64,000 nucleotides of DNA from Lingula anatina (taxonomy: Eukaryota > Animalia > Brachiopoda), in NCBI GenBank assembly GCA_051362555.1, contig CM120649.1, positions 8,370,001 through 8,434,000 of the forward strand. Reading direction: 5' to 3'. Shown piece by piece: positions 1 to 64,000 of this stretch (its first letter is position 1; every line of letters begins with the position of its first letter). The position numbers and the translations under genes are program-made. Under the pieces are notes generated by a model. That model was not told the origin of the DNA. It saw nothing but the letters and a program-made list of their open reading frames with translations, and searched no databases.

Positions 1-1166
1 TATTTTTTGAGGGGAAGAAGGCCAGTACCCAGCAATAATTTTTCCAACAATAGCGGCCACAATGGGTTTCCCGGCAATAAAAAGATCTTCAGGTGTAACT
101 GTAGTTACAAATAATGTGTCTGTATCAACAAAACCAACATAGTCTGCCTTAGTATAGTTCTCAGGATAGAACATCGACCACTGCTGGCGGTTGTGGCCTA
201 TGGAATTATATGCATGTGGGTTGGGATCTTCATAATGTATTTCCATATTAGGACTTGTGAGCCTTAATTCTCTGCCAAGCTTGTGATCCAGAACAGATTC
301 GTTGTCCAGAACGATGACCACTTTGGTGTCGTTCGGCCAGAATAGACGCATGCTTTGCATTAAGATATTGTCATATAAGTACCTCGTTTTGTGGTACATT
401 CTTACGAATATGACAAAACTGGGTAGATTCTCCCAAGGATTGCCTGTAAAGAAGGTAACATTTTGGATGAGTGGATTTTCGCGCGGGCCATGATTGGAAT
501 AATTAAAGATATAGAATGACCTAAGTATATAGAATGTCTCGGTAAACTACATTTATGTTAGCTGTATAACAAAAGTACATTAACTATTTGCTCCAATGAA
601 TATAAATGTAATAAATGATTTACTTTCACAAGTAACCCTTCAGGCAAACTAACTGTTGGTCACATACACATTAAAATAGATAATTCATACTTTGACACAA
701 TCGCTTATAATTTACACTGACTAACCCGACTACACGTTTTACTATTCAAATTACCTTGTATGATACATGCCTTAGTATACAATGCATTTCTTAACATACA
801 TTTAAAACTGAAATCTCAAACAAAGGCACCTCTACACATGGAAAGAAGAGGTTACCGTAAAAGGGTACATGTATGTTGTCTACAAAATATAAATAATTCC
901 TCTTAATTTTTTATATCAAAACACAACACAAATATTAACGTTTTACAAATACATGTACCTAAATTACCTGGATCCTTTGATATACGGCGGCCATGACCGT
1001 CCTGCTGTAAAGTAAAGCCTGGGTTCAGTGAGCTATAAAATGTCTCCGGCCAATATAAGCCCCAAGTTTTCCCATTTTGTGGGATATCGGAATAAAGTAT
1101 GATACACGTTACGATGGATAACGTGGCTATTATAAACCCAAAGAAAGAGCGCCTCGTCAGATCCAT
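1..1166 (-). CDS. Type II membrane glycosyltransferase-like protein (GT-A-type DxD motif), 5' part; continues off the left edge
   Basis: Exon 1166-968 MDLTRRSFFGFIIATLSIVTCIILYSDIP...KDP (short basic tail + TM anchor), donor G|gtaatt. Exon 443-<1 after ctttacag: GNPWENLPSFVIFVRMYHKTRYLYDNILMQSMRLFWPNDTKVVIVLDNE...GHNRQQWSMFYPENYTKADYVGFVDTDTLF..., open to the window edge; phases match (1/1). Confidence 0.7.
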
Positions 1167-1407
1167 CACAGTCCACCTCCTTATACATACGACTCCGTAT
1201 GTCTCGGGCTGGGTCTTGGATAATGTGGGTCACTATATTGCGGTAGTTTGCGGTCACTGTAGGGAAAAGAAAATATGCCTATCCTATCAGCTTGTCTTAT
1301 TCAAATCCAGGGGAGACACAACGTCAGCATATAATTTTTAATAACACATAACCACCAAGAAGTCGCATGCGCAGGAGGCAAGGAGGCTCATTTTTTATAA
1401 TTGAATG

Positions 1408-2269
1408 TGTTAAGTTATACCTTTTACACGCTTTAAAACAGTAACTTCATCGTGACCATTACCAAGGGCAATAGTCTAACCACCCCTTCTTAGTTATAAC
1501 ACGAGTCGGTTACCAGGGAGTAATTAGGCCTATATGGAGTAGTGTCTTACCCCATGACTGGCGCTGCGCTTGGAACACAGTGAAGCGTATTAAAATACGT
1601 TTGTAAGTGATGGATATGTGACAGTCGGAATGCTTTAGTGGTGATAAGTTGGTCTATTGACTGCGTTCATGTTCCTGTTTGTTCGTGCTTTGTCCGAAAT
1701 CTCGTTTGATTGTACGCGAGAGCCCAGTTGTGCGAGCGCCACGCCTTGCAAGGACACTAGTTTATGTCTTGGAATGAGACATGCTTTGTATTTTCAGGTG
1801 GGCGCGACTTTTGTTTCTATATTTAAATAGGTTTAAGGTTTTTCTGTCTTATTTTTTGTTTTCTTACTCAGCTGTTTTTTTCCTCTTATCATCCTTCCTT
1901 TATCTTTCCGTATCTTTTTCACCTTTCGTTACATTTATTGTAATTTGTTTTCGTTACATTTAGTTTTTATTCGTTTCAGTTATTATTATTCGTTTTGAAA
2001 AGTTAATTAATCAGTTATTATTATTATTTATTCACGGATAATTCTGCGGTGCGTTGTTCAGTTTGTTATATTTTTATTTTATTCTTTTGATTAAGTTGTC
2101 TTTACCATTTAAAATGAGTTTTTCGCTTCCTTTGGAAGCTTAAGGACGCTAGTCTTACTGTACTGAATAGATGTCTTGGAATGACACATGTTTTGTATTT
2201 TCAGAATAATAAACTGCGTACAGTACTTCCGACGTGTTTATTAACTAATATATACCAAGTGGTGTGACA
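1408..2269 (+). mobile_element. Solo LTR (~860 bp), 4-bp TSD, Gypsy-like
   Basis: aatg|TGTTAAG...GTGTGACA|aatg: TG..CA ends with AATG direct repeats; AATAAA near the 3' end; internal duplicated segment atgtcttggaatga(g/c)acatg..ttgtattttcag at ~1764 and ~2171. Confidence 0.6.
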
Positions 2270-2726
2270 AATGTACGAGTCGCCGAGCTGTACATAAAAT
2301 ATTTCGAATGTACTGTCGAGCAGCAGGCCTAAGCTTTAAGATGCCAGAACTGAGCTTGTCACTGAGTGTGTCACGGCATTGTTGTCCTGAGCCAGAAAGT
2401 CATGAAAAGATGCATTGAAAGTTAAAATCATACCCCGATTTTAAGTATGTTATCTATAATTTCCCTCTTTTTTATTAAGGACATGTTGTGTGTTTTATTT
2501 CTTCCATATTTAAGACAGATAGTAATGTGGTTTCAGTGCAAAGAGAAAGGAAATCAGTAATCAATCCGCAACAGATTACAAGCTACAATTTAACAAATAT
2601 TTGGATATGTGCATGTATATTATTGTTTTATATTGCCCTATATGTCATATATTAATATATTGCGTACCCTCCCTTCCTCCCTTTCTCCCTTTCTCTCTCT
2701 CTCTCTCTCACTCTTTCTCTCACACA

Positions 2727-2785
<59 letters not shown>

Positions 2786-3617
2786 GAGTAAATCCATTAT
2801 TTCTTTACTATCTATATCGTATTTAGCTCATCATAAATAGGTCAGTAAGAGTTGCTTGCGTCATATGATATCTGAGTAAGCCTACCACATATTTACATGT
2901 TATCTTGCATAACACCGTATAATGGTCTGAACGCAAGCTCTTTAGAGATCAAGATTGTCCGGCAAAGGCTGGGTGTTTTTAGTGCTGTTTCCTTCCCTGG
3001 ACAAGTGGAAGCCCCTGACAGCACGTAGGTAATGTTATAAACAACGTCTTTTGTTGACAAAATGGAGAACTAGGCCTACAGTGTATGTATCGTACCAGTA
3101 TATCGTATGTTGCGGTATATATCGTAAATATGCAGTGTGTCATATAGCGTCTGGGTCAAGATTCCAACAATAGTATTTGACTCTGCCGAGTGTTTTGGGC
3201 GTAATAAAATTATATTGTTAATACATCTAAAATAGTTCTCTCTCTCTCATGAGCAGTGTACATATGGATGATCGCTTTTAGCTACACAGAGGTTAACATT
3301 AATGCCCCTCCATCCCACCCCCACCCGCAACTCCCCAAAAAGAAATGTTATATTAAACTTGGCAACCATAAAGTACCGGTATGTCAAAAAATGTTTGGGT
3401 CAAGTTCAATGTCTGCATGCAGTTACCAGCGTTTTATGTCGCTCCTTTAATTGTCAATTTCCTCAAACTGTGTTTGCACTATCTTCTATGCCTGGTCACT
3501 GTTTCACACACATACACACACACGCACACACACACGCACATACACACACACTCACACACACGCACACACACACACACCAACACACACACACGTACAGACA
3601 CACGCATACACACACGT

Positions 3618-3648
<31 letters not shown>

Positions 3649-3796
3649 CACATGTACACTGCGACAGAGAGAGAAGAGAGAGAGAGAAGGGGTTTTTGGA
3701 GGGTTGAATTACCATTATATCAATCGAGATTATTGGGCACTCGAAGTTATTAAAACAACAAGAAAAGAATGCTTCGCTTTTATTTATATTAGAGAT

Positions 3797-6700
3797 ATGG
3801 AGCGCTGGAAAGGTCGAGTTGCCTTGGTAACAGGAGCATCTATGGGTATAGGAGCAGCCATTGCTGGAGATCTGGTGAAGAATGGTATGGTGGTGGTGGG
3901 ATGTGCCAGGCACGTAGAAGATATACAGGTGAATATTTCCTTAAGAAATAATAAAAAAAGTCGACTCATATTTAGCAGTAGAAACTTGAAAGAATACCGC
4001 GTAAATAAAAAAATAAAATTCAAGTAAGTAGTTACAAACTGATGTAAGTTACAAACTTTCGAGCCAGGTTTATTCCGCGTCTCAAAACTATCACATTAAT
4101 TCACCACTTGTTACGAAGAACCTACGGGAGGTGCCTTGGCAACAAGGACCTAGCTATCAAGGTGATATATCTTGTTAATCTCCCCCCACCCCCACCCCCC
4201 ACCCCCCCAAAAAAAGAAAAGAAAACCTGGTTGGATTGTAATCTGAAAGTAATTTTAGTGAGATTGGTTGCTTCATGCACTTTGAAAGAAATTCACTTGT
4301 TATGAGGGATATGTTAAACGACTCTGGTATCTAATATTTATGAAAAAGAACATGTATATCCAAGAGATAGAGCACCATACATGTATACTGTGATTTTAAG
4401 CTTGATTAAACGTTTTAAATCGCAGAAAACTGCAGAGGATCTGGCATCTGAGGCTGGACACTTGATACCTATGAAGTGCAATCTTGCAAAAATAGAAGAT
4501 ATTGAATCCATGTTCAGGGCAATTACTGAACAAGTGGGCGGGGTTGACGTCTGTATAAACAACGCTGCTGTTGCATCAGTAGAGTCAACGTTGATTTCCG
4601 GCCCTCCATCAGAGTTTAAAACAGTTTATGATGTAAGCATTGTACCATTGACATGATCTTTCTCAATAAAATGTTAAATCACCTTGAATTTATATTGACC
4701 AATATCAATTTGCAAAGCTACCAATGTACCCTGTTTATGTGCATCTAAGGGTGAATTCCCAGAGATTTAGATCGATCCAGAGATTTAGATTTAGATCGAC
4801 CTAACTCCTTGGGGGTTCACGCTAAATTGCAGTCAGCCGAGCGCTCACCATAGTTAATTACCCCCTTACAGCTTTTAGTAGGCGGGAGAGACGCTTAAGC
4901 CGGTTAAGCTGACGGTAATCTAGTGAGACTCCCCACAGGGATAGATCGATCTAAAATCTATGGGAATGGGGTCTAAAATCTCTTGCACCCTGAACACTGT
5001 CCCTACCAGTTTATCTCGTTGTATTAAATATGATGTGTTTTGTAGGTGAATTTACTGGCTGCCACCACGGTTGCACATCTCTCCATTAAGTCTATGAAGG
5101 AACGCAATGTGAATGACGGACATATTATTAACATTAGCAGGTAAATCCATCTCTCGTACTCCATCCCTCTCTCCTTCTGGGGATTGCTGTTGATTGTTTT
5201 CTTAAATTAATGTTCTTGTGTTGGACTGCATGTCTCTGATGGGCAGTTTGGCAGCAGTGATGGAGAAAGAGCATGACTCGTGCATAATAGGCGGAAATAG
5301 TTGTAAAATGATATTGTCAAATGAGTATAAAATCGCTTCATTAATTTTTTGCAAAGAGGGCAATGACAGGAAATATACTTTTTTATTCCATTTATCCTTA
5401 ATAAATGCTAAAACACGAGATCAAAAGATATGACAACTAAAAAACCACACAGAGAACATAGATCTCCGCCAAGGCAGCTCGAGTCTCATTATAATTAATT
5501 ATTAATAAATTGTGGTAGATCTAGGTGAGAGTACACCAATTGCACAACGACCTAATCCCAGCAAACACAATCAGTCAGATGGCAACTGGCCGCGCGTAGG
5601 AAAATATTCAGAACTGAGCGCGTGCGCTGAGATGACGTCGTGGTTGAATTTTTGTAAATTGCGTAACCATCGCGGGAATTCATGAATTGTGCTTAATTGC
5701 CCTCATACGTGCTTGTGAAGAATTACGACCTGATAGCAGAGTTCACTACGCGTCTCAACGTCTGCGATTTACCTATGAGTGAGCAGAAATGAATGAGCTA
5801 GAACTCGAGGAAATCGGCCAACGGGTAAATTTTTGGCCGTAGCAACACTGTAACAAATTGAGATATCTCCTTTATTAGAAATAACACGTCTTAGAAAAGT
5901 CCGTAAAATGTGTCTTTTTCAATAACCAAAATACGTGCCAAGTTTCATCAAAACTTATTCGTGGCAACTTTTTATGCGAGCTGTTGAAGTGCATTTTTGA
6001 CTCTATTCCGCTAGATGTCAGCCATATTCTGACGTCATATTCTCCAATACAGAAGCAAGTGAAGGTCTGGAGATTTCACTAAATTTCGAGAATCAATAAA
6101 CTTATAACTTATTTGCACAATAAAATGTCCCTTTGAGTAAAATAAATAATATGCTAGGCGTTTAAATCATTTTACCTTTCTAGATGTCTTATTTCGAAAG
6201 AAGATATTTTATCCTTATATCGCACCTGCACAAGTCAAGCCGGTTGCAAATCCTCCACGAAATTTGCTGTCATAAAGCTTATCTGCACAATCCTGAGTTA
6301 CGAGTAGACCGAACATAACATTTAAATTTTGTTTACCATTACGGACTGCGGCTCTGCTAATAAAGTTTGTTGTTTATTCATAGTAAATTTAAATAACCGA
6401 CGAATTTAAATAATGAGAACGGCTTCAATGTTTTTTCATGTGGTGTGGAGGAGTTTAATTAGTAGGAAGCAAGAACAAGAAAATGACTTTTAATGGGAAA
6501 GAAGCACTTAACTTGCCATAGAAATCCAAAATTTTCCAACTTAAGATATTAGTAGAGATTACACGTAGGTAAGAAACGTATCGAATTTAATAGATTTACG
6601 CTTATTTCTTTCAAGTTTAACATACTGCAGAGGAATATATAGGGTGTTAAGATTCCACTGAATCACTTTTAGACGCTGTCGGTAGAAATACTCTGTGAAA

Positions 6701-9700
6701 CAGGCGGAAAAAGAGACAGTCAATCAGTCGTCCGTAGTAGCATCAAATTAATTTTAAGTTGATTTTTTTTCATAAACAACAGGATCTGCGGCATCACTTG
6801 ACGTAAATAACACATTCCATTCAACATCTTAATTATTCATCTATCTAAAAAGAATCATTAAGCAGCCCCATGTTCGTGTAATCCATATATATACAGTAGG
6901 CCTATACCCTTATCATTTTATTTCTTTGAATTGCAGATAATCATAACCTAGTATGTCGGCCAAAAAAAAATCTGTTATATTTAATGATGACATCGATGAG
7001 ATTCTATTAAAGGAGGTAAATTATTACAACCCATTTAAAACCCCAGCTCGCTGGACAGAAGTAGCTGAATCTTTGACTGATCTGTTAGAGTTAACAAGCC
7101 CTTGCACTGCAAGAACTGTGAAAGAAAGAACTGTCAGGATTCTTGCTAAGTGGAAAAGTAGTGAACTTGCATCCCAAAAAGCGTGAGTAACTGAATATAT
7201 CAATCAAGGACTTTTTTAATTTGCAAATTCAACTGACATGTCTTACGCATCTTTACAGAAAATTTTATTTTTAGATTATTTTTTTTAATTTAAGATGGCA
7301 TAATTTTGCAAGTTTCATTCTGTGTTCCTCTTTTATTTTATGATATGAACACATTGTATCCTATGTTATGGGCAATAGGTTTTCTCTGTAGAAAAGAAAT
7401 TTGTAAGATGATTATGCATTGATCAATAAATAATTTTTGTGATATTATAGGAGTGGCATTCAACAAGATTACACAGAGTTACAGAAACTGATGATTGATG
7501 TGACTGAATTAGAGAAGGAGGCAGAAATAGAAATTGCTGAAAAAAGAAAGACAACGAATCCTAAAATGAAAGCAAAAACTGACACAGAAAAACTTAAAGA
7601 GGGAAAAGCAGTTCGAGATAAAGCACTGCTGTGCTTCTCTAAGAAAGGAAAATTGGATGGTAAGATACTACATTTTGATTAGGACATTGAAATGCCAAAA
7701 GGGTGTTAGAGTTGGGGGTTAAAGAGGATTTTCCTGCCAAAACTAATATTAGACAAATTTTTCCGGAGTAAAATGGCATTTTCCCCCAACTTGCCCACCT
7801 TATATTTTCCATTTCAGACACTCACCATACATCTGTAACAATTTTGGAAAAAAGGCGAACATCAAAACCCGCACTTAAGCGCAGCTTTGTCCCAATAGCT
7901 GACTACTTAGATTTGAATAGGGGACAGTGAATATAACTATGTCTTTTGGTATTGTTTAAGGTGATCTATTTGTCAATTTATGTTTTAAAAGTTTTAATTG
8001 ACCTCAGGTGAGTTCAACAAGTCTCGATTCATGCTTTTTCATTACAGTCAGAATCCTCTTTTGTGTCCCTTTAAGGTTGTTTAATTCAAATATTTCAGGT
8101 GTGAAAGATGAGATGAATGAAAGGCCAGAACAAGAAACCGAGAACCAGGATTCTGACAGTAAGTAGATATTATTTTGACTTGGTTACTAGTTATGAATGG
8201 GAGAGGTTTTTTCTTATAGGCCCCTAATCATTTTCTATAGAAAATATATATTTTTTATCTTAAAGAAGTCATTTTTCTATCATCACCACCTTTCTTGTTT
8301 GAATCTTACTTATATATCTTATTGCATGATGATTCCAGCTGGTGATGTGGAACCTCCAAAACCAAAGAAGATAAAGAAAAAGGCAAAAGAGGACCCCTTG
8401 CTTGGCATCTTGGCGAGAAAGCTGGAGCTTGATGAACTAAAAGAACAGCGTAAAATGCAAGAACTTGAAATCAGAAAGCAGGAGTCTGAAAATCAAAAGG
8501 CCCTTATTGGTGCACTGATTAATCAAAAGAGCAACATATAATATTTGGAGAACTCTACTACTGATCAGTAATTATCATGCCATTTGCTAATTAAAAGGAA
8601 GAGAGAATTTTGTTTATACAGTTTATTTTAATTTGAAAGTTTAAAGTTTTTTCACACAGTTTCATTTTATAATAAATTTTTCAATTTTGAATACTGTGTT
8701 TTCTTATTTATTATTCATAATCATAATATTGCAAATATTCCTCTAAACTTGGTGGATCAATATGAAAAAAATCAGTCGTTTCTGATCCATATAAACAGGT
8801 ATGGCAATTAACTAATAGAGCTGCAACCAGATACATCTTGCCAATAGGTTGAAGACAAAGTTTATGGTTTTTCTTATAGTCTAGGAAGGCAAAGTTTTCA
8901 ACAATTTTGCCGAATGTCCACTCTACAGATATTCTAACAGCTGACATGGAGGCATTGAACATCTGTTGATCAGGTGTTGGATTTCTGAATGGAACCTGTA
9001 TTTCTGGTCGTAAAGGATATGCTGGATCCCCATAGATGCAGCCTTGTTCTCCATTTATCTGAATTTCTGAGAGTTCCAGCATTATACCACTCATGCGGAG
9101 TAAGGCAGAATCATGCCTCGATCCTTCAACTGGACCAAACATATTTGCTATTAATCCATTTGGTGCAGTGATGCTCTGATATTTCAGGGCATGTGTCCGT
9201 TTGTGTCCATTATAGCACACTTGTTGCCCTTCCTGAGGCCTACACATAGGCCGCACAGTGCCGTCTATAAAGCCCCAGCAGTTAGCAAGTGCAGCCCCCT
9301 TAGCTTGGATAGCTGCAGCAAATAGTTCATATCCATCTGTCAGCCATTCTTGGTCACGCAGAGATTGTAGGATATGTCCATTGTTTTCATAGATAACATC
9401 AAGAGTTGTAGTGAATATTTGGGAAAGGGCACAAGATGGTCTGCCAAATACTTCTTCGAGGTCACACAGTCTATTTGGATATGCCAATCTACGTAACAAA
9501 ATGCACAATGCGTCTACTCCGGTTGATACAGTTCTATCTGAACAGATCAAAACGTCAGGGATGCCCAATGCATTTTGAAGTCTGCCAATGTCATCCTTTT
9601 GAAATCTTGTCATAGAACATATTTTTGCCGAGGTTTGGTCATCAAAAACAAACTTGCCATAGTCAGGATCATATGTGGAGTCTCTTCGTCGCTTGTAATT

Positions 9701-11788
9701 TGCGAAGACGAGCGTATTTTCTACGTCAAAGTCGAAAATTTGTGCACAAATCAACTTCCGCTTGGATGTCCAGGGCGCGGCCATTTTGGAACTAGCGGCT
9801 GCTGGCGGGAAAAAAAACGCATACGGAGTGAGACCTGCCAAAACCACTTCTAGCTATCTCGCGTACGTATAACGTATTACGTATTGATCTATACGTTACA
9901 CGTCATACGGAAGGCCTTGCCAAAACTCTCTATTATTCACAAACGCTTATATACATATATAGGCTATACGTACGTACTGTACATGTAGTATGGCAAATCA
10001 AATTTTTTAAGCGATTTATTCTAAAATCTTGGTTTTTCTATAACTCCCACACTCCCTTTTATTTTGCAATATTGGACTAAGCTACCCTGCTATTTGGAAT
10101 GTGGCATTTGAATCTTTGATACTTTTTGGATACTTTTTTTTTTTTTTTTACAAATATGCGCGTTGTTTTATAAATAGGTCAACATATAATCTTCTGCATA
10201 AATGATATCAGAATACATAAATAAAATCAGGCCATTTTCTTATGATCATTTTTTTATATAAACGATAAAATACCATAAAAAACACTAAATAATGATAGAA
10301 AATTCAGTTATCGGCGGGATTATCTAACCTTGACCGTTCAATAGGAACTCCCACAATGCTTTAGTAGTTCAAGGTCATCGTAAAACTTTCCAGGAACGCA
10401 TGCACGAAAGGTACAGTGGCAGAAATATTACTTGATCGTTTTTCTTTGAAATGATATATGTGTTGATATTCTTAATAAAGATGTAACCTGCAAATAAATG
10501 TCCTTTTTGCGACGGTCTGAGACCGCCATTTTTTCGTCATCATTTGAGCTGGATCTTGATTTTTTCTTCTGGTGACAAAACAAGAAATAACACGTTCTTG
10601 AAACTTTGAAATTTTAAACATTAGGTGGTGTTTTAACTTATATCTAAAAATTAGATAAATTCAGGGCCGGCAACTTTTTTCTCGCAACATAGTCCCACCC
10701 CCTACGATACTCATTTTGAGAACGATTTTATTTTCAAAATTCAAAATCGTGAACATATTTCATTTAAATTTTTGCATATTTCAGTAATCCTTTTAAATCG
10801 AGGGTAAGAGCATGGACTTTTCTTATTATCGTTACAAAATTACAACTCAAAACGACCTGGTTTGTTTTTAAACTGGTTTTATTTGCAAGGTACAGTTTTT
10901 CACGTCAGCCATCGCATTTGTCCAGAAACGGCGCTACTTCGTGACGCGGACTCACTGAAAAGTTTCAAATAACCGCCATGACGTTACGTTTTTCACCCGG
11001 TTGCCATCTGACTGAATACATTATTATAACGTCACCATAACGTTTAGATCTACATAAACAAAGAACGTTATGGTAACCTTATAAAAAGTTCTGTATTTAC
11101 TGGGATAACACCGTTCGTGATTTGGGGCCAAGGTCATTGGTATTCCGTAGGAGTTAACTAACAAAATAACTATTGGTACCAGTGTAACGTGAGAGAGAGT
11201 CCCCAATGACAGAGAGTCATAGATCAAAACCTAACATGATATTGGCGACTTCCTGTATCCATGCAAAACGTTTATACATTTGATTCAGGTAGGATAATCA
11301 AAGGGACATCGCCCTCATAAGAAGGCTGCGGTTTCTTTTAATGAAATTATTCGAATAATGCAATCTGCAAAATATGTTTCTTTTTCTTTTGCAGCTCAAT
11401 GGGCCATACTGTACTGGAATATGGCAACTTGCACACTTATTCCGCAACCAAGCACGCACTGAACGCCATCACAGAGGGTCTGCGTCACGAGCTGAGAAAC
11501 GAGAACTCCACGATTAGAACAACGGTTCGTAGTCTTTTCAACCTAGTGTCAAGTGGGAACATTCTTAATTATATTTCAATGTGTTTATTATGTAATATGT
11601 ACTATGTAGATTCCGGTAAATTGTTAAACAGGTCTCTGGTCTCATTTAAAGCGTCTGTGGGCGTCTACGCCAAGGAGATGTTGCGCTGTTGGTCTAAGAG
11701 CTTTTCACGTGCCGGTGTCCCATATATGTGAATATTTTTTATTCATATCACTTGTAGACCAAAAGAGAACTCGTGCCCCCCCCCCCCC

Positions 11789-11862
<74 letters not shown>

Positions 11863-12631
11863 GTGATTTCATTGAACAGGTCATATGCCCGAGTTTGGTG
11901 CAGACTGGTTCCACACAAGATTTCCTCCTGGAGGAGGCATTGCAAGTTCCGGAAAAGGCAGGTTTTGTTTTATTGATTACTACCTGCTACCCGCACATCT
12001 ACTTCAGAAATGTTTTCTCCGCTATACGTCTGTGATTTGTCAATTTAAAAGTGACTTTATGTTTTAAAAATCCCTTATGCCACTTGAACGGTTCAGGGCT
12101 GGGTCCTGCATGCAGATACGTGGACAATTGCAATATGGATAACTTTAAGATAGAAAACTTTCTATTATTATAACGCCAAGAAGGCAAGAAACGAGAGAGA
12201 ATGAAAACAAGAACGTTACTCGTTGCATACAGGTAGGAATCTGTCCAGGAAAAGTGGAGAGGAGGGGGTGAACTGGTTGCTTACATACGCGCGCGGTAAA
12301 AGCAATTCATTTCTTCGATGTTAATTAATTTTTTGATAAAATTTTAAATTGTATATACATGTTATTTCTTTACTTTGCCATAGGCCCTGCAGCCTTTGGA
12401 CGTTTCCGCGGCGGTGATGTATGCGCTCTCTGCCCCGCCTTGTGTTAACGTAAGTGGACCACTTTTTTAGCAAAGAGAAAAGTGAATGAACACTGAGCAA
12501 AACTGGTCAATGTACATTTATAAATTAGTAAGTCATATTTCTCGTGTTATTACCAACACCGTTATTGATAGTGCATAATTACACTGTATAAGGTTGCAAA
12601 TGAAATTTCGATCATATCCCGGAATTTCTGA
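3797..12631 (+). CDS. DHRS11: Short-chain dehydrogenase/reductase, DHRS11-like
   Basis: Exons 3797-3928 ([19 protein letters not shown]), 4426-4632 ([11 protein letters not shown]), 5046-5140 (DGHIINIS), 11395-11524 (YSATK catalytic YxxxK), 11880-11957 (ICPSLVQT; GC donor), 12384-12449 ([22 protein letters not shown]), tentative last exon 12593-12631 ([12 protein letters not shown]). Phases consistent; symbol is by family resemblance and the last exon is uncertain. Confidence 0.88.
4749..4973. mobile_element. PIF/Harbinger-type MITE (copy 1)
   Basis: taa|gggtgaattcccagagatttagatcgatc...gatcgatctaaaatctatgggaatggggtc|taa; imperfect TIRs, 3-bp TAA TSD; homologous to 39998-40212. Confidence 0.65.
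6953..8541 (+). CDS. Transposon accessory protein, Myb/SANT-like N-terminus + acidic/coiled-coil C-terminus
   Basis: Exons 6953-7182, 7451-7659, 8099-8158, 8339-8541, all GT-AG and phase-compatible. [13 protein letters not shown]...WTEVAESL...TARTVKER...[15 protein letters not shown] resembles Harbinger ORF2 proteins. Confidence 0.75.
8711..9784 (-). CDS. DDE transposase (DDE_Tnp_4/HARBI1-like), intact, ~357 aa
   Basis: Uninterrupted ORF from [10 protein letters not shown]; motifs [54 protein letters not shown]. Confidence 0.93.
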   Translation of the reverse strand: MAAPWTSKRKLICAQIFDFDVENTLVFANYKRRRDSTYDPDYGKFVFDDQTSAKICSMTRFQKDDIGRLQNALGIPDVLICSDRTVSTGVDALCILLRRLAYPNRLCDLEEVFGRPSCALSQIFTTTLDVIYENNGHILQSLRDQEWLTDGYELFAAAIQAKGAALANCWGFIDGTVRPMCRPQEGQQVCYNGHKRTHALKYQSITAPNGLIANMFGPVEGSRHDSALLRMSGIMLELSEIQINGEQGCIYGDPAYPLRPEIQVPFRNPTPDQQMFNASMSAVRISVEWTFGKIVENFAFLDYKKNHKLCLQPIGKMYLVAALLVNCHTCLYGSETTDFFHIDPPSLEEYLQYYDYE

Positions 12632-13417
12632 CTATAAGAATTTCGGGACATACATGTACATGTATGTCAGGGACGTCTTTGCATTTTAGGTCCGTCATAT
12701 TTGTATTGCTGCGGTTCTGGATGGCTACTTTTGAAGTGGATTCGGCTCAGTACTCCACATCTGTAAATCAGGATAACTAAAACAGCACATTTAATACATA
12801 AACGGCCATGTGTAATAACCAGTAGGGAAATTAATAAAATAACAAAAATAGCGGCAGTATGAATTCTACTAAGATGTACCGTGCACATGATAAATGCGAA
12901 GCTGTGACATTGCTCCTCGAACTGTGTACTGTATATGCCTCTAAGGAATTTTTTTTTTTACAAATCTATAATTGATAATCAAAAAGCAGGGTAGATGCGG
13001 AACTTTTAATGAATTAATTTATGCTTAAAGGGGGGAAAATTATTTAAACTCATGTTAGCATTTGTCTCAAAACTCCAGGCTGATTCCCAATACGAAATGG
13101 TGATCTGGCCCTGTACTGCATTATGAATAATGGGAGGAAATATGCTGATAAAAATTATTGTGTAGGTTTATTCCAATGTATATTGAACACATATAATAAT
13201 AATACCCAGATACAAACTATTTTACACCAAAATATACTTGGTTTAATTTGTTCGCAATTGCTGTTGATACAGATTCAATCCTCGAAATGAAAGACAATTC
13301 AGTTACTGTGAATAAAGCAGATAGTGCATTCGTTTCACATAAAATACAATACCAGAACGCAATGTTTGGTTATGTTAATACAGATAAAATGCAATCACCA
13401 AAATTTAGAAACAACTT

Positions 13418-16400
13418 TTAATTTACTAATAATTTTGAATATGACGTAATTGCTGTATAAAGAGTCGATCTATATATGTTGATGGTTTTATCCACGCAAC
13501 ACTTCAGAAACGGGGTCTTGCAAGGTTCGCACATGGGGAGAGACAGTTCCTTGCAGGTTCCGCTTCCGGCCTTGGTTTTCAGCCCCTTAAGACAACACAT
13601 CCGAATGTAATCCTTCAGTGCATCTGGGTCAATGTCCGGGTTTGGAGGCAGTGTAATCTCTGATAAGAAAGAAACACAAATATGCACAAGTTCATGTAAT
13701 TTATGTTTATTATATTGAGGGCCTGTTCAGGACCAGTTGATCCACGGACTAACTAGTCGGCGGATCAATTTGGCGTGACCAACTTGAAAGCAAGCCAGTA
13801 TTTAATTGCCCTGCCCCTGCAGACATGTTTGATCCGTGGACTAGTTAGTCCGCAGCCCAACTGGTCCTGAACATGACCTTTAGACGACCATTCATATACT
13901 GCAAATACGTCATTCTCTTACTATTTTAAACGCATAGCTTGCGTTATTACTAATTGCACTTTTAATATTCGTATAAATACAAAAAGAAAAAAAATTGAGA
14001 AAATATTCATGTGACCCATTAATATGATAACTTACTTTCGCAGCCAATATCTTCCCCCGTCCATGTTCCATTTTCACAAACTTTGTGTGTGGAGCCGTTG
14101 GTGTGTTGATAGCCTTAAGAAAAAGGAACGCTGTATAAATACCCGGAAAAAAGACTTCCACTTTCTAGTTCCACTTTTCAAGACACTATTCGGAGAGCTT
14201 TACAGGATGACAGACTAGTAAATTTAATGGCAAACTTACTACATACTCAATGTATTTGATTTTGTGCTTTCTAAAAAAAGTTTTTTAAGTACCTTTCAGA
14301 CAAATGTAGTGGACTTTTCCTCCATGTTCGTATAACTTCTCTGGGGCTGATACGTAGGCGTATGCGACCTTGGGAGGCTGTGAACAGCTCACTGGTATAT
14401 TATATTATATTATATTATATTACATTATATTATATGCTTGCTAAATATGACATACTACAGACAGGTAAAATAAACAGAATGGATAATGACATAGAGTAAA
14501 AATCAGCTCCTAAAATTGAGACGCCGTTAACGTTAACTAATGGCAGCGCAACCCCCCCCCCCCAGCCCCTAAAGCAATATTACCACCTTGGATGGTAAAA
14601 ATAAGTAGACATAATTTTCATAACGATTGAATTTATCTCTTACATTCCTTTTCAGAACCGTGACACATGACCGTGGTCCAGTCCGTTGGACAACCATCAG
14701 GTTATATAACTTTTTATAATGCATATACTGTATATTCAATATCAGTACGGTCAAAACGTTGCTAATCACTCACCCCAATGTTTATATAAATAAGTATACC
14801 GGTCAGTAGCCAGGAGGATTCGAGGGATTAGAAAGAACCGCACTTCTGCCGAGAGATTGTCCACACTGGACGAAATTTGATCAAGATGCAAGAAGGTTTC
14901 AAAGAAAAGGTCCACTTTTTCTTTTAGAACCCACCCACCCCCCTTTGAAATCGCTGGCGGCTTCGGGCCTGATCGATAAATAACACCATAGTCCCTTACT
15001 TGGCTGAACATCTTCTTGAGGCAGGTCCTGGTCAGGACAGCAGTTCAGGAAGGCAGTCTTGCACGGTTCGCACATCGACTTGGCCAAGGTGGCGCATGAC
15101 TCATTTCCGGTTCGAGCCCTCAATCCTTTTTGGCAGCATTGGCGCTTGTAGTCGAACAAAGCCCCAGGGTACAAATTGGATGTTGGTGGTGCAATTTCTA
15201 TAGTCAAAGTCACAAAAAATTCACCAATGTCAATCCATATTTTGGTATGCTCATTTAAATATTCTATTAAATATTGTATATATATATATTTTAAAATACT
15301 CTACAAGTTCAAGTAAATACACATACTAAGCGATAAAACTTTTTTCTACATACAACAGGTGAAGCTAGCACTTGTAAAAAATATACACCATAACTGTTAC
15401 TGTTTTAAGTATAATGTCAAACAATCCTATTCTGTACGTCTTTTAATAGATAAACCAGTTGAACCCATTTACTGCACAAATTTATGGTGATGAAAATAAT
15501 AAAATAAAATAAAAAAATAAAAGAATAAGATATAGTTACCGCAAAGGGGGTTGTGAATATAAACATTACAACCCCTGACATTGTGTGATGATTTTTAAGT
15601 AAATCATTTATTTTCTACTTACGTTCACATATAATGTTATGCCCAACCCATAATCCCGTCAGGCACAATTTATATGAAGATCCGCCAACATGCTGATATC
15701 CTAGAGGAAACGAAGAGAATCGACATTTTGCCTTTCATCATTAGATACAAGGGATTAATTTTTTTAATAAAAACAATATGTAAATATTAAAATACCATTC
15801 TAGGTATAATACCCCGGTAAATTAAAGGTTAGCAAATACACTGAACGACTTTTCCCACAGTAATTTTTAAATTTAAAGAGTATTTTGATAAGATTCTCTT
15901 AGAAATTGCTGACAACGAAGCAGGAGACCGCTGTTGGTGCTGAACAGAGATCTCAATTGCCATGCCGTATAATGCCGTATAACATATAATGTCACTAAAC
16001 CTGCCCTATACATTGTAAACAATCGGTTCACAGTATACTAGATTAAGTCCCCATAGTGCATAAACCTGCATTCTCAAAAAAAAATTGACACACATCATTT
16101 CCTGCCTTTTTATTACATGAGCCTACCTTTTTCACAAGTATAGCGGATTCTCTCGCCTTTCCTGTAATTCTTTGCTAATGCTATTCGATATGCAAACGCG
16201 ACCTGGGGTGGTTCGCCACAATACTCTGCAATGAGATAAGTAGACAAATAATTAATGATAGCATTTAGGAATTTAGAACCATGTGTTTCAAAACAAAGTT
16301 ATATTTTTTCTCACGTATAAACACGTTCTATTTAACGTAACAGTTAACTTAAGATAAGGACGTGACGTGTTATCAACCAACCCTTCACACAGAAGATAAC

Positions 16401-16654
16401 TCCGACAAGTATATATTAATCCGACAAGAACTAAAGGTGGTAAAATAAAAGTATTACAGTGGATGAGTACACAGACCACAAATCAGTGTTTGGAAAGGGC
16501 AAATGAGAGGAGACTATCGACAACTTTATCAAAACCACATATACGAATGAAGTAAATAATTCATGCCAGTAACTCACCACCTTTGTATTATAAGCATAAA
16601 TGTTTCCTTTACTTGCGAAAACATTTTGGCAAGTATATCAATCTGTTTGCAGTC

Positions 16655-16747
<93 letters not shown>

Positions 16748-18501
16748 ATGTGTGTGTCACGATATAGGACGCAATTTTTGCTTGTTTTTTGCTTGCTTGT
16801 TTTTTGGACAACTAAAAGACCTAGAATGTGCCCTGTTGATTTTCATAAATGGCTGCCTGTTTTGAATAAAAAAAATAATAACATGCCCAAGACTATTGAC
16901 AGATTTTTTTAATTTGTATTTTTAATTTTGGGTGTAATCTCATTAAATCGTGTGAACTGATAGTAAGTCCAAATTACACTTGTGTTGATAAACTAGTGAT
17001 GCTCTTGCTGCTCAAACAGTGGATGACCTGCAACTGTAGTAAACAAATAGTGCATAAGATGAAATTGACTAAGAACCATCATGTCACTTGACTTTCATTT
17101 AATGACTGGCAGACAATAGTGGCCGACCTTAAATGGGTCAATGCAAACCGTCTTTTAAATAGCTGCACGGCGTTTTCAGTTGTATGCCAGTTCAGCTGTC
17201 ACTATAACATTAGGGTAAAAATTTGGAACAGGAATAAAAAGAGGCAATATAGTTGTGCCGGTATATAGCAAGTTCTTGATCTATTGAGCACTTTTATTTC
17301 AGCATTGCTTCAAACAACTCTTGGTGTATTTTAAATTTATGTGCACTGAAATTATTAGTAGGTGGCCTCTTATATGGACGCCAAAACGTATAACTACGTA
17401 AATGGGTGGGTAATTGCTTGAATACAAAGTCAAGATAACTCGTTCATAGTTACATTTTGAATGACAAATTGTTGATTAATTCAGCTCCAAAGGCGTAAAT
17501 ACCAGTGACGCAGTGAGGTAGATTAATAAACATGAGACGAGCAATAAATCATTATCAAAAATAAGTGCATTAGGGGTGCATTTCTAAAATAATACTCCTT
17601 GTGCGGTATGAACTTGATTCACCCAACTTATACAGTCTCCTCTCAAACAGTCGAATATATGTACGTTAAAATTTTTAATTTAAAATGTGAAAAATATGTA
17701 AAAGTTTGCGGTTCACCGATAAAAAAGTTTGAACCTCATTGGTGGGATAGCTTCAGCTGAAAAAAATTACGTAAGAAGCCCGGATGTTTTTTTTTTTTTA
17801 TGCAGCTTTATCATTTTAAATATTGTGCATTAATTAATTCGTGGTATCAAAAACGCCTCATGTTAGTAAAACAAAATCGCCATTTATGTTTTTTTTATAT
17901 ATAATTACAGTCTTCTATTAAAGAAGGTTAAACATCTTAAGAATATTTATTCAGAATGGTGGAAAATATCCTTGGTTCACTTTGATCGTGATGTTCTATC
18001 ACATATGTTAATAAACTTTATTTAGAAAAGTTGATTGCTATGTTTTTTTTTTCTCTCTACAAAATACAACAAATATACATAAAGACTTTGGCTTTGTAAT
18101 TGTTACACACAAACACACACACTCAACAGCCAAATCGAGCGTCCCTTAGGAATCAACCATTTCAGTAGATTCACAGAGAGTCGAATACAAACAAAACCTA
18201 TAGTTTTAATGAACATTTTAATAGCAATACATTTGGACAGACTAAAAAATATAATACAAGTTAATTTAATTTCCATTGGGAAAATGAATTAACTAGGGAT
18301 TAAGAATATAAAAAAACTTAATGAAGTAAGTAAACAAATAAATACTGATGTTAGGTTAATAAGTAACAATCAAAAGTGAATGTAATAAACAGAATTACGC
18401 CTTATTAAATACGTACTATTCTCTCCTTCCTCCGTAGCTGCAGTCTGCCAAAATGTTACAACAAACAGAACAGCGGCGACGCTGAGGTGGACAGCACCCA
18501 T
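13418..18501 (-). CDS. Secreted protein: signal peptide + two tandem [Sushi/CCP domain + anaphylatoxin-like domain] modules, 292 aa
   Basis: Exons 18501-18417 (MGAVHLSVAAVLFVVTFWQTAATEEGEN), 16225-16127 (YCGEPPQVAFAY...YTCEK), 15700-15623 (GYQHVGGSSYKLCLTGLWVGHNIICE), 15197-15000 (CCQKGLRARTGNESCATLAKSMCEPCKTAFLNCC), 14391-14293 (SCSQPPKVAYAY...YICLK), 14113-14036 (GYQHTNGSTHKVCENGTWTGEDIGCE), 13659-13418 (CCLKGLKTKAGSGTCKELSLPMCEPCKTPFLKCC...*). All GT-AG, all phase 1, 879 nt with no internal stop. Confidence 0.88.
13719..13878. mobile_element. Palindromic MITE (Harbinger-like) in last intron of the CCP-anaphylatoxin gene
   Basis: gggcctgttcaggaccagttg...ggactaactagtc versus ggactagttagtcc...caactggtcctgaacatgacc: long imperfect TIRs. 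Confidence 0.6.
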
Positions 18502-21062
18502 GTTTCTTCTATGGCGACTTTCAAATGATTAAGTTTCAACATAATTAGGTATAAATTTTATGGGTGGAAAAAATAAGGTGGGATGGGCCACCTTTATTGA
18601 ACAAATGGGTAAAATTATGAGCTCAGTTTATGATGTCTTTATGACAATGTTCCATACTTTCAGCAATATTTTAGTGCTAGTGAACGTCTACTTTACCTGA
18701 GTGCAGTCTGTTAATTCTGAGTTCCGGGGTCAAAGACAACCGCCTTCTTTTCACAGGTAATTTGCCACCGTAATAAATGCACATCGTGACGGCATTCCTT
18801 AACCAGGCTAACAACAAAACCGCATCAAGCACAAATCTGTATTAAAAGTGTTATTCAAACTGTCGCCATATATCTCTACGTTATTCTAAAGAATGCCGTT
18901 TACGTGGTACACGTACATGTTTCACGTTAGGGCGATTGATGCTATGGTGATCGTCCTTTCCTTATGAGAAGAATAAACAACTCTAAAAATTAGTAGCTAA
19001 AAGATAATTACACGTTGAAGTAAACCATGTTTCCGTGATAAACGCACTTCACAAGAGAAAGTACTTCATTACAACGAAAATTACGTGCAAATATTTTATG
19101 ATGCTAGAAAAGTTAAAAGTATATTTCCACGGGCTGTCATAAAAGTAAGTTTGAACGCGTCATTCGTGTCTGTAATTACAGCAAAGACCTGCTTAGTGTT
19201 AAATATTGGCTTTTTGGCTCTGCTTAGACGGCTAATCTAAAAGATGTCCAATCCGGAATTTTCACGCCAAATATAATTTTTCCTTAATAAAGCTATTTCC
19301 CCTACCCACGGACAATCGCTCGAACGGTCTCTTGCACTTGAATTCGATGTTTTATATTATTAAGTCCTAATTAAACCCATAAAATAAAGTTGAACCCCTA
19401 AATTAGCTTTTCTTAACACTGTGTGAAGACAATCAAAATTTGCTCTATGGACACAGTTACAAGACCAAAAAAGATCTGAATCTTTTTATGTTGTTATACT
19501 TACCAGAGACGGAAGGTTTCGGGAGTTTTGAACTTGAGTCAATTTGTTGAGCGGCCTCGTTTCTAGAAGGTGAAAAGTGACTAACCTGATGAGGAGGAGA
19601 GACGATGTTTCCCTGGGACGATAGACAGACCTGGTGAGGGGGAGGGACACTGTTTCTCTGGGACCATCAACAAAAAACTCTTGCTAAACTGAACCTGAAT
19701 AAGGATACGTACATGCAGCTATATTAAGACATGAGAAAAAATTCTTATTCCGATAAAATGGTCCATATTTAGCAGAAAAGCTTACGGACAGTTAGACAGT
19801 TACAATAAATATATATATATGCACGTCCTCGATACTGGGTAACAACAGTGGGTTATCATCTTAGAAAATGTGTCAAAATATTCCTAAGTGTTGGATTACA
19901 GTGGGGTGCTTACATGTGAAAGGGGATGGATTGGTGTGCATTTTAGCTATGAATTGCTTGAATTGACATAGAGTTGAATAAATGAATTTATGAAAGATCA
20001 AATAAAACACTACTTGTACTTGTATGCTTTTAATATTTATTAGGTTCCAAACAGCCATTGCTATATGTACATATTATAAACACAACTGAACTTTTTTATA
20101 GTTGGTCCTGATATTTCTATTTGCTTTGTTCATGAATAAATGCAAGATTATGCCTGTGGTTCTATACAACCCGAAAAACGCGTCGTTTGTGAATGTATAT
20201 ATTCAGCAGACTGTTGTCATATGTTCACCAGTATTAAGTTCTTGCGTCTCAGATGTAACAAAATGCATTAGATTGTGCCTGGAGAAATACTCAATAAAGA
20301 TTACTTTTTTATCAACTTGTTTATATTTTTAAATAAAATGTATGCAGTCGATCAAATCCTATTTATAATATACTGTATCGATCCACTGTATCGTTTGCCC
20401 AGCCAAAAATAGGAAATAAACTAAATACCTAACTACCCCAATTGTTCACATGCGACATGGTCGGGGGGGGGGGGGGGGGTGGAGGAGTCGAGATGTTTGG
20501 TTAAACAGCTGTTATGGCTGTTAGGGCGTCCCACTCTGATCAAATGTTGACGTACATATACGTGCTTAACAAAATTCCCACACAATAAACTGTAAGCCTA
20601 TATTCCCATAAAAATGAATGCATTAAACTCCAACTACATGTTTATAACGTACGTCATTTGTGATCCACTATCAGTGTGTCAGCGTTTTATAATTACCTTT
20701 TCTTTATATATATCAAAGTTTTGTCTTTGTCAGTATTTTGCTGTTAAGCGGCGTAATGAATGTCCTTTACTGTTGTTTCTATTCAAATTACTAATATATT
20801 TACACAGGGCGGTAGGGAGAAGTATTGATAGGGGGGAGATGTGGAGGGGAGGGCCGCCTTTTTGGCCTAGGAAAAAGTCCTCTCTGAACCCAAAGTTAAC
20901 AAAGGTTTTATATATTCCAAATCCTCAGGTTGAGTCAACCAGGTAGATATCTGCTCTCTTCTTCCTTAGCTCAACCAAAGGGGGGCGAAAGGGAGTTTAC
21001 TTACTTATTATTATATTTTTGGCGGGGGGGGGGGGGGGAAGAGCCCTCTTTGAAGCTGCTGA

Positions 21063-22536
21063 TTATACGTTAATATTCTGCGGTAAGATGCCTACATAAT
21101 TTGCATACTGATTCTCTTGGGTCCTTGGTACTTCATAGATATTATCTGCTGTCAATGTTAGGTAGTCACCTGTAATTAAGTCATAGTCCGAGCTGGTTGA
21201 TAGACGAAGTTGTCCTTTAGGTGATTTAGGAGGGGTAGGTGCCGGAACGTCGGAAAACGCTGGGTTAGAGTGAGAAACATGTAAGCTTTGTGGGTTAGAT
21301 GGCGGTGTTCTGAAATAAGATTCATAAATGTATGCCACATTTGTCTCATCTCCAAGACAAAAAGGATAATAAGAAATGATTCACAAGAAAAAATCTATGA
21401 TTGGAAATGTACAGTAATGCACTAGACTAAATAAAAGATACAGTGTATTAAAAAAAAAAGCAAACTAAACTAATAAAATACATAGTTAACAAGAAAGATA
21501 ACGAACTGAACCAAGAAAATGCATAGTAAAAAAAAGATAGATGAACAGATATAGGAACATATGAATGCAAAATTTACATATACACAAAACTTGAATTGAG
21601 AGAGAGAGAGAGAGAGATAGGGGAGAGAGGGATATTTTACCTTCGTCTTCTCAAAAATACTAGTATAATGATCACCACCAATATGAGAGTGACCAGCGGT
21701 GAGGCCACTGCGACACCAATTACCAGCGGGATGCTTGTCGAGTCCTGGTCTTTCATTATTGGAATCGCAAAAAAATTACAAATAATGTTTGAAAAGTTTT
21801 TTAGGGATTTGATGAAGATTAAAGTGGTGATATCACAATTCCAATGTCTTAATTTTTTACATTTGGTCGATGCACTGGATAACGGGAGGCAATTTAAAAT
21901 GTACAACCCTCTTAGCAAAATATGAAACTTTTTGAAAACTTGCTGCAAAGTTGAAAAAAGGAATTCTACCTGGCATATGAGGTATTGTTTTCAATTCGAA
22001 GTTATATGAAGAATTCTTGCAAACTTGCCTCAAACTTTAGATGCTTTTGCAAATAAGTAGCAAGTTTGCAGCAATTTTTTTTTCTTGCAACAACCTGCAA
22101 AAGGTTTAGTTTGTAGCAAATTGGCAGCAAATTTGCTGGAAATGTGCTGTAAACTTATTTTATTTTGCTAAGGGAGCTAGTTCCTCTCTTTCAAACTGCA
22201 TGAGTGGTCTCTGTTTCAAAGTCACCTTTAAAAGATAAAACAAACTCCTTTCATAATTTTACTATTCAAAATGATTATCAGCTATCAACTTTTCTATTTT
22301 AGAATTATTCTTGACATTTGGAAGTCATACCTCCTTCTTTTCCAGTGGGAGTTACGGTCGTGCTGGTAGAAGCTGGCGTGACCATGGGAGGCAAAGCGGA
22401 CACTGTCGTTGCTAGGGAAGTTGTTGAAGTTTTATTCAAAGTTGAAACTTGAGTGCTGGATGTTGATGTTCCGGTGGTGGTAGTAGGCGTGGTAGGCGTA
22501 GTAGAAGCCGTTGTAGGCGTCGTTGTTGTGGTTGGC

Positions 22537-22573
<37 letters not shown>

Positions 22574-25435
22574 TAGTAGTGGGGTTTGTTGTTACAACGG
22601 TAGTTGTAGATGTGGTAGAAGATGTAGTCAAAATGCAACCGGACACTTCATCTGGGCATGCGCACGTTCTGCCGTTGGGTTTTGGCAGACACAGGTATGG
22701 ACAACCCCCATTGTTTACACTGCAAGCGTTCGATCCTACAATGCAAAGTTGCCAAAGCATGTGGGACGTTAATAAAGCAGGGGCGGATTTAGGCCGTCTT
22801 TTGGGTCTTCAGGAAGACGGTCAGATTTTCAAGTTTAAACTGACGGGTATCTATATGTTTCTGTCAGAAGACGGTCCAAAAATGGAGGATGGATAAACAA
22901 ATATAGTATGGAAGACTGTCAGAAAATATCTCTGGATCCGCCCCTGTAAAGGGTACCGGAGGAGATCAGCATTGGTCAGAATTGTGCCGGAAGTGACGTG
23001 TAGTGGTGTAAGACGTAGAACTGAGCGGTCATTTTTAGCTGGAGGTGAATGGGAATGAAGACGTGGGCCTGGAGAAAAAAGCAGTTATTCTAACAACACG
23101 ATAAGATAACATAACTTGACGTCACACTTCCGGCACAATTCTGACCAATGCTGATCTCCTCCGGTACCCTTTATTGCAATAAGACGATTACTCTATAGTG
23201 CGTGCAGTCGTTTAAGATATGCCATTTGATTTATAATATGTGACTGTATACAACAACTTGAAATAATGTGTAATAATACATGGATATACCTGTAGGCGCT
23301 TGCTGTATTACATGTATCTTTTGATACATGTGAACCATCTTTGTAACAAGCGCCACAAGACTACTGGGTCGATTTCTGACTTGAGTCCATAAGGTCCCGT
23401 CGGAAATACGCTTAGAAATGAGAATGCTATTCCATTTTTGCGAGTGTAAAATATTGGGAGTGTTATAAATCCCAAGTATCTCGAAGTATTTACTTTTGGG
23501 TCCGCTAACTTCATATACCTTGCCAATATGCCATGGTTTGAACATTTGAACATTTGGACTAGAACTTTTTTTACTGTCAAGGTAGTGAGTTGCCAGCCAA
23601 TAGGAGCAGTCAAATCGACATCTACTTACTTGTGACCTTGGCCGTTAATATCATGTTTTGATAAAAAGGTTATAAATTAATAAACATTGAAGGCCGCTAA
23701 CCACACTAAATCTGCCGAATTTTCATGAGCCGTCAGTAAAAAGTAAAACTCTTTGTTATCTTGCGCAACAATTTATATCGTCCGAGCTAATAGTAAGGCC
23801 TTTGGTGGTAGTAATAAAGCTAACTTTGACTTTTACAAAGGTCGACATCTCAGGAGTGTGTAGGGAGACATTTGTGTGCAGTAACGGAATGGGTGCTGTT
23901 TGGGACAGAGAAGCCAATGACATCCAGTCACTTGTCGGAGTCTTGGACAGGGATTGCATGTACGACCAGTTGGATGTACATGTACCTGCAATCTAATATG
24001 CGTTTATAAACAAGCGTCGGCTTGACATGGCCGGGCATGGCTTGAACAGGCGGCTATGAAAAACCCCAAAGGCCACATGAATTCGGGTGTGGGTTTCTAC
24101 AGTACTAAGTAGTAAGTGGGAAGCCACCTCCAGACCCCTTTAATTGATCCTTCATCCAAGATTTGGGGCCTCAAAAGTACTTCTATTTGTGCTTACTGAT
24201 GCCGCGTTAACCCTGTACTGTAATTCTGATATGGGTATGCTAGTAAATGCATTTTCTTTCAGAAACAGATATGAAGGATGTTGCATACCAGTCCTAAGCA
24301 GCTGTCTGTGTGATTGTTACAGTATAGTATATTGAAGTATGATAAAAGAAAATGTATTCCCCTTTCCCAACACTTGATAGTGTAGTACACCTTTGCTGCA
24401 CCTTAAAATGTGTATCTTTATTTAAGTATATGCATGAAGAACTACTAGAAGAAAAAAATGGGATTTGTTTTGCGAATGAGAAATTGTCTGATGTCATATA
24501 AATCCACCTAAATTTCTAGTTTCATTTACACTATAGCTGTATTTATAAATATATTGACATTCTCATAGTATTCCATTTCCCCTTTAAACAGAAGAATAGT
24601 GACATTCATAATTTGATAAAATGATTATATTCAACCCCAATGCAACATTAACAAATTCTTTCATTATGATGTACATAGACTACTACACCTCCCATTGTTT
24701 GTAATTAGTGTGTTAAGTGAGATTCAGAATTTACTGGTGCATAGCACATTATGAACTAGAAAAGCTCTCCGAGAGCGCAGACCTCCGCCAAGGCAGCAAT
24801 TTTCGATTATTTTTGATTGATTATTGATCCGAATCACCAACAAAAACTAATCATCTGTTCCTTGGCCCATTTCTGACAGTTCCAAAAAATTTCATCAAAA
24901 TCGGTCCATAACTTTTTGAGTTATGTTGATGACAGACAGACAGAAAGACAGACAGAAAAACAAACAAACAGGGGTGAAAACATAACCTCCTTGGCGGAGG
25001 TAATAAACGGTTTTTTCTGTATTATCACACCCAGTAGTACTACTGGTAGTATAAGAAGACATGTATTTTTGTACTTATTTCAAATACCGAACCATAATTA
25101 TGGTTTTATTCTTTCATACATGCACAATGCCTCTTGGTTGGTTTTGATAAATATGATTAAGAGACTATGCGCTTTCACAGCAAAAAAAAACATGCTCCTA
25201 GCTAGTACATGTAGTAACACTTAAGATTTGAGTGCATAACCTGCACAAGAAGTTGCTATTGTTTTTAATCGATAGCAAACGTACATTGAAGAGAAACAAG
25301 TATATTTATTTGTAGGCCTACATGTTCTAGTGTCAATGAAAATGTCTTACTGGGCAAACTTTGCTGTTTTGTGACTTGTTAGAATATATCGTTTTCTACC
25401 GAACACCTTTTTAGACCGGAACCATCTTGAGGACA

Positions 25436-25478
<43 letters not shown>

Positions 25479-25482
25479 GTCT

Positions 25483-25532
<50 letters not shown>

Positions 25533-28500
25533 GCTTACAGATTGTTACAGATTATCCCAGATTATTGCATGACAGCCACTCTCTAATCCGTCGCATCTAC
25601 CCCGAGCAGGCCCTGTTACATTATTTTTACATGTACGCTATTCAGAATCAGGTAGATAAAAAGCACTAAAATAAAAGGCGTAAAATGTGCAAAGGATTTA
25701 AATCTTCACAGAAATCCATTTGCATATAACTGAACTTTGATTCCAGGGACACTTAATGGTATAGATATAACTCTGTGGGAGTGTTTCGATAATACGTAAT
25801 TGATATATGGCTATGGCTATTGACTTTTGTTTTGTTGATTGCAAAATCGTGAGAGTCGCATTGTTTATAATAGTAACGGTCAAGGTCGCAGGAGGGGATT
25901 CGTCGATTTGACTGGTGACACGGCCAATCATAACACTGATAGGAAAAAAGCCCAGTCTAATTCTTCAAATTTGGTATATTGGCAAGAAATGCGAAGTTAG
26001 CGGACCCAAAATCAGTTACTTTGGGACATTTAGAGTTTACACTCCCAAAAACACCAATATTTTACATTCGCGAAAATGGAATAGCATTTTCATTTCTTAA
26101 CATATTCCGGCTACACCTCGTGGACTATAGTCCCAAAACCAACATTATATTTTCTGTAAACAACCCAGGCCTTACCTGATAAATGGTATGAACTTCTATA
26201 CACGTGAACACCAGTTAACCTGGCCGTTGGAATAAAACTGGCAGTATGAATAGTCGTGTTACTGCCGTCGTGTTTGTTGGCTCTGCGGAACTTCCTGTTA
26301 AAATGTGCGTCACAAAAATTCCAAAAATGAATAGAGAATAAATAAATAAAAGAATAGAGATCAATTGAGATAATTGAATATACAGCTGAATAAACAGATA
26401 TGAAAGAAATACATTTGCTGGCAATATCAACATTACCGTACAATTAAGATGTATATTAAAGGGATAACAACTTCATTTTGGCAAAAAAAAATTAATTTTC
26501 CTGGGGTAAACAGCAATTTTCCCATACTTACCAATGGTCAATGAATCCATTTCTACATTCACAGTGAGTCCCTGTTTTTTTTTTTGTTTTTGTTTTTTTT
26601 TTTTTTTTTTTTTTTTTGCAATAATCTCTTAAGAGGTTATTACAGAGTATAGCTTTCTATGGAAGTCATATGGTCGGATGGCAAGGATATATTTCAGATT
26701 TATGGCTATTACTGTCATTTTTGTGACAAAATAGAATATATTATATTTCAATGAGTTGTTTACAATGTATTTATAGCGAAATATAGATCTCATATGAAGA
26801 GTTGTTCTCCCTTTAATCGAGTAGGCTACACCTGTAAATTATTGCCACAAGAGACCCAACCAAATACCATCACATACTTTCGAAAAGTATTATACCACCG
26901 TATCCTTCTATAATTTCCTTTTGTCAGTTTTTTTCTTTCCACTGCAAACACTTGGGGGAGGGATAAGCAGGTTAAGTTAACGAGGAGGTATTTGAAGAAG
27001 ACGCAATTTTTAAAGCTTTTTGTCGGTTGGGCGCGTAATTACTTTGGAATATTTTTTGGCTTGTTTTCTTTCGGTTGTGCCAGAAAGTGATAGTAGTCAT
27101 AAGTTAGCTTTAAAGGGAATGTAAATATCTGCTTTTGGTTGATATGTATATTTAACAGCATGAAGCGAAATGAATCTGGAAGCCGGTTTAACCCCATTCC
27201 CCTTGAATTTCTGCAACGCTCATGCTATAGTATACCCACATGTTTAAGAAATTTGATCTAAAAATATATGTGCCCTAGTCCAGGTTCAATTCACATCCAG
27301 ACATATACAAACATTTTAAAACTAAAATTAAAAAAAAATATTTTAAAAAAACTTTTAGTCCATAAAATTTCTCTTGCAGATGTTTTCAACGGAAGTTACG
27401 TACCAAGAAGCGAAGCTCCAATCAGTGTAGTACATATGCCGATCGTCCACGGCAATGCCAAAGTAGTAGCGATTAACAGCAGTTCCAGCTTCAATCAAAG
27501 ATCGTCTGTTACTTCCATCTGGGTCGGACACTTCAATTTTGGAATAATTTCCATCGCACCAATAAAGTTTCTGTTCTGTAAAACAAGATTTTGGGTAAGC
27601 ATAAATGTTCATTAGCTTGGTAGTTAGATCATGCATGAAAGTTGTCAAGCACAAGCCAAAAAACCTTCATACCAGTATCTCACGGCCAACCTTGACGTAG
27701 GCCTTCATCAGACTGATAATATCTCAATAATAAAATGATAATATTTAAATGAAACATTCTGTAATTGTACAGATTGTTATGTATTATAGTTCAGAGGCCT
27801 ATAACTACAACGAATAAATTCATCATCATCATCAGTGTTCAATTCATATGTATTGCCAGCTGTCACCTATGGTTCAGAGACATGGACAATGAATGCATCC
27901 ATGACAACGGCTACAAGAAGCACAGAAAAGGAGGGAAAGAAGCATGTTGAACATCAGGGTAAGAGACGGAAAGACCATTTAGGGGATAAGATCACAGACC
28001 AAGGGAAAGGGTATACTGCTTACAATTTAAGTAATGAAGTAGAGATGGGCAGGGCATGTCAGTAGAATCAAAGATTACATATGGACAATAATGCTGACAG
28101 AATGAACACCAAAATATAGACATAGGAAACAAGGGAAGACTCATAAAAAACGGAGGGATGAATTTGATGAGTACTGCAAACAATTAAAACTTGAAGTGTG
28201 AAGTCCAAGACAGAAAGCACTGGAAGAAACATGCTAAGGCTTTTGCCCAACAATGGAATACTTTAGGCTCTGAATGCTGCTGATGATGATTTCTAAACGG
28301 ACCATATAAAAAAGAAATTATCATTATGATATGAAGTCTTATTATTTCAATAGCCGTTCAAATCTCACCAGGGATGTCAATATCTATTCCATTCGGCCTT
28401 GACAGATCCGTGTCTGCTACAGTTTGTCTGTTTTCGCCGTCCATGTGGGCTCGTTCTATCTTTGGTTCCTCACCCCAATCTGTCCAATACATCCAGCTGT

Positions 28501-29306
28501 AACAAAGTATGGAAGAGACGTTTACAAACGTCTTACGTCACGTAACACCATGACGCGAAACATTGTGCTGAACAAGGTTTTACAATATATAGTCACATGA
28601 TCTCCTCCATAAAACTACATGCGTATGGAATATTATAATTATGAGTGTTTTGGCCCTAGTAATTAAGGATGGCAGCCTCTCATGTTACGTCACTAAACGC
28701 CATGTAATATATGTAACATCGCACCAGCTGCTGTAATATTTATTGTAACTTTGACTGGCTTATAAATACTGTCTAGATGCTATTGTTCAATTATTTGAGG
28801 ACAAAAAGAAATTACTGATCGCGTCTAACTATTATGTGTCGCCAGGAAAAATATTTATTTTGTGACTTTTGTGCATCTCATTAAACAATCACAAAAATTT
28901 CGACCCGCCTTTTTACCTTTGATTGTAAAGAGCTAAAGCAGAGCAGTGTATGTTTAGCATAATGTTAGTGCATATTTTAAAAACAATAAGTTTAAGACAC
29001 AAAAAACATCAATTCCAAATTTTGATAATGTCAACCCTAAAAAGAGGGAAAAAACTCGTAAATACCCGTTTAGTGGATCCAACGCCAAAGCTCTCGGCCT
29101 ATCCAATCCAGTTCTTAACAAAATCTTGTGCTGGGAGCCGTCCAATCTCATCGCACCCACGGTGTCATACCTGCGCTCGGTGTAGTACAATAGGCGGGAA
29201 ATATGGTCAACTGTAACGGCGTCTTGTACGCTCCCTGAGAAGAGAAGTTTGGCCTTTAAAACGACCCTTCTCTCACCTTTCACCTCTGTGTGTGTGTGTG
29301 TGTCTG

Positions 29307-29339
<33 letters not shown>

Positions 29340-29340
29340 T

Positions 29341-29392
<52 letters not shown>

Positions 29393-31719
29393 GGGGGGGG
29401 GGGGGAGGGGTGTCGAGGGGTGTGTCAATATCCCTGAAATTTAAATTCCGAATCTGTCAATGTAAATAGATGTAGATCACACTTACCAATAGTGAAATTA
29501 AAGACCGTTTCCGGCTCTGTTCCATCAATATTTACTCTTCTTATTTTAGCAAAGGTGACATATTCAGTCCAGTAAACCCGCTGCTCTACTGGGTCGTAAC
29601 TTGTGGACATGGGGTTATTACACTGGGAATAAATGGTGTGTAGGTTCCACTGGATCAGATCAACCTGCCATATTACTCCGTTTTCTCTGTCCGTGAAAAT
29701 AAGGAAGTCATCGGTCACATAGCCACTGCAGACTTAATTGAAAGTAAGAGGCAAAGAAATGATAAGACAAAAATGATTTTAAAATGAACTGCATTTAATT
29801 TACAGTTTATGATAGAAGTCGGGCGCTTAACTGTTTGTTGGTCAAAATTGGCAATCTTAGTACTTTCGATTTCAAATATTTTACTGAAGAAATTCCAAAA
29901 AAGAAAAAAATCAAAGGACCCCCAATGATTGTAAAAAAAGTAAATCAAGTTTAACAACCATCATTACACTCATTGTCCTAACAATGATAAGGTAACGCAG
30001 AAAATATGTGACATTTTTCACAGTGAATAGGCGTTACCCACGTATCCGTCAGCTAGTACCAATATCATTTACTTTAACGCAATCGCGAAGGTCTTTCATC
30101 TATGAGACAGAACAACATAATCTGTGAAATATGACCCAATGAGCGGAATAGGAGAGGTATACATATATAGACACTGCTTTTGCCAAAACAAATATTTGGG
30201 TAACGGTAATGGCCCAAAAATTTCATGTACTGTGATCCAGAATGCGTTTCAAGAAGTAAATACAAAAAAACATCGGTATCAAAAACCATATTTTTCCTTA
30301 CCACTCTATTTCGTATCATTTAACTTTTGTGTTATATGAAAAACCCAATTGCAACCACCCTTTATAGCCTGGTCCACAAATGCGCGTTATCAAAAAAACT
30401 GTGGTAATTTCATACATTTTGAGCTTCAAATACGGTCTTTATGTTCACTAGAATGAACCTTTTCACAACCCTGTTATTATCATATTCACATACTAGGGGA
30501 CTTTTGAATACTGTTCAGTCGATCATGATTCAAGGACGTAAAGGCTATTGATTACAGAAGCGACAAAAGTTTCTTTTTCTTAACTCTCTGTTGTTATGTT
30601 TTGCTATTTCGTATGACCTAGGTTGGCAGACTGACAAAATCATTGTTCAGTACCAAGAAATTTCTACACAGAGCAATATAATCCCATTCAGTTTAAAAGA
30701 TTTATGTATCTTGTCACGTTTTCGAATTCAAGGTTGAATTGAATCTTTGAAAGAAATGGTGTTTCTTTTAACGTTAAATAGTTAAGATTTAATTAATCAC
30801 AAATTAGCAAAATGCACGTAGGTCAATTGTATATAAGTCAGGGAAGGAACAAGTGTATAGGTACAGTTTTGTTAAGAGTCCACTGGAACAATGATTGTTT
30901 TTATGTATTGGAATGGAGTGGATAACGTCACAGCACATGAGATTACAAAAAACTGGTCAATTCAATACGCTACCTTAATGCTTAAAGCAATTGCCTAGTA
31001 ATAAATGATAAATACTCCATTGACTAAATAAGAATAAATGATTTTAGGCCACGCAAAAGAAGCAAGAACTTAACAGGGACAATAAAGGCGTGATCATTTC
31101 GATGGAGACTTATAACTACTGTATATGTATTAAGGTGGTTGTTTTGTCCTTTCTTAACTTTGTTACTAACTGGTAAACACTCGAAGGAGGGGAGAGTTTT
31201 TTAATTTATTTTGTTTATTTTTTTTTTACAATGACAATTATTTGAGGGAATATTAATGGAAGGTTATAATTTTACCCCGTCCCTCCAAAATGTACTTAGA
31301 TAATATGAAAGTAAAGTATTAAACATGGCATTATGGGTTTCAGAGACTCGGTGTGGACTTTTTCAAGATTTAGGGTACCCTATCTGCATCGGTAAAACGC
31401 TACTTTCCGCTTGCGTCCCTTGCTGTTAGAAGGGAGACAGAAAGAATCCCTTTTAGAAAATTCGGATAAATGACCTTTCTTTTCGAAACCGCCCTATTAT
31501 CAGTCTGTGTCATTATTCCGGTTTTCAGAGTACAAACCGTACCGTAATTATACAAATATCTTCTTGTGACTCTGTGCAGTTTGGAAAACTCGTCAGTTAC
31601 ACATTAAATACATGTACCTGTCATTATACAAAAATATGTGAACAAATTAAAGCCATCTTACCTGAGGATGATAATAAATACACCAATAACAAACCCCCAA
31701 ACTTCTTCAAGCGATCCAT
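21063..31719 (-). CDS. LRP-like type I membrane protein: signal peptide, single YWTD beta-propeller, EGF, Thr-rich mucin stalk, TM, Tyr-motif tail
   Basis: Exons 31719-31662 ([19 protein letters not shown]), 29732-29487 (RVYWTE), 29234-29066 ([14 protein letters not shown]), 28496-28369 ([20 protein letters not shown]), 27575-27404 (LYWCD..MYYTDW), 26294-26176, 22735-22331 ([26 protein letters not shown] + poly-Thr), 21749-21641 (TM, RRRR). Probable tail ORF ~21349-21063, whose acceptor phase does not match directly. Confidence 0.85.
21907..22174. mobile_element. MITE with CCC(T)CTTAGCAAAAT termini (CMC/EnSpm-like)
   Basis: ccctcttagcaaaata...tattttgctaaggg TIRs; internal ttgctgcaaa/tttgcagcaa repeats. 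Confidence 0.5.
22778..22946 (+). mobile_element. MITE family A (CAGGGGCGGAT termini, 5-bp TSD), copy 1
   Basis: taaag|caggggcggat...atccgcccctg|taaag; homologs at 45228, 56736 and 63090. Confidence 0.8.
22947..23173. mobile_element. MITE with ~50-bp near-perfect TIRs (Kolobok-like taaagg ends)
   Basis: taaagggtaccggaggagatcagcattggtcagaattgtgccggaagtg...cacttccggcacaattctgaccaatgctgatctcctccggtacccttta. Confidence 0.75.
23390..23530. repeat. Dispersed repeat fragment, inverted homolog of 25970-26110
   Basis: gctattccattttt..gtaaaatattgg..ttttgggtccgctaacttc is the reverse complement of gaagttagcggacccaaaa..ccaatattttac..aaaatggaatagc at ~25990-26090; both copies lie in the same intron. Confidence 0.6.
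24754..25004 (+). mobile_element. Helentron-associated/DINE-1-like non-autonomous element
   Basis: aactagaaaagctctccgagagcgcagacctccgccaagg at the 5' end, (gaca)n microsatellite, 3' acctccttggcggaggt (inverted partner of the subterminal repeat). A related 5' end occurs at ~5435-5478. Confidence 0.6.
27835..28290 (+). mobile_element. RTE-clade LINE 3' fragment, degenerate
   Basis: [17 protein letters not shown], later RWAGHVSR in another frame; ends in a (tga)n tail. Confidence 0.7.
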
Positions 31720-33177
31720 TGCACCAGGGTCGATATTGCAATTGTGGGAACAATATATCAGGATGCCTGTCAGATCTTGTTAAAATTTTGTGAGTTTTTC
31801 TCTTGATAAACCTGTCTGGTCCCAGCCTACTGTGACATCAAGTTACTTAGTCTGTTCCTGATTTTTGGAACTAATTTCCTTTCCTTTTCAGTATGATCCA
31901 CGTCGTTGGAGAGCTAAAGTGTCCTATTCAGTTTGCACAGTTCAGTCGAAAATGAAACTTGGCGTCATCCGGGCCTTTGCCTTGTTTCTATAATGCGACG
32001 AAATGTACAGCGGTTTTGCGCAGTATTATTTTGCCTGTTAGAAAAGCGCAGAACTGACGCGCGAAGATCTTTCAATAAATATTCAGGTTAATTCAAGATT
32101 GAATATAAAATGCTGGCTATTAATATTTAAGCATAATCAAAATTTCCGCTGCTGTTATCTCGTTTAAGTTATATTTTTTTAGTTGGACCTCAAAATATGC
32201 GCTTGGGTCATTTGCACACTGTCCCATGAATGCAAACTACTTCCTGGTTGTATAGGTCGATACAATGTGAAGAACGTGATTCGTGGACGAGAAGCGTCTA
32301 GGTAACTTTGTTGATTGTGCATTCTCAATAACGTAGTTTTTCAGTTATCATTTACAGCCATGTATATATCATTATGCGACTGTGCATCCTGCTGTAATAT
32401 AATCAGGCTAGAGGCACTAGGTCCCGTGCATGTGTCTTTAAGAGAAATCGTCTCGCTCTTTTCTGTGTCGCAGGGTGAGATGACAGAGACGCTCCGTGAC
32501 TCAAGGACATGGAAATAGTTATAAAATTAATCAGCGCTGCCCGTGGCGAATTCTCTACTAGAAATAATTTTCATTTAGAAATCGTCGACACAAACCTAAG
32601 TACTATGTGTAAATTCTAGTGGTAGTACGGTTCTGAGCCGACCTAAATTATGTATCGAGTAAACATGACCAAGACGAGAAGTGTATTATTACAGTAAATA
32701 ACCCGCTGTCAAATTTTCTACCAACAAAGAAATGCATCAATACTAATTGTTTGACTGGTAACCTTTAACAAAGAATAGAGGGCCTTGTAAGCATATCCTC
32801 ATATCCCTTAAGAACTCAGACCATTTTGCAGATAATATAGTGGGACATTTCAACAGCTCCTTTAATTAGAGAAAATAACAAAAAACAAAAGTTAAAAAAG
32901 TCACGATATAAGGCAAATTCAAGTTGGGGATTAAAAAATATTGTTTTTTTCTTATTATTTTGAGGGTGAGGGATGAGGGACCTGTTGTTAATTTTTCCAC
33001 GCCAACATACCCGAACGACACTGGCAACCGATGTTCCATTAGTTTAGCGAAATATGTGTGGCGAGAATTAGTTAAGAAGAATATGTATAACGGAATAGGT
33101 ATAACGAGAATGGTGTTCTGAAATATGATGTTCTTATGGTTGTGTGTAAGAGAGAGAGAGAGTGAGAGAGGTTTTAC

Positions 33178-33281
33178 CAGCGTCTTCCCAGGAAAACTAT
33201 TATGCTCACCACCACCACTATAACAGCAGCCAGCGGTAAAGCCACTGCAACACCAATAGCCAGTGCTTGATGAGTCTATGC
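33178..33281 (-). pseudogene. Orphan paralogous copy of the receptor TM exon with 5-bp deletion
   Basis: gaaag|GCATAGACTCATCAAGCA-----CTGGCTATTGGTGTTGCAGTGGC...GGAAGACGCTG|gtaaaa aligns to 21749-21641 (104 vs 109 nt); encodes LAIGVAVALPLAAVIVVVVSIIVFLGRR after the frameshift; a (ct)n tract follows the donor in both copies. Confidence 0.7.
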
Positions 33282-33547
33282 CTTTCACTACTGGCATCAC
33301 CAAAACTATTGATAAAATCAAAAATAAAAGATTTATCGGAAAATAAAGAATTCGACAAAATTATGAACATAATTTCAAAATATCAAAACTGTACGATCTA
33401 CTGGTGTTACGATACAGTGGACAGCAACAGCGGGAGATATTTAGCAGAACAAAGCTGACAGATAAAAGGGCATCAAACAATATAAAACAATGCAACGCTA
33501 TTTGCAATAATACTAATTATTATTATTATTATAAGTGTGCCGTACCC

Positions 33548-33590
<43 letters not shown>

Positions 33591-34977
33591 TTGTGATACT
33601 GCATCGCATCAAAGAGCGTATTGAAATCTGACAATAGCAAGATCTATAAACCCATTTTTTAGTTTATATGTATATGTCCCTCAATTTTGAGTCAATCTCG
33701 TGACGGAGATATATACAAGTGGTATTTCAGTCGTCAGGTTGAAAATAAAACTTTAAAACTCATAAGCAGGCGTAAAGTCCGTAACATCCTCAACAATGAC
33801 GTCATTGTTTAAATTCATTAAAGTCAAACATACATTGTACAGTATCCGTCAACAATCTTAATTACAGCTTTAAAATTGTAAGTGGTGTTTTAAATAGTGG
33901 TGTTTTATGCAGAAATGTCGTGATCATTGTTGGATAATATATATAAACGTTCTGAAACAGTGAATTATGTCCACTCTTAAAGCGGTGTGGTATATTGCAA
34001 AAAGATGCTCGGGGCGGGAAGGGTGTTGCTATTAAAGCCCTGCAATTCGTGCGAATCGATACAATGTTTGGCACTTGTCTAGATTTATAGAGTCTTTATT
34101 CCATTAATAAAAAAACTGTAAAAAAAACTCCGACTACATGATATTCATAATGTCATTCGTGATACCAGTGTGTTCCAACATCCGACATGTAGCCACTTCA
34201 TAATATGTTTTCTCTAGATCATCTTTTGTTTATTTTGTCTTTTACAGTAATTTGTTGATTAAATGAACAGCAGGCTGGGGGGGGGGGGGTCGAGATGTTT
34301 GTAAAAACAACAGTTATGACAGGAAAGAAAACATCTACTCTGATTCAAATATTGACGCACATGTAGGTACTAAACGTATCTAATTCCTTATGCCTCTGTC
34401 AGTACCGGCCGTACGGGCTCTTACAGCCTGTTTGCATCCAAATTTTGCGCAGCATCTCACGCGCCGCGCAAGTCCTAAGCACGTACGGAGGATGTTGGGC
34501 ATGTCCAAAAGATTCTACGAATAATCTGCGAACAGCGAGGCGGCAAACGTAACTTGCTCTACTCACATTCGCAAGTGAGACGTGCGCATGGGCGTAACCA
34601 GACCTTTTAAAATTGTGCGCACACATTTTCAAAATTTCCAGGTACAGCTAAATGTAGACTTACAACAAATGAAGGGTAGTTTAAATTATATGTGCTAAAT
34701 ACATGTTTCATCACTTAACGTTAAAAATATTCCCACGATATAGTTAAGTTCCAGTATATTATTTCACCCAGAAACAACTTTTTTCCGGGATTGGCGGTAC
34801 AGGCCGTCCAAAATTGCCATCTGTAACTCCCTTCAAAATTTCAGCTCGGCCAGCTTTCTAAGTGTCATGAACGGGGAGGGGGGTGAATTAAATGAAAAAA
34901 TATCTTTAAAATAATAGATTTCAAGGGGGGGGGAGAGTTGAAAATAAACGATAACTATCTTCCGCTGGCGCTCTTAA

Positions 34978-35365
34978 ATGAATATGATAATTGCCTTTTC
35001 GTCTCGCTCGGATCGCGAACGATCCTCGGCTGCCGATATTCTGCGAATGAAGTCTCTTGAACGAATATGAAAATTGCCTTCTAGGTTCGCTCAGATCGCG
35101 AACGACCTCCCACTGAAGATATGAGAATTGCCTCCTCGTCTCGCTCGGATCGGTAACGATCTTCAGCTGAAGATCATCCGAGAACGAAGTCCATTGAACG
35201 ACTATGAAAATTGCTTTCTCGTTTCGCTCGGATCGAGATCGATCTCCCGCTTAAGATATGAAAACTGCCTTCTTGTCTCGCTGGGGTAGGTAACTATATC
35301 TCTTGCTCCCGATCATCGGCTAACTAAGCCTCTTGAACAAATATGAAAATTGCCTTCTCGTCTCT
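34978..35365. repeat. Degenerate minisatellite (units built on atatgaaaattgccttctcgtctcgctcggatcg)
   Basis: About 6 divergent copies of the motif at ~34982, 35064, 35118, 35202, 35255 and 35341. Confidence 0.7.
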
Positions 35366-35379
35366 TGGAAATGTTCAGT

Positions 35380-36766
35380 GCTCTTCCTTTCTTTAGTAGA
35401 GCATACATTGCAGCTGTAGCTTTTTTGCATTTTGGCATTTTTAAAAGTATTCTTTGTTTTGTAGGAATGATCCCGACTGCGAGAAGTATATTCCAAGATA
35501 CTTAAAATGCTTAACAATTTCTATTTTCTTGCCGTTGTACGTGAATTCTAGGTTTTTTTGGCACTCTGCCTCTTGTGAATACCATCACTTTTGTCTTTTC
35601 TATGTTAACTCTAGTTTCCATGTACTGCAGTAAGTATTAAAAACATCTAGTTGAAGCTGTAGATCCTCTTTCGTTTCTGCTAAGAGTACAGTGCCATCCG
35701 CATATAACATGACCATTATTTTTAACAGAACACCTAATTCCTTCTCTATGTCTACTGATACAGATTTTAAGCCAGTTATGTCATGATTTTTCATGAAGTC
35801 TTCAAGATCGTTCAGGAAGAGAACGAAGAGTACAGGAGATAAGTTTTCACCTTGTCTTACCCTTTTTTTGCCAGCAAAGTAATCTGAGCTGCCATTTCTT
35901 GTAGATATTCGGGATTTGCGCCCATTATACATATTAACAATTAGTCTGTAACATAAACCATCTATTCCATATGAAACAAGTTTTTGCCAGAGCCCAGCCC
36001 TCCAGATGCTGTCAAAAGCACCCTTAAGATCAATGAAAGCGAAGAAAAGTTTTGACTTGGACATTCTGCACAGTTCCATAAGGCCATAGAGAGTGAACAT
36101 ACTGTCAGTTGTGGAGTAGCCGCGTCTAAACCCACTTTGGTTTTCATTTAACAATTGCTTGGAATCTAGGAAATTGTAAAGTCTAGCCCATATGATTGAT
36201 GTAAAAAGTTTCCCTAGACAACTAAGTATTGTTATGGGTCTGTAGTTACTTGGGTCAGCCTGGCTATCTTTGTTCTTATAAATTGGTAGTATGTTACCAA
36301 CTAACCATGCCTCTGTTATGATTCCAGAGTCTAGTACTTTGTTGAATAATTTGGTTTATGTTGAGAGCATGGTTTTGGGGGAGTCATTTAAGTATTCAGT
36401 CGTTATTCCAGCTGGCCCAGGTGCTTTGTTATTACTCAAATTCTTAACTGCCTTTTCGATTTCGGTTTGGGTGATAGGGTCATCTAGAATATTGTTTGGG
36501 GTTTTATACATGTTTATATGAGGTTTAATATCAACTTCATTGCAAGAGTTTATTTCTTTAAAGTAATCAAAAAAGGAGTTTATATTAAATTTTGCACTTT
36601 TTACATCATTCTTCTTACTTAGCAGTCTCCAGTATTCTCTCGGGTCTGTGCTCTTTAAACTTCTCAATTTTTTTCATCAGATCTACTTGGTGTTTTTTAA
36701 GACATCTGTTCATTGTGGATATGTATCTCTTTTCTGCATTACGCATCTCATCTTTAAGTTCCTTAG

Positions 36767-36841
<75 letters not shown>

Positions 36842-37500
36842 AAGACCTTCTGGCATTTCCTGAAAAGTTTTCTTGTTCTTAGGTAATCTTGATTAAACCA
36901 TTCCTGTTTTGTGATTTTGGTTTATAGTTGGGTTTTGGTGGGGGATTCAAGCCAAGTGTCTTTTTTGCAAAATCCAGTAAGATGGTTGCAACTTTATCAA
37001 ATAGATCATTAACAGTATCCTGTGTAAGGCTTACTTCATTTTCACTAAGGTAGGCATTAAGTTTTTAAATCTCAATTTCATCAATATTCTCGGTATATTC
37101 AGTGCCTTTATCAGCCTGCCATGGTTTTATTTTTGGTTGAGAAGGGGTGGTAGAATCTTTAATTGGTTAGGGATCAGTGGCTCATTTTTCTTCAATGTGC
37201 ATGATATTGCATGGTTTGTGTATATCAGAGTAGAGTACTAAAGTCTAGTACCTCTAACTTCTCTTTCAGGCTAAAATATGTACACTGCCTATGATATAGT
37301 CAATAACACTGGCTTTTCTGTGGTGAATTCTCCCTCGTCGAATCTTCCATTAGCAACAAAAAGTTTGTAATTTGCAAAAATCTAGGAAAAGTGCACCGAG
37401 TGTATTCTTTTGCTTATCTTTGGCTTTACGAATTTGTGGTAGTTCAGGTCAGTTAGCTTGCTTATGAAGGAGTTTATGTCAATTTCTGGGTCATCAAAAT
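35380..37500 (-). mobile_element. Degenerate non-LTR retrotransposon (APE + RT)
   Basis: ENQSGFRRGYSTTD, FIDLKGAFDSIWR, VRQGENLSPVLF, LYADG (YADD mutated); upstream NNKAPG and SVIDYI endonuclease-like pieces; frameshifts and a (TA)n insertion. Confidence 0.85.
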
Positions 37501-38960
37501 TGTATTCATGACATGACGGCTTTTCTGTATCGCCAGCGAGAGTGCGTTCGATACAATCAAGACAAAGGCTATCTGAGAGTTGACTTAACCCTCCAATTAA
37601 GAGGTAAACGGCTGTTTCATAATAAGGGTGAACATTTAAATGTGGTTAATGTTATAAGTGTCTGATAAATTAGGAATTTATGATTGGAGATTGGTGATAT
37701 ACTGATATCAAAGACACTGCTCATAGGAGCATATTTTGAGGGGGTATATACAGAATTGCAACAATATCCAACTGTGTACAAATATTAACGATTAACAAAA
37801 ATATTAAAACAGTTAAGGTGGTATTGAGAGATGTTAACATGACCGTTCTACATCTATATGCACGAATGGCATTCGAACTCTTGCCACATTAACATGTGTC
37901 CATTCAAAAAATTTGGATGTGGGTAATTTTTAAATGACTCTCACTTTTTGGGAGGGAGGGAGGGACTGAAAGGGCTGAGAGAGACATATAAAGATAAATG
38001 TGTGTGCTTAAAAAACTAGAAAGTAATATTCGCTTTGCCTCGACAATTATCTTCTCTATTTCGCTTAAAATTCAGCACCCTGTACTATATCTGTACCATC
38101 GTAATCCGATATGGGCTCGTTCATTTATTTATTTATTTATTTATATAATCATTGGTTAACATAATATTCTTTCTCTGTTATTCCATCTAACGTTAGCTAG
38201 GTTGAATGATTCTCATTTTAAGATTCTTGAATTGAACTTAAATAACCATGGGTTTCTCGGGTAGTAAAATTTCAGAAGTACTCAGGGCCATTTACAGGTA
38301 CGCTTACACATTTTTCATGTTTCTAGGGTTGGGAGGCTAGAAGGTGATTTTGGTGGCTTCTGCACCATAAAAATTACAATAATGGACCCCCCCCCCTACT
38401 AAAAAATACAATCGTTATGTTGCAAAATGCGATAAAAAATCGTTGAAAGGTTAATGACAGATATAAAGCATACTAAAAGAATTTTTGTCGAGCGACAGGT
38501 AGCAGCGATATCCTTTTTTATTCTGATTTTCGTGTGTTGACCGATACTTCCGAATTCTCGAAATAGAGACAAGGGAAGTCAACAATGTTAAAACACATGC
38601 AACTGTGTAAACTTAGATTTTTTATAAAATTTAAACCGTGGCAAGCATGAAAGGCTTTTGTTTATTTATATTATACATATAAAACATAATGGTACATGTA
38701 CTACATGTATAATGAAAAATCCGTTTTGTCCTGAAATTGACATTTTGTAGAAATTATAGTCTCAAACACGCCAAAATGTCGTCTGCGTGACATAGCCTTC
38801 GATGTGTTGTCGCTGTGCTTACTTGTACGTGACATGGCCGGGTCCCTTGGAGCATATATGAAAAAATCTTATGACAACTTATATTATTTTTCGTTGTTTT
38901 TGTATCGTTGTATATCTATTTGCCCAAAATTTTAAAAAATGTTTGTTAAAGAGTTCAAAT

Positions 38961-39805
38961 TTAAACGACGACTAAAAGATGTGTGTATAACTTTGCATTA
39001 GTTGAGGAGAGCAGTCTGTAGGGTAAAGACGAGACGCCATCTTTTGCCTGCCGTTTCTTCGAGTCTTGCAAAAGAGCAATTCTGAAAGTACATTTGAAAA
39101 ATTATATACCTGTGGTACATTTTGAAGAAATAGATACGAATAGATGGCTTTATGAAAATATAAAATTAATAGGAATTATTTACTAGTATGATAGTGTCCC
39201 TGAATTAATTACTATGCCATATACCATATGCACTAGTTAAACGTGAAAAGAAAGCCCGATAAACACTCCTGCCTACAGTGCTCAGCTACCGGACTCAAGT
39301 ATAAATCAGTGGTGCCTTCATCATAAGCTGTAACCCCACAAGGCTAGTTGCTAAGCTCGTAAGTCACAGTGTGCGTTGGGCTTAAGTTTAGAAAACGAAC
39401 TGAAATCGGTTTTTGACCGAGATTTCATTTGGTCTTAAAAGAACGATGTAAATGTATTATATGTGCCTACCTTCTGGGGTTCTTGTCCCTGCCACCGTGT
39501 ATTAAGGACGTGTACCGACCCATGTCCGTTGGAACTCGCTCAAAACCCTTGGCTGAGGCCTTTAACCTTGGAGAAAATAAAATATGGTTAAGTATTAAAC
39601 CACTTTGTTGTTGTAGAGTGATTTCAAAAAGGAAAATGATGTTGACATAAAGTGAGACTATGAATTTCTCTTTCTCACCTCTCTGCCATGTCGTCGTCCT
39701 CTCCGCCCCACCCCCAGAACTCGTTGGAGTAACCGTTCAGCTTCAGAAAGTCTTCACGAGGAAAATTCATCACTCCACCCACTAGAAAGGTGTACCTTGT
39801 TCTAG

Positions 39806-39885
<80 letters not shown>

Positions 39886-40913
39886 GACAGTTTTCTCTGT
39901 ATACGTCTAAGCTTTTCAACCTGACATAACTAATACTAGAGCTCCTGACATGGCCTGGTTCTGCGCTTAAAAGCTACACGTTGCCTGCCTCATCATAGAC
40001 CCCATTTCCAGAGATAAGATCGATCTACTTTAGATCGACCTAACTCTCTGGGGGTTCAGGCTAAATAGCTGTCAGCCGAGCGGACACGAAATTTAATTAC
40101 CCCCTTACAGCTTGTAGTAGGCGGGACGGACATTTAAGCCGGATTATCTGACAGTAATCTAGTGAGACTCCCCGCGGGGACAGATCGATCTAAAAGCTCT
40201 GGGAATACAGCCATAGACATGGACTTACTCTATAATACAATTCAATATTTAACAAGAGTAAGGTCATTTTTGAAATGACTTCCAGTGCCTTGGTGAAGCC
40301 ATTAATAATTTTCTGATTAAGTGCAATCTTTAATTTTCTCTATTAAAGTACTATTCTACAATGAGTCCAGTTCAGGCCATTTTTTTGCCTGAAATTATGG
40401 AGTCCTGTTATTCCAATAACACTAGTGGTCCGTGTACAGGGATAGCATGAAATGTAGAAATTAAAAGAACAAAAAATAGCTTTGGAATGCACTGATTGCA
40501 TTGTAATTAACCTTAACTATTTAAATCATCATACTGGATATATTGAAATATTGGTATCGTTATTAACATTTATCACAGATATATCCAATGATATATAAGA
40601 TAACATGGTGAGGTTACCGGTATTTATCCTGACTCGGCGCCGATGACATGTGTAAAGGAAGAGGATGGCATTTGTACGTGTTGCGATCGTCCTCCGGCAC
40701 TAGATCCACGTCATGGAAGATGACGCACTGGAAATCGAAAAGCTTGGCGGCTTCTAGAAATCCGGCGTTCATAACACGCCCTTTGTTCCAGGTACCTACT
40801 CCTGCCTACGTTAGATAGATAGATAGATAGATATTTATTTTACAGCTCCTTCTCTTCTCTTTGTTCTCTCTCTCTCTCTCTCTCTCTCTGGTTATAATAT
40901 TTTTTTCTCTCCC

Positions 40914-40964
<51 letters not shown>

Positions 40965-43900
40965 TATTACCTGTTCTACCACAAATAACCTATAGTGCAC
41001 CAGCTGTCTCTGTAATAACGGGTGGAGGTATCTGAGCTGCATTTTAAGATGTTGCAAACGATCACGATATGGGATGATAATTGCCACTTTATGTCTGAAT
41101 AAAAATATAATAAACAAATCAATCAACACATGTTTAGACAAAATGCAATGATAAAAGGTATACCAGCATATGTTAACTAAACATTGTTTTATAACTATAG
41201 TCTTTGTCTGCAGTCTGGTGTATCAAGTGTTTCAGTTCAGTAGATGGTGGGTCAAAGCGTAGTGTATGTCTTTCTAGTCTATATCCTACAAAGACTCTAC
41301 GATCGGATGGCCATGTGGTCACAGTTTCCACCTCAGGTGCCAGGGAGTCGAGAGCGTCAACACCCAGGCTGTCAAAAAAAATGACCAGGGCCCGTAGCTT
41401 GAAAGCATCGCGCATTGCGACCGAGCACACGAGTCTCGATTCCGTAACCCCCGTATGGGGCGTGTATGGGCGAGTTATGGAATCGAGACGTTTGCCCTCG
41501 ATCACAATGCGCGATGCTTTCGAGTTACGGGTCCAGGCGTCCAATGTAAACCACGATACGCATGTCACTTTTTTTCTGTTTTTCACAAAAACTCTGTTAT
41601 ATCTGTAGATATTCATAGTATAAACTTTGCAACTCAGATCCGGGAGGGTCCGTGCAACAGAAAGTCCTCCATTTAGTTATAATGGTTAGGGTTAGCCTGA
41701 TCTAAGTAGGTGAAAATCTAGGGCGAGGCTTACCTGTGCAAATGAAGGGGAAGCGGACTTTCTATCATGGGGGACTCTCTGTCACGTTACCGGCATTTGT
41801 CAACTGTAAAAGATAGCCGTATTAATTAAGACCTGTAGAAATGACAAGCATTCACCTACCTGGATTTACATTTAGAAGGCTTCCACTCCCCCCAAAGTCG
41901 ACCTCTGGCATTGCTTTCTTCTGTTCATTTAGATCTGTTGACACGTTGAGATCAATACGGATGAGGCCCACTGTTACAAAAGGGAAAATATCATTTGTAT
42001 TAAGTGCTACACGGACGAATCCAGAACGTTTATTGCCTGGTTTCCAAGCGGCTTTAAATATATAACGTCGACTTGTCTCAGGCTATCATAAAAACTTGTT
42101 TTACAACATTCTGAATCAATATGTGTTATATTTCATTGATTAATTTGAATCTATGAAATTAAGAATTTTAATTTTAAAAATAATTTTACAATTTATATTT
42201 TTCTATTTCCAAAATGGCTTCATTTATAAATAAACATAAATTTAACAAAGAGATAAACAGCCAGCGCTGTCGCCACCATTCGTGTTTTCGAAAATTCCTA
42301 TTGCAAAAAGTTCATCAGACTGCATTTAGACGTATTGCTCCTTTCTAACAAAGAGGATTTGAAACATTTATACAGTATTTGGGCGATGATAGGCCTGTTT
42401 ACAAAGTGGATAAAAAAATGCAACACTTCAAAAACAGACTGCAATGTTACAAAGTGTACGAAGTAACAAAATCTTTTCAAAAGTGTATTGTTACTTTTGG
42501 ATGCCTACAAGAAAAACGCTACTTTTAAAACTTTTAAAGTAGCGTTTTTAGAAATGTGTGTAGTTATTTAAGAAATAAGACAACTTAGTATGACTGCTTT
42601 ATGCGCGAGGTCAAATGGACAGATAGAAGGATGTAATAATAATAATAATAATAATAATATTTATTTCTTAAAACCGCACTACACTACCGTCTCAGTGCTG
42701 TTTACAGATAAAATTATCAGGATTACAACTAATTATATAGATAATAAAAGCTAAGGTAATAAAAATTAAAATAATTAATGCTGGTTAAAATAGTAATGGT
42801 CTGAACAATAAAACTTTTTTCTGCTAAAATGAGAAAATATTAATTAAAATACTGTGAAAATAAGAATGTTTTTAAGTCTTTTTTAAAAACCTCAACACTA
42901 TCAATAGTCCGAATGTATGAGGGTAGTTGATTCCATAAAATAGGCGCTGCCATTGAAAATGCCCGGTGGCCATAGGTTTTGGTTGTTTTTTTTTATTATC
43001 ATTTCTGATAAAACAAAGATTGGAGGTGGATCTGGTAGACCTGGTGAGAATGGGTGTACTTAGATGTAGCATCGAGTTAAAATATGAGAGGCATTCACCT
43101 CTGGTGAATTTAAAAACAAAAAGCAGTAATTTAAAAACAATTCTCTGTCGTACAGGAAGCCAATGTAGTTCGAATAAAATGGGTGAAATATTTGATCTGA
43201 GAGGGGTTTTGGGCAGTAGTCGTGCTGCAGCATTTTGGACAGATTGAAGTTTTTCAATTTGGTAGGTAGGAAGACCATATGTATATGCCGATTGAACCTT
43301 TGCAGAAAGTGGATGAGTATGCAGATAGTCAGTTAGCTGTGTTGCTACTAGGCGCTCCAGTACTTTTGAAAGAAATGAGAGGTTTGAGATGGGACGGTAG
43401 TTCTGCAGGTCGTTAGGGTCTGGCTTGCCTGTGGCCTTTTTTATGAGTGGTCTGATTAAAGTTTTCTTGAAGCATCCAGGGACTACGCCGCTTTGAAGAG
43501 ATGTGTTGAAAAGCTTAGTAATGGAAGGTAGTAATTCTTCTATGCATTCCTTTGTGAGGTTAGTTGGAAGGATGTCCAATTCTGATGATTTTGGCTTAGC
43601 GGCATTTATCAGCTTTTTTATTAGTTCGGGAGTAGCGATGGTAAAACTCGGAGATGTAGAAGGATCAACTTCTTGTAGAGTGGAGTTGTTAATTCCGCTT
43701 TCAAAGGATTTTCGAAGTTTTTCTATTTTGTTGTTTAAAAAACTCCAGGAATACAGAATAAAGTTGCTCGTCAGAGTACAGTGTTGGTTTAATGGTTGTT
43801 GCTGATTTTTTAAAGCCGGTTAACTCCTCACCAATCATAAAAAGACTTTTGGAATCCACTTTGCGTTTTTTGTGGTAGTCAGATTTCAGTTGATCAGCAC

Positions 43901-46900
43901 GGCGACAGTACTCTAGGCGTGAATTTGGCGATGGACTTCCAGACCAGTGTTGCGCCATTTACGCTCACATTTTCTAACTGATTTTCGCATCTCAGACAGT
44001 TCACTACAAAACCATGGCGCTGTTGACTTACTGCGAGTTACTCGAGTATTGACTGGAGCAAGTTCGTCGAGTATGGTGGTTATGGTGTTGTGATATGAGT
44101 GCAGAAGAGTGTCCACATCTTCTGAAGTAGTTTTTCCAATTGCATTGGTATCAGGTGGGAAGGAGTTAAAGGCAGACTGAAGCTTTGCTTTAAGAACATC
44201 AGAGTCAATTTCTTTCAGGTTTCTACGTGAAATCGTAGTTTTGACCGTAGGAGGACGAGCCACATTCAGACAGAATTCTATGAGACTATGGTCTGAATTC
44301 AAATAGTTTGTTGAGTCAGTTGAAAAGAGAAGATTATCTGATGCGCGAGTTATCAATAAGTCAAGAGTGTGCCCTTTTTGGTGAGTTGGGAAGATGATGT
44401 GCTGTTGAAGGTCTCTAGAAAATATAATTTCATTCAGAAGTGAAGCATCACGGGAATGAGAATTATCAACATGAATATTGAAATCCCCTGCGATTATGAG
44501 ATGGCCTGGTTTTGGGACGACCTTTTCCAATAAGGTTGCAAATTCACTGAAGAAGTCCGAGGTCGGGTTGTTTGGAGGACGGTAGATGAGAAAAAATTGT
44601 AGTCCAAGTGTAGGCTGACAGACAATACTTCCCCTGGCATTTATGTCAATAAGGAAGTTCCTAGTGTGGGCCCATGCATTGTGAGCTGTACCTGTAAATG
44701 CCCCAAGGCTCATTTTCTTGGGTGAACAGAATTCTACTTGAAAATACATAGTATTAGCTATGGTAACAGTGCATACAGAACACTATGCCAGCTAAAGATT
44801 TGGTTACAATCCTTGTGCAGGAAACAGCAACTGTCCAAATATCACCAAACCAGTGTCCAAGCCTCTGTGGCATGGCAATCAATGGATTCCTGAACCATTT
44901 AAAAAGTGTTATATAAAAAATTGAGTGTCAATATAACTCCTTCTAGTTACAAAAATCACAAAACTAGGAGAGCCACAAACAGCCCGGGCAGCTCAGTCAG
45001 TGGCACCCCCTTTAGATGTACATGTAAGGTAAGTATAATGGCGCAGATGCTCAGATATAATGAACAAGGGAGCAAAGCTGTCAAATGTACATACAAAAAC
45101 AGAAAATAAAAATGCAAAAAAAAAGGGGCAATTTGTCAATTTTGATGCAATAATAAATAATGCTTATAATATCGCCGTCAATCAACACTGAATTTTAATC
45201 ATGCACAACAGGTAACATGGTCAATAACAGCAGCAGATCCAGAGATATTTTCTGACAGTATTCCAAATTATCTTTGTTGATCCATCCTCCATTTCTGATG
45301 GTCTTCCAACAGAAAAAAATAGATACCCGTCAATGTAAACTTTAAAAACTGACCGACATCTGGAAGACCCAGAAGACGGCCTCAATCCGCCCCTTCAATA
45401 AGATTACAGTTTCAGGACCATGAGAGTTCACATTCACATAATGAAAATCCCAATATTTGAAAAATGATGACAGTGCATAAAATAACATTACAGAATGTTT
45501 AAAGACATAAAAACCAATGCAACTGCTTATGTGGAAGTACAGAAAATGTGAGGAGCTTCAGGTGGATGGGAGTTGAAAATGCCAGTGTTTGAAAAATATT
45601 AAAAAGAAAACACAACAAAAATATTCCAATAAAGCTGCTATTCAAACTTTTAATCTTGCTGTATTAACATGATATGAATAACCCAGATGTGTTGGAGGGT
45701 AATAAAGCTGCTATTCAAACTTTTAATCTTGCTGTATTAATATGATATGAATAACCCAGATGTGCTGGAGGGTAATAAAGCACTGTTATTTATCTATAGC
45801 ATTAATGTTGGCGTTACACAATTTTTTTTTCTTTTGTAAACTTATTTGCAATATTAAACAACATTTACCAGCATAATTATCACCGATTCATAATTATTGG
45901 ACACAGTTACGAGAGCTTAACCTATGGGACTTTACTGGGAACTCTCAGCGTGTGTTTTATGTAATTTATTTAATGGGCACTTGAAAATTAATTAGGCAAG
46001 TGATTTAATAGTTCTGAATTTAGCTAGTGATTACCCAAGGGACAATTACATACCGCACTGACCACCATCCATAAACAGTAGCCCCATATAGCACTCTATA
46101 GAGCTGCATTGCTTCCAAAACAGTAAACAATCACACTGATTTTCCAACCCAAGCTGCACTTCAGTCCTATGAAACAGCGATGTCCAAAATAGGGTTTTCT
46201 TCAACTTTCATGCAATATAACATAATGCTTAACAGCATAATGACCATCAATTTTTAATAATAAAGTAAAAGTATCATGGATATCCAGAAAATGTGACATG
46301 GAAAGGTCTTCGAGGCCATGGAAGTTCAGAGTCACACCTTCAAAATGCCAAAATGTAAACAAGAGATAACTGTACTGAAATGATTTTCTTTCCACTTTCA
46401 ACACCTTTTTTACATATAACAAAATGATCAATTTACTGTCATTTTTAAATGATCAATTAAGAAAATTGTTGCCATAGGAAAAATATCAATAGAACAATTC
46501 TAAATGTCCAAATTGCTTCATTCTGATATGCTGTACATGGTGAATTATTGAATCTGACAAACCGTAAAGATATCAGTTTATTTCCATTTTGACACTTTAT
46601 TGCACAATACACAATAACAGGTTTACCATCATTTTCATATAATCAAGTAACAATATTGTTAAGATGCAGAAGATGTCAAGAGAACACCTTTACATATTTA
46701 ATTTGTTCACGAATGAGATTGTTAACATGCCTAAGAATTAATTCTGAGGAAAAAACACTTATTTACAAAAAAAGGCATAACTTCACCAAAACTGAACCGA
46801 TTGAGCTTATTTTCGAACTTAATCTGTATTTTAGTAAGACTGATCACCCCTGTGAATTTCAAGACAATTGGCCAATGTATATGCTGAAAAAAGTAAAAAA

Positions 46901-48982
46901 AACTGCATATCTTTCATAAAATTGGTCCGATCACGCTGCTTTTCGAACTTGACCTGCGTATTATGAATATTCATCAGTTCTGTAAGTTTTAAGCCAAAAG
47001 GTAAAACGGTATTTCACTTATCGTGTTATCGGTGTTGCACATATGCTGAAAAAAAGTGAAAAAACAGCATACCTTCCATAAAAATGGCCCAATCATGCTG
47101 ATTTTCGAACTTGAACTGCGTATTATGAATATTCATCAGTTCTGCAAGTTTTAAGCCAAAAGGTAAAACGGTATTTCACTTATCGTGTTATCGGTGTTGC
47201 ACATATGCTAAAAAAAATTAACAAAATAGCATAACTTCCATAAAAATGGCCCAATCATGCTGATTTTCGAACTTAACCTGTATCTTATGAATATTCATCA
47301 TTTTTGTAAGTTTCAAGTCAAAAGGTAAAACGGTTTTTCACTTATCGTGTTATCGGTGAAAGTGCACGGCGACGACGACGGCGACGACAGACGCAGGTGG
47401 CGGCTAAATGTACAGACACATCTGTGTCTGTACATAAAAAGGCAATGTGAGATCTTAGGATATGGACTAACTAGTACTTCAATGAGCTATGAGACCATTG
47501 GCCGCTAACCTCTGACCTCTTAGCTCGAGATCTTTCCTGTTGTTGTACCGTAGTGTCTTTGATGTCACAGATGTTTTCAGAAGCAATTTTTGTAAGGTCA
47601 TCCGCTATGGGCGGCCAAAAGTATGGGCGGCCAAAAGGGCAAAAATTCATGTCGTCGATTCAGTTATGTTTCGTCGATTCACTGCCTTCCCATCGATTCA
47701 GTTTCAAGTTTAAACGATCCTGTCATAAATTCAACATCTACTTTCGTCAATTCAACTGTCAAACATTTCTCATCTACGGTGTATTAAAACCAATGCTGTC
47801 ACTATTTTCGTCGATCGTGTAACTATTCTCGTCGATCGTCTAATCTCGTCGATCGTCCAACTAATCTCGTCGATCGTGTAACTATTCTCATCGATCGTCT
47901 AATCTCGTCGATCGTGTAACTATTCTCATCGATCGTCTATTCTCGTCGATCGTCTCATCGATCGATCGCCAGAGGGCGCTGCGGTAGCACATTGGCCTAT
48001 CACATGACTATCAAAATGGCAGACAACAAAATGATTGCTAGTGAAATAATAACATTTTCTCAACAATTTCAATTTTAGTTGTTAATAATTAAAAGATATT
48101 CGGTTGTAGGGACATTATTTTCTAGTTGTGCTTAACTCTGACCATGGCTGGCCGAGTTAAAAATTACCGCGTGATTGACAGACAGAAGCACGTGTTGCTA
48201 CCGCAGCGCCCTCTGGCGATCGATCGATGAGACGATCGATGAGAATAGTTACACGATCGACGAGATTAGACGATCGACGAAAACAGTTTGACGATCGACG
48301 AGATTAGTTACACGATCGACGAAAATAGTGACAGCATTGGTTTTAATACACCATAGATGAGAAATGTTTGACAATTGAATTGACGAAAGTAGATGTTGAA
48401 TTTATGACAGGATCGTTTAAACTTGAAACTGAATCGATGGGAAGGCAGTGAATCGACGAAACATAACTGAATCGACGACATGAATTTTTGCCCTTTTGGC
48501 CGCCCATACAAAAGGGTTGAGAAAATGTTCTTATTTCACTAGCAATCATTTTGTTGTCTGCCATTTTGATAGTCATGTGATAGGCCAATGTGCTACCGCA
48601 GCGCCCTCTGGCGATCGATCGATGAGACGATCGACGAGAATAGACGATCGATGAGAATAGTTACACGATCGACGAGATTAGACGATCGATGAGAATAGTT
48701 ACACGATCGACGAGATTAGTTGGACGATCGACGAGATTAGACGATCGACGAGAATAGTTACACGATCGACGAAAATAGTGATAGCATTGGTTTTAATACA
48801 CCGTAGATGAGAAATGTTTGACAGTTGAATTGACGAAAGTAGATGTTGAATTTATGACAGGATCGTTTAAACTTGAAACTGAATCGATGGGAAGGCAGTG
48901 AATCGACGAAACATAACTAAATCGACGACATGATTTTTTGCCCTTTTGGCCGCCCATAATCCGCCAAGACTGTGTCACAGCT

Positions 48983-49057
<75 letters not shown>

Positions 49058-49406
49058 TAACAACAACTAAAACTTTCCTCTTTCACCCTTCCACAAAGAC
49101 ACCCAGGCTTCCTATCTTGTAATATTTAGATCTCTCACCTAGCGTACTGGGATGTTCTGGACAGTCTTCCTCCACCGTTGGCTGAGTCTTTACGCTTTTG
49201 TCTTCCGCGGGATCGTTGTCGAATCCACCGCGGGTTGGGAAGTTCTTCTGGATATCAAGTAGTTTCTTCTGTAGCTGAACGCCACCAGGTCGCAATAAGT
49301 ACAGCCCAGTGAGGAGTATCTGGGCACCCAACAGACAGTACAAGACGATAAACATGTGTTTTTGTGGCAGTCTAGCTCTGCGAGAGATTACTCGGACTGG
49401 TTCCAT
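38961..49406 (-). CDS. GT7 beta-1,4-galactosyl/N-acetylgalactosaminyltransferase (B4GALT/bre-4-like); 1-nt frameshift in exon 2 as assembled
   Basis: Exons 49406-49139 (TM anchor, ..CPEHPSTL), 41970-41860, 41094-40971 (HKVAIIIPYRDR..LQRQ), 40805-40618 (WNKGRVMNAG..FHDVD), 39801-39679 (NGYSNEFWGWGGEDDD), 39566-39471 (GRYTSLIH), 39081-38961 (DGVSSL..LYTHLLVVV*). Confidence 0.9.
39998..40212. mobile_element. PIF/Harbinger-type MITE (copy 2)
   Basis: Same internal sequence as 4749-4973 (tttagatcgacctaactc...aattacccccttacagc...tagtgagactcccc); ata flanks on both sides. Confidence 0.65.
42632..44620 (-). mobile_element. L2/CR1-type LINE, degenerate, RT core deleted
   Basis: APE motifs IYRPP, GDFNIH, GHTLDL, SDH; NYRPISNLSFLSKVLER; C-terminal QNAAARL..LHWLPVRQRIVFK; (tta)n tail at ~42635-42660. 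Confidence 0.85.
45228..45396 (-). mobile_element. MITE family A copy 2 (inverted, diverged ends)
   Basis: Reverse complement of the family A interior; aataa on both flanks. Confidence 0.65.
45628..45780. repeat. Tandem duplication of ~73 bp
   Basis: aataaagctgctattcaaacttttaatcttgctgtattaa..gaataacccagatgtg.tggagggt occurs twice, near-identical. Confidence 0.85.
46358..47437 (+). mobile_element. Helentron/HINE-like element with internal ~155-165-bp tandem repeats
   Basis: 3-4 units containing ttttcgaactt(g/a)a..tattatgaatattcatca..aaaaggtaaaacgg..cacttatcgtgttatcggtg; 3' palindrome acagacacatctgtgtctgt; left boundary approximate. Confidence 0.55.
47624..48956. mobile_element. Long-TIR MITE (TA-flanked, 47624-48506) plus adjacent inverted copy of its left ~440 bp (48517-48956)
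   Basis: ta|TGGGCGGCCAAAAGGGCAAAAA ... TTTTTGCCCTTTTGGCCGCCCA|ta at 48506 and again at 48956; subterminal tcgtcgatcg arrays. Confidence 0.85.
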
Positions 49407-50076
49407 CCTGATATATATAATCAAATATGATTTTTAAAAATCAAGAAAGAATAAATTTGGTAACTGCTATGTTTGTATATTCTCCAGTTGTATCCCAGCT
49501 GACTCGGATGTGTCCGTGTAACAATTGCAGTGGTAGTGTGATACCAATCACTGAAAACACTGGTTTTTGTAAATCATATTGGTATCCTTACATCCGGGAA
49601 CTACTGTTGCGGATCCCACACCAAACAAACAAACGACGGGAAATGTTCACACTTTATTTCACGCACACTGACATGGATATGGTGAAACTAAAAATAACAA
49701 AATAATGAAAGATAAATACCAAACTAATTATACAAAATACACAAATATAACATAAATTGAATACAAATATAAAAAGAAATAATAAATTAATCATAAGAAA
49801 TGGAAATGTTGTGCAAATGATTAACAATAGAATTGAATACAATACGTACAGAGAAATGTGGCTTTCCCGTCCAAATGTTGATCCACAAATTTTGCCTACT
49901 AAAACTTCAGTCTCGACGACCTGAGCCTTCGCTCGTCAAATACAACGTGGCCGCGCCCAGAACTGCTGCATACAGTATTTATACAGAGCAAATGATTTGC
50001 ATAATAATACAAAGCTGACCAGTGATACGATTGTAAACGCAAATTGTTGTCATAAGCGACAACACTCCCACTTAAA

Positions 50077-50108
<32 letters not shown>

Positions 50109-50218
50109 TGTACAAACACACACACAAAAAATGCATTTATCTACCTCACTATATACTCAAACAAACACATATTCACTATATTATCTGTCACAAACAAACA
50201 AACAAAAATAAACAATAT

Positions 50219-50397
50219 TACTTATTCTTATTCAAATTTACTTACAATTTATTGTTTAAACAATGCCACTTAAACAATATTGTAACAATATAACACATAT
50301 CTTAATAGTCTACTTATTCTTATTCAAATTTACTTACAACTTATTGTTTAAACAATGTCACTTAAACAATATTGTAATAATATAACACATATCTTAA
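50219..50397. repeat. ~87-bp direct repeat in the BEL 3' UTR
   Basis: tacttattcttattcaaatttacttacaa..cacttaaacaatattgtaa..taacacatatcttaa at 50219 and 50311. Confidence 0.85.
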
Positions 50398-53300
50398 CAA
50401 TCTCCCTCTAAAAATACTAATTTTGTGATGGGTCTATTATAGCGAGACGATTTAGTACGAACCGTCGCGCTACGCACTAAGCTATCTCTCCCAATCTTAA
50501 CATTTTCTACTACAGCTAGAGGCCATGAACCACGGGGCATAGAAGCATCAACAATAAGGACAAGGTCCCCCCTCTTTAAATTTCGCTTGATCTCCCGCCA
50601 CTTGGGTCTAGACTGAAGCAAAGATAAATATTCCCTAGTCCATCGCTTCCAGAACTGGGAAACAAGAAATTGACAATGTCTCCACAACCGTGTATACGCA
50701 TCTGCTATTTCAAAATCACCCCAAGGAAGAGAGGGATTGTTACGGAGTAGTAACAGATGGTTAGGAGTAAGAGCGTCACAGTCATTTGAGTCAGTGCTGA
50801 CTTTTGTCATGGGTCTTCCATTTATAATGCTTTCGCACTCACATAAAATTGTTTGTAATACCCAATCAGATAATGACTTGGTAGACACATTTGACAACAG
50901 TGCTGTCAGTATTTTTCTGACAGTTCTTATCATGCGTTCCCAGATCCCTCCATGATGGGATGCATGTGGGGGGTTAAAATTCCACTCGACGCCTCTGCGT
51001 CTTGTTTCCCTAAGTATTTTACTCTTGTCGAGCTGACGTAAGCTTCGCGCTAGCTCACTTTGAGCACCAATAAAATTCGTGGCATTGTCACTATAAAGTT
51101 TGGAAGGACATCCTCTTCTCGCGACAAAACGGAAAAACCCATTGAGAAACGCGTCTGTACTCAAATTTTCCAACACCTCAATATGCAACGCCCGTGTTTT
51201 GAAGCAAGTAAAAATGCATCCATAACGCTTTACGTCAGAACGTCCTACTTTCACAACAAGGGGCCCGAAAATATCGATGCCGACAATATCAAAAGGAGGC
51301 CCCCCTGCGCTACACCTGTCCTCGGGCAAATCCGCCATTTTCTGCGACATAGGTAACGCGTAGAGCTTTTTGCAGATTACGCAGTTTTTGACGATTTTCT
51401 TCACCAAATTTCTTCCATCAACTATCCAGTACTTCCGACGGACAATACTATGGGTCCACTCAGTTCCCATATGTGCTCCACCGTGAAAGTCGCGAATGAT
51501 TGAAGAGCAAATTTTGTGAGATCTGGGCAAAATGGGGGGCTGTTTACATGCTAATGATGAATGAATAAGCCGACCGCCAACAACTAAAATCCCGTCCTTC
51601 ACAATAGGAGATAACTTGTAGATTGCACTCGATCGCGAAATAACGCCGGACTCACTCAAAGATTGAATTTCACGACCGAATACTTCGCTTTGGACTGCTC
51701 TGAAAATGGAATCTTCAGCTTCTTTCAACTCGGATGCCGTTACGTTCGTTTTTATGATGTCTTTTCCACGAAGATGTCTTTTGAATCGTAAAAGCCATGC
51801 CACAGTTTTGCAAAGCTTGTAAAAACTGGAATAATGATTCCATAACTTTTGTAAAGGTGAGACATCTCTTTCGGATACAGCTTCCTCAAGTTGTTCACTG
51901 ACAGTGCATGTGTGGATTTCAAGATCATTAGAAATGTCCCGAGAAGACTTTGGGCAGGACCATTTTGATCTGAATTCCGATAAAAACGCGGGACCCTTCA
52001 TCCAAATTTCAGACATTTCATCAACATTGCTTCCTCGCGATAAAATATCGGCTGGATTGGATTTGCCGGGAATCCGTCGCCATTGTTGCACACTGGTATT
52101 TTGTCTTATGTAAGACACCCTATTTGCCACGAACGTTTTGAAACGCTTAGTTTCATTTGCAATATAAGCCAACGCGACCTCACTATCACTCCAAAATGTA
52201 GTAGGCAACAAAGATACATCCATTTCTTCGCGGATTAACCGATCAAGGTCAACAGCGACAACACATGCAGTAAGTTCCAGTCTCGGTATAATGACTTGCT
52301 TTAAAGGCGCTAATCTGCTTTTAGCTACCAATAACGCAATACGGATTTTGCCATCACTACAGACTGATCGAAGGTATGCACAAGCTCCGTAAGCCTTTTC
52401 ACTAGCATCACAAAAAATGTGCACCTCGGAAGCATAACTCGTCTCTGAAATAACACACCTTGGAAAATGAAGAGTGTGTAAATCTTTCAAAGATTCAATC
52501 CAACGTTGCCATTCAAGACTCAAGTAACCAGGCACCGGTGTGTCCCATCCTTCGCGCAACCGCGTTACCTTTTGAAATATCATTTTACCGCGTGTGATGA
52601 CAGGAGATATCAATCCAAGAGGATCATACATCGAGGCAACTGTACTGAGAATGATACGCTTGGTAACAATCGCGCTTTCTTTGAGTCTGAAGATGTAATA
52701 GAAATAATCAGGCATGACTTCCCATTTAATCCCGAGAGCTTTTGCATGAGAATCGAACGCTAATTCTTTCACCTCTTTAGCTCTGTCATCAACAGGAATA
52801 GCTTTATTTAATTCGAAGTCATTTACTACGAATTGAGTGAGATCGAATCCGCCGCGGCTCACCGCGCGTTTTGTGCCTTCAATGACCTCACGAGCCTCTT
52901 TTCTGGTTTTCACGGATTTGAGCAAATCATCGACATAAAAAGATTTCAACACGGTGTTTCTGATCAATTCTGTGACTTCATGGTCTTTTACTGTGCGTCT
53001 TAGAGCATAACAGCTTGCGCTCCCTGACCACTTTCCACCAAACAAATGGACGCGCATGCGATAGTGAACAAGATTTTCCCCGTCGCGCCATAAGAATCTG
53101 AGCGAATTTCTATCGCATTCGGGCACCATAACTTGATAGTACATGGCCTTGATGTCCGCCATTATCGCGTATTTATGTTGACGAAATCGTAACAAAATAC
53201 CTAACAGCTTGTTTATGAAATCTGGGCCTTGTTTGGTCTGAGAATTTAGACTAACACCCTGACATTTGCACGCACAATCATAAACAACTCGCAATTTCTC

Positions 53301-55499
53301 AGGTTTTGAGGGATTCAAAACATGTCTGTGCGGAATATACCATACTGTGCCGTCGCGCAGATCAATTTCATCATCTGGGACTTTCTCAACATAACTATCG
53401 GAAATCAAATCCAATATGTTGTCGTGATATTTTTCGTATAACCCGTCTTTCTCCAGCTTACGTTCTAAACTGTGTAAGCGGTCGAGCGCCACGTTCTTGT
53501 TATACGGAAATTTCGGACACCCTGTTTTCCACGGTATCGGTAACACGTAATGACCGTTCTCCTCACTAACAGTCGATTCCCACAGGGCCAAAACTTCTCT
53601 ATCTTCTTGCGAGAAAGAAACCGCGCTCTCATTTTCGAGTCGCCATAAATTCTCAATATTTTCTTCAACCGAGAGAAAATTGACTGAAATGTCAGATGCC
53701 AACTTTTCATTCAACGGGCCGTTCAATGTCCAACCTAAACGCGAACGAGACGCGTAAAGTTTCAAATTTCCGCTTTCATCGCAACGCGTCTCTAACGGCA
53801 TGATCAAATGCGCGTTGTCCATTCCAATAATAATATCTGCGTGACCCGACTCTGTGTTACTGAAAGGTATATCTTTCAAATACGGATACGCACCAGTATT
53901 AACTCGCGAATTCGCTCGCACACGAATTTGTGGGATAACTAACACATTTGACAAACAATAGGAGACATTCAAATCATGAACAGGTGACACCTGAAATGAC
54001 ACAATGTGAGATTTTGTACTTTGTGAACAACTCAACGTGTTCATTTGATAGTTCAAGCTTTGTGAGTGTTTGAGAGAAAGTTCATTTGCAAGACGTTCAG
54101 AAATAAATGTTGAAGTAGAACCATTGTCCAAAAGAGCGGAGGCTATCACGTGTCCGTTTACTCTGACGGACACAATGGGCAGATTCACATGATTGGAATT
54201 AGAGTGAACACTAGCGTTCGTCACGGTGTCTGAAATGCCATTACTTGCGGTTTTGGAGGACGACTTCTCACTTTGACCGAAATGAATAAACTTTGAGTGC
54301 TTACGTCCACATCCTGGCACAGTACACATAGTATTTTTCCGACAATCTTTAGCAAAATGTCCAGCTGAAAAACAATTGTGACACAAGCGATTTTGCTTTA
54401 TGATATCAAAACGAGCTTGAACGCTTTTTGCTTTGAAGACCTCACAATGAAACAAATCATGCGGCTGATGACAGACAACACATGGAGGGAGATCACGCTG
54501 AACAGGGGGTTCAAAAGGGGGGTCAATGGGCCCTTGGGCGGTATAAGTAAAAGTACTAGATGACTTACGGCCAGGATGATATACAGGACTGTCCCCATAA
54601 ACCGAGTCATTGGCCTCTGTTGCTTGTTGTGACACAAAATCTACAAATTGTGAGAATGTGGGATACCTTTTCTCAACACTTTTAATTTTGAGTGCTTTAT
54701 GTCGCCATTTGTCTACTATCTTTACTCTACACCTTTTCACAATATCTAAGATTGTTTTTTGATTCTCAACCTCACTTAGCATGTCTAACTTTTCCAAAGT
54801 GACACTAGCAACTTGCAAATCATCTGCCAATTTTTGTAATTCATCTGGCGTATTTACATTTTTGCCTGATTTGAGATCATTAATAATTCGCTGGGCTACT
54901 AAGTGATCATTACCAAATCTGGCCTTCAAAATTTCCCGTGCTTTATCATAACCCGATTCCCCAATTAGAACACAATTTTTTATTGCATCTTTGGCAGCAC
55001 CAGACGTATATTGCAATAACCTGGTCAACTTGACACTTTTATCATCAATTTTGCTGTCAATAGTTTCGTCAAATACTGCACAAAAGCTATAGAAATCAGA
55101 TGGATTTCCAGAAAATGTGTCTATTTCTGCTTTTGGTAATGAAAGTAAATTGATAAGTTTTTGCTCAGATAATTGTTCAGATTCACTTTCTGGTTTTAGA
55201 CTTTTCATGTAAGTAACACCTGCTCCAATACCTCTTATGTAGCTATCTTGTACCTGAGAAAACCAAGCTTCACTGGTTTCAATGTCAGAGTCAGTTTCAA
55301 GTAGAGAATGATACGCATCATGACAGTTTTCAAAGCTTGTAAACACTTCTTTCAACTTACTAACGTTTGCGTCGACAGTCTTTGGTTCATCCGCGGCTAT
55401 AGCACGCTCTATCACCCCAATCACTCGTGTAACAGCGCCCTTCCGTGCCCTACGTGCGAGTCGCAGCTTCTCGATTTCTTGATCCTTGCTTTCACTCAT
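50394..55499 (-). CDS. BEL/Pao Gag-Pol polyprotein (1701 aa, intact)
   Basis: Three Cys/His knuckles (CVVC..H..C, CHNC..H..C, CTVPGC..H..H), protease LLDNGS, RT KLRVVYD..ADIKAMY..FYVDD, RNase H FCDASEKAYG..PRLEL..WSDS..NPAD, integrase H..H..CVIC, GIDIFGP, SDNATNF, GGIWER. Confidence 0.97.
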   Translation of the reverse strand: MSESKDQEIEKLRLARRARKGAVTRVIGVIERAIAADEPKTVDANVSKLKEVFTSFENCHDAYHSLLETDSDIETSEAWFSQVQDSYIRGIGAGVTYMKSLKPESESEQLSEQKLINLLSLPKAEIDTFSGNPSDFYSFCAVFDETIDSKIDDKSVKLTRLLQYTSGAAKDAIKNCVLIGESGYDKAREILKARFGNDHLVAQRIINDLKSGKNVNTPDELQKLADDLQVASVTLEKLDMLSEVENQKTILDIVKRCRVKIVDKWRHKALKIKSVEKRYPTFSQFVDFVSQQATEANDSVYGDSPVYHPGRKSSSTFTYTAQGPIDPPFEPPVQRDLPPCVVCHQPHDLFHCEVFKAKSVQARFDIIKQNRLCHNCFSAGHFAKDCRKNTMCTVPGCGRKHSKFIHFGQSEKSSSKTASNGISDTVTNASVHSNSNHVNLPIVSVRVNGHVIASALLDNGSTSTFISERLANELSLKHSQSLNYQMNTLSCSQSTKSHIVSFQVSPVHDLNVSYCLSNVLVIPQIRVRANSRVNTGAYPYLKDIPFSNTESGHADIIIGMDNAHLIMPLETRCDESGNLKLYASRSRLGWTLNGPLNEKLASDISVNFLSVEENIENLWRLENESAVSFSQEDREVLALWESTVSEENGHYVLPIPWKTGCPKFPYNKNVALDRLHSLERKLEKDGLYEKYHDNILDLISDSYVEKVPDDEIDLRDGTVWYIPHRHVLNPSKPEKLRVVYDCACKCQGVSLNSQTKQGPDFINKLLGILLRFRQHKYAIMADIKAMYYQVMVPECDRNSLRFLWRDGENLVHYRMRVHLFGGKWSGSASCYALRRTVKDHEVTELIRNTVLKSFYVDDLLKSVKTRKEAREVIEGTKRAVSRGGFDLTQFVVNDFELNKAIPVDDRAKEVKELAFDSHAKALGIKWEVMPDYFYYIFRLKESAIVTKRIILSTVASMYDPLGLISPVITRGKMIFQKVTRLREGWDTPVPGYLSLEWQRWIESLKDLHTLHFPRCVISETSYASEVHIFCDASEKAYGACAYLRSVCSDGKIRIALLVAKSRLAPLKQVIIPRLELTACVVAVDLDRLIREEMDVSLLPTTFWSDSEVALAYIANETKRFKTFVANRVSYIRQNTSVQQWRRIPGKSNPADILSRGSNVDEMSEIWMKGPAFLSEFRSKWSCPKSSRDISNDLEIHTCTVSEQLEEAVSERDVSPLQKLWNHYSSFYKLCKTVAWLLRFKRHLRGKDIIKTNVTASELKEAEDSIFRAVQSEVFGREIQSLSESGVISRSSAIYKLSPIVKDGILVVGGRLIHSSLACKQPPILPRSHKICSSIIRDFHGGAHMGTEWTHSIVRRKYWIVDGRNLVKKIVKNCVICKKLYALPMSQKMADLPEDRCSAGGPPFDIVGIDIFGPLVVKVGRSDVKRYGCIFTCFKTRALHIEVLENLSTDAFLNGFFRFVARRGCPSKLYSDNATNFIGAQSELARSLRQLDKSKILRETRRRGVEWNFNPPHASHHGGIWERMIRTVRKILTALLSNVSTKSLSDWVLQTILCECESIINGRPMTKVSTDSNDCDALTPNHLLLLRNNPSLPWGDFEIADAYTRLWRHCQFLVSQFWKRWTREYLSLLQSRPKWREIKRNLKRGDLVLIVDASMPRGSWPLAVVENVKIGRDSLVRSATVRTKSSRYNRPITKLVFLEGDC

Positions 55500-56735
55500 A
55501 TTGTAGTTTCTTACATGGAGATGGTGTCGTCTTAGGGGAATTCAGTTGTCCAATGTCTAGATTTCTCTTTTCACTGTTGCGGATCCCACACCAAACAAAC
55601 AAACGACGGGAAATGTTCACACTTTATTTCACGCACACTGACATGGATATGGTGAAACTAAAAATAACAAAATAATGAAAGATAAATACCAAACTAATTA
55701 TACAAAATACACAAATATAACATAAATTGAATACAAATATAAAAAGAAATAATAAATTAATCATAAGAAATGGAAATGTTGTGCAAATGATTAACAATAG
55801 AATTGAATACAATACGTACAGAGAAATGTGGCTTTCCCGTCCAAATGTTGATCCACAAATTTTGCCTACTAAAACTTCAGTCTCGACGACCTGAGCCTTC
55901 GCTCGTCAAATACAACGTGGCCGCGCCCAGAACTGCTGCATACAGTATTTATACAGAGCAAATGATTTGCATAATAATACAAAGCTGACCAGTGATACGA
56001 TTGTAAACGCAAATTGTTGTCATAAGCGACAACAACTACCATGGTCCCTTAACCTTTCTTCTCCCTATTCTTAATGGTTTTTGCAGGTGATTTAGGGAGG
56101 GGCGCACTGCCTGCAGCTTTGACAGGTGGATTATTACATAATTAAGTGAAAAATGTCAATGTGACACGGTTGTTACTCACATACCAGGGAGTCTTTTTAC
56201 CACTTCCTGGTTAGCTACAGCACGATCAAGTGGGCAGCACTGTATAGAAGTATTAGACCAGGAGGTGAACCGTACCTGTACTCAGGAAATCTTTAGAATA
56301 ACAACTGTCTGTACCAGCTATACAGGTCTAATTGATTCGCGTTTTGTTGTGTTTGAAAGGTGTTTACTATTTTCAAGTCCTAGCTCCATGACGCAACCGT
56401 TGTAGGCAACGTCTGTAAATTGTTGTTAGATAATACATGTATATTCCCTTGGCATAAAAGCTTCACCCTAATGAATGATGTAAAATGTGAAACAATTCAT
56501 AAACCAGTGCTTTTTAATTCTAGAGGATTTTTTTCCATAAAATTTAACTGATTGTACAACCAACGAGTAAATTGATCATAGCAAAAAAATCAAAGTCACA
56601 TTTTATAATTTTACACAATATCCTCTGGATTGGAGAACGCACTTGTGCACGGAGCCCAAAGGCTCTGTAGAGTTTGCAGAGTGATGGCGCTCCACATACG
56701 GTGAAAAGGCATCCAATATATCCGTCCTTACGCTT

Positions 56736-56904
56736 CAGGGGCGGATTGAGGCTGTCTTCTGGGTCTTCTGGAAGACGGTCAGAATTTCAAGTTTACATTG
56801 ACAGGTATCTAATTTTTTGCTGTCGGAAGACGGTCAAAAATGGAGGATGGATCAACAAAGATAATTTGGAAGACTGTAAGAAAATATCTCTGGATCCACC
56901 CCTG
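56736..56904 (+). mobile_element. MITE family A copy 3
   Basis: cgctt|caggggcggat...ggatccacccctg|cgctt. Confidence 0.8.
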
Positions 56905-57315
56905 CGCTTGATGGCCAAACAGTGTCCAATCAATCCTACTGAAATCAAACACCGGTATGAAAGAATGAAGAGACCAAATAACCAATGGCCAGATGACCTA
57001 ACGATGCAATTTACGATATTTTCACCCACGCACGTTATCCGTGAATGCCACCGTCCATCTCTGACCGCGTCCAACGTGCTAAATCCTCCTCCCAGACTGG
57101 GGCAAGAATATCCAACGTCTGTCGCTGTCTCAGCGGTCACGTGCACTACTTATTTGGATATAAACCCCACAGTCCTGTCAAACTTAAAATACAGTCATCT
57201 GGTCTTCTTATTAAGGTTTTATTTTAATTATTTAATCATCTTTGCATCCTGGAGGGGTTAAGCCAACTCTCCTACCAGTAAAAATATAGGTCTGCATTTT
57301 AATTTCATTGAAATA

Positions 57316-58255
57316 CAGGCCTACCCAACTACCAGACTCGGCACCTACGGATCCAGAATAAACCGGTATATCATACCACACTACCCGTTTTCAAGGTGTG
57401 TGTCAGATCGCATTACAGAGTATCATACCCCATCACAAATTTTGTAAGCCTACCTGTCATCCGGGTATCGCGCCTCGTTTTCGTCAAGTAGGAGTCGTAT
57501 GAATACAACAACATGGAAATCGGCAATCCTCGGCTCATTCCGCAAGCTCCATACTATTGTCGAGTGCGGAGACATCGGAGTAGTTCCGAGTGACAACATG
57601 GCGACAGACGACTCACTGAATCTCGCCCAGAAAATATTTAACCCCCGACAGAATATGCTTCCGCTATCAAAATTAGGTCTACTTTTCTAAATGAATATAT
57701 AAGTTTGCAAGTTCTTATTTACAAAACATCATTGGCTATGCTCGAACCTAAATTTTATGTTAAAAATTGCGGTATTGTCAGATTTTTAGCATAAACAGGG
57801 AAAATTGCAGCAGCGCATGAATCTAGATGAGATGCACTTCTTTCCAACCCCGCTTTAAAGCACTCTCCTGTCAAAAGACAATAGGTGGCGCCGTGCTTTA
57901 TTTCGTGTAAAGTCACGTCATCCACGAATGCGTTCCACGCACCAATGCACAGGGTTAATTACTCGTGCTTTAAGCCAGATAAAACACTCGGCGCTGAGCT
58001 TTACGCGAAATAGAGCAGATAATTGTCTCGGCTTCGCCTCGCCAGTTATCTGCTCTATTTCGCGTAAAGCTCAGCGCCTCGTACTTTATCTATACCTAGG
58101 ATCATCGCTATCACATCGCGCACCAGGCAAAATCGGTGTGGTGGCTGATACTCTGTAATGCGATCTGACACACACCTTGAAAACGGGTAGTGTGGTCTGA
58201 TATACCGGTTTATTCTGGATCCGTAGGTGCCGAGTCTGGTAGTTGGGTAGACCTG
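57316..58255. mobile_element. Non-autonomous DNA transposon with ~110-bp TIRs and 5-bp TSD
   Basis: aaata|caggcctacccaactaccagactcggcacc...ggtgccgagtctggtagttgggtagacctg|aaata; internal hairpin at 57990-58078. Confidence 0.85.
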
Positions 58256-58849
58256 AAATATGTGTGTGTGCAGATTTAAGTTTTACTGTCATATGATTTC
58301 CATGGGTTATGTCTTTCTTCTCCCTAGTAGTCTGTACTTAAATCACGAATTATCAGCCGCGTCGGTGTTCAATATGGAAGTCTTGGTGTTGTTTGGAAGT
58401 GCTTTGACTGGTTGTTTAGTCAAAGTTTGTTTTATTTTGCAAATTCCCTGTCGTCAGCTGAGTCATGGCCATTAACTCGAGCCCCCAGGTAAGTTTCCTA
58501 TTTCACAGAAGTCTTTCTCTGCTGCCAATGTACTTCATCACCGCAATAGATAGAAAAAAAGCTTACAATAACACCAGTCGATTTATTTATTGTACGCACA
58601 CACGCTAGTACAAAGATGAAATTTTCCTTAGTTGACACAGCACCTCGAGGCCATGCTTATTTACTATTTCGTGCAATATACCTGTTGTTTTCAGAACGGT
58701 TACTCCCTCCAACTCACTTCAAAAACAACGTGAATATAAAAAAGTATTTTTTTTCTTCTACTTATTATTACTTGTTCTTCTACATGCAATCGTTGACGAC
58801 CTCATATCTACTTTAAAAAATATTAGACTTAAGTTTTGCAATGAATGAC

Positions 58850-59090
58850 AGGGGAGACCGGGGCTAGTTGGACCCCGGGGTAAGTTGCCCCCCCCCATCA
58901 TTCTCTTTAATAAAGTTCCTTTAAGATGCTAAATTATTTCATTTGGGCTCACTGCCGACGCTTTCTTAGCACTATTGGATACGGTCACTTTACAAAATGA
59001 TGTGATCAGATCTTTTACCCCATAGTTACTTTGTCATAAATTGATGGGGGGCCAACTTACCCCAGGGTCCAACTAGCCCCGGTCTCCCCT
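58850..59090. mobile_element. MITE with AGGGGAGACCGGGG TIRs (pogo/Tc1-mariner-like)
   Basis: aggggagaccggggctagttggaccccggggtaagttg...caacttaccccagggtccaactagccccggtctcccct. Confidence 0.8.
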
Positions 59091-61019
59091 ACGCTGTGCT
59101 TTAGAATCTTTTCAGCCGAAAAATTCTATTTTCTTCCTTTCTACTTAGTCTAAACTTATTAACTCAGTATATCAACCCTCTGCTTATTCATCGCAAAAAA
59201 AATCAGTTCAATTAGCCCCAAACTCAGTTTTACTACTGCTCTCTTCGCCCTGTACTTCTTCGTGTGTCAAGGCGATATATTTAAGAATATGAGTGCATTA
59301 ATAATGTGGTGACATTTGAATTTATTTTTGCCGGAGGATGGTGTTAATTGGCTGACAAAACACAAACTACTTATCACATACAATACTGATTTTATCTATG
59401 TTAATACTCATAATAAACCCACTGTCATAAGATGAGAAATATTTTCGCGTTACTGTACTTATATTTCTAATCGCTTCCGTAAAACTAGGTTACAAATAGG
59501 TCACAAATGCCATGCGTTGTCCGTATGGTGCCCTATATATACCTGGGGCACAAAATTGGCTATTTTTCATTATTTTTATTCTACTGTCGCTAGAATTTTT
59601 GTATGAACTTAAATAATCCTGGATCCGCCCCTGTGCTTAGTGGACGAACCAGCAGGTGTTGCAACCGTCACGGCAACTCAACCTTAGCTTCATAATCAAC
59701 CCACCCCTAAACAGAAATGAACGCATACCTCAGTGAAATGACAGACGCAGAGCGTGTCCTTTCTTTTTCGGCTCCCTGTCAAATTTTCATGACAAAGTAT
59801 GCCAAGGAAAGCAGTGCTATATTGTTTTCCCTCGCCCCCCCCCCCTTACACCCCTCCCACCCCCTCCCTCCCTTAGCCACGTCCTGAGTACGCCAGTGTT
59901 CGGATCAAACGGTCGGTATTTAAATAAAACGCCTTTATTTAAGTAAAACTCTTTAACATAATTTGGTCTACATGTACAGTTATAAATTACATAGTTATTT
60001 TAAAAGACACCCCATAATATCGAAACATCTAAAGTTAAATATAAAAGTGAGTTACATGTAAATAATACACCTAATGGTTTAGTGATACACATTTTGTTTA
60101 TTTTAAAGATACTTCATGAATCAATGTATATAAGCTATCAATAAGTTAGATCTAAATGCATATATAGAGACCTAACAAATTGATTGTATATGCATTCAAG
60201 ATATTGTTCATTGTTAACATCAATTCACGCAGCTAGCTGTGCTCTTCAATGCCGCCCTAGCCGAGTGTTCTACCATTTAAGAGTTTTCTTTTCAAAGCTC
60301 CTCAGTCGTAGGCCAACGGGCAACCGACGGTCGAGCGACGCCAAGTAAACACGGAATTTTCCACCCACAGCCAAGAAATGGTACGGGAAAAAGACAGCAT
60401 ATGTATATAATGAAAGGAAAGAGTAATAGGCAAAAACAGAGTAAAAAGATTTGTAATTTACATCTTTCTAGTTAGAAGGATGAATTAAAAAAATTAAAAA
60501 CCTCCAATGAGATAAATATGCTACATTTTACCTCGACTCTGCATCTGCATGTTTCAATTGTTTAAACAATTTTTTAGTCCACGTTCACCTGTACTTGTTG
60601 GTTTTAGGCAGTGATAAGGGACAAGGGACTTAGTTTGATAAAATATTTGCGCGTCATAACCGCCTACTAGCACTCCTTTTACAATAGCCTGGAAAGATGG
60701 ACCTAAGAGCCGACATCAGCACGCAGTAGACGAAGAAACTCAGCATAGGAGAGAGTGGGAAATGACGTTAGCTCTTGCTGAATAGTACATAACTATATCA
60801 ATCTACTTGAAGCTACTCCTTGATAGCGTACCCTGCTCAGTCCTTAAGTTAATCCCAGCAGCTGAGCTGCAAAAACAATGGCATTGCGCGGGAGCTTTAT
60901 ACTATTCTATCCAAGCTTTACTATAGTAAAACAAACTAAAAAACAACATTTACGAAAGCGAAGTTATGACGAACATGAAAATCTCCCAAGATTTTATTTT
61001 TTTATCATTTTTTAAATAT

Positions 61020-61062
<43 letters not shown>

Positions 61063-61899
61063 TATGTTTATTTATTGCTTTCTATAGATTCATATTATCA
61101 CACGTTCATGTCAAATACTCAGTCCGGTAAAAGTTCAAACAAAACCTAAACAAACTTTTCATCTCAACCAGAACCAAATTGTCAGCCGATGTGAAAACAA
61201 ATTAGATGTTTTAATTACAGAGATCTAAAACATCAGTAGATTTTGGACAAATTGTCTAATATAATGACTACTAAATTCTGGAGATAGCATGATCTCTTTC
61301 GCACTAGGTGTTTTACTGCTAAAGTGATCGTATACGTGATGATCGACGTTTGTTTAAATATAACCCGTCAATCAAGCTGTTTTCACTTGACAGCACCTGT
61401 CAAAACTGAATGGATTTGATTGACACGCTGTCAATCAAAGGATGTAGGAAGCTTGAGTTTTACCTGTTCGACGGCTATAGTTATCAACTGCGTGATGATT
61501 TTGATTGACGTTTGTTTATAAAAACTGCCACTCAAAGTCGTGTGCACCTGCCAGCTCCCTTCAAAATTAAAGGAAACGGTATGAATTTGATTGATGCCTG
61601 TCAATTACGAGACGTATAGTAACCGGGGTAGAGGACGAATTATTTTCATTTATTGTGTTTGGCAAATTTAATGGAAGACGTCTCGATATATACACGGCCC
61701 GATACGTAGGTCTCGCCCAATACTTTTACGTCCTCGGGAATTCTCGCACTCGTACCTAATTAGCCCACATACCGATATATTCAGTCGACAAATCACTTCA
61801 AGTGGCGCTTGGATCCATCGTTCAAGTATTAGTCGAGTAGGTTTAATTCACTGAAGTTGTTGGGTCAATATATTCAATTTCGACAGATAGGTAAAGCAA

Positions 61900-62215
61900 T
61901 CTAATAATAATAATCAATAATAATCAAATTTATTCACAACAACAATTATAATAATATTTATTTCTTGCATTCTAATTTCATACATTTCAATGCACTTTAC
62001 AATCCAAATATAGAAATTACAGCACTAAAATAAGACTTTCTTTAAAGTTTAAGGACATTTATCATAAAAAATTTTTATAAGGTGAGTCTAAAGCTGGCAT
62101 AATTACTTTCAGATCTTATATGAAAAGGCTGTTTGTTCCACAATTTTGGTGCACTCACTTTTTGCCATTACCCTAACCTAACCTGTGTTGTTTGCCTCAG
62201 TGAAGGTATTTTAAT
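61900..62215 (-). mobile_element. L2/CR1-type LINE 3' end fragment
   Basis: Minus strand reads APKLWNKQPFHIR, followed by tgtaaagtgcattg..aataaatattattat tail like the 42.6-kb element. Confidence 0.55.
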
Positions 62216-63089
62216 AGAACATTTAGTGTTATACAGGGAAACGTGCTGTGACGGTCACTGCGGATATCACCCTACCGAAATAAAACCTTTAAGTGAATTT
62301 GAATAAAATAATGTGCCCATCAATAAATAAGCGTATTTTTACACGTGCACATGGAGATGATTGTCATAAAAGGTACTTGAAGCAGACAGGACGCATTAAC
62401 GCTGGAACGATGGATATCCTTAAAAAACATGTCCAACTATCGGTTTACACATCAACACATACAAATTGAGATTTTGTTATCTGCTAATGAGCTTTGAAAA
62501 TGAGCCCTTTTCGCTACTAGGCCTGGAAGTTATAGCTACGCTACGATGCCGTTCCATAGGAGAGGTGACCTTTGTGTTGAGTACCCTCTAGCAGGGTGGC
62601 AGATATTATAGCCACATTTTCCTCATTTCCAGAAATGTCGGAAATGTGCCTTTAATATCTGCCACCATGTTAGAGAGAACAGCCTGGGCTGCCATCAACT
62701 ACGCGGATGTAGATGCCCCTTCTCTCCGTATGTCTCTTGTCAAAGAAAATAGGTCATCTTTTGACAAAATTTTCCGTGGTATAGACCTTACATTTCCCCT
62801 TTCCACCTAGTGCATAGTTACTCAACGAGGCATGTAGGCAAGCGCAACGATTAATCGGTCATTAGTCGGTCTCAGCGTGAATGTGACGATTTTCACTGAA
62901 TAAGTGAATGTGTTTGGGGAGAGATGGTTCGGTCGCAATCGTACGTTGTGTCACGCTTGTCATTTACCAGTAAACTGATAATGGCAGACTGCAGACAGCT
63001 TATGGCCAATAGTTGAAATAATCAAACCGAAGAAACAAGCCGTTGACAGGGAAATAGGCCTACTATTACTTACATCGATTTACCCTTAT

Positions 63090-63250
63090 CAGGGGCGGAT
63101 TGAGACCGTCTTCTGGATCTTTCGGAAAACGGTCAGATTTTCAAGTTTACATTGACATGTATCCATTTTTAAGTCCCTTTTTTAAATGGAAGATGGATAA
63201 ACAAAGATAGTTTGGAAGACTGTCAGAAAATATCTCTAGATCCGCCCTTG
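63090..63250 (+). mobile_element. MITE family A copy 4
   Basis: cttat|caggggcggat...agatccgcccttg|cttat. Confidence 0.8.
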
Positions 63251-63823
63251 CTTATAAGTCAAACTGCCGCCGCCCACTGCCATCGTCCGCCAATCAAAGT
63301 AAACTGCCGGAGAACTGGCTACCAGTAGATATGATATATTTCTCACACATTATCATTTTAAATATTTAGATGTGAGCAATATATACCAGTAAGTAAGTAT
63401 ATATTGCTCACATGTAATCTTTTCAAATATCTAAATCTTTTTAAATTTATGACAATAATGCTCATCAATTACAAAGCTCGGTTACACCAGTACTACGGCA
63501 ACATTTGCCTATTTTATCTTTTATTTGCACTGTGTAAAAACGACACATCTTAAGAATGCATTTTGTTTTTAATTTTAGCACTTTTTGATAGTTTATGTAC
63601 ATCAACGCATTTCCCCTGAATGGAGCCACAAAGAATAAATGACACATACCTATTATAGGTTTGATATTCTAATAAAGTTCCACGATGGGAATTCAAAACC
63701 TTTACCTAGAACAAAAACATTGGAGATATAGTCAAGAAATTTCTTGATGCTATAGATAGGTGTTTACGCTCGGGGCTTCATGTAAAAACTACTTTGAAAA
63801 AAGGCAAAGGTGAACTAAGACGT

Positions 63824-64000
63824 TCAAAATTTAAGATCGGTGGGTACTTGACACCCCTTAAATCTTTTCTGTCCAGGCGGAAAGAACCAGGCGAAAAGAC
63901 TCTTTTTCGTATACACTTGAGATTTTGTGGGCGTCTCGTGCATTTTCTTACAGAAATCACACCATTTGACATAGGGTCCATCCATGCGCCTGGTAGTCAT
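63824..64000 (-). CDS. Probable 3' end of an alpha-1,3/4-fucosyltransferase (GT10)-like gene entering from the right edge
   Basis: Frame not shown in the ORF track: ..TTRRMDGPYVKWCDFCKKMHETPTKSQVYTKKSLFAWFFPPGQKRFKGCQVPTDLKF*; the WCxxCxxxH...Y...W...C pattern resembles GT10 C-termini. Only 58 aa visible. Confidence 0.45.
   Translation of the reverse strand: MTTRRMDGPYVKWCDFCKKMHETPTKSQVYTKKSLFAWFFPPGQKRFKGCQVPTDLKF

What the first reader, a model, noticed from the sequence alone, without database searches (positions are those of the whole stretch)
13418..18501. Secreted protein built only of tandem Sushi/CCP + anaphylatoxin-like modules (candidate novel complement-related factor)
Seen: seven clean phase-1 exons give signal peptide-CCP-ANA-CCP-ANA (292 aa). 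The CCPs have the C..C..GY..C..W..C pattern. The ANA units read CC-x2-G-x9-C-x10-C-x3-F-x2-CC; human C3a has CC-x12-C-x12-C-x6-CC with the same G and F. Known: anaphylatoxin domains occur in C3/C4/C5 and fibulin-1/2, and CCPs typify complement regulators and proteases. Here there is no thioester/macroglobulin, EGF or protease domain, and I do not recall a characterised protein with this pairing. Inference: a stand-alone invertebrate immune mediator, such as a convertase-independent C3a-like ligand or a decoy/regulator. The ORF track shows only the two ANA exons, so automatic annotation could miss it.
Basis: partly seen in the sequence, partly recalled or inferred. Interest (0 to 1): 0.88.

Follow-up and report, generated by a model that had tools for sequence, protein, structure and literature searches.

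The report
Brachiopod sushi-anaphylatoxin mosaic secreted protein
This intact lamp-shell (Lingula) gene encodes a small, predicted secreted protein that pairs two sushi modules with two C3a-related modules, a combination we found in no other animal; it likely works as a disulfide-linked extracellular connector rather than as an inflammation signal.

Summary
The gene is real as described: seven minus-strand exons, six phase-1 GT-AG introns, 292 aa, signal-CCP-ANA-CCP-ANA. It differs at 5 and 4 residues from two Lingula anatina RefSeq models named 'ZP3 receptor', so annotation did not miss it but mislabelled it. A 69% identical paralogue is named 'complement factor H'.

The ANA units are true anaphylatoxin-domain homologues (profile vs C3a E 7e-7) but fall below Pfam's cut-off. 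Two points are new. All four ANA units of the family carry a seventh cysteine. Their nearest kin among 1.84 billion representatives is not C3a but five tandem six-cysteine units in a Lingula chitin-binding/EGF mosaic protein, so the module is mobile in Lingula.

The immune reading is weakened: no conserved C-terminal arginine, and never more than one CCP in a row. Most likely the protein is a secreted adaptor that the spare cysteines cross-link, as in fibulin-2 (inferred, untested). Splicing was not shown: no junction reads in 8 shallowly sampled RNA runs. The architecture was not found in 10 literature searches, but the Lingula immune survey (Gerdol 2018) could not be read. The scan had no earlier look-alike.

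The parts
18417..18501 (-). Exon 1 coding part: start codon, hydrophobic signal-peptide-like N-terminus (about residues 1-22, cleavage site inferred) and short acidic spacer
   Evidence: hydropathy peak 1.68 at residue 1, none above 0.96 after residue 30; no dedicated signal predictor was run
16127..16225 (-). Exon 2: first half of CCP1 (Cys31, Cys59)
   Evidence: Pfam Sushi positions 1-30, E 0.0046
15623..15700 (-). Exon 3: second half of CCP1 (GY, Cys74, Trp, Cys86)
   Evidence: no Pfam hit alone; part of the two Sushi stretches of the whole RefSeq protein; 54% identical to exon 6
15000..15197 (-). Exon 4: Pro-rich lead-in, anaphylatoxin-like unit 1 (core 15138-15037, 7 Cys; extra Cys130 codon at 15072-15070) and acidic linker; symmetric phase 1-1 exon
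   Evidence: (ANATO E 0.0013, 20.1 bits)
14293..14391 (-). Exon 5: first half of CCP2 (Cys156, Cys184)
   Evidence: Pfam Sushi 1-30, E 0.0043
14036..14113 (-). Exon 6: second half of CCP2 (Cys199, Trp, Cys211); two N-glycosylation sequons
   Evidence: Pfam Sushi 33-56, E 0.072
13418..13659 (-). Exon 7 coding part: anaphylatoxin-like unit 2 (core 13597-13496, 7 Cys; extra Cys256 codon at 13531-13529), 25-residue tail, stop TAA 13420-13418
   Evidence: (ANATO E 0.027); same C-terminus in both RefSeq models

Best explanation
The gene encodes a predicted secreted 30-kDa protein of two CCP-plus-anaphylatoxin units, each unit with one cysteine more than the anaphylatoxin fold needs, and it likely acts as an extracellular adaptor that these spare cysteines join to itself or to matrix proteins. 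Shown: gene structure, domain identity, internal duplication, seventh cysteine in 4 of 4 family units, a paralogue, and kinship of the units with a Lingula chitin-binding mosaic protein. Inferred origin: an anaphylatoxin module of the C3/fibulin superfamily became a mobile phase 1-1 exon in the Lingula lineage, joined a two-exon CCP, gained a cysteine three residues before the fourth canonical one, and the three-exon unit then duplicated. Inferred mechanism: six cysteines staple each small helical unit as in C3a; the seventh stays exposed at the start of the last helix and forms inter-chain disulfides, giving dimers or short chains in which the better-conserved CCP modules are shown in several copies to a partner protein in coelomic fluid or matrix. 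The partner is not identified.
For: The extra Cys is in both halves and both paralogues (4 of 4 units) but in 0 of 5 units of the chitin-binding protein, which have Ser, Thr or Ile there. It therefore most simply predates the internal duplication, when the one-unit ancestor had an odd cysteine count and no partner in its own chain (inference). Precedent: the fibulin-2 anaphylatoxin region forms a homodimer with an inter-chain disulfide through its unpaired Cys500 (PMC11220139, parts 1-3 of 5 read). The only non-family hit of an ANA-only profile among 1.84 billion representatives is XP_013379695.1, with 5 chitin-binding domains, EGFs, TIL and five tandem ANA-like units, E 9e-20, a matrix-type context with no C3 parts. 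Between paralogues the CCPs are 84% and 75% identical, the ANA cores 62% and 65%, and the stretch between the CC pair and the third Cys 33% and 42%, as expected if the CCPs hold the conserved binding face. No membrane anchor. Lingula is reported to build lineage-specific matrix proteins by domain shuffling (PMC4595640, passages).
Against: No experiment shows a dimer or a partner. After the duplication the two spare cysteines could pair inside one chain. In fibulin-2 the odd cysteine arises by loss of a partner cysteine, and the modules fuse into one domain, unlike the separated units here. By sequence the units resemble C3a far more than fibulin-2 (32.6 vs 15.1 bits; only one fibulin sequence is in that library). 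None of the four Lingula accessions is in the supplement of a 2026 shell proteome (0 hits each, positive control 14 hits), so shell matrix is not supported. Fast divergence of the ANA surface and opposite net charge of the paralogues (pI 8.4 vs 5.6) also fit an immune role. Splicing and tissue are not shown. The full-length structure model is unusable (pLDDT 41).
Confidence: 0.45

Rival explanations
1. It is a soluble complement-interacting factor (decoy, inhibitor or bridging opsonin): the CCPs bind Lingula C3b or factor B, and the C3a-like units mimic the part of native C3 that the convertase meets.
For: Both module types are typical of complement; the CCPs match factor H and CR1 best among solved structures; the ANA profile is closest to C3a; C3 and factor B are reported in Brachiopoda (PMC11312191, passages); paralogues diverge fastest in the ANA surface.
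Against: Known regulators need 3-4 successive CCPs joined by 3-8 residue linkers (PMC6683126, passages); here each CCP stands alone, 69 residues from the next. Matches to factor H and CR1 are per-domain weak (best single-domain E about 0.002) and add up over many repeats. The sister ANA units lie in a chitin-binding protein with no complement part.
Confidence: 0.2
2. It is a ready-made, convertase-independent C3a-like ligand for a coelomocyte G-protein-coupled receptor, bivalent and held in place by its CCPs or spare cysteines.
For: Significant homology to C3a (E 6.6e-7; 29 of 31 hits are C3/C4/C5-family chains). The single-sequence model has three helices placed like C3a helices 2-4 (pLDDT 72). 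Unit 2 has a free tail of 25 residues (19 in the paralogue), similar in length to the 20 residues after the last cysteine of the 77-residue C3a chain. Bivalve C3-like a-fragments are chemotactic for haemocytes (PMC8960428, passages).
Against: No terminal Arg: the chains end in Asn, and the one Arg in the tail (276) is absent from the paralogue; the tail is only 47% identical between paralogues. Unit 1 is internal, with no Arg in its linker in either paralogue. No helix matching C3a helix 1 is predicted.
Confidence: 0.15
3. The spare cysteines act inside the monomer: either Cys130-Cys256 clasps the two units into a closed, protease-resistant shape, or each C-E-P-C at a helix start is a redox-sensitive thiol switch.
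For: Two spare cysteines give an even total of 22; the Pro-rich linkers could let the units meet; the C-x-x-C lies at the start of the last predicted helix, the placement of thioredoxin-type active sites (recalled, not from a call).
Against: The E-P-C-K part is inherited from six-cysteine units, so the likeness to thioredoxin may be chance; there is no thioredoxin fold; a one-unit ancestor could not have formed the clasp.
Confidence: 0.13
4. The model is not a functioning stand-alone gene: it is silent, or the front of a longer transcript.
For: No junction reads and no coverage of exons 2, 3, 5 and 6 in 8 RNA runs sampled at 6-30%; the RefSeq entries are predictions whose evidence was not visible.
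Against: Open frame over seven exons with six canonical introns; three near-identical intact versions and an intact 69% paralogue that keep all 22 cysteines and end within 25 residues of the last one; the neighbouring dehydrogenase gene was also barely covered; a convergent gene starts about 700 bases downstream.
Confidence: 0.07

Closest known systems
Complement anaphylatoxins C3a/C4a/C5a (Pfam ANATO PF01821 within C3/C4/C5)
   Same: Six canonical cysteines in the order CC-C-C-CC with the conserved Gly and Phe; profile match E 6.6e-7; predicted helices like helices 2-4.
   Different: Not cut from a thioester protein; two copies, each behind a CCP; third-to-fourth Cys spacing 10 instead of 12; a seventh Cys; no conserved C-terminal Arg; no first helix predicted.
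Fibulin-1/2 anaphylatoxin-like region (mouse fibulin-2, PDB 8R5W; PMC11220139)
   Same: Anaphylatoxin modules used in a secreted mosaic protein, without helix 1; an unpaired cysteine just before the last helix of a module, which in fibulin-2 links a homodimer.
   Different: No EGF array or fibulin C-terminal domain; units separated by a CCP instead of three fused modules; weak sequence match (E 0.2); the odd Cys is a gain here, a lost partner there.
Lingula XP_013379695.1 (automatic name 'fibrillin-1', 1122 aa; P0004)
   Same: Five tandem ANA-like units, 31-46% identical to the four family units, sharing E-P-C-K-x-x-F-L-x-C-C; same species; also below the Pfam cut-off (19.5 bits).
   Different: Six cysteines per unit, first loop two residues shorter, no CCP; flanked by chitin-binding, EGF and TIL domains. 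Itself uncharacterised.
Regulators of complement activation (factor H, CR1, C4BP-alpha/ZP3R, CD46, CD55)
   Same: Canonical four-cysteine CCP modules; source of the RefSeq names.
   Different: Only two CCPs, not adjacent; no run of 3-4; no membrane anchor; the RefSeq names reflect generic CCP similarity.

Membership tests
Sushi/CCP module (PF00084) | About 56-60 residues, four cysteines, GY and Trp; score above the Pfam cut-off | tested here: met
   Two stretches, 57 bits vs cut-off 20.7 on the RefSeq twin; 56.3 bits in the paralogue
Anaphylatoxin-like domain (PF01821) | Six cysteines CC-C-C-CC with conserved Gly and Phe | tested here: met
   All four family units; full-length match to profile positions 1-36
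Anaphylatoxin-like domain (PF01821) | Score at or above the Pfam gathering cut-off (21.4 bits) | tested here: not met
   20.1 and 15.8 bits for the two exons; 16.5-18.5 for whole proteins
Anaphylatoxin-like domain (PF01821) | Significant homology to solved members by profile search | tested here: met
   Three-sequence Lingula profile vs C3a E 6.6e-7; 30 of 31 hits carry the domain. The two-sequence profile gave only E 0.0011
Anaphylatoxin-like domain (PF01821) | Disulfide-stapled helical bundle | tested here: inconclusive
   Model pLDDT 72 with three helices; Foldseek: 18 shown of 24 rows all C3/C4/C5 but best E 0.7; VIA top C5a-A8, Z 4.6, rmsd 6.4, 62 aligned, tied with unrelated rows; Atlas rows TM 0.54-0.59, under its bar. 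Disulfides could not be read from the model
Functional anaphylatoxin (C3a/C5a type) | Released from a thioester/macroglobulin protein by a convertase | tested here: not met
   292-aa protein with no macroglobulin domain
Functional anaphylatoxin (C3a/C5a type) | Conserved C-terminal arginine | tested here: not met
   Chains end in Asn; Arg276 not kept in the paralogue; no Arg after unit 1; feature taken from PMC8960428
Functional anaphylatoxin (C3a/C5a type) | Activates a C3aR/C5aR-type receptor, chemotaxis | not testable with these tools
   Needs cell assays
Regulators of complement activation | 3-4 successive CCPs with 3-8 residue linkers | tested here: not met
   Two CCPs, Cys86 to Cys156 separated by 69 residues holding an ANA unit; criterion from PMC6683126
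Regulators of complement activation | Decay-accelerating or cofactor activity | not testable with these tools
   Needs biochemistry
Fibulin-1/2 | Calcium-binding EGF array and fibulin C-terminal domain after the ANA region | tested here: not met
   None in the protein; stop 25 residues after unit 2 in window and RefSeq
Fibulin-1/2 | ANA region forms a homodimer, linked by an unpaired cysteine (fibulin-2) | not testable with these tools
   An odd cysteine per unit is present; the oligomer state needs an experiment
Lingula shell matrix proteins | Listed in the shell proteome | tested here: not met
   0 hits for four accessions in the one supplement file held for PMC13425148, control 14 hits; its three Sushi proteins are other accessions. 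The 2015 list uses other gene ids and was not matched

The most novel reading that the evidence does not exclude
The C3a module escaped from complement C3 in brachiopods as a mobile exon and now serves in a ready-made, two-headed anaphylatoxin-like ligand that needs no convertase and is fixed in tissue by a spare cysteine instead of a thioester: the first stand-alone C3a-type signal, with a sister set of the same modules built into a chitin-binding matrix protein that could flag damage to chitinous surfaces.
Probability: 0.13. Interest if true: 0.82.

Novelty: new variant of a known kind. Interest (0 to 1): 0.52.

Why it matters
The anaphylatoxin domain is usually described from two settings only, C3/C4/C5 and fibulin-1/2. 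Lingula adds two more, both hidden just under the Pfam cut-off and under wrong names ('ZP3 receptor', 'complement factor H', 'fibrillin-1'). This shows the domain can move by exon shuffling, offers small soluble proteins for testing what it does outside C3 (signal or structural clasp), and warns that counts of 'factor H' in lophotrochozoan genomes can include such proteins. If it proved to be a convertase-free ligand it would change the view of how complement signals arose. As a matrix adaptor of one lineage it is a modest but clean case of domain shuffling.

Tried and rejected
RNA: no indexed RNA holder was listed. Too thin to count either way.

Complex prediction of unit 1 with unit 2: no answer, score 0.02; not evidence for or against. 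Full-length structure from three sequences: pLDDT 41, not used. Atlas feature search: generic Sushi clusters for the whole protein, no usable hit for the ANA part.

Homologue searches: exon 4 against longer proteins, 1 of 19 candidates; whole protein, 2 of 436; ANA array of P0004, 1 of 1100; ANA profile against 1.84 billion representatives, 2 hits. All hits are Lingula. Limits: the word-based search missed the paralogue, and the profile did not retrieve C3 or fibulins at E 0.001, so distant CCP-ANA proteins in other phyla are not excluded. No whole genome was held, so the family size is a lower bound.

My CCP and EGF regular expressions found nothing even where such domains exist, so they are not used as evidence. 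Rejected: ZP3R or factor H orthology (names from CCP similarity); front end of a fibulin or C3; shell matrix protein; nesting inside the dehydrogenase gene (a plausible last exon lies at 12691; inferred, not shown). APC11 and PSCyt3 hits are cysteine-pattern noise. Earlier scan notes: 0 by sequence, 0 in this genome; by words, 'anaphylatoxin' and 'anato' were met in no finding.
Full report
Observation. The region holds a seven-exon gene on the minus strand (18501-18417, 16225-16127, 15700-15623, 15197-15000, 14391-14293, 14113-14036, 13659-13418). All six introns are GT-AG and phase 1, and the 879-nt frame gives 292 aa with 22 cysteines. The N-terminus is hydrophobic and there is no later membrane-like stretch; secretion is inferred from that, as no signal predictor was available. 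Exons 2-4 and 5-7 are an internal duplicate: CCP exons of 99 and 78 nt twice, 55-56% identical in DNA. The anaphylatoxin-like (ANA) pattern occurs twice in the window and never in 60 shuffles; a profile of nine such units finds only these two exons among 1570 six-frame segments.

Identity. Exon 4 retrieved a 292-aa Lingula anatina RefSeq protein, XP_013400834.1, named 'zona pellucida sperm-binding protein 3 receptor'. It and XP_013407710.1 differ from my model at 5 and 4 residues without gaps, which fits alleles (inference). The window is therefore Lingula DNA and the splice model has an independent prediction behind it, though I could not see that prediction's evidence. A paralogue, XP_013400808.1 (286 aa, 69%, named 'complement factor H'), keeps the architecture and all cysteines; it is not in this window. 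The precomputed domain lists show only Sushi, so the ANA units go unnoticed.

Domains. Both CCPs pass Pfam (57 bits). The ANA units match the whole ANATO profile but stay under its cut-off (15.8-20.1 bits vs 21.4). Against solved structures, exon 4 alone gave C3a at E 0.0015, and a three-sequence Lingula profile gave C3a at E 6.6e-7, with 29 of 31 hits from C3/C4/C5, one fibulin-2 (E 0.2) and one unrelated. The single-sequence model of exon 4 has three helices (pLDDT 72). Fold searches point the same way but are weak: Foldseek best E 0.7 with all 18 shown rows C3/C4/C5; VIA best C5a-A8 at Z 4.6, rmsd 6.4, tied with unrelated proteins; Atlas ANATO and fibulin rows at TM 0.54-0.59, under its bar. 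Homology to the anaphylatoxin domain is thus well supported by sequence and only suggested by structure.

First, each unit has seven cysteines, spaced CC-x12-C-x7-C-x2-C-x6-CC, in 4 of 4 units of the two paralogues. The extra one lies three residues before the fourth canonical cysteine, where human C3a has glycine. Second, an ANA-only profile run against all 1.84 billion representatives returned two proteins: the paralogue and XP_013379695.1 (E 9e-20), a 1122-aa Lingula protein named 'fibrillin-1' with five chitin-binding domains, EGFs, a TIL domain and five tandem six-cysteine ANA-like units. Those units are 31-46% identical to ours and have Ser, Thr or Ile in place of the seventh cysteine. 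The module is therefore mobile in Lingula, and exon 4 is a symmetric phase 1-1 exon, the usual vehicle of such shuffling (established knowledge). Whether it came from C3 or from a fibulin is open; the sequence leans to C3, on a library with only one fibulin.

Is it stand-alone? The stop follows unit 2 by 25 residues in the window and both RefSeq twins, and by 19 in the paralogue. A short-chain dehydrogenase gene on the plus strand converges on it, with a plausible last exon at 12691 (inferred). Extension into a fibulin or C3 is unlikely. Splicing was not shown: 8 of 9 listed RNA runs, each read at 6-30%, gave no joints and no reads on exons 2, 3, 5 or 6, and the neighbour gene was barely covered too.

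How it likely works. Because the spare cysteine is in both halves, it most simply arose before the duplication, in a one-unit protein where it had no partner in its own chain. That points to inter-chain bonds. Fibulin-2 is the precedent: its anaphylatoxin region dimerises, and an unpaired cysteine links the dimer though it is not needed for it (PMC11220139, parts 1-3 of 5 read). Between paralogues the CCPs are better conserved (84%, 75%) than the ANA cores (62%, 65%) and their first loops (33%, 42%). I read this as a secreted adaptor whose ANA units staple chains together and whose CCPs bind a partner (confidence 0.45). All of this mechanism is inferred. Against it: no dimer is shown, the two cysteines could pair within one chain, the proteins are absent from a 2026 shell proteome supplement (section 8 and passages read), and fast surface change with a charge flip between paralogues (pI 8.4 vs 5.6) would also suit immunity.

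Rivals. A complement decoy or regulator (0.20): Brachiopoda have C3 and factor B (PMC11312191, passages), but regulators need 3-4 successive CCPs (PMC6683126, passages) and these stand alone. A convertase-free C3a-like ligand (0.15): bivalve C3-like a-fragments attract haemocytes, but the C-terminal arginine reported as conserved from cnidarians to vertebrates (PMC8960428, passages) is missing, and the tail is only 47% conserved. An intramolecular clasp or thiol switch (0.13). A silent or incomplete model (0.07).

Novelty. Ten full-text searches (listings and abstract starts) showed no description of a CCP-ANA protein or of ANA units in a chitin-binding protein. Passages of PMC9835746, PMC13365339, PMC4224354 and PMC4595640 and supplement searches of PMC13425148, PMC13121700 and PMC4595640 mention none. 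The library lacks most subscription papers; the Lingula immune survey (Gerdol 2018) was not held and it or its supplements may list these genes. All homologues found are from Lingula, but the profile was too weak to pull C3 or fibulins from the large library, so distant relatives are not excluded. No look-alike was noted earlier in this scan.

Verdict. A real, mislabelled gene with an apparently undescribed pairing of two known modules, and a sign that the anaphylatoxin domain has become mobile in a brachiopod. It is a new variant of a known kind (extracellular mosaic proteins), not a member of the anaphylatoxins, the complement regulators or the fibulins. Interest 0.52; about 0.8 if it proves to be a stand-alone C3a-type signal (probability 0.13).

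Noticed in passing
P0004 = XP_013379695.1, residues 604-818: Lingula protein named 'fibrillin-1' holds five tandem six-cysteine anaphylatoxin-like units (45-47 residue spacing) between chitin-binding domains and EGFs; ANATO score 19.5 bits, under the cut-off, so unannotated. No relative found for this array. It deserves its own study.
   Followed up: partly
P0003 = XP_013400808.1: Paralogue named 'complement factor H' in RefSeq although it has only two separated CCPs; acidic (pI 5.6) where this protein is basic (8.4).
   Followed up: partly
window 13718-13879: Inverted-repeat element in intron 6 (51-nt arms, 84% complementary, 60 nt apart); RNA reads with unrelated flanks pile on it, so it is likely a dispersed miniature transposon.
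   Followed up: partly
window about 3800-12735, + strand: Short-chain dehydrogenase gene (adh_short), convergent with the finding; its probable last exon at 12691 gives an unusual C-terminus.
   Followed up: partly
window 8711-9853, - strand: Open 380-aa DDE_Tnp_4 transposase-like frame (E 3.6e-24) inside an intron of the dehydrogenase gene.
   Followed up: no
window about 21000-29800, - strand: Exons of a membrane protein with LDL-receptor class B repeats, an EGF-like module, a Thr-rich stalk and a hydrophobic helix, upstream of the finding.
   Followed up: no
window about 39600-49400 and 50394-55541, - strand: Glycosyltransferase family 7 exons, and next to them a 1715-aa open frame that looks like a retrotransposon polyprotein (BEL/Pao-like by recall), with a repeated stretch at about 49600-49950 and 55600-55900.
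   Followed up: no
window 15072-15061 and 13531-13520, - strand: The seventh cysteine forms a C-E-P-C motif at the start of the last predicted helix, the placement of thioredoxin-type active sites (recalled); invariant in all four family units.
   Followed up: partly
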